Shown: positions 1 to 64,000 of the stretch, in pieces
Layout: each line of letters opens with the position of its first letter
How positions within the stretch are numbered: position 1 is the stretch's first letter
Assembly: GCA_003971905.1 (NCBI GenBank)
Contig: RSEE01000014.1
Location: 1-64,000, forward strand
DNA: 64,000 nt
Source: Moniliella sp. 'wahieum'
Taxonomy: Eukaryota
Direction of reading: 5' to 3'
Made by a program: the position numbers and the translations under genes
The notes under the pieces: generated by a model
What the model was told of the DNA's origin: nothing
Databases searched by the model: none
Seen by the model: the letters and a program-made list of their open reading frames with translations, nothing else

Positions 1-292
1 AACTTAAGCATATCAATAAGCGGAGGAAGAGAAACAACATGGATTCCCCTAGTAGCGGCGAGCGAAGCGGGATGAGCCCAGATTTGAAAGCTCCAGCGGG
101 CGCATTGTAAGCTGGAAGACGTGCCTCGTGCGGTGCGGCTGGACGCCAAGTCTGCTGGAAGCAGCATCAGAGAGGTGAGAATCCCGTGCTTGCTTGGCCT
201 GTGCCGTGTTTTGGGGTGCGCTCGACGAGTCGCGTTGTTGGGAATGCAGCGCAAAAGGGGTGGTAAAGGCCATCCAAGGCTAAATATGGGGA

Positions 293-326
<34 letters not shown>

Positions 327-2121
327 ATGAAAAGCACTTTGGAAGAGATAGTTAAAAGTACGTAAATTGCCAAAAGGGAAGCGTTGGAAGTCAGTGCCGG
401 AGCTGCGCCGCGTCTGCCCCTCTCGGGGTGTAAGTGGGCGGCGTGGGGCCCATGTCGGTTGGGTGGGGAGAAGGCGGCGCGGAAGGTGGCTTTCCCTTTG
501 GGGGGAGTGTTATAGCCGCGCTGTGGATGCCCTGCGGACGACCGAGGACTGCCGTGTGTGGACATGGGCTTAATGGCTTTCAGGGCCCGTCTTGAAACAC
601 GGACCAAGGAGTCTAACATGTATGCGAGTATGTGGGTGGCAACCCGGCGTGCGAAATGAAAGTGATGTGGGTACGAACCCTCGGGTGCAGTACCGGCCGG
701 CCCTGCGTGTGCGCACAGAGGGTCTGAGCAAGAGCATACCTGTTGGGACCCGAAAGATGGTGAACTTTGCCTGGCTAGGATGAAGCCAGGGAAACCCTGG
801 TGGAGGTCCGTCGCGGTTCTGACGTGCAAATCGATCGTTTGACTGGGCAAAGGGGCGAAAGACAATCGAACCATCTATAGCTGGTTCCTGCCGAAGTTTC
901 CCTCAGGATAGCAGAAGCTCGTGTGAGAACAATTTTATGAGGTAAAGCGAATGATTAGAGGCCTTGGGGACGAAATGTTCTTAACCTATTCTCAAACTTT
1001 AAATGCGTAAGAAGCACTTGCTGCTTGGTTGAGCTTGTGCGTTGAATGTGAGTTTCTAGTGGGCCATTTTTGGTAAGCAACTGGCGATGCGGATGAACCG
1101 ATCGTGTGGTTAAGGAGCCAGTCACGCTCATGAGACACCACAAAGGTGTTGGTACATCTAGACAGTTGGACGGTGGCCATGGAAGTCGGAATCCGCTAAG
1201 GAGTGGTAACAACTCACCAACCGAAGTACTAGCCCTGAAATGGATGGCGCTGAAGCGTGTCTCCCATACCACACCTTTCGTGCCAGAGTTGTGCGAAAGA
1301 GTAGGCAGGGCGCGGGGGTTTTGTGCCGAAGCGTTGGGCTGAGCCTGCGTGGAACGGCCCCTGGTGAGATCTTGGTGGCAGTAGCAAATATTCAAGCGAG
1401 TAACCTTGAAGACTGAAGTGGAGAAAGGTTCCATGGTAACACAGCAGTTGGACATGGGTGAGCCGATCCTAACCGATAGGCTGATGCTGATCATAGCACC
1501 CTTTTGGGGGGTGGTTCGGGAAAGGGAAGACGGTTAAGATTCCGTCGCCGGGATGAGGATGTATTGAGCGGTAACGCAAGCAAGCCAGGAGACGCTGGCG
1601 AGTACCCCAGGAAGAGTTTTCTTTTCTGCTTAACCATGCTGAGAATGCGCCGTGGAATCGGGTTATCCGGAGAGACGGTGCAGGGCGTGGGAAGAGTGCT
1701 GGCGCTACGCTGGCATCTGGTGTGTGCTCGACGGCCCGTGAAAATCCTGGTGCGTGTCTAGTCTCTCGCCCGTCGTACTGATCACCGCAGCAGGTCTCCA
1801 AGGTGAAGAGCCTCTAGTTGAAACGAGAACGTAGGTAAGGGAAGTCGGCAAATTTGATCCGTAACTTTGGGAAAGGATTGGCTCCAAGGCTTGGGTGCTG
1901 GCCGGGGCGGCGGGTGGCGGCTGGGCTGCCGGGGGCCAAGCTCCTGCGCTGGGCGGCGCGCTGCGGCGCGGTCCGAAAGTGCGCTGAACAAGCGACTTGG
2001 AACTGGTACGGACGCGGGAATCTGACTGTCTAATTAAAACATAGCATTGCGATGGCCATAACGTGGTGTTGACGCAATGTGATTTGCCCAGTGCTCTGAA
2101 TGTCAAAGTGAAGAATTCAAC

Positions 2122-2183
<62 letters not shown>

Positions 2184-2673
2184 TTAATTCGTGACGCGCA
2201 GAATGGATTAACGAGACTCCCACTGTCCCTATCTACTACGTTTGCGAAACCACAGCCTAGGGAACGGCTAGGCATCTACGGCGGGGCAAGAAGACCCTTT
2301 GAGCTTGACTCTAGTTTGACATTGTGAAGAGACTAGGGGGTGTAGGATAAGTGGGAGCGCAAGCGCCAGTGAAATACCACTACCCTTATCGTCTCTTTAC
2401 TTATTCAGTGAGGTGGGCCTGCGAGGAGACTCGCACCTTTGGAATTACGTCGGTTGACAACCCTTCCTGAAGACATTGTCAGGTGGGGAGTTTGGCTGGG
2501 CGCACATCTTTAAACAATACGCAGGTGTCCCAAGGGCAGCTCATGGAGAACAGAAATCTCCAGTAGACCAAAAGGGGAAATGCTGCCTTGATTTTACTCT
2601 TCAGTGTGGATGCAAACCATGAAAGTGTGGCCTATCGATCCTTTTGTTCTCCGGCTTTTGGAGCAGGAGGTGC

Positions 2674-2708
<35 letters not shown>

Positions 2709-2805
2709 AGCCAAGCGTTCATAGCGACGTTGCTTTTTGATCCATTCGGCTCTTCCTATCATGCCGTAGCAAATTCGGCAAGCGTTGGATTGTTCACCCA
2801 CCAAT

Positions 2806-2850
<45 letters not shown>

Positions 2851-3221
2851 ATCCTACCGTAACAAGCGAGTCAACAGTAGTTCCGGCGAGTACGAGAGGA
2901 ACACCCGGGGCCGGGCCTCCAGTTGAGCACCTGTCCGACCGGGCAGAGGTGCGCAGCCGCGCCCGCCGAGTAACACCTGAACGCCTCTAAGGTGGAACTC
3001 GTGCTAGACGCTCGCATGTGCGCTGGACTGGGTACACAATAGCGCAAGCCGTACACACACTGGGGGTCTCTGTGGCGGGGCGACGCCCTTCCACACGCCC
3101 CACAAGATACATGTTAGCACACTACAAATCCCCCGCAGACGACGGGCATGGTCCGAGCGCCGTACGCCGTAAGTGGCTTGTTCCCACGATCGGCTGAAGC
3201 CCATCTCGGCACCTCTGATTC
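1..3221 (+). rRNA. 28S (LSU) rRNA gene, 5'-partial, divergent and GC-rich
   Basis: Starts with AACTTAAGCATATCAATAAGCGGAGG (ITS4 primer region). Contains conserved LSU blocks CCCGTCTTGAAACACGGACCAAGGAG (586), TGACTCTCTTAAGGTAGCCAAATGCC (2151) and the sarcin-ricin loop AGTACGAGAGGAAC (~2889). The 3' end is estimated. Confidence 0.98.
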
Positions 3222-3532
3222 CCCCCCTCCCTCGGGAGGGGGTCCACTGTCCAAGTACGAACCCTAGAAAATACAGAAAAATAGCGCGCCTGCGGCGCAA
3301 GAAAGAAGAAAAAGAGGGAAAGAAAAGAGGGAAACTGCGTGAGCGGCGCCGGACGCTCTATCAGGTTTGAGCCATACCTTTTACTCCTCCTTTTTCAGTG
3401 CTGTTTACCCCCCCCTCTCCGAGCACCCCGAAACCCTACTCACACCAGCTCGCTCCACTGCGGCGATATCCCCCCTCGGGTCTCCCTAGGGCCCCCCTAG
3501 GGTTCTCCCTTAGTCTATTCTCCCTCCCTCCT

Positions 3533-3656
3533 CCCCTGTACTCTCTCCCCCTGGGGTCTGCCCCCAGTAGGGTTCCCCTGTAGCCTCTCCCCCTGGGGTA
3601 TGCCCCCAGTAGGGTTCCCCTGTACTCTCTCCCCCTGGGGTCTGCCCCAGTAGGGT
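3533..3656 (+). repeat. IGS1 42-bp tandem subrepeat x3
   Basis: Unit CCCCTGTACTCTCTCCCCCTGGGGTCTGCCCCCAGTAGGGTT starts at 3533, 3575 and 3617. Each unit has a CTGGGG...CCCCAG inverted repeat. Confidence 0.9.
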
Positions 3657-3767
3657 TGCCCCTTGTGTATTCTCCCCCCCTCCCTTCCTCTCCTACTGGG
3701 CTAGCCCCCAGTACGGTTCCCCCCTCAATACCCCCTCCCCCCCATACCCCCCCTCCAACTCAACAGC

Positions 3768-3848
3768 ATCCGCGGCCATAGAACTGTGAAAGCACCGCAT
3801 CCCGTCCGATCTGCGAAGTTAACCACAGTATCGCCCAGTCAGTACTAC
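3768..3848 (+). rRNA. 5S rRNA gene, 3'-truncated (first 81 nt only), same orientation as 28S
   Basis: ATCCGCGGCCATAGAACTGTGAAAGCACCGCATCCCGTCCGATCTGCGAAGTTAACCACAGTATCGCCCAGTCAGTACTAC matches basidiomycete 5S. The expected GGTGGGGGACC... continuation is absent. Confidence 0.93.
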
Positions 3849-4496
3849 ACACTTCACCATATAGAGCTTATATATAGTCGCTGCACCTACCCACCGCTCC
3901 CCCCTCCGTAACCTATAGAGTCCATATATATACAGTTTTGCGTACGGTTGCAGCATCGTGCTTCCCTCGGCACTGTTCACCCTATAGCGTGGACACCCTC
4001 GAAGCGCGGCTTGGAATTATAATTAACCCTAGTTCATTCTGTTGCTGCTGCGGAGTCGCAACCCTAGTGCCGCGATTGCCAGTGAACTGTGCTGGTTTTC
4101 GGGCCGCCCCCTATCCTCTCACACCACACGTATGCCAAGGCATCGCTCTGACCACCACCACCTTCAGCATGAGTGTTAACTCTGTCGCCTGAGTCCGCGG
4201 CATGACCAATGCGGGGCCATGCACGGCATCGGGGCGCAGAGCCATGTTCGATTCGTCCCAACCGGTGCTCATTTCTCTTGGCCACTCGCATCCTCCCACA
4301 ACCCAGTCTTCCCCTTCCAATTGCCCTTTGTGCCGGCGAAGCGCCTAAGCCGAGAAGCGCAACGACATGCCGAACGTCAGCTCACTCATCGGCTGACCGC
4401 ATGCCCGCTTGGAGTGACTAGTAAGTCCCCACTATTGCCTCGCTCGCTCAGCGCTAACTATCAATGTGAAGGTATGATGTGCGTTGCGGGATCGCT

Positions 4497-4565
4497 TGTC
4501 CCCTTCGACTGCGTTGCGAAACCACAGCCTAGGGAACGGGCTAGGTGACTACGGCGGGGCAAGAA
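4497..4565 (+). repeat. Dispersed 28S rRNA fragment, copy 1 (matches 2224-2292)
   Basis: 26-nt exact match TTGCGAAACCACAGCCTAGGGAACGG (4514-4539 = 2242-2267) and 17-nt exact match CTACGGCGGGGCAAGAA (4549-4565 = 2276-2292). Confidence 0.92.
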
Positions 4566-4581
4566 TGTTTGTACGACGACG

Positions 4582-5250
4582 ATGCGCCCTCGACAAGGCG
4601 AGGGGTGCTCCCGCTTCGGGCATACGGCAGCGGTCTGCCAACAGCGGCGACTGGGGGCAAGAAGTGTGGCCTGTGCCGTATCCCCGGTCACCGACGCGAC
4701 CAATGCCAGGACGTGATTGATTCGCCGATCAGGGCGATTGCTCGCAAGAAAGGGGTACCCCCCAGCAAGTTGAATGCAGCACAGAAGACTCGTGGCGAAG
4801 GGGTCGGAGCGAATGGGATGGCAACAGCGGCTGCCGCGTTGGATGTGTCCCGGACAAGCGCGTGTGGTTCATCTGAAAGAGACGTGGTCGTGTTTACTAC
4901 TCCCCCTCCGAGTCGGAGGGGGAGTTTTTTGGCGGCGGTCAAGACGCCAGCGAGGCCCACGATGGGGGCGGGCGTGGTCGTGGGGCGTCAATGGGGCAGG
5001 TGCACCGGTCGACGCAGAGGGCAGCGCTCAACGCTTTTTTTGGGCGCAGGGCTGCCGTTGCGGAGGCGGCCTTCGTCCCCTTGCCGGGTGGATCCGACGA
5101 TGGGTTGGAGTCGGGCAAGGAAGCAGGGGACGGAATGGGAAGCGAGTGGGGTGGATCGGAGGGCGAGGAGGGCCCGACAATGAGGGTGAGGGGGCAGCTC
5201 GGGGCGGGCCTGCTCGAGGCGGCCTTTGGTCCACCCCCCCGGTCTAGCCC
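4582..5250 (+). mobile_element. Degenerate ORF with tandem N-terminal CCHC zinc knuckles; probable 5' part of a retroelement
   Basis: ATG at 4582 reads MRPRQGEGCSRFGHTAAVC, a knuckle whose first Cys is replaced by Gly. Adding one G to the G5 run at 4653-4657 continues the frame into GKKCGLCRIPGHRRDQC (perfect CX2CX4HX4C), followed by low-complexity sequence. Confidence 0.6.
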
Positions 5251-5519
5251 CTGGCCATGCTCCTTCCAGGGCAAAGAAAACATGCCATGTTCACCAACGT
5301 CGCTTGGGGCACCATGCTAGCCATCGCCACCACGCTCTCACACGTCGCTCCTCCTCACCAGCCCGTTACGTCCACCAACACTGCCACCACAGTAAACGCC
5401 ACTACTAAGCAGGTGCGTTGTTGCAGCGTTGGACATACGTCTGCATGCACATCCCCCCTCCCTCCTGCTTCTATTCTGCTCACCACCCACGTCTACTCTG
5501 CGTTGCCCCCCCCTCCCCA

Positions 5520-7190
5520 GGCCCAGCATACGGCTCCACGCACCGGGCATATGCCATTTGTCGTTCTTAAGGTGGGCCTACCGACATCCACGTCCGGTTG
5601 AGCGCTTCGGCGTTCTCTAGCAGCCTGGCCCAACTCGGGCGGCAGCTCGGTCAGTAGCTTCGTCTGTTGGTCGGCAAACATGGCGGTCGTCCGTTCCCGC
5701 TGCGACTGTCGGGTGGCCGCTGGCGCGTCTCTCTCTCTCTCTCTCTCCGGTCGGCAGCCAGCAATCACCGTTTCCACCCACACATCCGCCTCCTCGCATG
5801 AGGCCGCCCGCGCGTGGGGAGCAACGTCGAGGTGGGAGAAGAAGCCAAGCCCATCACTCCGGGCGGGCAGGGAAAGAAGAGCTTCGTCCCCCGTTGTCCC
5901 TCCACATCGTTCGGGTCGGCGCCCCGAATGGCCTTGACCTCTTGCCACAGCTGCACGTCAATCTCGCGCAACTCATCCACGAGATCGTCCGTCCGCATGC
6001 AGCGCAGCAAATGGCGGAGGTTGTGCTGCAGGCACGACCGCAAGAGCAGCAGCCGATCCTGCAGCAGGAGACCATGCAGGGCGGGGTAGCGAGAGGCTTG
6101 GTCCGCAATCTTGTCCCGCAGAAAGGCCAGGCGGGCGTCCCGGGGCCCAATGCACGAGCCGAGGACCTTGGCACCCTGGGCCTGCATCTCTTGCACGCTG
6201 GTGACTTTGGTCTTGGCCACGTTGAGCTCCACCCCGTCTTTCCGTGCTTCAGGGTGCCGGACACGAGCGACAGTGCGTTGGGCTCGCGCGCCAGCAGGTA
6301 GGTGTCGTCCAGGTAGGATACGACGACACCCGTGTCGCCGAGCGCGCGCTGGGCCGCGGCGAGCCTGTCCCGGATCGCGACGGAAAAGAAAAAGGGGCCA
6401 AAGGGATCGCCTTGCCGGACGCCTTGCTGGCTGACAATCGTGCGCACGTTCCCCGCACCGCCCGCGACCAGCTGCGTGTGCTGTCCGTATGCCCAGCGGT
6501 AAAAGGGCACCAGCTCGCGGCAGTGGTCGTTGACGGCCTGCGCCATCACATGTCGGTCCACGCTGTTGAACGCGTTCGTAAAGTCGAGCGACGTCACATA
6601 CTTGAACCGGTCCTCCCACTCGGGGCCGTTGCCTTGGTCGCCTCCGGTGACGACGCGGTCCAGCAGCCGCACAATCGGCTCCACGCCGCCCTTGGACTTG
6701 ACACCCAGCTGGGTGGGCAAGAGGGGCGAGCGGACGTCGATGTGCAGCAGGAGGATCGTGGCCAGGAGCCGGTAGATGAGCTCCCCACAGGCAATGGGGC
6801 GCACACCGCCGTCCGGCTTGGCAAGAGCCGTGAGCCTGCTGGTGCAGAGCAGCTGGGCGCCGGGGCAGGTGCCGGCGTACATGGCAGTAGCCATGGACTT
6901 GACAGCCGCCTTAAAGTCGTCGTGTTGGAGCGCGAGCCGCAGCAGCGGCTGGGACCAGCCACTGACGCCGCTCCCACGTCGCGGGAGAAGCTAGCAGCAG
7001 CACGGTCCACATCCTTGTCTTGAACCTCGAGATCTTCCAGCAGGTGGCCCTCGTCGTCCTCGATCGCGTCGCCGGTCAGCGTCGGCGGCGGGCGCTCGGC
7101 GACCTGCCGGACCACAATACCAGCCATCGGGTTGCGCGGGCCGGTCGGGTGCTTGTCCTGCAGCGACTGGTAGATACGGAGGACCGACTG
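5520..7190 (-). mobile_element. CRE-clade (Cnl1/MoTeR-like) non-LTR retrotransposon RT, copy 1; truncated and frameshifted, no endonuclease domain
   Basis: LQDKHPTGP, LAKPDGGVRPIACGELIYR, LDFTNAFNSVDR, GVRQGDPFGPFFFS, SYLDDTYL, LLLRSCLQHNLRHLLR, LSLPARSDGLGF and LENAEALNRTWM, then a degenerate CPVxGAVC. Confidence 0.92.
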
Positions 7191-8624
7191 GCGTATCTGG
7201 CGCCCAAGAACGTACGTATGATGATGATCTTTTCAGGGTCGTGGCGCGACCCCCCAGAAAAGGAACCGGAGGGGACGATATACTTACTGGATACACTTTG
7301 CCTTATCAGTTCGACCCAGGTTCGCAAGATGCTGAGCACTTAACCCCCACGTGTTTGTCGCCATGGAAGGCACGGCCCACCCCCAAGGAGCATCCTCCTT
7401 TTGACTTGAGTAATAGAGTTGCCTCCTTGGGCTGGCACACTATGCATGGCTCAGTGTTGACGAGCACATCTCTGCTTCATCCCTTGCCCCCTCGTCTACC
7501 TTGCTCCAGCTACGAATGTTCCTCTTGACTGGGATATCCGCGCGTGGCAAGGCTACTGTCGGCATTGTTCGCTTAGGATCGTCGCTGCCCCGCTGCCCAG
7601 ATTGTGATGGCGGTACGTTACCCACGCTCTCTTGTGCATTCCAAGTTACTGACAATCAGAGTAGATCAAACGCCCCACCAAGGAACCTGCCTGGATCAAT
7701 ACCCCTTTCCCAAGCATACGAGCGTACGCGGTGGCCATGGAGGAACTGCCCCACTTGACGATTGGCAACTGCACTGGCAAAGAAAGTACCCGCTCCACCC
7801 CCCTTCCGTGGAGTCTGCTCGGACGATCCTGATTGCCATTTGGCCGGGCGGAGACGTGCGAAGGCGGTGTCGGACCGGCACTCGCCTCTTTTAGCGGCCG
7901 GGCGCCACCCCTGCCGGATGGCCAGCTGTTTCTGGGCAACACGGCGGAAGCCTTCCACGCCATCTGCAGCGCTTCCTGCGGCAGGCGGGTCTGGAGCGGC
8001 TGTTGCTCGTGCGAAGGGAGAGACTAGGTTGGTAGTTTTTCTTGGCCGCAACGAGAGATGTTAGGCGACACAGCGAGCACCCCGACGAACAACAACAATC
8101 GACCGCCTCCGCGCTCGGCGCCCTCGCGGAGTCCGAGGAGCAGCTCGCAGGGCACGCCATGGACATGGCCTCGACGGCAGCTGCAGAGCATGGTGCTGGG
8201 CGGGACAACGGCCAAGGGGGTAGCCCAATGGCTGCGGCGACGGGGACAACGGGGACGACGGCGGTGAGGCGGGAGGCGTGGACGAGACGCGAGGGGACGC
8301 AGGATGCGCGACCAAAAGGCGCACTGGGTGCGCTGCGTGTCGAATGGGCGGGTCGGTAGACAAGCGCCGCTTTGCTTGGTGCGCTGTGCTGCCGAGCGTG
8401 GCAAACGCCTACTGCTGTCCCCAAGAATCGGCAGCGTAGGTTGGTTCGTGGCCAAGTCGGGCCGGTAGGGACGGGCCCGCCAAGGAGGGGGTACGTGGGC
8501 CGCGCAGCCACGCGCGGCGAGGGTCCAATGGCGGGAGTGTGGTGCTGGTGTGGGTGCGGGTGCCCCCAACGGCACAGCCCTGGGCCGCTCGGCGTCGTCG
8601 CGTTGAGGCCGCCGCGTCGGTTTA

Positions 8625-10600
8625 ACGCAGTTGCAATTCATCCACATTGGCTGCGGCCACCACCTACAACCCTAGCACCCCGCTGAATTTAATCTCGTCG
8701 CGTCTGCGCGGCTTTTGCTTCTGCGCCACCAGCCAGCACTGTCGGGCCGCTGCTGCAGCTCGCGTCCCAGCTTCTCCTCTCGCTGTACACCGAGCCGGAT
8801 GCGTTGCTCATGGCGCCCCTTGCCTCCGCTTCTTGGTCCGCTTCTTGCGGTCCATCCTTGTCCATGCAGCGCCCGATGCGAGCGCGCGGCTGGGAGGCAG
8901 GCCTAGGCGATCGGCTCCAACAGCAGGCCCCCATCTCGAGTCATCGCTACAAAGAACCTGGCCTTCTGTGCAAACGTGGACCGTGTCCTTCCCGATTCGG
9001 CTGCTTCTGCTCAAAGCGTGGTCGACACGATGCGTGGCGGAATACAAATCAACCTGAAGGCGGCCCACCCTTGGGGTACTGACAACTGGATTGTGCGTGT
9101 GGTGGCAACGAGGGCGGCAGTAGGGATTGCCCACTCCCCTTTGCTGGTCAGCAGCATGCATCGTGCACACCTCTCAGAGCCAGCAGCGCCCCAACCAACA
9201 GCAACACCACTTGCGGATGATTCATTTGCTGGTATTTTCCGCCCTCCCATTTGCGTTGCACATTGGCCAACGGCAGCGCGCCAACCTCACTCCCCGATGG
9301 AGCGCCGACAGCCTCCTTGTATCGATTTAGTTGTCTCCCCAAATCGGCCGTGCTTGGGCTCCCAAGAGCAACCATTTGCCACAAAGGCTTGGTGGCAACT
9401 GGCGTACGCAGAAGTGGACCCATGACCTCTGAGCAGCTGTGCGTGTGTTTGGGCTTGTTGGAGTGGGGTGCAGCAACAAACGTTTGCCACATCAACCTGT
9501 GGAGCATTCTTGACGTGGGTACGATCTTTACCTTTGCAACGCGGGTGCCAACAATGACGACATTCCGGTATTTTTGCCAGCAGTTGCACTGGCAAGGTGG
9601 GGTTGGATATAGGGCCCTTCATTACTGTGAGGCTGGTCGTACCGCCGCTTCCTCCATCGACGAGTGAGGCTGGGCTCATATTCCCCATGTCCCTCATGGC
9701 GGTGTTGCGACCAAGACGGGGTTACGCTTCCATCAAGGTACACTGCGGCGCGGCGTGGCATCGTGTCGTTCCGTTTCTGTTGCGTTTACATCCGCAAAAG
9801 TCTATCGCGCCGCCGCTTTCTTTTCGGCCTTACGGCCACGCCGAATTGCTAGACGTGCGAATCATTTGTACGCTATCTTGCGCAGCGTTGGTACCGCTCT
9901 ACGACTATATGTTTCTCTGGTACGAAAGCACCCATGCCTTACTCTACTGTCATATACTGACCAGCGCACTAAACAGGTACAAACTTATCTTGCCGGAGAC
10001 GAATAGCCGATGGAAACAAGAAAGTCATCACCCCCCATCTGCAGAGGTATCGCCTCCGCACCAGATTCATCACCCCGCCAGGCAACGACAACGTCGGGTG
10101 ATGGTCGGGGGGCTGCCAGGTCCCACCGCCTACGTGGACCGGGGGCGCTCCCAATGAACACAATGGGCACGCTCTGCAAGAGGCTTGGGGTCTATTCTAA
10201 TGACGTGGTTCGAACCATTGCCGGTGCATACCGCGACGTGTGTCGATGAAGAAGGAGACGCGCATCCGGAGATGGCCTCGGTCACGCTTGAGGAATGAGG
10301 GACAGCTTGGTGGTATGCGACCAACAGGATGAAAAGAAGTCCTGCTACTGATCGGCCCTGATGTGCTTGGTCGCGGCGCTCACCCCCTCGAGGATTTACT
10401 TCCAGGATGGGCCGAGCGCGCCAACTTTGTTGGTATGAATGTCGATGCTTGTACGTGGTCCACATTCTTCTGTCGTGGCACAAGTTGCTGACATTTGTCA
10501 TTGATCAGGCGCTGTCCTGGAGGCAATCGGGTCCCACGCGTCATGCAGCCCTTCAATTCGTCACGTCAACGCCCCCCCCGCCAGTCATTCAACGTGCCAA
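8625..10600 (+). pseudogene. Decayed copy of an unidentified intron-containing multicopy gene family
   Basis: Homologous to 12560-12960, 19885-20830, 23205-23800 and 25927-27250. Has a GTACG...CTGAC...ACAG intron at 9920-9976. No domain recognised. Confidence 0.55.
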
Positions 10601-12993
10601 TTGAGGGTACGTCGACATGGCACTGCCATGTTTAGCTATCGGCGCTGCACCACAAGCCACGCAAAGCCGGCTTCGCACTCCCTGCAGTTCCGCCGGCACA
10701 GAGGGCCCTCAAGTTGCTACCGAGGAGCAAGTGCTGTTCGATGCTGTTATGTTATGCGGGGCCGGTACGGGGGTGCGGGGGGCGTTCGGCCGCAGTGGGT
10801 TTCCTTTCGCACAATCACAGCACTACGAAAGAAGATGGGGGTCGGCGGCGACAGGCTTGTCTGCTGCCAGAGAACGCGTTTGCTAACCGAGCAGGCCGGC
10901 CCAGCCGCAGTCCCATTGCGTCACCCTTGCACGAAACCAGGCCTGTCGTTGCCATTCAGGAGGATGAAGGGCGCCGCATCTCGAACCCCTGAAGAGGATG
11001 CTGATGGTGCAGCTCGCGTCAATGAGCCTCGCTCTCGATTGAATATTGACGATTGATGCGATGGTTGGTCCGCCGCGCTTGCCGTTCGAGTGGGGTGTCG
11101 ACCACCCCCAAACCCAAGCCGTGTCGGAGTGCATCCTCAGCCTCACATCTTCTGTCTGCCACCCCCTGATCATTCGCCACTCCTTATCATTTACATTTCC
11201 TCGTTCCCCCTGCCCCAACCCTCGCCCCCCCCGTGTTCCTGGGCAGGTACCCACACGGCCAGCTCCTGGTACGGTTCTTGCGGCATGCCCTTGTGCATGC
11301 AAAGATAGCGGCTGTCATCACGACAGCCGTCGTTGGAGCGGTGGCCCAGTTAGTCGCTCGAATTGTCTCGTTATCTGTCCCGCAACAATCACTGTCCCCG
11401 CGAGCGCATGTGTACCGCAGGTCCTAACCAAGAGAAGCAAGGCGGTGGGTATGCCATCCCGTCAATCTGGTCTGGCTTAATGGCCTCCTGACCATTTTTG
11501 TCCCAAGTGGATCTAAGCTGTCTTGCTCGTGCTTGCTTGCGTTAGGCGCATCATCTTGGGGAACTTGTTGCTGGCACTGCACTCCGGGAGAGCCAAACAT
11601 GGTCATTCATGCCTTGCGGCTGTCTTGCAGTGATCCCGCCACACAGACGCCTCTGAACTCCACCGCCCAAGGAACATCATTCGCCATCAAACGGCCTGGC
11701 GACTGCAATGTTGGAGACTGGTTCCGCTATTCTTCCAGTGCGGCGGCGCAGCTTCATGAGGCCCTGGTACTGTTTTCGTGCAGTGTTGTACACCTTGTTC
11801 GAGCCCTACAAATGTGGCGCGATGTCGCCGCCGTTCCCGACGATAGGATTAGCTGCTGTCGCTATGGGCGGTATCTCTGAAACTCTTGGTGCGCACATGC
11901 GTTTCGACAAAGCTTACTGGCCCAGATTATGACGATGGTACGTTGGCCCCGCTCTATTGTACTCTCTTGTGGTGCGAGTTACTGACAACCGACGCAGACC
12001 GAACACAGTGCCAGTAGCAATTGGGACGAACGTGCTTGCCCAAAGAAACTGCCTGTATCAATGCCTCTCAGCCAGAGCATGCGACGCGTACGCGGTGAAC
12101 GTGCAGGCACCGCTCCGCTTGACGCCGCCCTCGCTAGACAAGTGCGCGCACTGCTCTCCCCTCTGTTGTACGGAAGGCGTGGGTTGGGGTTTGGACAGCA
12201 AGGGATGTGCGAAACCAGTATCCGACGTGCTCCACCCGCCCGCTTCAGCAGCTGTGCGCCAGGCCTGCGTGGTAGCGAGCTGTGTCTGGCCAACACGGCG
12301 GGCACCTTGCCGCCGTCGGCAACGCTCCCTCCTGCAGTGCAAGTCACAGGGCTGCTACGGCGGCAGCAGACAGCCGAGCAGCCGAGCACCCCGCAAACAG
12401 CAATCGACTGCCTCTCCGCGAGACGCGCAGAAAGGGCTGTTCCCGTCGTGGGGTTAATGTTAAACGTGCGTTTGCCGCCGCGCTTGGCGCGCAGAAGCTC
12501 CTCCACATTGGCCGCGGCCGCACCGCCCAAGCCCCCCTCCCCGATTCTGGCCTGGCTGCGTTAGGACCGCTTTGCCTCTCCACGACCTACCCGCTGGGAC
12601 TCTGCTATGGCCCATGTCCTTGCTTCCTTCTCGCGCTGCGCACCAAGCCGTATGCGTGCTCACGGGGGCCCACGCCCCTCGGCTCCGCTCTTTGCTGTCC
12701 ATCCTTGTCGATGCAGTGCCTGAACTGACATCGAGAGCGCGGTTGCGTTACCGAGCTCGACATGATGCGCAGCTGTGGAATGCAAATCAACCTGGAGGCG
12801 ACCCCCCATGGGATGCCGTATCTTTGATGGTGGTGATTCCTGTACGTGTCCATTTCCTTCTGCTGAAACCCAAGTTGCTGACGTTTCACCTTAGCTGGAC
12901 GCAGCTCTAGAGGCAATGTGCGCGCACTCAAGCAGCCCTGAACTCGCCACGTCAACGTCCCCCAGCCAGTTGGGCAAAGCGCCAATACACTTG

Positions 12994-14300
12994 TATCACC
13001 TGACTGACGTTCTTGCGGGCCAAGAATGTGGATCAAACCACTTGCTACCTCTGCCTGGCATCCCTCCCCCCTTACCGGTTGTTCATTTTGCGGTTCGTGC
13101 TTGCAGCAACGCCTCCGCTATCTGTTTGTTTCGCTCGAGGCGGAGAAACGAATCCAGCACGGGCCAAACTCCCGTGGGTAGGTGAGCAGCAATGGCACGA
13201 GGAAAGTCATCCGGGGCGACGATCGGGGCAATGTTGTCGCTCAATAGTGGGACCAAGTTGACATCCCGAAGCCTGTCGCTTTGGTCAGATCACTGTTGCT
13301 CTCTCTCCTGTTGACTTTGCACCACCGACCAACGCATTGACTTGGGCAGCGAGGCGAACGTACGGGTGGACCAGGTGATCGGCAGCCAACCAGAGGGGTC
13401 CGAGCCGGCTCCTCGTCTGGCACAAGAAAAAGACCACGGCTTTGCTCGCCATAGCATACGAAGCTGCTGCCTCCTGTGACTACATCGCTTCGGTTCCTGG
13501 CTGATCGAGAAAGCCGAAGTGCTCGATCGGAACTGGAGGTCGGTGGTGCCCTCCAAACCAGCGTTTCGCTTTCCTGGCCAGGGGATCATGGCTGGGTTAC
13601 GGGGCATTCCGGCCACTATGGTAAAGCCCGACCGATCTCACAATCCGGAGCGAATTGAACGCTCCCACGCCACTGTCACCGTTGCTGAGGTCACGATTGC
13701 AAACGCAGGTACTCCAAGAGCCCATCCATATCGAACAGCCTAACCCATTGGCCTTCGGAGACAACGTGCGACGCCTATCCTACGTCGTTTCTGCCATTCG
13801 GCTCGCCTCTGTCCCTCCGGCACACGCGCTGTGCAAGAAGGAGATGAACGCCTTGTTCGACACGGAGGCCAAAGCAAAGCACCAACGTACAATCCTTGTG
13901 CAACGGGTGACTAGCTCTGTTCCCTTGGTTTTCGCTGCGGGTGACTACGCCTATATTAGTCCAGGGCTGCTTTGGCGTACTCCAAGTGGAGAGCAAGCTT
14001 CGGTTGCCATTGCGCATTCACCTTGCCGCTCGGACTCGCGCGGTGCGAGCTAAGGTATAAGGATCACCCCATCCAAATGCACCACTCCTTTAAGACATGG
14101 ACCAAGGGCCTTTTACTTGATTCCCCGCCGACTGCGTTGCCAAACCACAGCCTAGGAGGCGGACTATGCATTCGCGGTGCTTTGGCTGCCCAAGAATGCA
14201 CGACGAGCAAGATGTGTATCCGCAGAAACGTTCTGGACTGCATGCGCTACTTTAGTTGCGAAAGTGTCCAAGGCACTCTTGACTGGAGATGGAGCGGGCA
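12994..14300 (+). repeat. ~1.3 kb duplicated segment, copy 1; includes 28S fragment copy 2 at ~14122-14179
   Basis: Collinear with 17154-18400 from TATCACCTGACTGA...CAAGAATGTGGATCAAA to GTCCAAGGCACTCTTG. Confidence 0.85.
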
Positions 14301-14310
14301 ATACAAACTT

Positions 14311-16030
14311 GTTCCTTCTCCACGTTTCCACTCCACCGCCACTTTCTCCTCCGCCTTGCCCGCCGTCTGGAGGTTGTGGCAAATCATGTGGCCCTCTTCC
14401 GTGATGCGCGTGAACTAGGCCGGTGGGAACTAGCGTAACACCAACAGCTCAGGCGCGCGCGCCAAGCCAGGCAGTCGATGTCGGCTGTGCTCACCCACTC
14501 TGGCAGCCGAAGCTGTCCACCCGGCAGTTCCGATTCGGGTCCATTCGAGTGGTGGAGTGCGCTGTGCCCTCGCCGCCGGGCAGCACAATGGTGCGGCGTC
14601 GGTTCACAGAGGCGGCCGGTCGATTGGGAAGAGCGTATTTAGATCATCCGACGATGACGCAGTGTTCAACCTGCTTGCCCTGCCGAAGGCGGGCTTGCGG
14701 GGCGGCTCTTCGGCCGACGTTTGTGCCACCCTCAAGGCCTATCCGGAGGTGGTTTGGCCGCCAGCTATGGAGAAGGGCTCTGCAGAGCGCCAGCGTTCCG
14801 ATGATTTGACCTGTGCACACCGCCAGGTCAAAGAGGGAATGCTGGGCGTGCGGCGCGCACGTTGCATCCCCAGGATGCAGAGTGGGGTTTGGGCCGGAAA
14901 CGGTTGAGCCCTGCATGCGAAGCACCCTGCAGGCCCGAAGAACCCGCTAGCTGGTTTGGTGGTTCGGCACATGTCAGAGCGGGCCTCGCCTGGTTTAACA
15001 GGCGACACCGCAGCGGCGGACGCCGGTGAGCCAACCCCCCAAGGTTTTGGAGTTGGATGATAAGGACATCTATCGCGCAGCAAGCAGCTTCTCCGGGACG
15101 TGGGGGGAGGCGTGGGCGGATGGTCGGTGCCCCTTCTCGAGGGCTCTAAAGCACGATGCCTTTAGAGCGGCTCTAAAGCACGATGCCTTTAGAGCGGCTC
15201 TGAAAGCCATGGCGTGTGTCATGTTTCATGGGACGTGCCCCCGGGTGCTCAGCTGTTGTGCACCAGTAGGTTGACGGCACTTGCGAAGCCTGAGGGCGGA
15301 GTAAGACCGATCGCCTGTGGTGAGCTAATTTACCGCGTAATGGCCAAGGCACTTCTTCTTCATTTGGATGTGGTTACTCCTCTGCTCCACAAGCAGTTGG
15401 GCGTCAAGTCCAACGGTGTGGAGCGATTGTGCGGCTTATGGATCGTTTGGTTAGTGGGGAAGAGGGGATCCGGCTTGGGCCGTTCAACTATGTGCTGTCG
15501 TTGGATTTTCAGAATGCGTTCAACTCGAGCGACCGGGCAACGGTGGCCCAGGCGGTGAGTGACTATTCGCCCGAGCTCCTTCCTTTCTTTTGTTGGGCTT
15601 ATGGGAAGCACACCAGTTGGTGTTGGGTGATGCAGGCAGCTTTGGAACCCTCCTGAGCCAGCAGGGAGTGAGGCAGGGCGACCCCTTTGGTCCCTTCTTC
15701 TTCTCTGTCGGCATCCGCGGTCTGCTCGAACAGGCGCAGCGCGCGTTGGGCGACGATGGGTTGGTGGTGTCCTATTTGGGTGACACTTATGTGTTGTCGC
15801 GCAATGCCAATGCGCTGCAGCTGGTATCGCGTGTCGTGGCGCAGAGCAAGACGGGCTGGAACTCAATCTGAGCAAGACGAAGACTGTCTCGACGCAGAAG
15901 TTGCGTCTGGAGGCGGCACCCTCCTCGGCTCGTGCGTGGGTCCCAGAGCAGCTCGGCTCGCTTTTCTGCAGGCAAAGGTGGAGGCTTAGGCAGCGCTTTA
16001 CCTCATCTTGCACGGGATGCCGCTGCAGGC
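14311..16030 (+). mobile_element. CRE-clade non-LTR retrotransposon, copy 2 (N-terminal region plus RT), inactive
   Basis: FTEAAGRLGRAYLDHP, VFNLLALPKAGL, LAKPEGGVRPIACGELIYR, LDFQNAFNS and GVRQGDPFGPFFFS. The catalytic YLDD is mutated to YLGD. Confidence 0.9.
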
Positions 16031-16211
16031 AGATGCTGCTCGACTGCTCTGTTGTGCGGGACGAGCGCGTAGAACAGGTCGCGCGGCTGCGCTTCGTCCC
16101 CCTCGTTGTATCCCCCTGAAGAGGATGGAGACGGGGTTGATGAACCTCAATCTCGATTGGATACGGAACGTTGAAGTAACTCCCTCGCGCACCTAACCCA
16201 AGCTGTGCCAA

Positions 16212-16965
16212 GTGAATCCCCATCTCGCCCCTTGCCACTCGCAGCAATGTTGTGTCCCCATTGCTCCCCCCTTTGTTCTCCCTTCCCCAGCTCGGCCCCA
16301 CGCTCTGCTGTCTCACACAGACCGGCCAGCTCCTCTTCTCCCAGAGTGGCTGGGTGTTCCTCAAATGGCAACCGCATTGATCCCCACCCAGGACTTACCG
16401 AATGGGTCGAACGGCCCCCTTGTTCCAACAGCAGGCCCAAACTCTTCTCAGACTCACTTGCGGCGTGACTGCAAAGACCTCCACGATCCACAATCCTTTC
16501 CACACGGCGAACGCATTCCTCACCTCAACATTGCTCTGCCGACCGTCAGCGCAATTCATACTAAAGACGAAACGGACCATCCACGCAGCCCTACTCAATA
16601 CCGGGGCCATGATTGGCTCTATTGGTTTTACACGTACGACGACGACCCCCACCCACACTTCCCCTGGTATGATGTACTGACCGACGCGTTTCTGCAGGCC
16701 GGAACGTACAGGCACGCATATGCAGACGGAGATGGATCATCAAGAGTGTCCAAGCACTAGTGCAACAACATGGATCAAACCAGTGCCCGCTTTTCATTTA
16801 AGTGGGAGATATTGGTGGTTCGGCATCGCTTCGCACTTGGGCATCCCCCAACAAGATGACGCTGTGGATGCTGCCAAGTCATATGCTTCCAGGCTCCGTC
16901 TCGTCTTGGGGCGAATATTTTACTGTTGCTTAGTAGAGTGCCCTCCCCACTCTTCTCCCAGATGA
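16212..16965 (+). CDS. Hypothetical protein or relic (aromatic/Asp-rich), frameshifted
   Basis: Protein-like ORF (HDWLYWFYTYDDDPHPHFPWYDVLTDAF) that probably continues into 16720..16965. No motif recognised. Confidence 0.3.
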
Positions 16966-17153
16966 GAATCAAGTCCAAGGGACAGTACGGCAGATTGTGC
17001 GTCAGCTGGGCACTTCATTACAGAAGGCGATCGAGGCGAAGGGCCCGAGTAAACAAGAACAGGTTCCAATGTATAACGTGGCTCAACTTCAAACACAGCG
17101 TACAAGATGTGCAAGCGCAACATCCCAAGATCGTGGGCTTCTGTTGGGGATAG

Positions 17154-18400
17154 TATCACCTGACTGATGCTCTTGCGAGTCAAGAATGTGGATCAAAAAC
17201 CACTGCCTACCCCTGCCTGAAATCCCTCCCGTTGCCCCACCGGTTGTTCATTTTGCGGTTCGTGCGTGCAGCAACCCCTCCGCCATCTGTTTCGCTCGAG
17301 GCGGCAAAACGGATCTAGCACGGGCCAAACTCCCCTGGGCAGGTGAGCCGCAATGGCACGAGGCAAGTCATCCGGGGCGACGATTGCGGCAATGTGGTCG
17401 ATCAATGGTAGAGCCAAGTTGGCATCCCGATGCCCGTCGGTTTGGGCAGATCAGTCTTGCTCTCTCCTCTTGACTTTGCTCGACAGACCAGGGCATTGAC
17501 TTGCAGAGAGAGGTGAACGTATTGGCGAACGAGCTCATCGGCTGTGATGTCGGGGCATAAGAGCCTGCTCCTCGACACGGCGCAAGGAAGAGACGGCGGT
17601 TTTTCTCACCCGTCAGCATACGAAACCGTTGCCTCCCGCGATTACACCGATTTGGCTCCTGGCTGATCGAGAATGCAGAAGGGCTCGATCAGAGCTGGAG
17701 GTCGGGGGTGCCCTCTAATCCAGCGCTCGCTTTTCCTGGCCACGGGGTCATGGCTGGGTTGCGGGACATTGCTGGGTTGCGAGACATTGCGGCCACTATG
17801 GTAGAGCCCGACCCATCCAACAATCCGGAGCGAATTGGACGCTCCCACATCACTGTCGCCCGCACTCAGATCACGATGGCTAAAGCAGGTGCTCCAAAGA
17901 ACCCATCCATATTGAACGGCCTAACCCTTTGGTCATTCGGGGACAAGACGTGCGACGCCTATCCTGGGCCGTGCCTGCCATCCACTCGTTGCCGCCCCGC
18001 CGGCACACGCGCTGTGCAAGAAGGAAATGATCACCTTGTTCGACGCGGAGGCCAAAACAAAGGGCCAACGCACAATTTTAGTGTAACGGGTGTTTAACTC
18101 TGTTCCCTTGGTCTTCCTTGAGGGTGACTACGCCTGTGGTTAGTCCAGGGCTGCTTTGGCACACTTCCAGTGGAGAGCAAGCGTTGGTTGTCATTCCCAT
18201 TCGCCTTGCCGCTCGGAGTCTTGCCTGTGCGAGCAATGGTATACCTGCCGACCATGTTGCAAAACCACAGCCTGGGAGCCGGGCTAGGCATTTGCGGTGC
18301 TTTGGCTGCTCAAGAATACAAGACGAGCAAGATGTGTATCCGCAGAACGTTCTGGACTGCGCTCTACTTTGGCCACGAATGGGTCCAAGGCACTCTTGGT
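17154..18400 (+). repeat. ~1.3 kb duplicated segment, copy 2; includes 28S fragment copy 3 at ~18244-18299
   Basis: Collinear with 12994-14300. Contains TTGCAAAACCACAGCCTGGGAGCCGGGCTAGGCAT. Confidence 0.85.
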
Positions 18401-19109
18401 GTACGACTCCTCGGCTAGCACTGCAGTGCGTCCAGTCAAATTGGTGTGGTGGCCTCGTTTTGCTCTGAAATTCGGCGTAAGGAGGTGGCTCGAGCCCCCA
18501 ACCTCGCCATCAGGATGGTACCCGAAAATGGTGAGGTCCGTTGCCGACCCCGTTCCCGTCACGCCGCCAATTGCCCAAGCTGGGCCGAAAGTAGCCAGCC
18601 AGCGTAGTGGGCCGGGCGGCCGGGCGCACCCTAGGGCCTCGTGAGCTGGGCGGGATGGAGCGTTGTGTCGGTCGTCCTTGCTTGAGGGGCATGTTTCTGT
18701 GATGGTCGGCTCTGGCTCGCGACGTGAGGGACCGTACTCACGCGTTCCCTGGGTTTTCTTCGTACGTTCATTCCCCCAAACAGCCGGTCGGCATGGAATG
18801 CATGAGAACCACACCCTACCCGACTGTTGTTCCTCTGGTCTATGCCCTCGCTCGAACGAGGCGATGGTGGGTAGTGGGATGTTGATCCGTCTCTGGGCGG
18901 GATGTGGGTCGGGGGCAGGGCGGGAGGGGGCAGCTGTGGTGGCAGCAGACGCAGTCCGAGCGGTGCTTCGATACAGGCGGCGGGGGGTCACCGGTCACCG
19001 GTCACCGGTCACCAGAGCAGGATTGATTGCACGATTGAAACTTGAAACGATCCTGTGGCGGGTAAACCAACAGGCCGCTGGCGCCTCCTGACACGGCCAA
19101 GTTGACCTG

Positions 19110-19885
19110 ATCCCTTCTCCATCTTTCCACCACCTCCTTCTCATCCGCCTTGCCGCCGCCTGGAGTTTGTGGCGAAGCGTGTGGCCTGCCGTGGTGAGTG
19201 TGCCAGCGGCACGGTGGGAACTTGCGTAACATCGCCAGCCGCTATGCCAGGCAGCCGTGGGCTCAGCTCAAACGTACCACCGAAGCGGACACCTGGCAGT
19301 TCTGATTCAGATCCATTCGAATGATGGAGCGCGCAGCAGGCTCGCGGCCGGCCAGCGCGATGGTGCCGCTTCTATTCAAACAGGCTGCGGGTCGCTTGGG
19401 AATTGCCTATCCAGATCATCTCGACGATCGCGATGCGTTTAAGCTGCTTGCTCCTTCCGAAGGCGGGCAGGCCCGGAGGCTCCTCGATCGACGTTTGCGC
19501 CTCTCTCAGGGCCGATCCCGAGGGGGCCTGGCCACCAGCGATCGATTTTGGCCGCGTGCGCACCGCCAGGTCAAAGCAGGCGCCCTAGGGCGGACGACGC
19601 GGCGGTGAGGTTGGGCCACAGGCGGCTCTGCGCCCTCGTTGCACGGGTTGCCGCTGCAGGACCGTCTGCTTTGTTGCGGGGGGCTCTGCAACCGAATATT
19701 CGGCACCTGCCCCGTTCAATGAGGGCGGAGGATCCGGCGGACCAGCTCCAGCAGATGGACAAGTAGCTCTGGCGTGATGTGAAGGCAATCCGGGAGGCGC
19801 GGATCCGAGAGTGTTGCGGCTGGTCAGAGGTGGGACAAAGCTCTTTTCTCCTTGCCAACCCGTATGGGTGGCTTAGGCTTTCGAG
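19110..19885 (+). mobile_element. CRE-clade relic, copy 3, RT core deleted
   Basis: LFKQAAGRLGIAYPDH, LLPKAG and AHRQVKAGALG are joined directly to the post-RT segment LQPNIRHLPRSMRAED...GGLGF. The start aligns with 14311. Confidence 0.8.
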
Positions 19886-20830
19886 TGCCAACAGTGATGG
19901 TATTCCGGTTGCTCTATTCAAGGCACTGGTAAGACGGGTTTGGATATGGTGCCTTCCATTGCAGTGGGCCTGCTGGTATCCCTGATGCGACTGGGCTCAT
20001 ATCGCGCCTGTCCCCCGCGGTGGTGCTGCGGCCAGGATGGTGTTGACGTTTCCATCAAGGTACTCTGTGAGGCGGTGGGGCATCTCGTCGGCCCGCTTTT
20101 GGAGCCTGTTCGCATGCGACAAGTCTATAGCGCCACCCTATTCATTTCGGTCATTCGGCCGCGCCGAAGTGCGAGACGTGCCAATACAGTTTCCCTTTTT
20201 CTGCGCCACATTGGCACTGCTACTACATCCACTTGCTGTTCATCATGTACGGGACCACCAACCCTTGTTCTCCAGTGACGTATGACCAGGCCGCCAAACA
20301 GGTACCAATACGCTCGGCGCAGGACAATAGCCGATGGATGAAGCAAGTGATCGCCACCCTATACTCTGCGGCATTTCCTCCGCCGCCGATCAAACACTTC
20401 TCCAGGCAATGACAAGCTCGAATGGTGGCGGGGAAGGTTGGCCAGGACCCACTGTCTACGGTGACCGGGGCGTGGGTGATGAGAAAACCGGACAGGCGTT
20501 GCAAGATATCGATGACCATTAGGAAGATGTGGGTCGAATCTTGGCCAGCTTCTGCCGCGACCTGGTGCAGGGGAAGACGGGGTTGCGCACCTGCAGATCG
20601 CCTCGCGCAAGCCCAAGGAATGTGGGTCAGTCATGGGGGTGTACCACCTGCTGGATGAGAAGCTGAGCTGGGTTGACTGCCCCTCGTGATGTGCTTGGTC
20701 GCGGTACCCGCCTCTCTGGGCTTACCGACCTAGGTTGGGCCCGGTGCGCCAATTTGGTCGGTGTGCACGTGTTCATGTTCTCTGCGGGGGCCCAAGTTGC
20801 TGACATTTCGCATTGGTGAGGAGTAGGCTG
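19885..20830 (+). pseudogene. Decayed copy of the unidentified gene family, fused to CRE relic
   Basis: Aligns with 9545-10500. Intron-like segment at 20247-20301. Confidence 0.55.
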
Positions 20831-22989
20831 TTCCATCCGTCACCCGCACCACCAGCACTCTATGGTGGGTATGTAGGTGCCCGAAAACGATGAGGCTGGC
20901 CCAAGGTCTCTTCCCTTCACGGCCTGGTTACATAGCCGCGGTGGACGATGGTTGGCCGGGCCGAACGCGCATGAAGCGCCTGATGTGCCAGACGGGGGGT
21001 AAGGGTTAACTTGTTTCTGACGGTCATGGTTGCCGGGCGTGTTCGTTTGATCATTGACTCTGGCTTGCGTCGTGAGCGACCTTAGTGACAGCACTAATGG
21101 GTTGTCTGCGCATTGCTTCGTACGTCCATCCTCCCAAGCGGCCAGTGTGTGTAATGCATGAATCCCTTAGAACGCGGCTTTTGCTTGGATCCACACTGAA
21201 GGGTGTGGGGGGGGCAAGCGGATGGTATATAGTCGGATGGTCTATTGGTGTCTGGACGCGAGGGGGGCGGGATCGGGGACAAGGAGGGCAGCTGGCGGTG
21301 GCAGCAGACGCCCGGCGAGTGTTTTGCTTGTCGATGTGGACGGTGGAGGTCGCTTGCGTCGTGGTAAATTCCGCGAATGAAGCAATGCAATGGCTGGTGG
21401 TCGATTCGACCCCAACAAAGTGGGTAGCCCGGTTGAGCGTCGAACGCCCACCAGGTCCGGCTCCCGGCTCCACCATCGCCCCCTCCCACTCCATCCCCGC
21501 CAGTCCAACTCCTGCCGATCCATCTCGTATCCTTACCCACGGCATGCAATTTTTTGGGGCGCTGGCACGACCGTGTGTGGCCCCCGGGCGTGATGCACAG
21601 ACACGATGCGGGGGAGAACGCGCATGGCGGTGCTGGCGCACTGGAGGCAAGCTGAACCCGGGCCGCCGAAGCGTGCCCAGCGGTCCTGATCCAAACCAAG
21701 TCGGCCCACCAACACCATTCCAAAAGCAGCGGCTGCGAGGTCGTGGACAAACCAAATCCATGCTGGACCGCCCCTCAAGTGTGGCCTCGCCGAGGGTGTA
21801 AGAAAGGGGGGGACCATGACCATCTTTGGCTCACTCAGTGCCTCGCAACACCTATCTTCCAACACCAGCCAAGGGAATACACTTGTCCACCCTCATCCCT
21901 GTCTTCCCCTCTCCTGGACCCTCCATTACCCTCCTTTTCCCAAATCTTGAGGTGGGCGGTCCAATGGCACGTGGGGCACGCCTGAGAGTCTACAGCTCAT
22001 CCCAACTGCAACACGCATCACCCCTCCCTCATCCTGCACCGTGTTGCCTCCAGTACATTTCCTGCTACCCTGTTCTGACGGCACGACAGGTGAACAAGCA
22101 TATGTAAGGTACTGCATATGGATTGCCCCAGGCCCAAAACCGAATGGAGAAGATTCGAGTCGTGGCGTCTACGGTGGCGAGAAGTGTACGTTGGCAGAGG
22201 TCGGAAACGTGGGAAGGAACCAATCTCACTTCGAAAAAACACAAGCCACAACAAGGCCGAAACAAGGAACGCAACAAGGATCATGAACCGTTGGAGTCGG
22301 GGCTTACCAGGACATGTTGATCCGTTGACGGCAAAGAACGAGCGCAGCACACGAGTCCGTTGGTGGGTGGCCGAAGGTGATCCGTGGCTGTATAGGTAAG
22401 AAAACGAGGAAAGAGGTGGAGGCGGTACGTTGGTGAAATGACGTCCTAACTAACCCGGTACAGAGAGTTGGTCGCTGGCATGCCCGTCTCATTTTCGTTC
22501 CACCCCGGTCAACCATCCATCGTTTGTCAGTCGGGAACGACCACCGGTCCGCTCATGACCGTCTCCCGCCTCTCGATGGCGACTGCCCCATTCACAGCTG
22601 TTACACATCCCCATTGCCCCTGTCAGTTGACATGACTATCAAAAGTCCAGGGCCAAAGCTTGCGATATGTGGGTGTCCCCGCCTCGTACTCCTGTGCATG
22701 GTCAGCTTTATATTGCCCTCCCCCCCCGTCCCCTCCCGCCGCTAGCTCGAACAAATCGCTTTTTCGCGCCTGCTGCGACCATCCGCAGCACAGTTTGTCC
22801 GCTGGGCATGGCTTATGTCCGGGAGGGACGCCGGAAGAATCCTAGCCAACACTGCTCCCGAGAAAACGATGTCGAGTACACCTCTTTCATATGACAATTG
22901 GGCCACTTGGGCTGTCAGGTCATTGGTAACGCACGGCAGCACATAGATGATGGGGTGCTAGATAGTACACAGTTCCGGATAAGCATCCT

Positions 22990-23205
22990 CCCGGCAATGT
23001 TTGCGCGTGGCTCTGCAGCAGAACCTGCGGCACCTGCTCAGCTCGATGCGGACAGAGCGCCTGGCGGACCAGCTCCACCAGCTCGACGAGCAGCTTGGCG
23101 CGAGGTCAAGGCAATCGGGGGAGCGGACCCGAGCGCTGAGGATGGTCAGAAGTGTGGGACAGGGCTCTTTTCTCCTTGCCAGCCGAATGGGCGGCTTAGG
23201 CTTTC
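22990..23205 (+). mobile_element. CRE-clade relic, copy 4 (post-RT fragment)
   Basis: RVALQQNLRHLLSSMRTERLADQLHQLDEQL...RMGGLGF, homologous to copy 1 RSCLQHNLRHLLRCMRTDDLVDEL. Confidence 0.8.
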
Positions 23206-23800
23206 GGGTGCCAACAGTGGTGGCATTCCGGTTGCTTCTACCCACAGTTCACTGGTAAGGCGAAGGTTGGATATGGCGCTTTCATTGCAGTGGGACTGCT
23301 CGTACCACCAATGAGACTGAGCTCATATCGCTTCTGCCCCACGTGGTGGTGGTGCGGCCAAGATAGATAGGATTGACGCTACCATCAAGGCACACGTAAC
23401 GCGCGTGTGTGGCACTTCGGCGGTCCGTTTCTGTTGCATGTGTCCATTCGACACGCCCATCTCTCCCGCGTCCTTCCTGCCTTATTGTCACGTCGAGGTG
23501 CCAGACGTGCAAATGCCTTTTCACACTGTCATGCACGATGTACATACTATTCGTTCATCATGTACGAAAACCACCCACCAAGTCTTCTGTGCGGTGATGT
23601 GCTGACCAGTGCGCTAAACAGGTACGATAGCTAGACGGTGGAGAATAGCCGATGGAGAGACAATGATCGCCCCCGCTATCTGCCGAGGTGTTCCCTCCGC
23701 ACCAGATTAAAACACCCTGCCAGGCAACGGCAACCTCAGATGGGGGGGGCAGGCTTGTCGTGGCCCGCTACTGCCGCCGTGTTAACCCCGGTCATTGTGC
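23205..23800 (+). pseudogene. Decayed copy of the unidentified gene family
   Basis: Aligns with 19885-20470 and 9545-10140. Intron-like segment at 23562-23621. Confidence 0.5.
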
Positions 23801-24625
23801 ATGAGAACAACAAACAGGCACAGCAAGAAGTTAAGGCTACAAAAGCCGGGGGACGGTAGCCGCCGACAGAGCGGAGGCCAAGACCTGGTGGGCAAGGCTG
23901 GGTTGTCTCTCTGAGGGCGTTGCTTGTGGGATGTGTTTGGTTGGTGATGGCTGTGGTTTGCGGCTTGAGTGCCCGCGCGCATGCACATGCCGCCCCACGC
24001 GTTTCTCTGCGTTTTCGTCGTCGTACGTCCATCCTCTGTGACGGGGTGGCTGGCTTCCCAGGCGGAGACCTTCCCTGCCCATCGGAGACGGTACTCACGG
24101 AGGACTGAACGCGTTTCAGATCCAAAGTCCAAGGCTCACTGGCGTGAACGAAGGAGGGTCGGGAGTGGTGCTTTGCGGTGCGTCGAGCAGAGCCTGAGCA
24201 GCGGTCTGCAAGCAGAGGTTGCGAAAGGTGCCGCGGTCTGCGAGCAGAGGTTGCGTGTGTAGGGGCTGACGCGAAAGCGGTGTGCTCCGATGGGCGAGGG
24301 AGGGCGAGCGAGCTGAACGAGAGGTGTTGCTTCTAGAAGTGGAGAGCCTAGAAGAAGGGTGAAGGGGAAAGAAGCCGAGAAGCGATAGAGACGATAAGGA
24401 AGTGGAGGCGGCTGTGCAATAGCATGGGCGTTCCATTTTTAAATGAGGCGGACATTGTGAGACGGCGGTAGTTCATGATGCATGATGCATGATGCACTGA
24501 ATTTGAAAGCGGACTGTTGGCCTGCCAAATAAATCCCCAGTGTGTTGCTGCCCCCTCTGCGGGCTGCCTTCTGTCCCCCTCCACCCCATCCCGCGCCTCG
24601 CCTCGCCCATGCCCAGAGGCTGGCG

Positions 24626-25892
24626 ATGAGTTCCTTCCAGGTCGGAGGTCACGCCAATGTCGTAATCCTGCTCCCGGACCACCAGCCCCCGCCCCCCGCC
24701 CCCCCCTCCCTTGCGCCTCTGCCCGCCAGTGGCGACCCCGCCGAGCCGGCCGAACAAGTGGCCGCCGTCTGGGCCGGCCCGCATTGCCAGCGCCGCCTGC
24801 TGAAGCGGACGACGTGGGGCGAGGTTTCGTTCTACGCTGCGTGTCGCAGCCTCGCCGGTGGAGATGCGCCGGCGGCGGAGCATGCGGCCGAGCTGCAGCT
24901 GCCGCAGGCGGCTGTGCCTCCTGCCACGCGCGCCGCGATCGCTGCCTTTGTCGAGCTGCAGCCTTGCTTCTATGGCGCCTATCCTCTCTTTCCCTCCCCC
25001 GCCTATCCTTCTCCCCAAGACGCGGACGTTCGAAATGCCATCCGCCTTTTGGCACGCACTTCCATGGCCGCCTCTGACCCTGAGATGCACAGCTGGAGCA
25101 TGGTCTTGAGCAACGTGGTGGCCGGCATGCAATGGCCCCACACCATCGACATTAAACTGGGCCACATTCTCTTTGACGACGACCGACCTGGCCGGACCAA
25201 GGAGGAGAAAATCAAGCGGATGCTAGCTGCTTCTGCTGCCAGCACCACATCTTCAACTCATGGGGTTCGTTTGACGGGCTTCCAGCATTGGCTCACGCCT
25301 CGCCTCAGCCTGGACCAGATGGGCAGCCAAAATCGCCAGGCCGCCAGGAACGTGTTCTTCATTCGGTCGGCAAGAGCTTTGGCAAAAAGTGGATCATGCG
25401 GGATTCGCAGTGGGACTGCGAATGTTCCTTGGCGGTGCGTCGGCAGAGGACGAGGCTCACTTTAGCTCGGTTACCCAGTCTGGCTCCATGGGGGGCGCCT
25501 GGCCTTCTGACCGTATCCCTGGTTGGATTATTGCTTTGCTTTTGGAGCGATCCATTCTGCCTTCGCTGACGCAGATGGTACGGGTGGTATCGGGGGTGGA
25601 AATGCGGTTTCGCGGATCCAGCTTACTTCTTGCGTACGAAAGCGACCCCGTCCTCCTCCACCGTTGGGCCACTTATCAACTGCAATCGCCCCGACGCAGT
25701 TGGACTGGCCCTCCCATCTCGACCTGCCGCCTGATTGACTTTGCTCACTCTTACTTTGTCCTAGGCCACGGGCCCGACCAAGGTCTCCTTGCCGGCCTTC
25801 ACACCCTCATCACCACCCTCGATACCTTTCTGGCCCACCTACGCACTTCAGGAGCCGACTTGCCCCCTCCGTCAAGCGACCCAGTGCTTTGA
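24626..25892 (+). CDS. Inositol polyphosphate kinase (IPK family, Arg82/IPMK-like), apparent frameshifts
   Basis: QVGGH, PHTIDIKLG (PxxxDxKxG), GVRLTGF, SSLLLAYE and RLIDFAH motifs. Confidence 0.9.
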
Positions 25893-25926
25893 TATCGCTC
25901 AGTACCCAAGCCTTGCTGGGTTGTAA

Positions 25927-27250
25927 TGTACTAACCAGTGCACTAAACATCCGAATACGCTAGACGGTGGAGAATAGCCGATGGAATAAGCAAATGATCG
26001 CCCCGCTATGTGCAGAGGCATTCCCCCACCAGATTAACCACCCCCCAGGCACACGACAACCTCGGATGGTGGCGGGGCCCGTTTGCCACGGCCCGTCCCA
26101 ACGTTGATCGGGGGACGCTGCAGATGAAAACAACGGACAGGCGCTGCAAGAACTTGAGGTGCAAGATAAACGCATGGATCGAGTCATTACCAGCTTCGGC
26201 CGCAATGTGATGCATGAAGCAGGGGCTGCGCACCTGCAGAGCGCCTCGCCCAAACCCGAGGAATGTTGATCAGAGATGGGGGACCAACAGGATGAAAAGC
26301 TGTGCCGCTACTGATTGTCCTTCGGGATATGCTTGGCTGCGGTGCCCGCTTCTCGTTGCGCTTACCGACTCACGATGGGCCCAGAGCGCCACCTCTGTTG
26401 GTGTGGATACTGGACGTGGTTCATATCCTTCTGCGGTGGCCCAAGTGGCTGACATTTCGCCTTGGCCAGACGCAATCGGAGCGCCCACATTCGTGCAGTC
26501 GTTGTCACATCAGCGTCCCCTCAGCAGTCGTGCAAGGCGCCCAAGGAGAGAGGACCTCCTCTGCGCGCTTTGGCCATAGGCAGCAGCACTGGCAAAGGCG
26601 AGGCACGCTTCGCACTCGCCCGCGGCTTCGCCAACCGCGCAAGAAGGCGGCGGCGCACGCAAACCCAGCAGCCCCGCGAGCAACCGCAGTCCACCGCACC
26701 CGCCACGCCGCCCCGAAACAGCGGCTGTCCGCTCGCATCCGCGCGTGGCTCATGGCGGCGGGGGTGGGCATGGCCAACCGGCTGAGGGTCCCCGTTGCGG
26801 CTGACGGGTAACCCCCTGGCTTGACGCGCCGAAGCAGTCGCAATTCATATATTCATCCGGATTCGCTGCGGCCACCCCGCCTATAAGCCTGGCACGGCGC
26901 CCGATTTGATCTCGTCGCGTCTGGGCGGCTTTTGCTTCTTCGCCACCAGCCATCACTTGGGGACCGCTGCAGCACGTCGTGTCCTTCCTCTCGCTGCGCA
27001 CCAAGGCGGATGCGTCACGGGACGCACACTCCTTGCCTCCGCTCCTTGCACCCCATCCTTGTTCATTCAACACCCAAACTGGCATGGAGCGCGGCTGGGT
27101 CAGCGAGGTCGACACGTTGCGTGGTGAATTACAAATCAACCTGAAGGCAGCCCACCCAGGGGGTACCGTAACTTTGATGGGGGTGATGCCCGTACGTGTT
27201 CATACCCTTCTGCTGCAAACCAAGCTACTGACGTTTCACATAGCATGGCG
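25927..27250 (+). pseudogene. Decayed segments of the unidentified gene family
   Basis: 25927-26500 aligns with 23597-23800 and 9955-10520. 26830-27250 aligns with 8625-9080 and 12842-12900. Intron-like segment at 27192-27243. Confidence 0.55.
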
Positions 27251-29068
27251 ACACCCCAAGACCCGGCTGGCCAGAGAGGATGGGGTATGTCTGGTACGTT
27301 CATTCTCCGAACCACCTGTCGGCGTGTAATGCATCAGAACCACACCCTACCGCACTGTTTTTCCCCTGGTCCAGGCCCAAGCTCCAGGAGAACAAGTTGA
27401 GGGCTCGTAGCAGGCTTTCTTGCGGGTCTCCAGTGGGCTGGAAATAGGCGGGAAGCTGGCGGGGGCGGAAGACACGCTGCGAGTAGTGCTTCCAGTGGGC
27501 CGCGGCGCTGGCGATTGTTGCTCGCAGTGGTTAATCCGAGCGATGGAGCAGGCGTGCGTCGCCCGAAGAGAGTTGCAAGCTTTATTACTAGAGTGAACTG
27601 ACGCCCTGGCTGCCAAGCCCAGCAATGGCTGCCTCTTCCCGCCGCTGTTATGAATACCCACGACTCGTCGACATCCATCCATCCGTGGATCTGTCCGACC
27701 CAGTAAATCCTAGTCCGATTGATGCTCACATCCTCCATTCTCCTCCTTCAGCAGGCTGATCTGCCGTCATGGCCCCGTTTCCGTAGTCATTCATCTCTCC
27801 AGTGCCTCTGGCGCGTGGGGCCCCCTCCCCTTCGGTCCGCTTTTTTGGCCCAGCTTTTCCACATGTCCTGCGACAGGCATCGTTTTGCTTCCTACCCTTA
27901 AGCGACTGCTACGCCTCTCCCTGCTCTTGTTTGGTCTCTGCTTTCCCTTCCCCGACGGGCATTAACTCGCCCCCGTATTGGACACAAAAAAGTGTTGCGT
28001 TCGGATGGTTAGTTTGCTTCGCGCCGTGGGGCTTTTTATTCAAGCTGGGAAGAGATTTCAACTGGAAAAGTGTCACATGCCAGTGCTCTTGTTGGGTATT
28101 CTGGCTAAGCCCGCGTGGGAAAAAGAAAATCAACCGGGGCGGGGGAACCGGGGCGGGGAACCGGGGCGGGGAAAGAGAGCATAGGAAGACAGAGTAAGTA
28201 GTAGGAAGATGGGAAAAGTATCCCGACACAGGGTCGGATGCGGTGCCACAGACCGGGGGAGCCACCATCAAAAGAGGGGGGACAACACGCCAGTCCCAAC
28301 TCTCCTGTGGCAACCGCAGGCAGGATGCTTGGGTAAGCTTGGGCACCGGCGATGTGGAGGAGAAGGAGAGAGAAAGAGAAGCTGACAGCTGAGAGGGCTG
28401 AGTTTGAGTGCTGAGGCTGAGGCGGCTGAGCGCTGGGGCCAACTACGGCGGAAGCAGGGTGCGTCACGCGTGACGCGCGTCAAGTTTGATATGACGCTTG
28501 AAACTTGAAGCTGCTGGGAAGCGGAAGCGTGGCACTGCACCGTGCGGGGGCGGCGGGCGGCGCTGGGGAAGAAGACGAGGCTGGCCGGGTGCCGGCGTGC
28601 ACCCTGTCGCGCGCAACACGGGGCAGCCTGAGGCAGCGGACCGCCGCATCGGGCCGACTGGTGCTCGCCCAGCGGCTGTACCGCGTGGCGCTGCGGTGCG
28701 GCGGGCGAGCGTGGGACGGCCCAAAAAAAAGGCAGGCAATGCAGGAACAGCGCACGTGCGGGCAGCCGAGTGCGCAACCCACACCCGCCATCCCACATCC
28801 CCACACCGCCCTCCGCCCAGCATGGGTTGCGTGCTGCGTCTGCCGCCTGCTGCCGCGCGGAACGCTCGGGCGCTCGCATGGCGCAAGTCCGCACCCGCCC
28901 CCCTCCGCCCTCCATCGCCCCACGCCTCCCTTCCCCCCTGCCCCGCCTCCCGCGAATCATCCGCCCACCCGCGCTCCCCTCGTCTCCCCTCGTATCCCTC
29001 TTCCCCCTCGTCTCCCTCTCCCCCTCGCCCCCCCCCCCTTCCCCCACCACCCCCTCCGCGCCCTCGCC

Positions 29069-30643
29069 ATGCCGCCAGCCGCTCCCCCCTCGTCGGCGTG
29101 CCTGAGCCAACCTACAAGGCCCGCCGCGTCCAAGTCGCCATGTCCATCTGGGCCGGCTGGGTGGCCCTGTACTTGCCCCAGGCATACAACCTCGTCATCT
29201 ACCCCATGGCCGCCGCCCTCTTGGCCCTTACCTCCTCGCTCCAGCGCTCCTACGCAACCGCCCACGGTGTCGATCTCCGCTCCTGCGCCGCCGATGTATC
29301 TCTCCCGCCCCGAGCTCCCCGCCCCGCGTCCACCGTGACCACCGCCCCCGCCGCTCACCCACCTCCCGCCCAAGCGACGAGCCTGCTGCGCTCGACTTAC
29401 CAGCGGGGTATGGACGGGTACACGCGTTTTGGGAGCATTGACGAATGCAACCCGGGGGCTCCCGGACAAGCAACCGCTCAGCCCCTCGCCGAACCGTGCC
29501 GCCGGTAGCGTTAGCGCCTCGTCCCAGTCCGAGCCTGCGCCGTCCAAGCTCTCTCCTGCATCGCATTCTCCCACCCTACAGTCCATCCACGCCGCACGCA
29601 ACTTTGTCCAACCCTTCCTCGATGCTGGCGCCCCGCCTCCCTTGCCCGAGTGCTGGGGACACCGTGGCGCCTCGGGCGTGTTCCCGGAGAATACGATGGC
29701 CTCGTTTGAACGTGCGGTTGAAGACGGTTCCGAGGGCATTGAGACGGGTGTGTCATTTTTCTGATTTGTCTTCCTCTCACGTGGGAGCTCCCGAACTAAC
29801 ACGGTACCCACAGATGTGCACATCACCCAGGACAACGTCATTGTCATGTTCCACGATCCCTCGCTCGAACGCACCACCGATGGGCATGGCTTGATTCAGG
29901 ACCAAAACTGGTACGGCGGGTGGAGCTGGTCCGGACAACCAAAACGCCTGTGCAGCAAATCCCTCGGTTTGAGCAACTATGCGACCTGATGATGCGTCCT
30001 AACTGCCGCCACGTCAAGGCAAACATTGACATTAAGCCAGAAAACGATCCGGCACGCCTGTTCCCGCTGATGGGTGAGCTGGTACGCAAGTACCCCAACT
30101 GGGAGACCGATTTGGCCCCACGTATCCTGCTCGGCTTGTGGCATCCCAAGTTTATCCCTTATGCCGTGCAACACGTTCCCGAACTGACGCGCATGCACAT
30201 TGGCGGCAGCCCTCCGTTGCGCGGCAGTACTTTTGGCCGTACGTGAGCGGTTTCAGTATGCAGTTTGCCTCGCTGCTTCCGGCGGAGGGGCAGGCGTTTT
30301 TGCGTGACGCCAAGGCAGCCGGAAAGACAGTGACCGTCTGGACGGTCAACTTGCCCGATGAAATGGTCGAGGCGTCCGGTGGGGAGTGGATGCCGTCTTG
30401 ACGGACAACACGGCCACCTTTCATCGTCTGCGCGAAGATTTGCGGAAGGACTTTGTCGCGACCGAGCGCAAGTACGTCTCGCCGCTCTGGGCCTGGTCCC
30501 GCTGGCGCTACTACTCCTGGCCGGCCTGGGTGTTGCAGACGACGCGACTGGCTGTCCTGGAGATGCGCGCGAAACAGCCGTTTGCCTTTACGCCAGAGCA
30601 GTACGAGACGCTCGAGACGCTCCTGGAAAAAAAGCAAGAGTAA
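29069..30643 (+). CDS. Glycerophosphodiester phosphodiesterase (GDPD, Pgc1-like)
   Basis: WGHRGASGVFPENT, GIET|DVH across intron 29748-29813 (branch ACTAAC), MFHDPSLERTT, NIDIK and VWTVN. The start is uncertain (29069 or 29140). Confidence 0.9.
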
Positions 30644-31193
30644 CGACGACAAAGTAGGACTTAGTCATCTGCCCTTGGAACTCATCGCTTTGGTATCGCC
30701 TCATCTCATTCAATGTACATGTTCATCGGGACTCTCCGGGCCCCGCGGCTGCTCCCCTGTGAGGGGCAGTGTGCCGTGTACCCGACCTGTGCGCGCTGAG
30801 CTCGGCGCCGGCTAGCGACTAGTGGCTGCGAGATATAATGAGTGGCTGCGGCAGATCGATAGGAGGCGCCAGGGAGAACAGCGGGTACGCGGGTACGAAG
30901 CTTACCGGTGAGGTGGCTGGGGGCCGTGCTATGATTGTGGCCACTCGTAAAAAGCCGGCGGAGCGCGGCCGGGGCACGGACCACTGTGGTTATTTATCAC
31001 TAGAAAATCACCGCAGTCTCCACACTGGCGCCCTGGCAGGCGCGGGCATGGGCTCAATGAAGCGAGAAGAGACCGTGCTTGCTGGGCGCGATGGACGCGG
31101 CAGGTTAAAGCGTCGGGTGTTGGCTTGTGGGTCTGCTCCTCTTCCATCCCCCTAACCCCCATCCCCCTCGTGCCCTGCTCTCTGCTTACCAGG

Positions 31194-32833
31194 ATGCCTC
31201 TCGACATCGACGCGGTGCGTGCGCAGTTCCCTGCGATCCAAGCGAACCCCAACTTTGTGTTTTGCGAGAACGCAGGTGGGTCGCAGGTGCTAGGCTCGGT
31301 CGCCGACGGGGTGCGGGACTACCTGTTGGAGACGAGCATCCAGCTCGCCGCCTACCCCTTGGCGCAACAGGCCATCGCATCGATCCAGGATGGCACTGCG
31401 GCAGCAGCTGTGTACGCCGATGCCGAATCGCCCAACTGCATAATGACTGCGGCGTCCTCGACGCAGATGGTGGAGAACCTGTCACGGATGATTGAGGGTA
31501 CGATCATCCGACAACGGCGCGGGCTGTACCAAGGCCCTGAGCCCACGTGGAACGAGGGCGATGAAATCATTGTGTCCCAAGCGGACCACGAGGCGAACCG
31601 GGGCGCATGGCTGCGCTTGGCAGAGCGACAAAAGCTGGTGATCAAGGAATGGCCTATCACGCCTATTCCCAACGAAGCTGAGCGCAACCCGTATGCAGTC
31701 GAGCTTAACGTGGCATCGCTCGAGCCTCTGCTAGGCCCGCGGACTCGTCTCGTCGCCTTCACCGCCTGCTCGAATGTACTGGGTAACTTGACGCCCATCA
31801 AAGCGGCTGCGCAGGCCGTCAAGCGCAAGGCGCCCCAGGCTTACACCATGGTGGATGCCGTAGCGTTTGCCCCACACAAGCGAGTGACTCCGCGGGAATG
31901 GGGCGTGGACATGGTGACCTGGTCCTGGTACAAGGTGTATGGTCCTCATACGGCGAGCATGTACCTATCGCCCGGGTGCGTGGGGCGGTGATGGGCCCGG
32001 CCGATGCGGATGAGAAGGACGCGCTGGTGTATGGCAAGATTCGTACCTCCTCTGCCCTTCTCACCAAGAACAACCACCACTTTCTTCATGGACTCGAAAG
32101 CATGTATTCCTTCCAGCCTTCGAGCCAACAATATGAGTTGGTCGCATCGATCCGGTACGTTTCCGTTTTGATTTACCCTTACTTGGGTTCTGCTGGGGTT
32201 GTACAAACGCGGACACTGACGACGCCGAATATCTATGTGCTGCGTGCTCTGCTAGGGACATTGTAAACTACCTCCTATGGATTGGTCAGTCTGGCAAGAC
32301 GGCAGCGCCGAAGCGAGTGGACTATGCCTCGCTCTATCCTGACGCGGGGGGGGCTGGATACGCGAGTGCCAATGGATCGACGTCCACGGGGGAAGGGGCC
32401 AAGAAGCTGATGGCACTGCAAAACCAGATGAACGAGTCGTATGACGCGATCAAGGAGCAAGAGCGGGGCCTTCTGAGTGAACTGATGGGCTTCCTTACGT
32501 CGGAAAAGATGCGGGCCAAGGGGGTGCGGGTGGTGGGGACTGAGTCGGCGGATCCGAATGTGCGTGCGCCCACGGTGGGCTTTGTGATTGTCGACGCGAC
32601 TGGGCGGGCGGCGGGGGACAGGAGCCAGCGGTTGCAGCAAGTGTTGATTGAGCAGGTGGGCAAGCGGATGGGGCTGCAGCAAGGGCATATGTACGCTTAC
32701 GCTGCTGGTCGCACCGCCACTGTCGATCGCCGAGGCAGACGGGGTGGTGCGCGTGTCGTTTGTGCACTACAACACCATTGGTGAAGTGCGGGAAGTGTGC
32801 CAGGCGATCGAGTCGGCACTGGCCGCACTCTAA
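31194..32833 (+). CDS. PLP-dependent class V aminotransferase, cysteine-desulfurase-like (VC1184-type)
   Basis: DIDAVRAQFPA, ENAGGSQV, DHEAN, VDAVAFAPH, SWYKVYGPH (PLP lysine), QGHMYA and VRVSFVHYNT. Intron 32155-32255. Confidence 0.9.
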
Positions 32834-34578
32834 GGAGCTCAAATGAAAGAGGATCGATCTGCTCACAGCCGACTTGACGACTACTGGCATGCAGTAGTGT
32901 GTGTACATGTAGTAGTTAGAGTATTCTATCTTCCCCAAGCGCCGCCTCGAGCAATAATCGCTTAGGATAAAGCCTCCTTTAGGTGAGAGAGCCAATTCCG
33001 GTGCTGTTCTATTGTGCCACAGTGAATGGTAGTACACCAACATATTAGAGGAGGGTTAGTAGGAGTTAGTATGTACTCGCATAGTAATGGTGGCAGCTAT
33101 ACCCACTGTGCCATACCCCCGTCCTTAGTAGTTTTCATCATCTTGTGCACTGGAAGTTCTTTTTCAGCTCACAGTCCCGTCTCAGCAACTTGATGCACAC
33201 CACCACCACCTCCCAAAAGCCCACCGCCTAGTCACGCGCTCGATGATGGCATGTCAGACGCAGGAACAACGAACATTTGCGTCTTCTCTAACGGTCACGA
33301 TGTAGCCTTGCTGGAAATCGAGAGAGTGAATCGAGAGAGGGGAACCCAAAAATTCTCCGTCACCTGAAACATGGGGTGGGATTCGATAAACAGGTGTATA
33401 GTCCGGAAACGGGAGTTTCTCACCTACGAATCAGTATCCTGCCTTATGCCCATAACAAGCTACTATAATAGTAAGGGGTAAGTATCATAGTAGTGCTCCT
33501 CCAAAATGGAAGAGACCAAAAAGGATATGGGAGCGACTCGGCTATGTGACATGTCACTGGATCAGAGCCTGAGAATATGATGGTCCCGACTTGTGCTGTT
33601 GTGTGCACACTGAACTGAGTCCAAGTAGGCATTTGTATGGTGTCGGCGACAAGAGACCGGGGAGCAATCTCATAGAGGCAAATGTGCATCGGTATGATCT
33701 ATTGGGAGACACCCGTTATGCAATCAACGCCCAGTTCCTACTTGGTCTTCGTTGTGGCGTCTTCGTCGTGGGAGCCGACGCGATAAATTCGGAGGCCTGA
33801 TGAGGAGGGGCAAACGCCCACACTGGTGTGAGTAGACGTTCTTTGCTTTTACCTCATAGGGGCCATTGCCCTAGGGAGGTGGATCTGTTCGATGTTTTGA
33901 CTGCACCCCTTCCCACTTGCTCAGCTACCCATGGCTTGGCGCCGCATCGTCCTTTCCGCACCCTGGGGATCGCCATGGCCGTCATTTGCTTCACACACCA
34001 TGCAGCACATGGGTGTGGCAAGGACCGCCTATTTGCCCGGCCTTGGGGTTGGGCAGGGTTAACCCACCTGGTGCCACAGCAGGGCCAAGACGGGCCTGGC
34101 CGGCCGGCCAGCCGCGGAGGATGTGAAGTGGAGACAGGTGTGGCGCCCCACGCACTGTCCCGCTCTCGCCGCCCGACGCCACAGGATCCCATGCAGCCAG
34201 TGTGTGTGCCTGCCTGCGCCTGCCCCACTGTGCCCCCCCCTGCCCCCCCGGCGGAGCAGAAGCAAAGGCCGCACACTGGCACCACGCCAGCCGCGCACTG
34301 CTCCACTTGCGATCAAGACCCTGGCCGATCAGCTCCACTGCTATGGCGGCCAGCCCAGCCATCATCCATCATCCATCATCCATCGACATCACCCGCCTAG
34401 TTATAGTAATTCGTGCACGGCACACAGGAATCTGCGTTGTGGACAGGGCTGATTATGGTTATCGATTATCATGACCGACGAGTGGTAAGCATTGGGTCAA
34501 CTTGAACCTTCTTCACCGTCTTCTTCATCTTCACCACCTCCGCCTTTCGTCCCTCTTCACCACTTTTTTCTTCCCGGC

Positions 34579-37565
34579 ATGAGTCACCTGCAGCACTACG
34601 CGCCGGGGGGGACTACCAGTCCAATGCGGAAGTCTCTTCATTGTCCAGCGGCCGCGGTTTCCCGCAGCCCGCGGCACCGTACGCTGTGCAGCACCCTCCG
34701 TCGTTCGCGCCGTACAGCAGTCCCAGACGCAGCCCAGATGGCAGTCCTCATCCGTCTCACAGCGTTGCCTCTCTCTCGTCCGTGTATGGCTACCACGGTG
34801 CCTCGTCCGTGATGGGCTATGGCGAGGGCTATGACCACGATGCTCAGCATACACTATCGGAGAAAGATGCCCCGTTGGAGGAGATGGAGTCGATCAAGGC
34901 CCTGGATTACCATCCCCCAGCGCCGCGCCAAGTGTTATACAGGTATGTTTCATCCGATCGCTATTACCCCCTCAGTTATTGGGTTAGTTATTGACTGACG
35001 TCTCCCCTTCATTCCTACCCCGCTGTAGCCTGCGCGATGGACCGATGCCCCACAGCACAGAGTCCAGCACGACGCTTTATGACCAAGGATCGGGTCTTAG
35101 TACGACCGACCTGATCCCAGATGACAGTGCGTCGGAGGTAGAGTCGCAGGTGGCATGGGCACAACGGCAAAACCTGCCCCGGCGGGGGACGACTCGCGGG
35201 TCAAGCTCACCAAAGGGCACTGGATTGTCGAGCACCAGGTGCCTACTGCGATTCTCAACTCGTTTGAGCCTCACTGGACGCAAGGGAATAAGACGTCCGA
35301 GTTTACTCACATGCGCTACACGGCGGCTACGTGTGATCCGGACGATTTTACCAAGGACAAGGGCTGGACGTTACGCGCTTCCGATATGTACGGACGCGAC
35401 ACGGAGCTGTTGATCGCCATCACATATTACAATGAGGACCGCATTTTGGTCGCTCGTACCCTGCATGGCGTGATGCTCAACATTCGCGACATTTGCAAGT
35501 CCAAGTCGTCCAAGTTCTGGCGCCGTTCCGCCGAAGAAGGCCGGCCAGGGTGGCAGCGAATCGTCGTCTCACTTATCTTTGACGGGATTGACCCGTGCGA
35601 CAAGGGGGTGCTGGATTTGATGTCGACAGTGGGTGTGTACCAGGACGGGGTGATGAAACGGGAGGTCGATGGGAAAGAAACGGTTGCGCACATCTTCGAA
35701 TACACCACCCAACTCTCTGTCGATCCCAAACCTTCTCTCGTTCAACCCCATGGCACTGACGAAGCGAACCTTGTTCGGTCCAGATGATTCTCTGCCTCAA
35801 GCAGAAGAATTCCAAAAAGATCAACTCGCACCGCTGGCTTTTCAATGCGTTTGGTCGCCACCTTGAACCAGAGATGTGCATCCTGTTAGATGCAGGGACC
35901 AAGCCAAGCCCCAAAAGTCTGTATTACCTGTGGGAAGCCATGTACAACAATCCTAATCTTGGCGGATGTTGCGGTGAGATTCACGCGATGGTCAAGGGCG
36001 GACGGAAGCTATTGAACCCACTTGTTGCGGCCCAAAATTTTGAGTACAAGATGAGCAATATCCTGGACAAACCACTTGAAAGTGTCTTTGGTTACGTCTC
36101 CGTCCTGCCCGGTGCATTCAGCGCCTACCGTTACCGCGCCATTCAAGATCGTCCCTTGCAGCAATATTTCCATGGCGACCATACGTTGGCCGACCGGTTG
36201 GGAAAGAAAGGCGTGCACGGGATGAATATTTTTACCAAGAATATGTTCTTGGCTGAAGACCGGATCTTGTGTTTCGAGCTGGTCTTCAAGCAGGGGAATC
36301 GTTGGACACTGGGGTATGTCAAAAACGCCAAAGGTGAAACAGACGTGCCAGAGGGCGCAGCCGAGCTGATCAGCCAGCGCCGTCGCTGGCTTAACGGTTC
36401 CTTTGCTGCCTCGGTCTACTCTTTAATCCATTTTCGGAAAGTGTACCAAACGCACCACAACTTCATCCGCATCTTTTCCTTCACATTCAAGCAATTTACA
36501 ACATTGTCGTCCTTTTCATTACTTGGTTTGCACTGGCCAACTACTGGCTCACCTTCTCCATCATCATTGGTTTTCTCCCGGACAACATTCTGCATTCGTC
36601 GAGTGAAACGGTGCTCGCGGGGCTGCACTGGTTCAACCTTGGGTGCGAATGGGTGTATGTTTTTTTCTTGATCCTTCAGTTTGTTCTCGCACTCGGAAAC
36701 CGTCCCAAAGCGGAGGCGCGGCTCTACATTCTTTCCTTCGTTGTCTTTGCTTTTATGAGCACGTACCTCATTGTCGTCTCGCTCTGGCTCACGGTCAATA
36801 TGCTGCAAAATCTCAAGCAGCAGATCGATGGTGCCCACTCGTTTTGGTCGGTCATCATAGCCAATGCGCAATCCACCACGGTGCTGATTGCCAGTTTGAT
36901 CGCTACGATTGGTGTTTATCTCGTTGCTTCACTCATGTATCTCGACCCATGGCACATGATCACCTCCTTCCCTCAGTACATGGCCATTGCCCCAAGCCTG
37001 ATCAACATCCTCAACGTCTACGCCTTTTGCAACCTGCACGATGTGAGTTGGGGCACAAAGGGAGCAGACAAGGCGGATGTGCTGCCGTCAGTGGACACGA
37101 AAAAGGCCATGGCGGTGGATGACGGGGAGTGGAAGAGGTGGTACAAGAACAGAAAGACATTGATGCCACTTTCGCGAGGTGGTACTGCGTGCAGTTGCAC
37201 TTTAGTGATGGAAGAGCACAAGGAAAAGCCGACTATGGACGACAGCAACAGGATGTTCCGCACACGTCTCGTCATTTTTTGGATCTTAAGCAATGGCGCA
37301 CTGACCATCACGATCCAATACCTATCAGGACTGCACTACAACCAAACCGACAAGCAGATGCAAGCGGAAGAGCAAAGAACACAAGGATACTACTTTAAGG
37401 TACGTCTACTTTCTATGTGTCCGTACTACATCCCACTAACATCTGTTTTTACACCTTCTGTAGGCTTTGCTCTGGACTACTTTTGGGATTTCGCTCTTCA
37501 AGTTCTGTGGCTTCTTGGTCTTTTGGGCCACAAGGCTCATCCGGATGCCGTGCCGAAAGTCCTGA
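34579..37565 (+). CDS. Chitin synthase, class III-like
   Basis: [42 protein letters not shown] and HDVSWGTKG. Introns 34943-35028 and 37400-37463. Confidence 0.95.
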
Positions 37566-38174
37566 TCTTCTTCTTGCCTCCTTACACCTCGGGGGGCTAC
37601 ATGCATATGCATGACCTCACCTCGCACCCGTCCCTTTTCGCCCTCGATCACTTTTTCACCCTGCGTCAACAGCCGCTTCACCAACACAATATGGGATGCC
37701 CCCTTCTTCTGCACTGGGCGGCATCATGCCCTCTGTCTCCTTCTAGCTCTTCCACCCCCTCTGCCTTGTCCACACATTCGTTCTTTCGCTTACTCGCTCT
37801 CTCATCACATCCACACGCTCGTACTAGTGCATACCTCGCACCCTCCCACTCCTTCACAATCGCCGCACACATCACCTCAATTGTCACGCGGAAAACAACT
37901 TCCCAGCGCAGACCGAGAAGTCATGCTTAACGTTCAACACTCTCATCAGCGCTCCGCGCTCACTCTCGCACACCCGACCCCATTTCCTCCCCTCCTTCCG
38001 GCTCTTTTCGACCCCTGTCCCTTACCTGGCTCCGTCTCTCTTTTCAATGTTCCTGGCTGTCGATCCCCTGGTTTACCAAAACAAAACATAATTGACGCTG
38101 TTTTCAGTTCTTGTGCATTCTTTTGCGGTCCTGAGGTTGCCTTGCCCCCCCCTTCTCTGTCGCTCTCTCCGCAT

Positions 38175-39261
38175 TGTTAGGGGGCGCTCCGGTTTTGTCG
38201 GGACGCTGAGCCCCCATGTCGTAGACATCTCATCCAAACACGCGTCAGTCCCGTTAGATAGCGAGCGAGAGAGTGTCAGAAGGAGCCTATCCATGGCGGA
38301 TACTGTCCGCGGAGAGCCAAGGGCGAATCGGACTTACAGTACAAAGCTTCGTATCTGCGGTGCCCGGTCTTGGCAGAACCCTACACTTACGGTGGCCCAT
38401 CGGATCGCAGTCTTGTGGCAGAACAGACGGCGCTTTGTCTCTTACTACTGTGGATCCCCCATCTTCTGTTTATCCCTGTCTTGAGGCACTTGAGGCCTGG
38501 TTCCTCCTGGATATAAGCAGCCGGGTCTAAGGCTTGCTATAGCTGTGGTCCATAATAGGAGATGGAGATGGGGGAAAGGATGAGAGGATCTGAGGTATAT
38601 ATGCCTCGGAGAAGAAGCGGACACATGTGAGCTGAATCACACGGAGGAAGAAGGGGAGCATAGTCACAAAAGGGGGAAAACAGGGTCTAAAACAAATTAG
38701 GGACCAGTCAACTTGGTGATCAAACGGTGATCAAGGGGGTCTGATCCCGAGACGCAGTCCTTGGAGACCAGCCTGTCTTTGGTCTCCCTGACTTGCCGTT
38801 CCTCTCTCGCCCTGCCACCTGTTCTATACCACCCTTGCGAATTTACGACTTACGTCGAGTCCGCTGCAAGCCGCGGTTACTCTTAGTTGCGCTTGCTCTT
38901 CTTTAGGACCCCATCTGATTCCGCCGAAGTACAACGCGTCGAGTTTGGTGCAGTGACGCTGCACGGTCGCAGCGTTACCGGTTACCCCGGAGCTCCTGGA
39001 CCGCTTCAACTGGTCCGAGACGACCTACGTACGCGGCTCCTGCCTCATCAGAGGGTCTGAGCTGCGGCCTTTGCACGCAGACAGCCACCCAAACAGTAGG
39101 GTGTCTCTCTCTCGCCTCTACACCAGCTCGGTTCAACGTTCAACCAGGATCTGAGGCAGGATCGACCTAACGTACGAGACTCCGATCGGCCAACTAGGGT
39201 TTATACCCTTAAACTACAGGGATGGGTCCCACCTCGGAACCTCCCCCCATGAGATGTAACA
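38175..39261. mobile_element. Solo-LTR-like element A (TGTTA...TAACA)
   Basis: Block-wise homology with 57489-58335, e.g. CGAATTTACGACTTACGTCGAG, GCGCTTGCTCTTCTTTAGGAC, GAGGGTCTGAGCTGCGG. TG...CA ends. No clear target-site duplication. Confidence 0.7.
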
Positions 39262-40207
39262 CCTTTGTCTCTGTCCATGTCGGATCGCCGCTCGCATGGG
39301 TGCTCAACGTTCAACGCGCAACGCCTGGACTGGGTGTATCGAGCGTCGCGTATCCCTGTCCGCTCAACATGCAGACTTGACATACCAAGGCACCCGTCGC
39401 ATCCTACTCGAGAATATTATAGCTGCGCCCTGCGGCCTACCAGCCCCCACGTGATCGCGTGACGCGTCCCGAGATCCCCGCAGGACGCGCTGGCGGAAGC
39501 CCGGCAACCAGCGCAATGGTCCAGGCGGGGGAGCAGTGTTGAGTCAATGTTAGCCCAGTTCTGTGACACTGTGGCATGCATGGCATGGCTTGTGCTATGC
39601 ATCATGCATCATGCATTCGCATGGGGCTGCGGGTTGCGGGCTGCGGACTGCTCGGGCTGTGCGAACTTGAGGCCGAGGCCGCTTGACGAGTGAGTAGCTT
39701 GAGGCCTGTCTGGCCTCTGGACGGACGAACGGACACATGGTCGATGGCCATCGGTCACCGGTCACTATTTAGTGATGAATGATCTCAGATCCCAATGGTC
39801 ATCGACATGGATGCCTTGATCACCCCGATTGCATGCAGGCTCTGGGCGTGTGTTGGGCTGAGCGCGGGCGTGGCGCGTGCTGGGCTGGGCATGGCCGCAG
39901 CCACCCTGGCCTCCGTTCTGCTGCCCGGCGGCGTTACCGACGTTCGATGCATGGGTTGAGGCACTGGCGGGCACACGCCTGCACAGCACCCGCCCAGCCC
40001 CCCATTCATTGTACCGCGTCTGCGGCACTCCGCCGCCCCAGGCGCCAGCACAGCTCAGGCTCAGTGCAGCCGCCGCGGAAGCGAGGAGCTAGCTGGCTAC
40101 GAGGTACCCGTGACCAGTTCCTAGTTGCGGGCCACACCAGTCGCCCCCTCGCCTCGGTCCACTCAGCGCCTCCCTTTCCTTTGCCCCTCCAGCTCACCCA
40201 CGCTTCC

Positions 40208-42156
40208 ATGGCTGTCCTTGCGCGCGCAACCCCGCGCCTCCGCCCGCGCCCTGCGTCCCCGCCACGCCCCCGCCCTCGCCCGCGCTGCCACCGCCTCGAC
40301 AGGCACCGACACCCACCCCGCCACCTCCCCGACGGCGGCTCTGGCGACACCTCCACCGACCCCGCCTCCGGTGGTCAGCACACCTCCACCAACGACGACG
40401 GTGGCAGCGGCGGCACCACCACCCGCAGCAACGATGGCGGCAGTGGCGGTACCACTACCGGCGACACTGGCGGCGACGATCCCACCTCCACCCACCCTGG
40501 CACCACCACTGGCCACCCGACCACTACTGATGGCAGCGGCAGTGGCGGCACCACCACTGGCCCTCCCCCAGCACAAGCCCCACCCCAGGCAATGGAGGGA
40601 GCGGTAGCGGCAGCGGCAGCGGGAACGGCAGCGGCAATGGCAACGGCAACGGCAACACCTCTACCGATCAGACCTCTTCCAATCCCCCCACCACTCAGTC
40701 CCAACCTCCTTCCACGTCGCCTTCTGACAATCCACCGCCCAGCACGTCCCCTTCCACCAGGGCGGGCAGACGAGGAGCACCATCACCACCCAGGTCACTG
40801 TTACACCTACTGAGTCTAGCTCCCCCCCACCCAGACGACGGTGATTGTCACCACCAGTACCCCGTCTGTGCCGACCACGACCCAGCAGACCCGTTCGACT
40901 TCGTATGAGACCACGTCGAGATCTTCCTTTGTCACGGATACGGTCACCTCCACCTCTCATTCGACTCCTCCGTAGGTTTTTTCTTTTGCTTTTTTCTTCT
41001 TCTTCCCCCAGTCTGCCTACTGACGCCTCACCCTTGTCTGCCCCTCGTCTCATCTGTTCCACAGCCCAACGACCACAGGCAAGAGCGTTGTGACCTCTGT
41101 CAAACAGATCACGATCACCTCCTCGCTGAACAACGGCTACACCACCATCACATCGTCTAGTACGTTTTACGCCCAGAGCACCGCCACTGGTTCGACAGGA
41201 TTCTTTTCCAATCACGGTGCTGTCGGCGGCACATTTGCTGCCGTTGGCGTGGTTGCATGCGTCCTGCTTGGTCTGTTGGTATGGCTGTTGGTTCGGAAGC
41301 GCAAGCAGCACCGCATGGACGCAGACATCGTGGCAGCCACCACAGCCGGTGCAGCTGCCACACGCCAGCCGTTTGACGATGACGATGACGATGACGACGA
41401 CTATGAGTTGGAGGACACCGAGATGGAGCAGCACGGTGGTGCTGGGTCGGATGGGCGGTATGCGAGTGGCCTGTTGGTGCCCTCAGCGGGAACTGGGCCA
41501 CAAGGTGCGTATGGCGACTACGGTGCGTATGCTCACCCGGCCCCACGGCAGCTGGATTCCCATCGGACGTGGCGGCCTACTCGAACCCCAGCTCAGCGCC
41601 GTACGGGCACGACCCGTATGCCATGTACGGCTCCACCGGGTCGGAGGGTGCGGCGGTGTCGGCGGCCGGGAGTGGGCGTTGGGGAGGCAACCGGGTCGGG
41701 TTCGCATGGCCCAACTGGATCCCACACCCCTTCGGCCGAAGGGGGCTATTCGACGCCGGGCGAGTACCCCGAATACGGCAATCCCTACGGCTACCCAGTG
41801 CCGCAGGGCTACTACGGGCAGCAACCTGGAGATGGGTACGGGCGATCTGCTGAAGAGGCGGCAGCAGCGCAGGCGTATGCAGGCCAGCAAGGGTCCTACT
41901 CGACGCACAGCACGCACATTGGGCCAGTGGCGCCCAGCACGCCCGGGCGCCAGCTGGGTGGACATGCACTGTATTCGGACGCGGAAATGCCGCCTCGTGC
42001 TTCGGGCTCAACCCCGACGGAAGCCAGGCACATGTACACCTCCAACCCGTCCCCGAGACCGTGTCGGGCCCGACGACTGCCGATGCGGCGCACGTGATGT
42101 ACTCGGACCAACACGAGGACGGCGAGTCGTTGACCAAAACGCATGGGTCGAGGTAA
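40208..42156 (+). CDS. Mid2/Wsc-like Ser/Thr-rich single-pass membrane protein
   Basis: S/T/G-rich ectodomain, then GFFSNHGAVGGTFAAVGVVACVLLGLLVWLLVRKRK (TM plus basic stop) and an acidic/Tyr-rich tail. Intron 40972-41064. The end is approximate. Confidence 0.75.
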
Positions 42157-43182
42157 CAGACTCGGTTTGCTGGTCTTCTTTCTTGCTCGTTCACCTAGGC
42201 TACCTGTCGCAAACGCGGCACCCATTTTGCTTCGTGTCTTCTATGTATTCCATTTCCCTCGATGCCCGCCGCTCCCAACCCATGCCATTTCATCCACGTT
42301 GCCCTCGCCCTGACTGGCCTATCGCTAAAGCGCTCTTTTACTTTCTTGGGCTGTCGTTTTGCCATTCTCTGACTCGCACGTCCATGTCGCGCAGGGTTGA
42401 GCCGGACCAACCTGTGCTCGTTAATTATTGCGTATGCCCCATGGCTTAGTTGTACTGTCCTTGTCAATAGGATGGGAATGGGATGGGATGTGGCGGCGGA
42501 GCCGGCGGCGAGAGATCAATATAATGACGATAAGAGAGTATGACGATCTGCGTACGTTGGCACGGGATAGATGAGCCTGGCAGGCGCACAGTGTTTCTTG
42601 TGTGTCCACTGGATCGCCTTCGACGGTTAAGACAAGCAATCATCACAACACGTATATCGACTGTGGGGGGGCGATGCTGTTCAGACGGGGGGAAGGCTGG
42701 ACGAGACTGGTTAAGGATTAGAGATCGATTAGAGCCCACGCTGTGCTCGGATGGGCTGTGGAGTGTCTTTGCTTGCAGTTCTCTTCGCAGCAGAGCGGGC
42801 TTAGCCCTTCGTACGAGTTGCTAGTTACTAGCTACCCCAGGTGGATTACGTAACGCACTCCACGTCTTCACCTCAACCGCATTCCTGGGCGAGACGGGTG
42901 ATGGTGGCGCAGCAGTAGAGCGCGGCCACATGCGGGTGCCGCGGTCACAAGCCAGTCACGTGGCCACTGGCCCACTGGTAGTTTGAGCAGCTGCAGGGGA
43001 CACGCGATGTGATGTGATGTGATGCACATGTGACTGTGCTGTGATGCCTGCGTAGGACTGCGTCCCACGCGCACCCTGTCCGCGTCGAGCAGTGGACCGG
43101 CGGTGAGTTGGTCCCCTCCCACCCCCATCTTCTCGCCGCGCCGCTCAGTGGGCGTTGCCACCCTCGACCCGCGGGGACAGCC

Positions 43183-45523
43183 ATGACCAACCTCGTCCTC
43201 GCCGTCCTGGCCCTGGCCGCTGCATTTGCCCCCGTCCTCACCGCCCCCGTCGACAGCCCCGACGGCACCGCCAGCGTCGCCCCTGCCAGCGTCGAGCACG
43301 CCCCACCCCCGCCATGGGTCCAGCTCGACACCACTTCATTTCGTTCTTCTGTAGCGCATGGCGCATGGTACGTTTCCCCCTTGCCTTCACGCTGCTGGCC
43401 TGCTGGTCTGCTGACCTGCTGACCTTGTCGTTTGCGGTGGCGCACAGGCTGGTCGAGTTTGTTGACGCCAAGCACGAGAGCGAAAAGTTTGCTCCGACCT
43501 GGGCCGAATTGGCGCGCAACAAGCAGTCCTTGCGCACCGACTACCCCGCTGCGCCCTTTGGGCTCGCACAGGTCGACTGCAAGTTGTTCATGAAGCTCTG
43601 TATGGAAGAAGACATCAAAGGCACTCCCTTTTTCATTGCGTACCAAGATGGGGCCAAGTCCACCACTCCCTACATGGGTCCGCGCGACTACGCCTCTCTC
43701 GCCGCCTGGGTGGATGAGCAGGCAGCGGAATATCGCAAGGTAAAGGGTGTGGCTGACACTCCCTCATCAGCAACTTCATCACCCTTGCCGTCGCCCTCGT
43801 CCTCGACATCGCCCTCGACCTCGCCCTCGCCTTCAGCGTCGCCCTCGTATTCTCCGTCGTCTTCCTCTCCTTCATCCTCTTCAGCTTCCGCTCTGTATTC
43901 CTCCTCATCGCCATCCCCCCCGCCTCCCCCGAACCATCCCCACCACTCCCCTCATCCCTGCGCCAAGAGGAATCTTCTGAGACGCATTCTTCTGCTCCCG
44001 CGCCTCCCACTGCACCGGCCCAGTCAATCGACCCTAATGGACCCAATCCAAAAGGGATCATGTTACATTATGGCCAGGCGCCAATCCAAGATGAAGCGGC
44101 ATTTTCTGCCTGGCTCTCCTCCACCGGCGGTCACGGCCCCAGCTTTGTCAGGTTCATGGCGCCCTGGTGCCCTCATTGCCGCCACATGGGCCCAGCATTT
44201 TACAAGGCGAGCTCTTCGCTCCAAGGCCATGTGAATGTAATCGAGGTGGACTGTGAGGCGCACCAAGACGTGTGCCGTAAGTACCACGTTAACAGTTTCC
44301 TACGCTCCGTATGTACAAGGACGGCACTGCCACCGAGTACGTGGGTGGCCGATCGCATGACGCGATGGTTAAGTGGGCACTGAAAGCTGGCGCTTCTGCC
44401 CTCCATCCAATCGTCGCCTCTGAATTGGCCCAGTTGGCTAAGCAGCACGACATTTTCTTCCTCTATCTCTTTTCGCCTGGGACGAGGGACGAGGAACGAG
44501 TGAGTGCTTCCCCCCTCCCCACCCCCCCCCCCCTTCCCCTGCTTGAAGCCACGGTACTAATCCCCACGTTTCTTTAAGACCCAAGTCAGGAATGCTACCT
44601 CGGTTTTGCTGGGAAAGGACACGTTTGCGTTTGAATCGTCCGATCCGGTCCTACTGGAGCACTACAGTTCCTATCTCCACCCTGGTCAAGGCAGTGAGCT
44701 GGCGCGGCACTCTCTGTCGGGACTACTTGTGTTCAAGGACCACAATATCAAGACGCCGCATGCCAAGATGAACCTGGCCGCGTTGTCGAAGCAGGATCCT
44801 GTGGGCCAGATCCGGTCGTGGGTACACAGCGAACGGTTTCCGAATGTAGTCGAGCTTGTCTCGACCAACTTTGCCGATGTCATGTTCAACGATGCAGGGC
44901 TCAAGGTGGTTCTGGCTGCTGTGTCGGATGTGCACCATGGTGGGAACCTGGTGGAGACGGGCTCGGGATCTCGCGAACGAGAGTACGAATTGGCCATGTA
45001 CCGTCAAGTCGCTGCTGACTGGCGGTCGCAGCCACGCGACAACCAAATCCTGTTTGCCTGGATCGACGCGGACCGGTGGGCTACCGCGATCAAGTCGTAC
45101 TTCAACACGAGAGGGATCGATCTTCCGAAACTGTTCTTGGTGGATGGAGGAAAGATGGTGTACTACGAGCTGCCAAGTGACGCTGTAGCTGCTGCTCATG
45201 CTCGCCCCTGGGTTCACTCGGCCCCGGTGTTTGACCGTCTCGCTGCCATTCTGGCTGGTCAGGTTAAGCCCAAGAGCATGGAGACGTACATTGACCGCAG
45301 CATGCATGTCACCTCGTCGCTAATCGTCGTTTTGGTTGGCACCTACTTCCGCCACCCGTTCCTAGGCACCATCCTCTTGCTTGCCTTGATTTACGGTGCC
45401 TTCCGTTTCGTCACCCACTTCCAACGTGGTCGCCATGGCCTCTCCAGCGACCGGAGATTGACCTCGCGCAGCACATTGCCCCTGACCAAAGTGTCAGTGC
45501 TAGGCAAGTCCAAATCGGGCTAA
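43183..45523 (+). CDS. Membrane-anchored multi-thioredoxin-domain PDI (Eps1-like)
   Basis: Signal peptide MTNLVLAVLALAAAFAPVLT, FMAPWCPHC, VIEVDCE, a C-terminal TM and a GKSKSG tail. Introns 43368-43447 and 44500-44578. Confidence 0.85.
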
Positions 45524-46305
45524 GGCGGGGCGTCGGTGCGAAACCATGTCCGATCTGAGATCTGAGATCTGATGGAAGGGCAGTCGAAGCACATCCGCTT
45601 TGGGTAGCTCGTTGATTTTGTCATTCAATTAACCACCTTCCATTGCCACTTGGCCGCCGGGCTCACCCCTGCATCGGTGTTGCACCCGTACCTGCACAGC
45701 ACTAATGATTCATGAGCAGAAGGATCCGGATGGCTGCGCAGAGGATAGTGGGCATGAAATAGGAGACGCGGATGATATAATTCTACCCCGAAGGCTGCAT
45801 AATGTCAAGCATCGTGCGGGAATGGATGTAAGAATGCCGATCATAGCCGTCGCCCTTGCGGAGGAATATGTCACTAGCCGTTGCCACATGTTTAGACCAT
45901 AATGCACAACAGGTAAGATGCAGAGATTCACCAAGTTGGAAAGTACCCCAAACTCACCAAAGCCAGAACAAGTCAGAACAGCAGCGATGACACAAGTTGA
46001 ACGACTAACGTATTGACACTGAGCACATTGAGCAGTGAGTCCAGTGAGTACTGAGTCCTTGAGTGGGACCACTCAACTCGGTACCATCATTTATAATTTG
46101 TACTAAATGCACTGCTGAGTGGATGAAAGCAGGCGACGACTGGCACTACGATTCACAGGCTACGATAAACGGGGCATGCGGTATCGGCTGGGACGTGAGT
46201 TGCGGTAGAAGACGACAGCGTGAGAAAAGGGTAGACAGAGCCTAGTACGGGACCATGCTCGTGTTTCGTTCATACCCTGGGCAAGGCAATGTCACCCAAC
46301 ACCGA

Positions 46306-48391
46306 CTATGTAGGCCACACCAGGCCAAATGGCACATGGACCCGTTGCGAGGGCTCATAGCGGACTCGCCAGACGGGAGGGCCGAACGTCAAGAAGAAAG
46401 CGAGGAGGAAGCAAATCCCAGCGAAACAATAAGTGAGGGATATGGGAGAGATGGCAGGGGAGGATGGGGATGATTGTCCAGACTGATCAGGAAGAGTGAC
46501 GATAGAAAGGCGAGAGGTGGAGCGCCACAGGGAGAGGAGAAAACGACTTCGCCAGAAGCTAGGCCTGAACCCTTTGGTCCTCTGAGACAGGAGAAGGGGG
46601 TAAGAAGGTGATCTTGGATGCTGATGCCGTGTCAGGGGATGCGTCATCGGAGTTGGGTGTCCGAGAGGTAGGCAAGGGAAGGTAGGGCTCCGGGAACAGG
46701 CTCGGGACCGGGCTCGGGACCGGAAGAAGAGCAACGTTCTTCCGGGTAAGCAGGGCGAGTCTGTTCAATGTCATGCAAAATGTCTTGGAAGCACCACTCG
46801 ACCGCCTCGGCCGCCCAAAAGTGGTCGCAATGTTCCGCCTCGGGCTGGCGTTTCCAGCGCAAGAGACGAACATGAGGTTCGTGGTGCTTGATTCGATCAA
46901 TCACCGGCTGTGTCAACACCAAAAAGTCCATCCCGCCCGAAAAGATAGAGAGAGGGGGGAAGTCGGCTGTCCACCACGGTTCCGGGGTCGCTGGCAAGGC
47001 ACATCCACGCGCTGCAAAGCCCCCCTTGCCCGTCCACCAATGGATACTAGCACTGCTCACGGGTTGCGGAGCAAAGCGGAACATCTTGGCCTTACGGCGG
47101 GAGAGCCAGTTGGCATCGGTCCATTCGAACAGAAACGCAAACATTTCGTACCCAGTCGAGCATAGGGCAGCGCAGGTGTCCAGTCGTAGGAGATGCGCAT
47201 GAGTGGGATGTAGTCCAGCCAGCCAAACAGTTTACCCCAAGTGACAGGACCAATTAATTGCAGCAGCGAAATGGGGAAGGATTGAGTTAGAGGCCCAGCA
47301 TAAAGTGCCGGTGCCAGCGCTGTAAAACTGGACAAGTGACGCCCCAAAGCCGGGCAAAAGCCGCGGCTCAGCGCGAGAAACATGATCATGTTACCCTGCG
47401 AATGACCAATGTAGGCCAGTTGATCGTACCCCGTGTCGGCGCGGATCCAGTCAACCAAAGCGGGCAAATCATACTGGCCAGATGCTCCACGGTCCAGTCC
47501 CAGAACTTGGGATCGGAACGAGAGTACCGCTCGTGGCCCATATCGAACACGGCGCGATTGTTACCCAAGAACACTTGGTAGCCGCCGTGCCGTGCGAGCC
47601 AAAAGCAATGCTCCGCTCCTCTCGCTCGTCACAAACGAGCCGGACGACTGGAAGAGGCCGTGCATGATCAGGACGGGGTAGCCGCCTTGGTGCACCATCC
47701 GATAGAAGGTGAGCGATCCATGCTGAGACAAGCAGCAACCCGAGGCAGAGAGAGATAAAAACGAACGTACCTTTTCCATCTGCTGCTCTCATGTGCCCGG
47801 GTGGGATCCACGGACGCGGTGAAGGCGGAGGTGGTATCCATCTTTGGTAGTTACCGTCGTCTCGATGATGTCAAATCCACAGGAACGCGCATAGTAGCCC
47901 ACATCCTTGACCAGCTTCTCGTTTGCCCAGCGTGCAGGCTGTTCCCCGCGTGCGCCGCGCCGGCCTTATTGGCCGGATCCTGATCGGGCTGTGGGGTAGC
48001 AGTGCGCGAGTTGGCGGACGAGGCGGGGGGCGTGGGTGTGGCAGCGGAAAGCAGGCCGCGCACATCCCATGCCGAGGCAAAGCGCTCGATGGCGCGGGTG
48101 AGCAGGGCCCAGACGACAACGGGATGAGAAAGAGAGAAGAGAGGAGCGTGGCGACGAGCTGGGCCCGGTGAAAGCGGAGCTTGTCCGGCCACGTCGTATA
48201 GGCCGCTGCCACCAGCGCGGGCTGGATGGGGAGGCAGCCATCGAGGGGCAGTGAGGGCGGGGGACACGAGGGGAAGCGGAGCGCAGGCACGAGGAAGACG
48301 CGTGGCAGACAGGGGGCCAGGGGCAGGGAGGCGAGGCCAGTGGTGGTAGAACTAAGTAAGCCCTCTGAAGATTCCGCGTCGAGTGGAGCAT
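46306..48391 (-). CDS. AB-hydrolase lipase / steryl ester hydrolase (Tgl1/Yeh-like)
   Basis: MHGLFQSSG, VFLGNNR, FWDWT, YIGHSQG nucleophile motif, SGGMDFLV and EHCDHFWA. Boundaries are approximate. Confidence 0.88.
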
Positions 48392-50160
48392 CCCCCGAGC
48401 GGACTAATAACTAGTGACTAGCGACTAGCGACCTAGCAACCGGCAGCCGGAAGCAGAGGATGGGGGTGACCGGTGACGGTGACCGGCGAGGCGGCCGAGC
48501 CAGTGGGGCAGCGGTGAGGCAGGGCGGCAGCCCGCGAAGTGGCTGCGCCCACACTCTCCAGGTGCGCGCCTCGAGCCTCGCACGGCGCCAGTGGCAGCGA
48601 GGCAGTGCAGCGATCGCCGCATTCACGACACGGCGAGAACGGGCAGGGCGCCTGTTGCGGGGCAGCCCATGCGGCGCGGGCGGTGCCACTGCGCCCCCGT
48701 GGGGGTCCATGCTCAAGCACTGGGCGGGGACTGGCGTGGGCCCAGTGTGGGTGCGCCAGTGGCAGCGTCCAGGGCCAAGGCCAAGCCCAGAAGCAGCAGG
48801 CACAGGAGAGGCCGCTGCTGGCGCTGACGATCATCGATCAGCAGCGCTTTCAAATTTCAGTCTGCAGCATCGGTATCGATCGTATCCCCGGCCATCTAGA
48901 ACGCTCGTCGATCCCCCGATACTACAGCAGCAGAGAGCCTGTGTGCATAACCGCTCGGCGCCATGTAAAACCCCAGTAGCAGCAGCGCCTGCAAGCGCCC
49001 CTGTGCACACACCCAGACCAACACCTGATCCACGCCAGTCTCACCATTGCATCATCGAAGTTGCGCCGTGCGCGTGACCGCGTGACCAGTAGCTAACTGG
49101 TAACCCGGTAGCGCGTAACGCGTACGCGTAACGGGAGTAGCCAACTGGCCGCGACCATAATCAGATGATCGATAATCGATAACCGGTAACCGACATTAGC
49201 TGATCACGCGATCACGAGCTCGGAGAGGGTGAACGCAGTGCACGAAGTATCGAGTGAAAGCAATGTCGGTCGGAGAGAGAAGACAGATAGAGGAAGCGAA
49301 CACAGGAGCACAACGGAATGTAAGTATAGGCGTGTGAAAATTGAAAGGGCAACGTGCGTTAAACGTTAAACGTTAAACGTTAATCCAGGCGTCGCAGACA
49401 GAAGGTCTTTCTAGGAAAGCTAACTCAAGTATCATCTCCACAAACACCACTACAGCGCTCAAAGTTGCCAACTACAGCCAGACGCATTGAAGCAAAGCCC
49501 ACAAACAAACAAGCAGGAATGCAGATGGACACATCAGGTTTGCGAGCTTCTAGGATCAAGGTTCTACGTTCAACGAGGTAATGAATAGTAGACCAGGTGA
49601 CGAAGGAGAAGTCCAACTCAAGCATCTTGCCTCCAAGGCAGACACCTGACGGTGCGTGGCAAGGGAAGGATGGTGGTGAAGAATGAAAAAAACGAATGAA
49701 CGAACGGGGGACAATAGATCGCAAAATGATCCTCCCAAAGGCGGGCAATGGAGTAGCGTCGGAAGAGGCTGGATGGGCGAGGTGAGGAGGGGTACAGCCT
49801 CGCCAGCTCGTTGAAACAAAGTGGGAATTGAGGGAGAGCACTTGCCATGCGACGTAAGGTTGACTGGGAAGAACGATGACTCGTCGCAAAAAAACGAGAG
49901 CACAAAAGGGAAAATGACCAAGGCAAGTGAATCGCTGAAAGGGGATCCATACAAACCAGGGATCCTGAGCTGTAAGGTAGGATAATGAACCAGGTCGAGA
50001 CAAATCGAAGCAGGGCGCCAAGACGAATCAGGAGCAGAGGATCAAAGAGACCTACTCCTCCACATCGAGCAGAAGGACAGACGGTGAAAAGAACCAATCG
50101 CAGGAGAGGGATGCCGGGCACTAATATGAGAATGGACAAAATCGGACCAATGGGCCTTAC

Positions 50161-51325
50161 TCAAGCCGAAGGATAAGTGGTACCAATGAATGACGCCAAC
50201 TCAACGAGCGCATCTGAGGTGGCATCGTAGGCATGGCCATCGTCAGGCATCGTGAAGGACGAGAACATGTCGAAGTTGGTCGGCATGGGGTTGGGGGGGC
50301 TCGGGGCCAACGACGTTGGGCTCAAAGTGGTGAGGGCCACCGGGGAACCCGACAATGGCGAGCCAGCGGGAAACTCAGAGTGACTGAACGGCGACGATGT
50401 TCCGGGCGAAGCCGACATTGGCATCTGTTGGAAAAACGTTGAACCATTCATGTCTGCAGACACCTCATTCGAAGTGGAAAAGGAACCCGCAGCTACCGTC
50501 GTTCCGTATTGGCCCGGGATGGCCGCAGGTACCGTCTCGGGTTTGGTGACAATGGACGGCGAAGAGAATGGAATGGGGGCTGCGGCTGCCGAAGCAAAAT
50601 CGTCGACAGTAAGTGTACCGTCATCGTACTCAGCTAGACCAAACTCGTCAGCAGCAGGGTCAATGCCACCCAAACCCGAAAGACCACCTGTGCTGCTGCG
50701 CCCAACGATGCGAGCCGTAGGCTTATCCTTAGGAACATCCGCCAGCGCGACTGGGAGTACGAGTTCCGGAACAGTCTCAATATAGTTTTGTAGACCATTA
50801 GCAAGGCGATATTCGTTGAGCTGCTCCGTTAGCACACGGGTGCGGTCGTGCAACTCGACCACCATTTGGCGGTACATGGCCTCCTGCGCAAGCGATTCGG
50901 CAACAAATTGAAGAGAACGGTTCACAATGAGCAGTTTAGAGGGACGGCGGACCTCTGAGATGGATGGGATCTTTGAGGCCAGGTCCTGATAGAGGTGATA
51001 GGGAATGATGTGGTTAGCACAGATCGGTGAAAGGAAGCTCAAGGAAGGCTACCAAGAAGCGCTGGTTCAAGCTGTCGCGGCGAGCACGCTCAATTGCATT
51101 GTGATTCGCCCGCTTCTCCGGATTGCCCTTGCGCTGCAACACAGCCGAAGTAGCGCTGCTCACACGGCGAGGAGGTTGCTTGGGGCGGCCAGATGCGGGG
51201 GGGGAAGGGCGACGGCCCGCAGCAATGGCCGCGACAGTGGCGGTGGACGGAGCCTGCCTCATCTTCTTTGACTGGGGTTGCTGCGGAGCCGCAAAGAAAT
51301 GGGGGGGAGCAGGGAGGACAGCCAT
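50161..51325 (-). CDS. bHLH transcription factor
   Basis: KRANHNAIERARRDSLNQRFL|DLASKIP...RRPSKLLIVNRSLQF across intron 50986-51052 (branch GCTAAC). Confidence 0.9.
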
Positions 51326-53841
51326 CGTGTTGAGACAGTCAAGAGGACGAAGAAAGGAGGAGTGGAAAGGGTGGAGAGAAGGGGTTGATGTAAGGTCGCT
51401 GGAGAGTCGAGGAGTACACCGAGCCAGTCAAGAGATCGTCGCGCCCGTAGGGGAGATCAATCTGCAGTCTACAAGGTGACGAGGTTGGGAAAGAAGAAGG
51501 GGGGAGGCGCCGAGCCGTACTTTGGCGAAAGTCGTCTGCGAGGCGGAGCTGAGAAGGGATGCAAGCACGGTTAGTATCCAGTGTCGAGGCTCATGGTGCA
51601 AAGAGTCCCGCCATCGTCACCCCCGTGGCACCATTCACCACAACCACTCAGAGCGCTTCAGCAGCAGCAGAAGCGAGATGCGGGTGAACAGCAAGGCCAG
51701 CGAGGGCGCCAGAGACACGACTACCACCAAACACCTTGGGAGGATGGGCTACTCACGAGCTGGTGGTGAGGAAGGGAAGGGCAGGAACGGCATGCCACCC
51801 AGAAACGGGAGGCACAGACGGGGGGGGCAGGGCAGGCATGGGACCAGTGTGCGGCTGACTTGGGGCGCGGGAGCGGGGCCGAGGGACGACAGGGGATGGC
51901 AGTCTACGGCAGCTCGCAGGGGAGACTGCGCTGCCAGATGATCGATGAAACTATGAAGCTTGAAGGGGGCAAGGCACACAGGCGCCGAGCAGAAGCTCAT
52001 GGCCGAACTCCAAGGGCAGTGTGCTGGTGCCTGCTGGGGCAGCCCTCGCGCCTCCTCAGGACGGAGACGCCGTGGGACGGGAGCGGCGCTCCGCCTGCCT
52101 GCCTGTGCCCTCGTGTACCTCGGGTACCCCATAGCCCTGGAGTGGGCCTGAGAAGTCACAGTGACTAGGGACTAGGGACTAGTGACTAGTGACTAGAGTG
52201 ACTGAGCCTCGATAATGATGGGGACGGGTGGCCGCCACCGGTGACCGCCCGAGTAGGGAGTGTCGCTATATATAACCACCAGCGAGAAGAAAGGCGTGGG
52301 GGCACTGTGGTGGATATGATAGCAGACGCTGTGGCAAGCATACTCATGCACGCATGACACTGCCCCCGCGGGAGGCAGTCCGGCCCCAAACTAAAAGCCC
52401 TCACCGGCACCGGGCCTCACCAGCTCACTCACTATCAATCTGACTAGTACTGCCCTGCCCTTGCGCGTTCTTAGCTCGGCTCAGCCTGAGCGCTCAACCG
52501 AAGAGGCACAGGGGGAAGTGACCCACTCGGCAATGCACTACCGCGGTATCGGGGTTAGTTTGTGTTCGAGTGCGCGCTTAGGATTTCGCCATTGCGAGTG
52601 CATATACGCTGGCGCTGTGCTCGGTGAGGCCTTGAGGCGATCAGGTGCTTCGTCCGAGCGAATTGTTTGCTACATCAGCCATAGGACCTAGGGGCAGATG
52701 TGCTTAATGTGCTCAATCTGCTCGTCTAGCTTCCACTATGCGCTACGCCAGAAAGAGCCTTTACTGTCCAGAATAAGATGATTGCGCTCCTCTACTGCTG
52801 CTTCCGACGGCACAGGATTGCGTGGTGAAAAGGTATCACGACAGATTGTGGTTTCACGATCGTACAGCTCCACGAGCTCTGTTATTCTCAGTTCGATTCT
52901 GGGCGCAGTCATTCTTTTTGTTTTACTCTTTTTTCATAGCACCTGGTCTCCCCGCCGTCCTTAGCTTGTCCTTCGTGAACGGCAGAGCAGCTATTGGTTG
53001 GAGGCAGTTTCGAGGTAGCAAGTATATAGATCAGCCTCAGCGCTCAACCGGAGGAACATGCATCATGCACCCCACTCCTCCACCTCATGTCATGTCATCA
53101 TTGGCGACTGACTGCAGTGAGGCTCGCTCCGATTTCCTATTCTGCATTCCGCACATCTCGCTCTCTTTTTCCGTTTCCCCATTTGCCCATGTTCCCTGCC
53201 CGACGCCACAAGACGCCTCTTGTTTCCTCCCACGAACGATCGCACCATTCTCCCTCTTTTCTGACTGAACATTTGGTCTCTCTCGCTTCGACCCAATTGT
53301 GTTAACTATTATCGTTCATCACTCTCATCCGGCGAGCCCGACCAAGATGTCCGCGACCCCCAACCAGCAGGATCGCAGTAGTAACCCTGCCAGTAACCCT
53401 CTCGTTCTGTGCGGGGGCCGTACGCGTTGGGCGCCTCGGATGATGGTGATGGTGGCGGAGGTATTGGCGGTGGCGAGGAAGCGAAACATGGCGCCCCGGC
53501 TAGCGCCCCCGATGGCTCAAGACCCTTCTCTCACGGCTGTGCCCCCTACAACCGCAAAGGCGCTGGACGAGCTGCAGGCAGAGAAACGCTGCGAAGACTG
53601 AGCCTATGAGGCCGAGAAGATTCGCGACGATAGGGCCCACATTCAGTTCCGGAGGGAGGCCATGTTGGAGGAGAAAAGGGCCGAGGCCACAGCAGCCGTG
53701 GAGATGTTGCAGCTGTCGCAGATGATCAACAGCCAGCCCGCGCCCTCCTAATAGCGGTGGCTCTGTCAATGAGCAACGCCCGCCTTACCGAGGGCCGAGC
53801 CGGCCGCGTCCCAGCCTGCACGTACGTCTCGAGACCTGAAG

Positions 53842-54760
53842 ATGTTTGAACCGGTCCATTTCCGCCCGTCTTCCAGTGCCCACCCCAGCAAGAGTGACCG
53901 GACTTCGGCTGAAGAGGTGGTTACTTCCTTCGAAATCTACGCTCGCATCGCCCTTGGTCGCCAAGCTGACGATGAAGAAAAGATTGACTGGTTCATGGGA
54001 TTGATGCAGGGTGGAGCTCTTCAGTGGATCCGGCAGTATAGCTCGGAGGTTGAGCTACCTCTCAATCGACGCACCTCACCTGAACTCCAGTCGTGGCCGG
54101 CCTTTCGGGCTGCATTCTTGGCGTATTGGGGTGAACGGGCCCCGCAGCACCCCTACAGCGCGGACAATGGGAAATGGACCCAAGTCGCGAAAGTCCAGGC
54201 CGTGGGAGCAACGTTGGGTGCACAAGTATCCATTGCGACGGAGCAACACTGGGTGGCCGTCTCCAAGGGAATTATGTCGGTGCGACATCAAAGAGCGTGG
54301 AGCCGAAACCGCACATATTCTACAGCGGTCCGCTTATCTGGAATATCGGGCGCTGAGCCAGGAGGGGTCAGCATCTGACTATGCCGCCCAATTCGTACGT
54401 CTACTGCGATGCTGGAGCCCTAACGCAACTCACGAGCAGTTCTATTGGGACTTCCTTCATGGGCTCCAACCGCGAGTGCGGGACGAACTTGCCGCTCGTG
54501 GTGAGTCCACACATGTCGACCGAGTGTCATTTGAACAGCTGGTTACGGCGGCCATCGACATCGACGAGTCCCAGGCGTTGAGCTTGCGCAGTATACCCGA
54601 GCCAGTGGGCAGTACCGACGTCGATCCGCAGATCACAGCGAGGGCGGTGCGGTACTGTCAGCGGAGAGCGCAGGGGTCCTGCTACTACTGCGGTTCCCGG
54701 GAACACCACATTTCTCACTGCCCGCTTGCGAGCTCATTACCGCCTCTCCAGTCCGGATGA
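53842..54760 (+). mobile_element. Ty3/Gypsy-like gag (capsid plus CCHC), interrupted, no pol
   Basis: KIDWFMGLMQGGALQW, SWPAFRAAFLAYW, LSQEGSASDYAAQF, FLHGLQPRVRDEL and CYYCGSREHHISHC. Confidence 0.88.
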
Positions 54761-54761
54761 C

Positions 54762-54850
54762 TGTCATCCAGGGGGCCCGAGGTGGGACCCGCCCTTTTAG
54801 TTAGAGGTATGAACTTACGAACCCTTCGACGTCCAATTGGAGACGTGTAC
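54762..54850. mobile_element. Terminal fragment of the same LTR-like family, inverted relative to A and B
   Basis: TGTCA start. CCGAGGTGGGACCC (54777-54790) is the exact reverse complement of 39224-39237, and flanking similarity continues. Confidence 0.6.
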
Positions 54851-55030
54851 AGTATATCTGGCTTTTCAAACACTGAAGTGACCGTGGCACATATGGTAGG
54901 GAAGTATAGGATGTTTACAGAGGTTACAATAAGCTAAAGCACAAGCAAGGGCGCTAATGTTTAGGTGCAGTCGGTGCACTGCGGACAAAGGGCTTAGCCA
55001 CGACTAAAATAGGTGCAATGGCTACCGCTT

Positions 55031-57110
55031 TCAACTAAAAGAAGTGAGCTCCGCCAGGCCGTGCGTCGCTATTAGGACTGTGCCTAATGGCCCAAGTCGA
55101 AGATTTGAGGGATGCATTGTGCTCGGCCTCGAAAAACACATCAACCGTATTGTTTGTGGGATCCAGGAGATGTGTAGCTCTTCCGCGACTAGCCTTCGTA
55201 CATCTCCACGTACATCTCCCAGAGGTAGGGTCTGAGCCGTAAGTTGGCGCTGGCAACCAAGTCGTAGGTTCGGAGCCGGAAGCCGTCCCTCTCGTTGTAG
55301 CAAATAGACTGCCGACGAGGTGCACTTGGCATCCTCGATGGGCAATACATCCGTCTTACGATCGCGTACAACGGTACGGGGGAAGAGGTACCCTTGCTCA
55401 ATGACAGAAGTTCGAAGGCTCGGGCGGCTGGTCGTCAGAGGATAGACACGTATCTGCTTTGCACCACCCGCAAACGAGTAATCCAACGCAATGCAGAGAC
55501 TTTCAACGGTCAACACAGCGCGACCATCATCCACAGATAAACGAGGAGCAGTTGATTTCCCATCAAAGAAAAATGGACATAAACCGAGCCATGGTTCCGT
55601 CGTCCAGATTGAGCAACACAATTCGCCCCCCCGCATATGCAATCACCAAAACTCGGTACTTGTTATCCAGGCCCATACTAATCGGCGGATCCGTGTACTT
55701 CGCAGATTGAGGCAAATTGTTGGCTGGTGTTTCACGTAGGGAGGAGAGACTGAGGGCCTCCCTCACATAAGCCAGGGGGGTCCTTCCTCTCCTCTCCCGT
55801 ATGGTGTCAGATCCAACCCTCGGTGGCCGCGGCCAGTACGTGCTGCTGTCGTCACTGTCACTTAGCCATAGCCCAGCCATTGCACGACGCCCTGACAAGG
55901 GGCTCGTACGACTTTGAAGAAAAAATACCTCCAGCCTTTTTTGCTGGTGGAGGGGGCTGGTCCACCTGTCCCGTAGGAAATCAGTCCCAAGCAAAGGGAC
56001 TTCCACTTTCCATCGCCAGATTCCGTTACGCGAAAAACAATGAATCGCGCTCCGATTCTCAACGTCAAGTACCCTCAATGCATCAGTCCCGAGAACATTC
56101 CTCACCGTTGCCACGTACACCCGTTCGGCATCATGGGTAAAGGTGGCCACCCTCCCTTCTAATACCTCGTTGAGAAGGGGATGAAGCACGATGCTGTTTC
56201 CACTTTTCAGGTCGTAACAGATCACCTCCTGGCTCGCTTCCGGGGACACCAACAGCAGGTCCTCCCCAAGCTCAGCCTGGGTGTAGTGCAGGCAGGCCAT
56301 CTCTTGCGGCAAAGGAACTGGGTCAGTGTACACCCTTTCTTGGAACCACTCCGGTACAATGACCTGGTGCCTCCGGAGCAAAACTGAAGAGGTATTGCGA
56401 GGTAACACAAACATCTTCGCCCACTTGGAGATCCCGCGTCCACAGCACATCCAGCGAATCCAGATTGAGTGTTGTTACCCTGCTCCCTTGGAAATAAGCA
56501 CCAAAATACGATGCGACCGAAGAATCGCATCCTCGTGTCAGCATTGCTAGGGTGGACGTCGTGGACGAGTTGCTGGAACCGCTGTACCGGCACCACAGCA
56601 ATACGACCCTTTTTACCATGAGGTAGGCGACCAAGATAGTATTGTTGCAAATAATGGATCTGGACGAGTGCCTTCCAATTGCGCGCAAAATGCATATAAC
56701 CTCCTGTTTCGTCCTCATCTTGAACCGCCTCCAATGAGGTGTCGGGTGGAACAAAAGTTTGGTGTGCGCGTGTGCTCCAAATCTCGTCCGAGTCGAGCAA
56801 ACGATTGAGAATGGCTGGCCTGGCTCAATGTTGCTAGATCTTTGACAGACACAAGGGGACTAGAGAGGATCTGCGCGACGATCTCAAGAGGCAGACGGAG
56901 AGAATCATAGGAGTAAGAGGGTTCTGTGTTTGCCACTCGATTATCTTTCGAGGCTTTGGAACACCTCTTTGGCTCATCCACATGTCTTCCGAACGGAGCA
57001 AACAGTGGAGATCGTGGCTGGCCTTGCTTAGTGCAGTTATCTTTCAATTCCACATGGGGGCTGGAAAGAATCTGTGCGACAATGCAAGGCGGTAGACGGA
57101 GGAGGATCAT
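55031..57110 (-). CDS. F-box protein with duplicated F-box motif, frameshifted
   Basis: LLRLPPCIVAQILSSPHVELKD and SLRLPLEIVAQILSSPLVSVKDLATLSQAS, followed by protein-like overlapping ORFs down to 55031. Confidence 0.75.
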
Positions 57111-57488
57111 TTGGTGAGGATATATATGAACGTGTATACCACAATTCTGGTTTGTTATCGACGACCGTTATTGTTGTTTTGCACAAAAGTCCTCTTCGTG
57201 GCTCTTCGAGTTGGGTTTAAACGAGGTAGGGTGGTGGAGGGGTTGTTTTGGCTTGGTTTTGTCGATGGAGGAGAGAAGGCAATGAGAGGGAGAAGCGTGG
57301 AACGACAGCTGCCCTCTTTTAGTATAACCTCACTACAGTTGTCCTCTCAACCTCCTCCTCGGATTGGCCCTCTCCATCCTAGACAGCAGCAAAAAGAGTC
57401 ACGCGGGGGTTCTCATATGCAAAAACAGCTCACACCTCAAGAGTGCATCCCCTCTTTCCGTTTAGGTCAGAAGTCTGTGCACGTCTCA

Positions 57489-58335
57489 TGTTATTGGGCG
57501 CTCCGGTCATCGACTCTCCGGACACCGAGCCCCCCATTTCGTATAGACCTCTCATCGAAGCACACGCCACCCCCAAGACACATGTGAGTAAGAGTCACTA
57601 GTCAGCACGGACCACTTGCCGCTGATATTTTCCGCGGAGAGCCAAGAGAGGACCGGACTTAGCGGTACGAAGCTTCGTATCCGTCGCATCCGGTCTTGAT
57701 AGAACTCCACATCGACTGCGGCCCACGGGCTGGCAGTTTGGGCAGAACAGGCCGCCCTTTACCTTTTACTACTGTAGATTCCCCTTCAATTTCTTCTGTT
57801 GATGCCTGTTCTATAAGCAGCCCGGTCTGCGGCTTGCTGGCGGTGATCCTCACCGCCCGACCCACGTCTACCCCCGTCTACCCACCTCTATACCCCCTAC
57901 TTTTCCCTCTTTACTCTTCGAGCTTCACCCTACCCTTATACGCTTATTACGAATTTACGACTTACGTCGAGCACTCTGCAAGCCGCGGTTACTCTCATCA
58001 GTAGCGCTTGCTCTTCTTTAGGACTCTTTCTGTTTCCGCCAACTACAGCGTACTGAGTGTGGTAACGCCGCGAGGAACAGAGTATAACTTCGGAGATCCT
58101 GGACCCCTTCAACTGGTCTTAGATCTTACGACGTACGAACACAGCCCCTACCTTGGAGGGTCTGAGCTGCGGTCTTTGCACGCACGCAGCCACCCAAACT
58201 AGAGGGTCTCTCCCTTGCCTCTACGTACACCCGCTCGGTTCAACCAAGATCTGAAGTAGGACCTATATAACGTAAGTAACTCTATAATGCCATGTCCAAG
58301 GGCTTTCACCCCGAGACGGAGCTCGACCCATGACA
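57489..58335. mobile_element. Solo-LTR-like element B (TGTTA...TGACA)
   Basis: Homologous to 38175-39261 in the same orientation, lacking the ~280 bp present at 38540-38820. Confidence 0.7.
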
Positions 58336-58787
58336 TATCCACACAAATGTGCTGATAGTATACCAGAGGAGAAAAGATCACTAGATCACTGCCGCACTAA
58401 GAGCAACAACTGATGAATACAACAGATGAAATACATTAGCGTAACTAATACTTGATGGATGTTACTCACGAGCCCAGTATATGGGTGACCATCATGGACA
58501 TGTGGATGCGTATACTCTACACTTTCACCTTGGGGTGCTGACGAAAAGTCCACGGAGCCCGAGAGAGGATGATCTGTGCGATTTATGGACGAAGTGCCCT
58601 CCCCTCTTCCCCCTTCCGTAGTGTGGAATCCGAATGGGTCGGCACGACACGTTAACCACATTCATATTACGCATTGTTCTCCTGGTTGCCATTGTGTCTC
58701 CACAACGCAACATCAGCAAGTTCATGACTGCCAGGTGGTTGGGCACCGGACGCACGCCCGCGGGAGTGTACATCACACAGGAGTCGG

Positions 58788-60157
58788 TTACCTGAATTCA
58801 GCAAGTCGCACAGGATGCCGCGGTGTGGGGAGAGGCAGAGTTGACAAAGTGGTTAAGCACGTAGCGCTGCACCGCCAACGTCCCATCCCGTCTTTCTTGA
58901 ACTCATCCAGCAGCTCCCGGACCCCGGAGACGAAATCGGGGAGTGGCCTCTTACGTTTCTTGATTACTTGTCCCTGCCGAGTCCTCCAGAATCTTGCGGT
59001 ACTTAGACAAGGAAAGGAGGCGTCCTTCAAAAACTTGTCGTTCACCCCCGTCTGTCTGCTCTCGGTCGTCGGCCCGACCTTCGTTCTGGACGACCATATC
59101 GAGCTAGTGATCGACTTCGTGCCTAGCTTCGACGCTTGAACGTAGATTCCCTTCCGTCTTAATGTATTCGCCAGTTAGTCAATCGCCTTGGTGCACACTC
59201 AACACAATACCATTAGAGCCTCGTATACGTACCAAACAGTCAGTCACGTTCTCCGCCAATGTATTTGTACCCCATTGCCGTCCGCAGTCGCAAAACCAAA
59301 AGCACACGTGAGCAGTCATGCCCATAACTGAAGCCATCATTGGCGGCTACGTTGTCGCCCTTAATTATCGGCAACACGGGGCTGTACAAGGATCCATGCC
59401 TCGGTAGTCGAATCCCATACAGGGATGAGCTCCTCGTGATACTGCGTGTGTGTATGTTCGAAAAGCATTAGCATGCTGCCTTTCCCACCAGGAATCACAG
59501 TGGCTTGACAAGCAACTGGGCCTAGGGAGTAATACTCACTCCTGTTTGACCAGCTGTGCTCACACAACGGGAGGAGAGACTTTGCTGTTTGGAATGCAAA
59601 CAAGAAAAGGTTCTTTGTCATACCTATAGACCCGGTCCGTGGTATGTGCATGTTGCCCAGAAGCAGAGGCTGTTAAGAGAGCTTGGCCAATTGGATACAT
59701 TGTCTGCAAAACCATTGGCCCATCCCTCCACCTGGAGACGGACCAGTTCTTTCGGTCACAGGCCGTGGCACTGAGGGTGCTGATGCCCTTCTTCATTTCC
59801 TCCCCGTCCCACGTGCCTATGTCGTGCCAGGATGGAAGTCAGTAAGCCAAAAGAGTTTCCGCTGCGCGCTGGAGTGCAAGGCAATTTACTGATGGCCGTC
59901 ATTGAGGTGCAGCTTTTGGTCATGTTCACCTAGGCAAGAAAGACGGTACGTGTCGTTTTGCATGTGAACTTCAACAGTTTGGTCGTCTCGTCCTGGACCG
60001 AGTTGGCCCCGATGTTGTTCCACAAGTCACTGTCGGCGTCGTGTTGCCACACGACGGGAAAGATAGGCGCGGTAATAACGAGCAGGTGAACAGGCTCACC
60101 AAGGTACATGTGAATAGCCAGATGGCGTGGATGCGTATTGACCATCGGCTCAATCAC
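58788..60157 (-). pseudogene. Possible fragmented hypothetical gene
   Basis: Chain of protein-like minus-strand ORFs (59930..60157, 59560..59796, 59361..59651, 58788..59045). No motif recognised. Confidence 0.25.
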
Positions 60158-61539
60158 TTGTGTTTCCGATCAGATCTCATCGTCCCTTTTTGTGTGGTTC
60201 TTCTATGAACTCGCCCCTGAGGACCTGGACCATGTCCTGGACGACCAGGGCTTGGGATACTGTGACATCTTGGAGCGGATGGAAGGGTTCGAGGACATGT
60301 ACTATGAGCTGGAAAATGCGGTCGACCGAAGAACACAATGTACATCGTTTTCTGATACAAACTGGATGCTCCGATGCACACGAGACTGGTGCACCTTCTC
60401 AATTGCCTTAGTTTTGTTGAGCGAGTAAAGAGACAATTTCCCTTCGGTCTTGCCCGCGACTTGGTGCGAATGTGGTCTTCTCTCGCAACGAGATAGTTGG
60501 ACTAGAGTATTCGTGCTGTATATAGCTGCTGTCACGACTATCTCAAGTGCACAACTTAAAATAATCTATATATGGAACGCCCAGGCTGTAGGGGGGCGCC
60601 TAGAGCTAGCAGTGGCGTGGGGGGGCAACACTGGCGCCATGCGGGTGGACCACCGGTGGTTGCGCCTATAACCGCACGCAGCTGCGCCGATGCGCTTGCC
60701 TCTCGACTACCACCACCACCACCACCGCCCCTTTCTCTCTGGCCACACATCGTGCTACCGGAGCTGGCGACATGTGTCCGGCTCGTTGCGCTGTCATTAT
60801 ATGCCCCCCCGCCGACGCGCTTGCTGTGCTAGCGCCTGGCCTCGGTATGTCCACGCCCTCCGGCGGATGCCTGTCGCACTGACTCGTCTATGCGCAGCTG
60901 ACGGAAGAGTCGACCACGCCTGGTGGCATGGTCTTGCCTGGTATCCTTAGCGTCAAGATATCGGCCGTGGCTCCCAACAGCGAGTTGAACATCAACGACA
61001 AGGGCGCTTTTCGAGCGGACGATCGACGGCGACGGTTGCCCCGCTGGGGCTCGACGGTCAGTACCTGTGTTTTGTCATTGTCCACCCATGCACTGATAAC
61101 ACCTTTGAGCAGGATGACTGGAGATGGCGCTCAAGTGCTGCAACAACGAACCCGGAAGATGCGCAGGCTTGCGCACAGATCGTCCACTGTATATGGTCGC
61201 CTGTTGTCTCATTCTCTCTTTTTCAAACGCGATGACGCTTCACCCGCCCGTGCGACCTGGCCCTTGGATCTTGATTTTTACCCTTCGGTACCATTTCATC
61301 TCGGTGGTTCCATGATGTTTTCCCTTCGGGATTAAGCGATGAAGGCGATGTCTTTGGCTGCCGCCGGCCTGAGGCTCCCATAACAACCTGCCGTTGCCTT
61401 GGCGCATTTCTCGTCTCCTCTCCATGTCTAACCCTGGCAATGCATGCTTTGAAAAGTAATTCACTGCCTGATCTGACAGCATGTGGTAGACTATTCACCA
61501 CCCTAGCCAACAGCCTGTCCGCAAGATTGCAACCCATTC

Positions 61540-61640
61540 GGGGATACCCGGTGGATAGATGGGGGATATCTGATGGATAGATGGGGGATACCTGATGTAT
61601 AGATGGGGGATACCTGGTGGATAGCTGGGGGCAACCTGGG
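61540..61640. repeat. 22-bp minisatellite x4 plus a partial unit
   Basis: GGGGATACCTGATGGATAGATG variants at 61540, 61562, 61584 and 61606. Confidence 0.9.
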
Positions 61641-63091
61641 AGCATCTGTCGGGCAGATTGTCTCGGCCTTGCGACGATCTTGTCGCCAGCGTCTCCCTTG
61701 TCGCAAGATTGTGGCAACACTGGTGATAGTCTGGCGAACACGACAGTTAATCTTGCGGCAAGGTTCGCGACATCCTTGTAACGGCATATCCGCGCCGTTG
61801 AGCAAGAAAACAGGGCTGATCTGGACAGTAATCGGCAACCCGCCCCTGTAGTATTCACTCGCAGATGTACTTTCTATCTAGCAGAGATATATATGCTTGA
61901 TCAAAGATCAGGCCTGGCTTTGTTCCTCTTCTAACTATAGCACCCTGGAGAGGCCAGCGAAGGGTCAACTTCTGCCATATGTTCGCGAAACAGCACGCTG
62001 GTGATGATGTTCTGGAGACGTAGTGCTCTCGACATCTCCACTACTAGACCCACCTACTACAACAAGCCCATAACCACAACATTCATCCAAAGGCGGGTAG
62101 TGACGCTCTCCAATGAAAGCGATTTGAATAGTAGTACGGTGCGTGAAGTTGAGCTCCTAAAACCACCCTCTACTAACATAAACGCTACATCGTTCAGGTC
62201 CCGGGGAGCTTGAACTGCCTCCGTGGCAACCAAGCGGGCACGATCGCGGCCGGAATGTCTACTTTCGGAGTTTCTCTTACGAAGAGAGCCCCTCCTCTAG
62301 CACCTACTATTGCTAAGGAGCGCATTCGAATCCTGGGACGTACTGGCCGCGCGTCATCACACGCCGCTCTCCATGGCCGCCATGGCCATTAACTCCACCC
62401 AGTGCTCTTCAAGCGCCTCTGTCTCTACGCCCCAACCGACATTCCCTTTTTGAGGGGGAAATGAGACGTGCCTTTTGCAAATTCCCAACTTGTAGGACGA
62501 GTCTGCCCTGTAAGAGAAGTACTCCGTCTTTTGCTGTGGACCAGAGCCTCTGTTGTCCAGCGCTAACCACTGCAACGCGGCATTTTCAGCGTCACCACTG
62601 TCCCCCCATCCGGGCACAAATTGAAGTACGTTGCCGCTCCGTTGTCGCCCAACAGACTATCTAACTGTTCTCGCGCATCGCACCGCAAGCTACCTGTTGC
62701 TGGACTGGTCGAGTGCATGGGGGGGAATTTCTATAGTAGGGAATTGCGGATATGCATCTCTTGCAACTAGGGAACCCCGAAATCTGGACCACTTTGGGTG
62801 TGACCCGTGCGCACCTCACCCGCCACCGCCAGCCACGCCCAAGCAGTCCGGGCGCAAGCCGAAGAGGAGAGGCACTGAGCTAAGAATAAAGAGAGGGGCG
62901 CGGCGCGGCAGGGCAGCCCATTGAGCGGCTGTGCGTGCTCGATGAGAGGAGCGAGGCATTGCAACTACGATCTGCACTACATCTCCTTTTTCAGGCACAC
63001 ACAACTAACTAACAACTCTCCCGGGCCCATCTACATACTTAGCAGTCCGTCCATCCCAGCCAAACGACACCAACCATTGTGCAACTTGCAT

Positions 63092-64000
63092 TCAAGGACC
63101 CGTCTCCATGCGTGTGTCACCATTAGAAAGGGCTACATCCCACAGAGCAAAGTCAGGTGCCGCAGTTACTGCGTTGGCGCCCGGGTTCTGGCTTTGCAGC
63201 AGAGCAGGAGCTTTTGGGTCGTGTCCGAGGACGAAGGGGTGGGCGTGCCACTGGGCGGAACGAGGGTTTCGGACGAAAACTGCACGGTCAGGCGCAGGGG
63301 CGGGCAGGAGTAAGAAGGGCCCTTGGCCTCGGGAACAGCGACGGAGCAGAGCAGAGGCGAGGCAGAGGTAGGCACCGCAAGGGTAGATGCCAGTCGGGTT
63401 CTGCGAAGACTGAGTAACTTTTGCGTCGTATCTGACGATGGCGGGGTCAGCTCGGTACTGGGCGTGACGGGAGTGCTCGACAACTCTCCTGTGGCCGCTT
63501 GGGAGGTACAGAAGCCGTTCCACCGCGGCAGAGCCGGCGGACACGAGTCCGAAGTGGGCTCTGCAACCGTGGGAGGCGTTGCTGAATGGGGGGGGCGGGC
63601 ACAGGCTCGGGTGCAGTTGCCGAAGACTCAGACGCCACATGGACAGCGGCTCAGGTTTGGCATCAACAGTAGAAGAAGCGGCCAAACCTGAGGCAGCAGT
63701 CGAGGCCGGGGTAGGCTCCGCATCAGGGACCGTCACTGAGAATGATTCTCGGCTGGTGCAGAAGCAGAAGCAGGGACTGGAGCTGGAGCCGCAGCCGGAG
63801 ATGTTTCATGCGTAGGAGCTGCAACCGGAGCCGGGGCAGGAGCTGAAGCTGAAGCTGGAGCTGGAGCTGCAGCCGAAGCCGGGGCCTCAGCAGGGGTCGA
63901 GCCGGAGCAGGAGCAGGAACAGGGGCCTCAGCCGGCGCCGGCGCCGGAGCGGAGAAGCCGACGGGGCAGCAGTGAGCGTCGTAGCCGGGGAGGGGCTGGT
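63092..64000 (-). CDS. Pro/Ala/Ser-rich low-complexity ORF, running off the window end
   Basis: Hexamer repeats encoding PA/LQ runs, and the peptide PSSDTTQKLL / SSSDTTQKLL occurring twice. Confidence 0.3.

Follow-up and report, generated by a model that had tools for sequence, protein, structure and literature searches.

Decayed CRE-group retrotransposons headed by a 28S-derived segment at the edge of a fungal rDNA locus, and a possible change of target

Retrotransposon remains beside the rDNA

The window, which is the whole 64-kb stretch of DNA that was analysed, opens in a 28S rRNA gene, and the remains of retrotransposons lie directly beside the rDNA, with ordinary genes from about 24.5 kb (Table 1). 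With positions 1-4300 as the blastn query against the rest of the window, a 69-nt segment of the 28S gene, referred to here as U, recurred at three sites: 28S 2224-2292 matched copy 1 in full (87.1% over 70 columns, E 5e-16), 28S 2242-2281 matched 18257-18297 in copy 3 (E 4e-4) and 28S 2242-2275 matched 14137-14171 in copy 2 (E 0.02). The rest of the rDNA gave no repeat elsewhere in the window with E below 0.2, and the 28S sequence from 2293 onward did not recur there. Copy 1 (87% identity) is much nearer to the 28S than the other two copies. In the alignments all three copies of U finish in CAAGAA followed by T, and next come a spacer (15 nt in copies 2 and 3), an ATG and a zinc knuckle or its remains. 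A preliminary description of the same sequence had reported the recurrence of 28S 2224-2292 at three sites, the closer resemblance of copy 1 and this succession of CAAGAA, a spacer of 15-16 nt, ATG and knuckle remains, all of which were borne out. A coding function of U was rejected, as the reading frame through it is not the same in copy 1 as in copies 2 and 3. The 28S gene of the window, aligned to the consensus over 2050-2450, has no interruption at 2223/2224 or 2292/2293. Several one-base gaps at conserved positions were noticed in this gene.

Table 1. Positions of the rRNA genes, the copies of U and the element copies in the window
Feature	Position	Strand	Evidence or remarks
28S (LSU) rRNA gene, cut at the window 5' end	1..3223	+	Rfam RF02543, 2500.9 bits
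28S segment, source of leader U	2224..2292	+	blastn and pairwise identities
5S rRNA gene	3768..3889	+	Rfam RF00001, 59.7 bits
U copy 1	4497..4565	+	61/70 aligned columns identical to 28S 2224-2292
Element copy 1, 5' part	4566..4710	+	16-nt spacer, ATG 4582, remnant of knuckle 1, complete knuckle 2
Copy A, 5'-truncated element	4900..7178	-	Pfam RVT_1, profile of 57 homologs, tblastn
X, element remnant comprising the 3' third (profile about 600-1000) with stop codon and short 3' UTR	12993..14123	+	
U copy 2	14124..14196	+	64% identity to 28S; 8-nt insertion, also in copy 3
B, full-length but decayed element	14197..18243	+	ATG 14212, knuckle remains, profile hits
U copy 3	18244..18316	+	67% identity to 28S; directly abuts the 3' end of B
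C, decayed element	18317..19881	+	ATG 18332; self-blast, profile
Detached scrap of the same element, covering profile 627-693	23001..23204	+	Duplicated together with the repeat following C

Copy 1 starts 608 nt downstream of the 5S rRNA gene and carries a remnant of a first knuckle (CSRFGHTAAVC, 4606-4638) and, in a different frame, a complete second knuckle of the form CX2CX4HX4C (4665-4706), which is an addition to the preliminary description; the sequence GGGGCAAGAA at the end of U (4556-4565) is found again at 4654-4663, just before this second knuckle. The knuckle remains of copy 3 read LYFGHEWVQG. The inverted reverse transcriptase (RT) that had been noted near copy 1 belongs to copy A (Pfam RVT_1, E 3e-10 on 5857-6990, minus strand), in which that stretch is an open frame of 378 codons. 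Positions 277-779 of the profile of homologs fall at 7178..5573 of copy A, and weaker remains of the CCHC motif and restriction-like endonuclease (RLE) continue down to about 5345. A 5' part of copy A with its own U was sought and rejected: resemblance to B ends near 7163 with no U further on, so copy A is 5'-truncated. Its 3' end near 4900 is an estimate.

Self-blast, the profile and the C-terminal motif give a head-to-tail array in the order X 3' end, U, B, U, C. X is 80-84% identical to 17153-18243 in B by self-blast, matches copy A by blastn (E 2e-16) and contains weak colinear profile hits and the C-terminal motif; its 3' end abuts the first base of U copy 2, and its last 64 nt (14060-14123) are absent from copy 3. 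B, flanked by U at both sides, matches profile positions 132-606 at 14459-15983 and resumes with its 3' third at 17153-18243; between them, at about 16030-17152, an insertion of ~1.1 kb contains another RT scrap (16910-17105). In C, a foreign insert at 18399-19112, which confirms the ~700-bp insert already ascribed to copy 3, is followed by the 5' part (19113-19601); profile positions from about 265 to 604 are missing through an internal deletion, and positions 604-693 follow at 19608-19881, up to the interruption of the element by another repeat. The boundary between units of the array is exactly that between the element 3' UTR and U. Segmental duplication is widespread from 4.3 to 27 kb: 7595-9079 matches 11920-12812 and 26851-27261, and 9542-10509 matches 19882-20821, 23205-23750 and 25901-26473. 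By self-blast, copies 2 and 3 with their flanks are likewise one duplication, as had been proposed, so that the window contains one independent head-to-tail junction (element 3' end, U, element) and two junctions of U with an element.

Probable affiliation with fungal telomere-targeting elements

Judged by their sequences, the elements are decayed copies of one non-LTR retrotransposon family of the RLE type, similar to the fungal Cnl1 and MoTeR elements of the CRE group; the RVT_1 matches, the homologs and the grouping in the RT tree agree on the CRE-group assignment made in the preliminary description. Pfam RVT_1 was matched on 5857-6990 of the minus strand (E 3.3e-10) and on 15563-15868 of the plus strand (E 4.9e-4), and a profile of 57 full-length homologs gave E 1e-103 on 6244-6975 of the minus strand. 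Searches returned 210 longer homologs at E up to 0.001 (best 2e-61) from Tilletia, Filobasidium, Wallemia, Aureobasidium and Rhynchosporium, to which a second search added Cryptococcus neoformans. The best RT identity to any relative is ~49% among the proteins searched, and with no close relative among them the lineage is known from this window alone. Against the PDB, one relative (P0009) matches R2 proteins (2e-10). A quick RT tree of 80 rows, built without named MoTeR, Cnl1 or CRE reference sequences and with key branches below the 95 mark, places copy A with a Tilletia protein (P0025; SH-aLRT 90) within a fungal group of 37 rows (87), which takes in 14 of the 16 rows whose loci have telomere-like repeats.

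Full-length relatives have, by eye, a C-terminal CCHC motif and a PD-(D/E)XK endonuclease. The window retains decayed remains of this region, with weak colinear profile hits (E 0.35-8), a C-terminal motif scoring 4.3 bits in a targeted test and, in copy A, CPVRGAVC..RIE; the catalytic residues are illegible in all these remains. The N-terminus of the window copies has CCHC-knuckle motifs and no C2H2 motif; among 120 homologs the CX2CX4HX4C knuckle occurs in none and N-terminal C2H2-like motifs occur in 44. No 28S-derived peptide was found at the N-termini of 208 homologs; the sequence FGHT in P0025, the sole match among them, was taken as chance.

C-strand telomere-like runs are present on the sense strand of 24 of 80 metagenome loci containing relatives, versus 7 of 80 on the antisense strand, and telomere-like repeats lie beside the ORF in 8 of the 10 contigs whose ends were inspected. 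In one contig (L001) a head-to-tail joint has ~20 nt of repeats between units, and in another (L005) the repeats stop ~17 nt before the ATG. Sequence resembling 28S was found near relatives at none of the 80 metagenome loci and none of the 14 genome-collection loci, and no relatives were found among viral contigs. Telomeric flanks had been named in advance as evidence against a 28S-specific family, and all fetched relatives with recognisable flanks are telomeric.

MoTeR1 of Magnaporthe, Cnl1 of Cryptococcus and FoTeR of Fusarium are telomere-targeting RLE elements of the CRE group, and in the quick RT tree the window RT groups with fungal elements of that kind; a FoTeR clade has been described (PMC12857005), and MoTeR arrays consist of units separated by TTAGGG tracts (PMC7367193). 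The window elements resemble them in having a single ORF with an RT and a probable C-terminal CCHC/RLE region, in forming head-to-tail arrays with a short target-like tract between units, and in carrying a short target-like leader before the ATG. They differ in that the tract between units is a 69-nt piece of 28S instead of telomere repeats, in having CCHC knuckles instead of C2H2 fingers at the N-terminus, and in adjoining rDNA instead of a chromosome end. A search of the 64-kb window for (CCCTAA)2 with up to one mismatch gave 0 matches. The array X, U, B, U, C thus places U exactly where relatives carry telomere repeats.

Origin and inheritance of the 28S-derived leader

At positions 7, 11 and 15 of U, the three copies have derived bases in common (C, G and G), which are absent from both the window 28S and the Rfam eukaryotic consensus. 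These shared changes imply that U had a single origin and was inherited, not recopied from the target, so that all copies represent one event; the fusion of U and element arose once. Both U and the window 28S have GGGGCAAGAA and CCTAGG..CTAGG at places where the eukaryotic consensus is GGGGAAAGAA and CCAAGG..CUUGG, and the source of U is a 28S of this host lineage. By alignment, copy 1 is homologous to copies 2 and 3 from U through the spacer and ATG to the first knuckle. The sharing of the junction by at least two lineages, which had been presented as independent evidence, does not stand as such, because the derived bases of U and the sequence downstream are shared. The head-to-tail array, the single origin of U, the host-specific 28S states in U and the CCHC N-terminus all extend the preliminary description.

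The 5' and 3' boundaries of U are equal in copy 1 and in copies 2 and 3, and the sequence upstream is unrelated, a pattern more readily explained by an RNA that begins with U than by segmental duplication. Most likely, U and the element are one heritable transposition unit. A single chance capture spread only by segmental duplication had been offered as a way in which the 28S-specific interpretation might fail; the single origin is upheld, whereas the spread looks like retrotransposition of U together with the element, not segmental duplication alone. According to an improbable alternative, an old insertion within or adjacent to a 28S fragment on the decaying margin of the rDNA array was copied across 4-24 kb by segmental duplication and unequal crossing-over, and no RNA carrying U ever existed. 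The patchwork of duplicated segments in this region would suit such a history, as would the descent of copies 2 and 3 from one such duplication, but random duplication would bring flanking DNA along, whereas copy 1 shares exactly U and element sequence with copies 2 and 3 and nothing upstream. In addition, the unit boundary of the array coincides with the element 3' UTR and U, and copy 1 cannot be aligned to copies 2 and 3 past the first ~90 nt, yet its U is still 65-67% identical to theirs.

U could also be a long target-site duplication, produced by a bottom-strand nick at 2223/2224 and a top-strand nick at 2292/2293; every insertion would thereby be flanked by U on both sides, and arrays would grow by insertion into, or unequal crossing-over between, copies of U. 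The family would then be 28S-specific, with 2223/2224 as its defining site. The 2223/2224 position is presumably the bottom-strand nick site of insect R1. The target-site duplications of SLACS and R9 measure 49 bp and 126 bp, respectively. The presence of U on both sides of the full element B and the abutment of the X 3' end on the first base of U agree with such an origin, and descent of the U copies by duplication would explain the shared derived bases. Target-site duplications form for all known CRE-clade elements, R8 and R9, in the account of PMC3636483. Against this origin, U copy 1 is preceded by neither 28S nor a recognisable element: its 5' flank matched the 28S upstream of 2224 no better than did 661 of 2000 shuffled sequences, by which an extension of 28S homology above 2224 was rejected, and matched the 3' ends of B and X no better than 232 and 245 of 500, with no tblastx match to the element 3' end. 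No copy of U continues into 28S 2293 onward, and there is one independent instance of U on both sides of an element; overall this origin is improbable, if slightly less so than duplication of DNA alone. The word AAGGTAT is common to the sequence upstream of copy 1 and the element 3' ends compared. An extension of 28S homology above 2224 in copy 2 (14040-14123 versus 28S 2120-2223) was rejected as well (score 10, reached by 308 of 2000 shuffles); the extra 64 nt of copy 2, tested as 14040-14123, have their best whole-28S match elsewhere than 2120-2223.

A possible change of target from telomeres to 28S

The best overall explanation, given a probability of about 0.4, is an RLE family with a heritable leader copied from 28S, whose target moved from telomere repeats to the 28S gene; dead copies of its elements would, as a joint part of this explanation, have accumulated in the ~20 kb that separate the last rDNA unit from the first ordinary genes. 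Because U matches the telomere-like leader and spacer of relatives exactly in place and approximately in size, it may be regarded as a target-homology module, and we infer that U travels in RNA and serves targeting and that 28S is or was the target. Targeting of 28S is reasonable by analogy and is held tentatively. The transposition unit would consist of the 69-nt U, 15-16 nt, and the start codon of a single ORF encoding CCHC knuckles, RT and CCHC/RLE. Second-strand synthesis would be primed by the end of the first cDNA strand, which is complementary to U and would anneal to 28S DNA on the upstream side of the cut, a mechanism also proposed for R2 with RNA that keeps upstream 28S. The target of the lineage would have moved from telomere repeats to 28S near GGGGCAAGAA|GACCC, and the copies in the window would be off-target or rearranged relics at the array edge. 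A fuller form of this explanation, slightly less probable than the general one, is that a lineage of the Cnl1/MoTeR clade switched its target to the LSU rRNA gene by replacing a telomere-like leader with a heritable arm of 69 nt with 28S homology, which would guide the joining to a peptidyl-transferase-loop site, GGGGCAAGAA|GACCC, and by replacing C2H2 fingers with CCHC knuckles, and that its insertion may give a 69-bp target duplication with the first nick at the insect R1 site.

The insertion at GGGGCAAGAA|GACCC claimed in the preliminary description is not seen in the window: its sole 28S gene is intact at the proposed site, no copy lies inside it, and by blastn no element in the window is followed by GACCC or 28S 2293 onward. 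The main rival to 28S targeting is a single capture by template switching, in which the RT passed from element RNA to abundant 28S rRNA and copied 69 nt, and the chimera founded a sub-family in which U is a passenger or a leader with another use and 28S is not targeted. Non-LTR reverse transcriptases are known to capture abundant small RNAs, and the switch may have been aided by GGGGCAAGAA(G), which 28S has in common with the sequence preceding the element knuckles; the repetition of GGGGCAAGAA before knuckle 2 is as expected of a microhomology-guided joint. The single origin of U, the lack of a 28S-resident copy and of a 3' 28S junction in the window, and the telomeric flanks of the fetched relatives all fit this capture. 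On the other hand, a passenger upstream of the element start is normally not transcribed or passed on, whereas U with identical boundaries heads copy 1 and copies 2 and 3, which differ strongly downstream; U takes the position of the target-like leader of relatives to the base; telomere repeats are absent from the window; and the cluster is located at the rDNA edge. On balance such a capture is somewhat less probable than the change of target.

R2, the 28S-specific element of animals, is also of the RLE type, and R2 proteins are the nearest solved structures to relative P0009. Some R2 RNAs keep upstream 28S sequence, thought to guide 5' joining (PMC3774820). The proposed site in the window differs in lying 128 nt downstream of the R2 site, U differs in length (69 nt versus up to 36 nt in R2) and in being inherited with its own mutations, no copy lies inside 28S, and the window RT falls in a different clade in the quick RT tree. 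The preliminary description had likened U to plain co-transcribed flanking 28S as in R2, which conflicts with the shared derived bases, and had suggested looking for a self-cleaving ribozyme at the 5' junction; positions 4000-20000 matched no known ribozyme family, HDV-like ribozymes included, at E up to 5, a search that a new type of ribozyme would escape. The sole RNA-family match in 4000-20000 was an unrelated ctRNA (E 1.7).

In CRE1/CRE2, SLACS and CZAR, site-specific elements of spliced-leader genes in trypanosomatids, transcripts start with host-gene sequence. These elements, which belong to the same broad group as the fungal elements (PMC12857005) and make target-site duplications (PMC3636483), differ from those of the window in host kingdom and target, and are likened to them by description, not by sequence. 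Site-specific RLE retrotransposons are known to use 28S as target in animals, and telomeres serve as target in fungi; the literature searched yielded no 28S-specific non-LTR element from a fungus, and the table of a review of rDNA transposons (PMC10946416) gives fungi only LTR or Ty elements in spacers. If the change of target is real, the family would give both the fungi and the CRE group their first rDNA-specific non-LTR element, with target choice carried partly by the element RNA, and would represent a natural telomere-to-rDNA switch within one clade that can be seen in the leader module of the RNA and in the module of N-terminal nucleic-acid-binding motifs; how R2-like elements may be re-aimed is an open question behind their use for gene insertion. 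On the conservative reading alone, a piece of host 28S as a heritable 5' leader is still unusual and a useful marker for tracing the family in related fungi.

The 28S-derived leader and its single origin

When the rDNA part of the window was compared by blastn with the remainder, nucleotides 2224-2292 of the 28S rRNA gene (a 69-nt piece designated U) were found to recur as copy 1 at 4497-4565 (87.1% identity, E 5e-16) and more weakly at 18257-18297 and 14137-14171, within copy 3 (18244-18316) and copy 2 (14124-14196), respectively; no other rDNA piece recurs in the rest of the window by this search, and 28S sequence from 2293 onward recurs nowhere in the window. In alignments, CAAGAA/T closes all three copies, and after a spacer of 16, 15 and 15 nt comes an ATG (4582, 14212 and 18332 for copies 1, 2 and 3), with knuckle remnants behind it (CSRFGHTAAVC in copy 1, LYFGHEWVQG in copy 3), so that the threefold recurrence of a 28S piece with CAAGAA, a 15-16 nt spacer, an ATG and knuckle remains, reported in the preliminary description, is confirmed by blastn and by alignment. 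In copy 1 there is, in addition, a perfect CX2CX4HX4C knuckle (CGLCRIPGHRRDQC, 4665-4706) that is shifted by one frame. The 28S homology could not be traced further upstream than 2224, where scores were equalled or exceeded by 308 of 2000 and by 661 of 2000 shuffles.

Identity to the 28S is 87% for U copy 1, 64% for copy 2 and 67% for copy 3; between copies 2 and 3 it is 85%, and between these two and copy 1 it is 65-67%. Position 11 of U is G in all three copies, and positions 7 and 15 are C and G, respectively, in both copy 1 and copy 2; at each of these positions the window's 28S and the Rfam consensus have the same base as one another, different from that of U. Since these derived bases are common to the copies, and copy 1 is homologous to copies 2 and 3 from the spacer through the ATG to the first knuckle, U was joined to the element a single time and inherited thereafter; the two lineages formerly counted as sharing the junction are therefore not independent evidence for it. 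U also carries states of the window's 28S that are absent from the eukaryotic consensus (GGGGCAAGAA and CCTAGG..CTAGG), and thus was taken from a 28S of this host lineage. Two short words are repeated at copy 1, TGCGTTGCG at 4480-4488 (just 5' of U) and 4510-4518 (within U), and GGGGCAAGAA at 4556-4565 (the end of U) and 4654-4663 (just before knuckle 2); these direct repeats may reflect microhomology or re-copying at the 5' joint. A single capture, in which reverse transcriptase copied 28S rRNA once by template switching, remains a standing alternative that agrees with the single origin of U and with the recurrence of GGGGCAAGAA before knuckle 2, but leaves unexplained the transmission of a passenger with fixed ends.

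The elements and their head-to-tail array

Pfam RVT_1 matches lie at 5857-6990 (minus strand) and 15563-15868 (plus strand). The open reverse transcriptase frame of the minus-strand copy A (378 codons) has 210 longer homologs (best E 2e-61, 48% identity), those named being from Tilletia, Filobasidium, Wallemia, Aureobasidium and Rhynchosporium; a second search added Cryptococcus neoformans, Fusarium and Synchytrium, again none closer than ~49%. One match from the second search is labelled Rickettsiaceae and is most likely a eukaryotic contaminant. Full-length homologs are single proteins with, by eye, N-terminal C2H2 motifs, a reverse transcriptase, and a C-terminal CCHC and endonuclease-like region, and for one of them the closest solved structures are those of R2 proteins. 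The element family is identified. Among 120 homologs checked for N-terminal motifs, 44 have C2H2-like motifs and none has a CCHC knuckle, whereas the elements of the window open with CCHC knuckles.

Features of the window, with element pieces placed on a profile of 57 full-length homologs
Feature	Positions	Strand	Profile positions
28S rRNA gene (window opens inside it)	1-3223	+	
5S rRNA gene, downstream of 28S	3768-3889	+	
Copy A	7178..5573	-	277-779
B	14459-15983	+	132-606
C	19671-19881	+	626-693
Element scrap	23001-23204	+	

The similarity of copy A to B ends at ~7163 with no U beyond, so copy A is 5'-truncated; its decayed CCHC/RLE remains continue to ~5345. A perfect G+C-rich palindrome (4899-4925) lies near its estimated 3' end, and B contains a 27-nt tandem repeat (2.4 copies, 15142-15207).

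The 1.1 kb on the 5' side of U copies 2 and 3 (12993-14059 and 17153-18243, 80-84% alike) is, judged from sequence, the 3' third of the same element, because it matches the DNA of copy A (5574-6043 versus 13551-13088, E 2e-16), gives weak profile hits (629-645 and 762-796) that are colinear and correctly spaced, bears the C-terminal motif ...AKAK...PLVFAAG, and has a stop codon ~70 nt upstream of U. The order of the array is X (a 3' third), U, B, U, C, where B is full length and interrupted by an insertion of ~1.1 kb (~16030-17152) holding another reverse transcriptase scrap, and C is a 5' part with a foreign insert (18399-19112) and an internal deletion. U copy 3 adjoins the 3' UTR of B directly, and the joint at copy 2 has 64 additional nucleotides. 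As 12993-14771 and 17153-19545 are colinear duplicates, the array provides one independent head-to-tail junction. A heritable leader of 28S origin in a tandem array is newly demonstrated here.

What copy 1 has in common with copies 2 and 3 is exactly U and the start of the element. The sequence upstream of copy 1 has no match upstream of copies 2 and 3 by blastn or tblastx, and its scores against the 3' end of B and that of X were equalled or exceeded by 232 of 500 and 245 of 500 shuffles; more than ~90 nt downstream, copy 1 cannot be aligned to copies 2 and 3, whereas U itself remains 65-67% alike. The unit boundary within the array falls exactly between 3' UTR and U. Boundaries kept at U in this way, as they would be if the RNA began at the first base of U, point to U plus element as a retrotransposition unit, a reading given a probability of roughly 70% in a region rich in segmental duplications. 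That abundance of segmental duplications would suit an origin of all copies as DNA-level debris only, which remains a competing account, but random segmental duplication would ignore the boundaries of U and element.

Relatives and the question of a 28S target

With an alignment of 16 homologs as query, 80 loci were found in metagenome contigs; a scan of a prokaryote genome collection added 14, in assemblies labelled bacterial (Tolypothrix, Absicoccus, Nonomuraea and several MAGs), most likely on eukaryotic contaminant contigs. No 28S-like sequence was found at any of the 80 or the 14 loci. C-strand telomere-like repeats occur on the element sense strand at 24 of the 80 metagenome loci and on the antisense strand at 7, and bound close relatives in 8 of 10 contigs whose ends were inspected. 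At one locus (L001) units are joined head-to-tail with ~20 nt of repeats in between, and at another (L005) the ATG begins ~17 nt after the repeats end; the same arrangement is described for MoTeR arrays in PMC7367193 and for FoTeRs in PMC12857005. In a quick-search tree of 80 reverse transcriptase rows, which are without named reference elements, the partner of copy A is a Tilletia caries protein (SH-aLRT 90), and both lie within a fungal group of 37 rows (87) to which 14 of the 16 telomere-repeat rows belong; the other large clade, also of 37 rows, holds none. A second large clade of distant relatives (L045-L080; 27-33% identity, mostly contigs of 3-5 kb) has no 28S and no telomere-like repeats except four short runs. 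On a 115 kb metagenome contig (L041), a complete U4 snRNA gene (9755-9886, 71.8 bits) lies ~115 nt upstream of a 5'-truncated relative in the same direction, by chance, by target preference or as a template-switch product.

Compared with these telomere-flanked relatives, U occupies their telomere-like position, before the ATG and between units, and the 64-kb window has no telomere repeat. Targeting of 28S by the family is plausible by analogy. The proposed insertion into 28S just after U, near the E. coli 2060/2061 equivalent, did not find support, as no copy interrupts a 28S gene and no 3' 28S junction exists within the window; nor did any ribozyme family match 4000-20000 at E up to 5. A variant that remains under consideration would make U a 69-bp target-site duplication with the first nick at 2223/2224, the R1 nick site; for comparison, the duplication of SLACS is 49 bp and that of R9 126 bp. 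This variant would account for U on both sides of B, and PMC3636483 states that duplications are made by CRE-clade elements, but the unrelated flank upstream of copy 1 speaks against it. The literature searched contained no fungal 28S-specific non-LTR element, and for the rDNA spacers of fungi the text consulted from the review PMC10946416 names LTR or Ty elements only.

Genomic setting and assembly quality

Ordinary genes (inositol polyphosphate kinase, GDPD, class-V aminotransferase, chitin synthase and thioredoxin-domain proteins) begin at ~24.5 kb, and the U-headed elements lie within the ~20 kb of repeat debris that separates them from the last rDNA unit. Because G+C is ~55-66% throughout, long open frames alone carry little meaning. 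In 2050-2450, conserved positions of the Rfam consensus are absent from the window's 28S in six one-base gaps and one two-base gap, and the chitin synthase domain (35125-36668) is split between two overlapping frames; its profile positions 97 and 106 are only 36 nt apart, which leaves no space for an intron. These are either indel errors of the assembly or signs of a degenerate terminal rDNA unit and gene; since indels in the assembly are likely, a frameshift within an element is a weak sign of decay, whereas in-frame stops and the between-copy identities of 59-85% are unaffected. Between the rDNA and the genes the window is a mosaic of segmental duplications. Non-element segments (7595-10601, 11920-12986, 19882-20821, 23205-23750 and 25901-27261) are repeated at 66-88% identity, some adjoining the inositol polyphosphate kinase gene and others in the debris zone.
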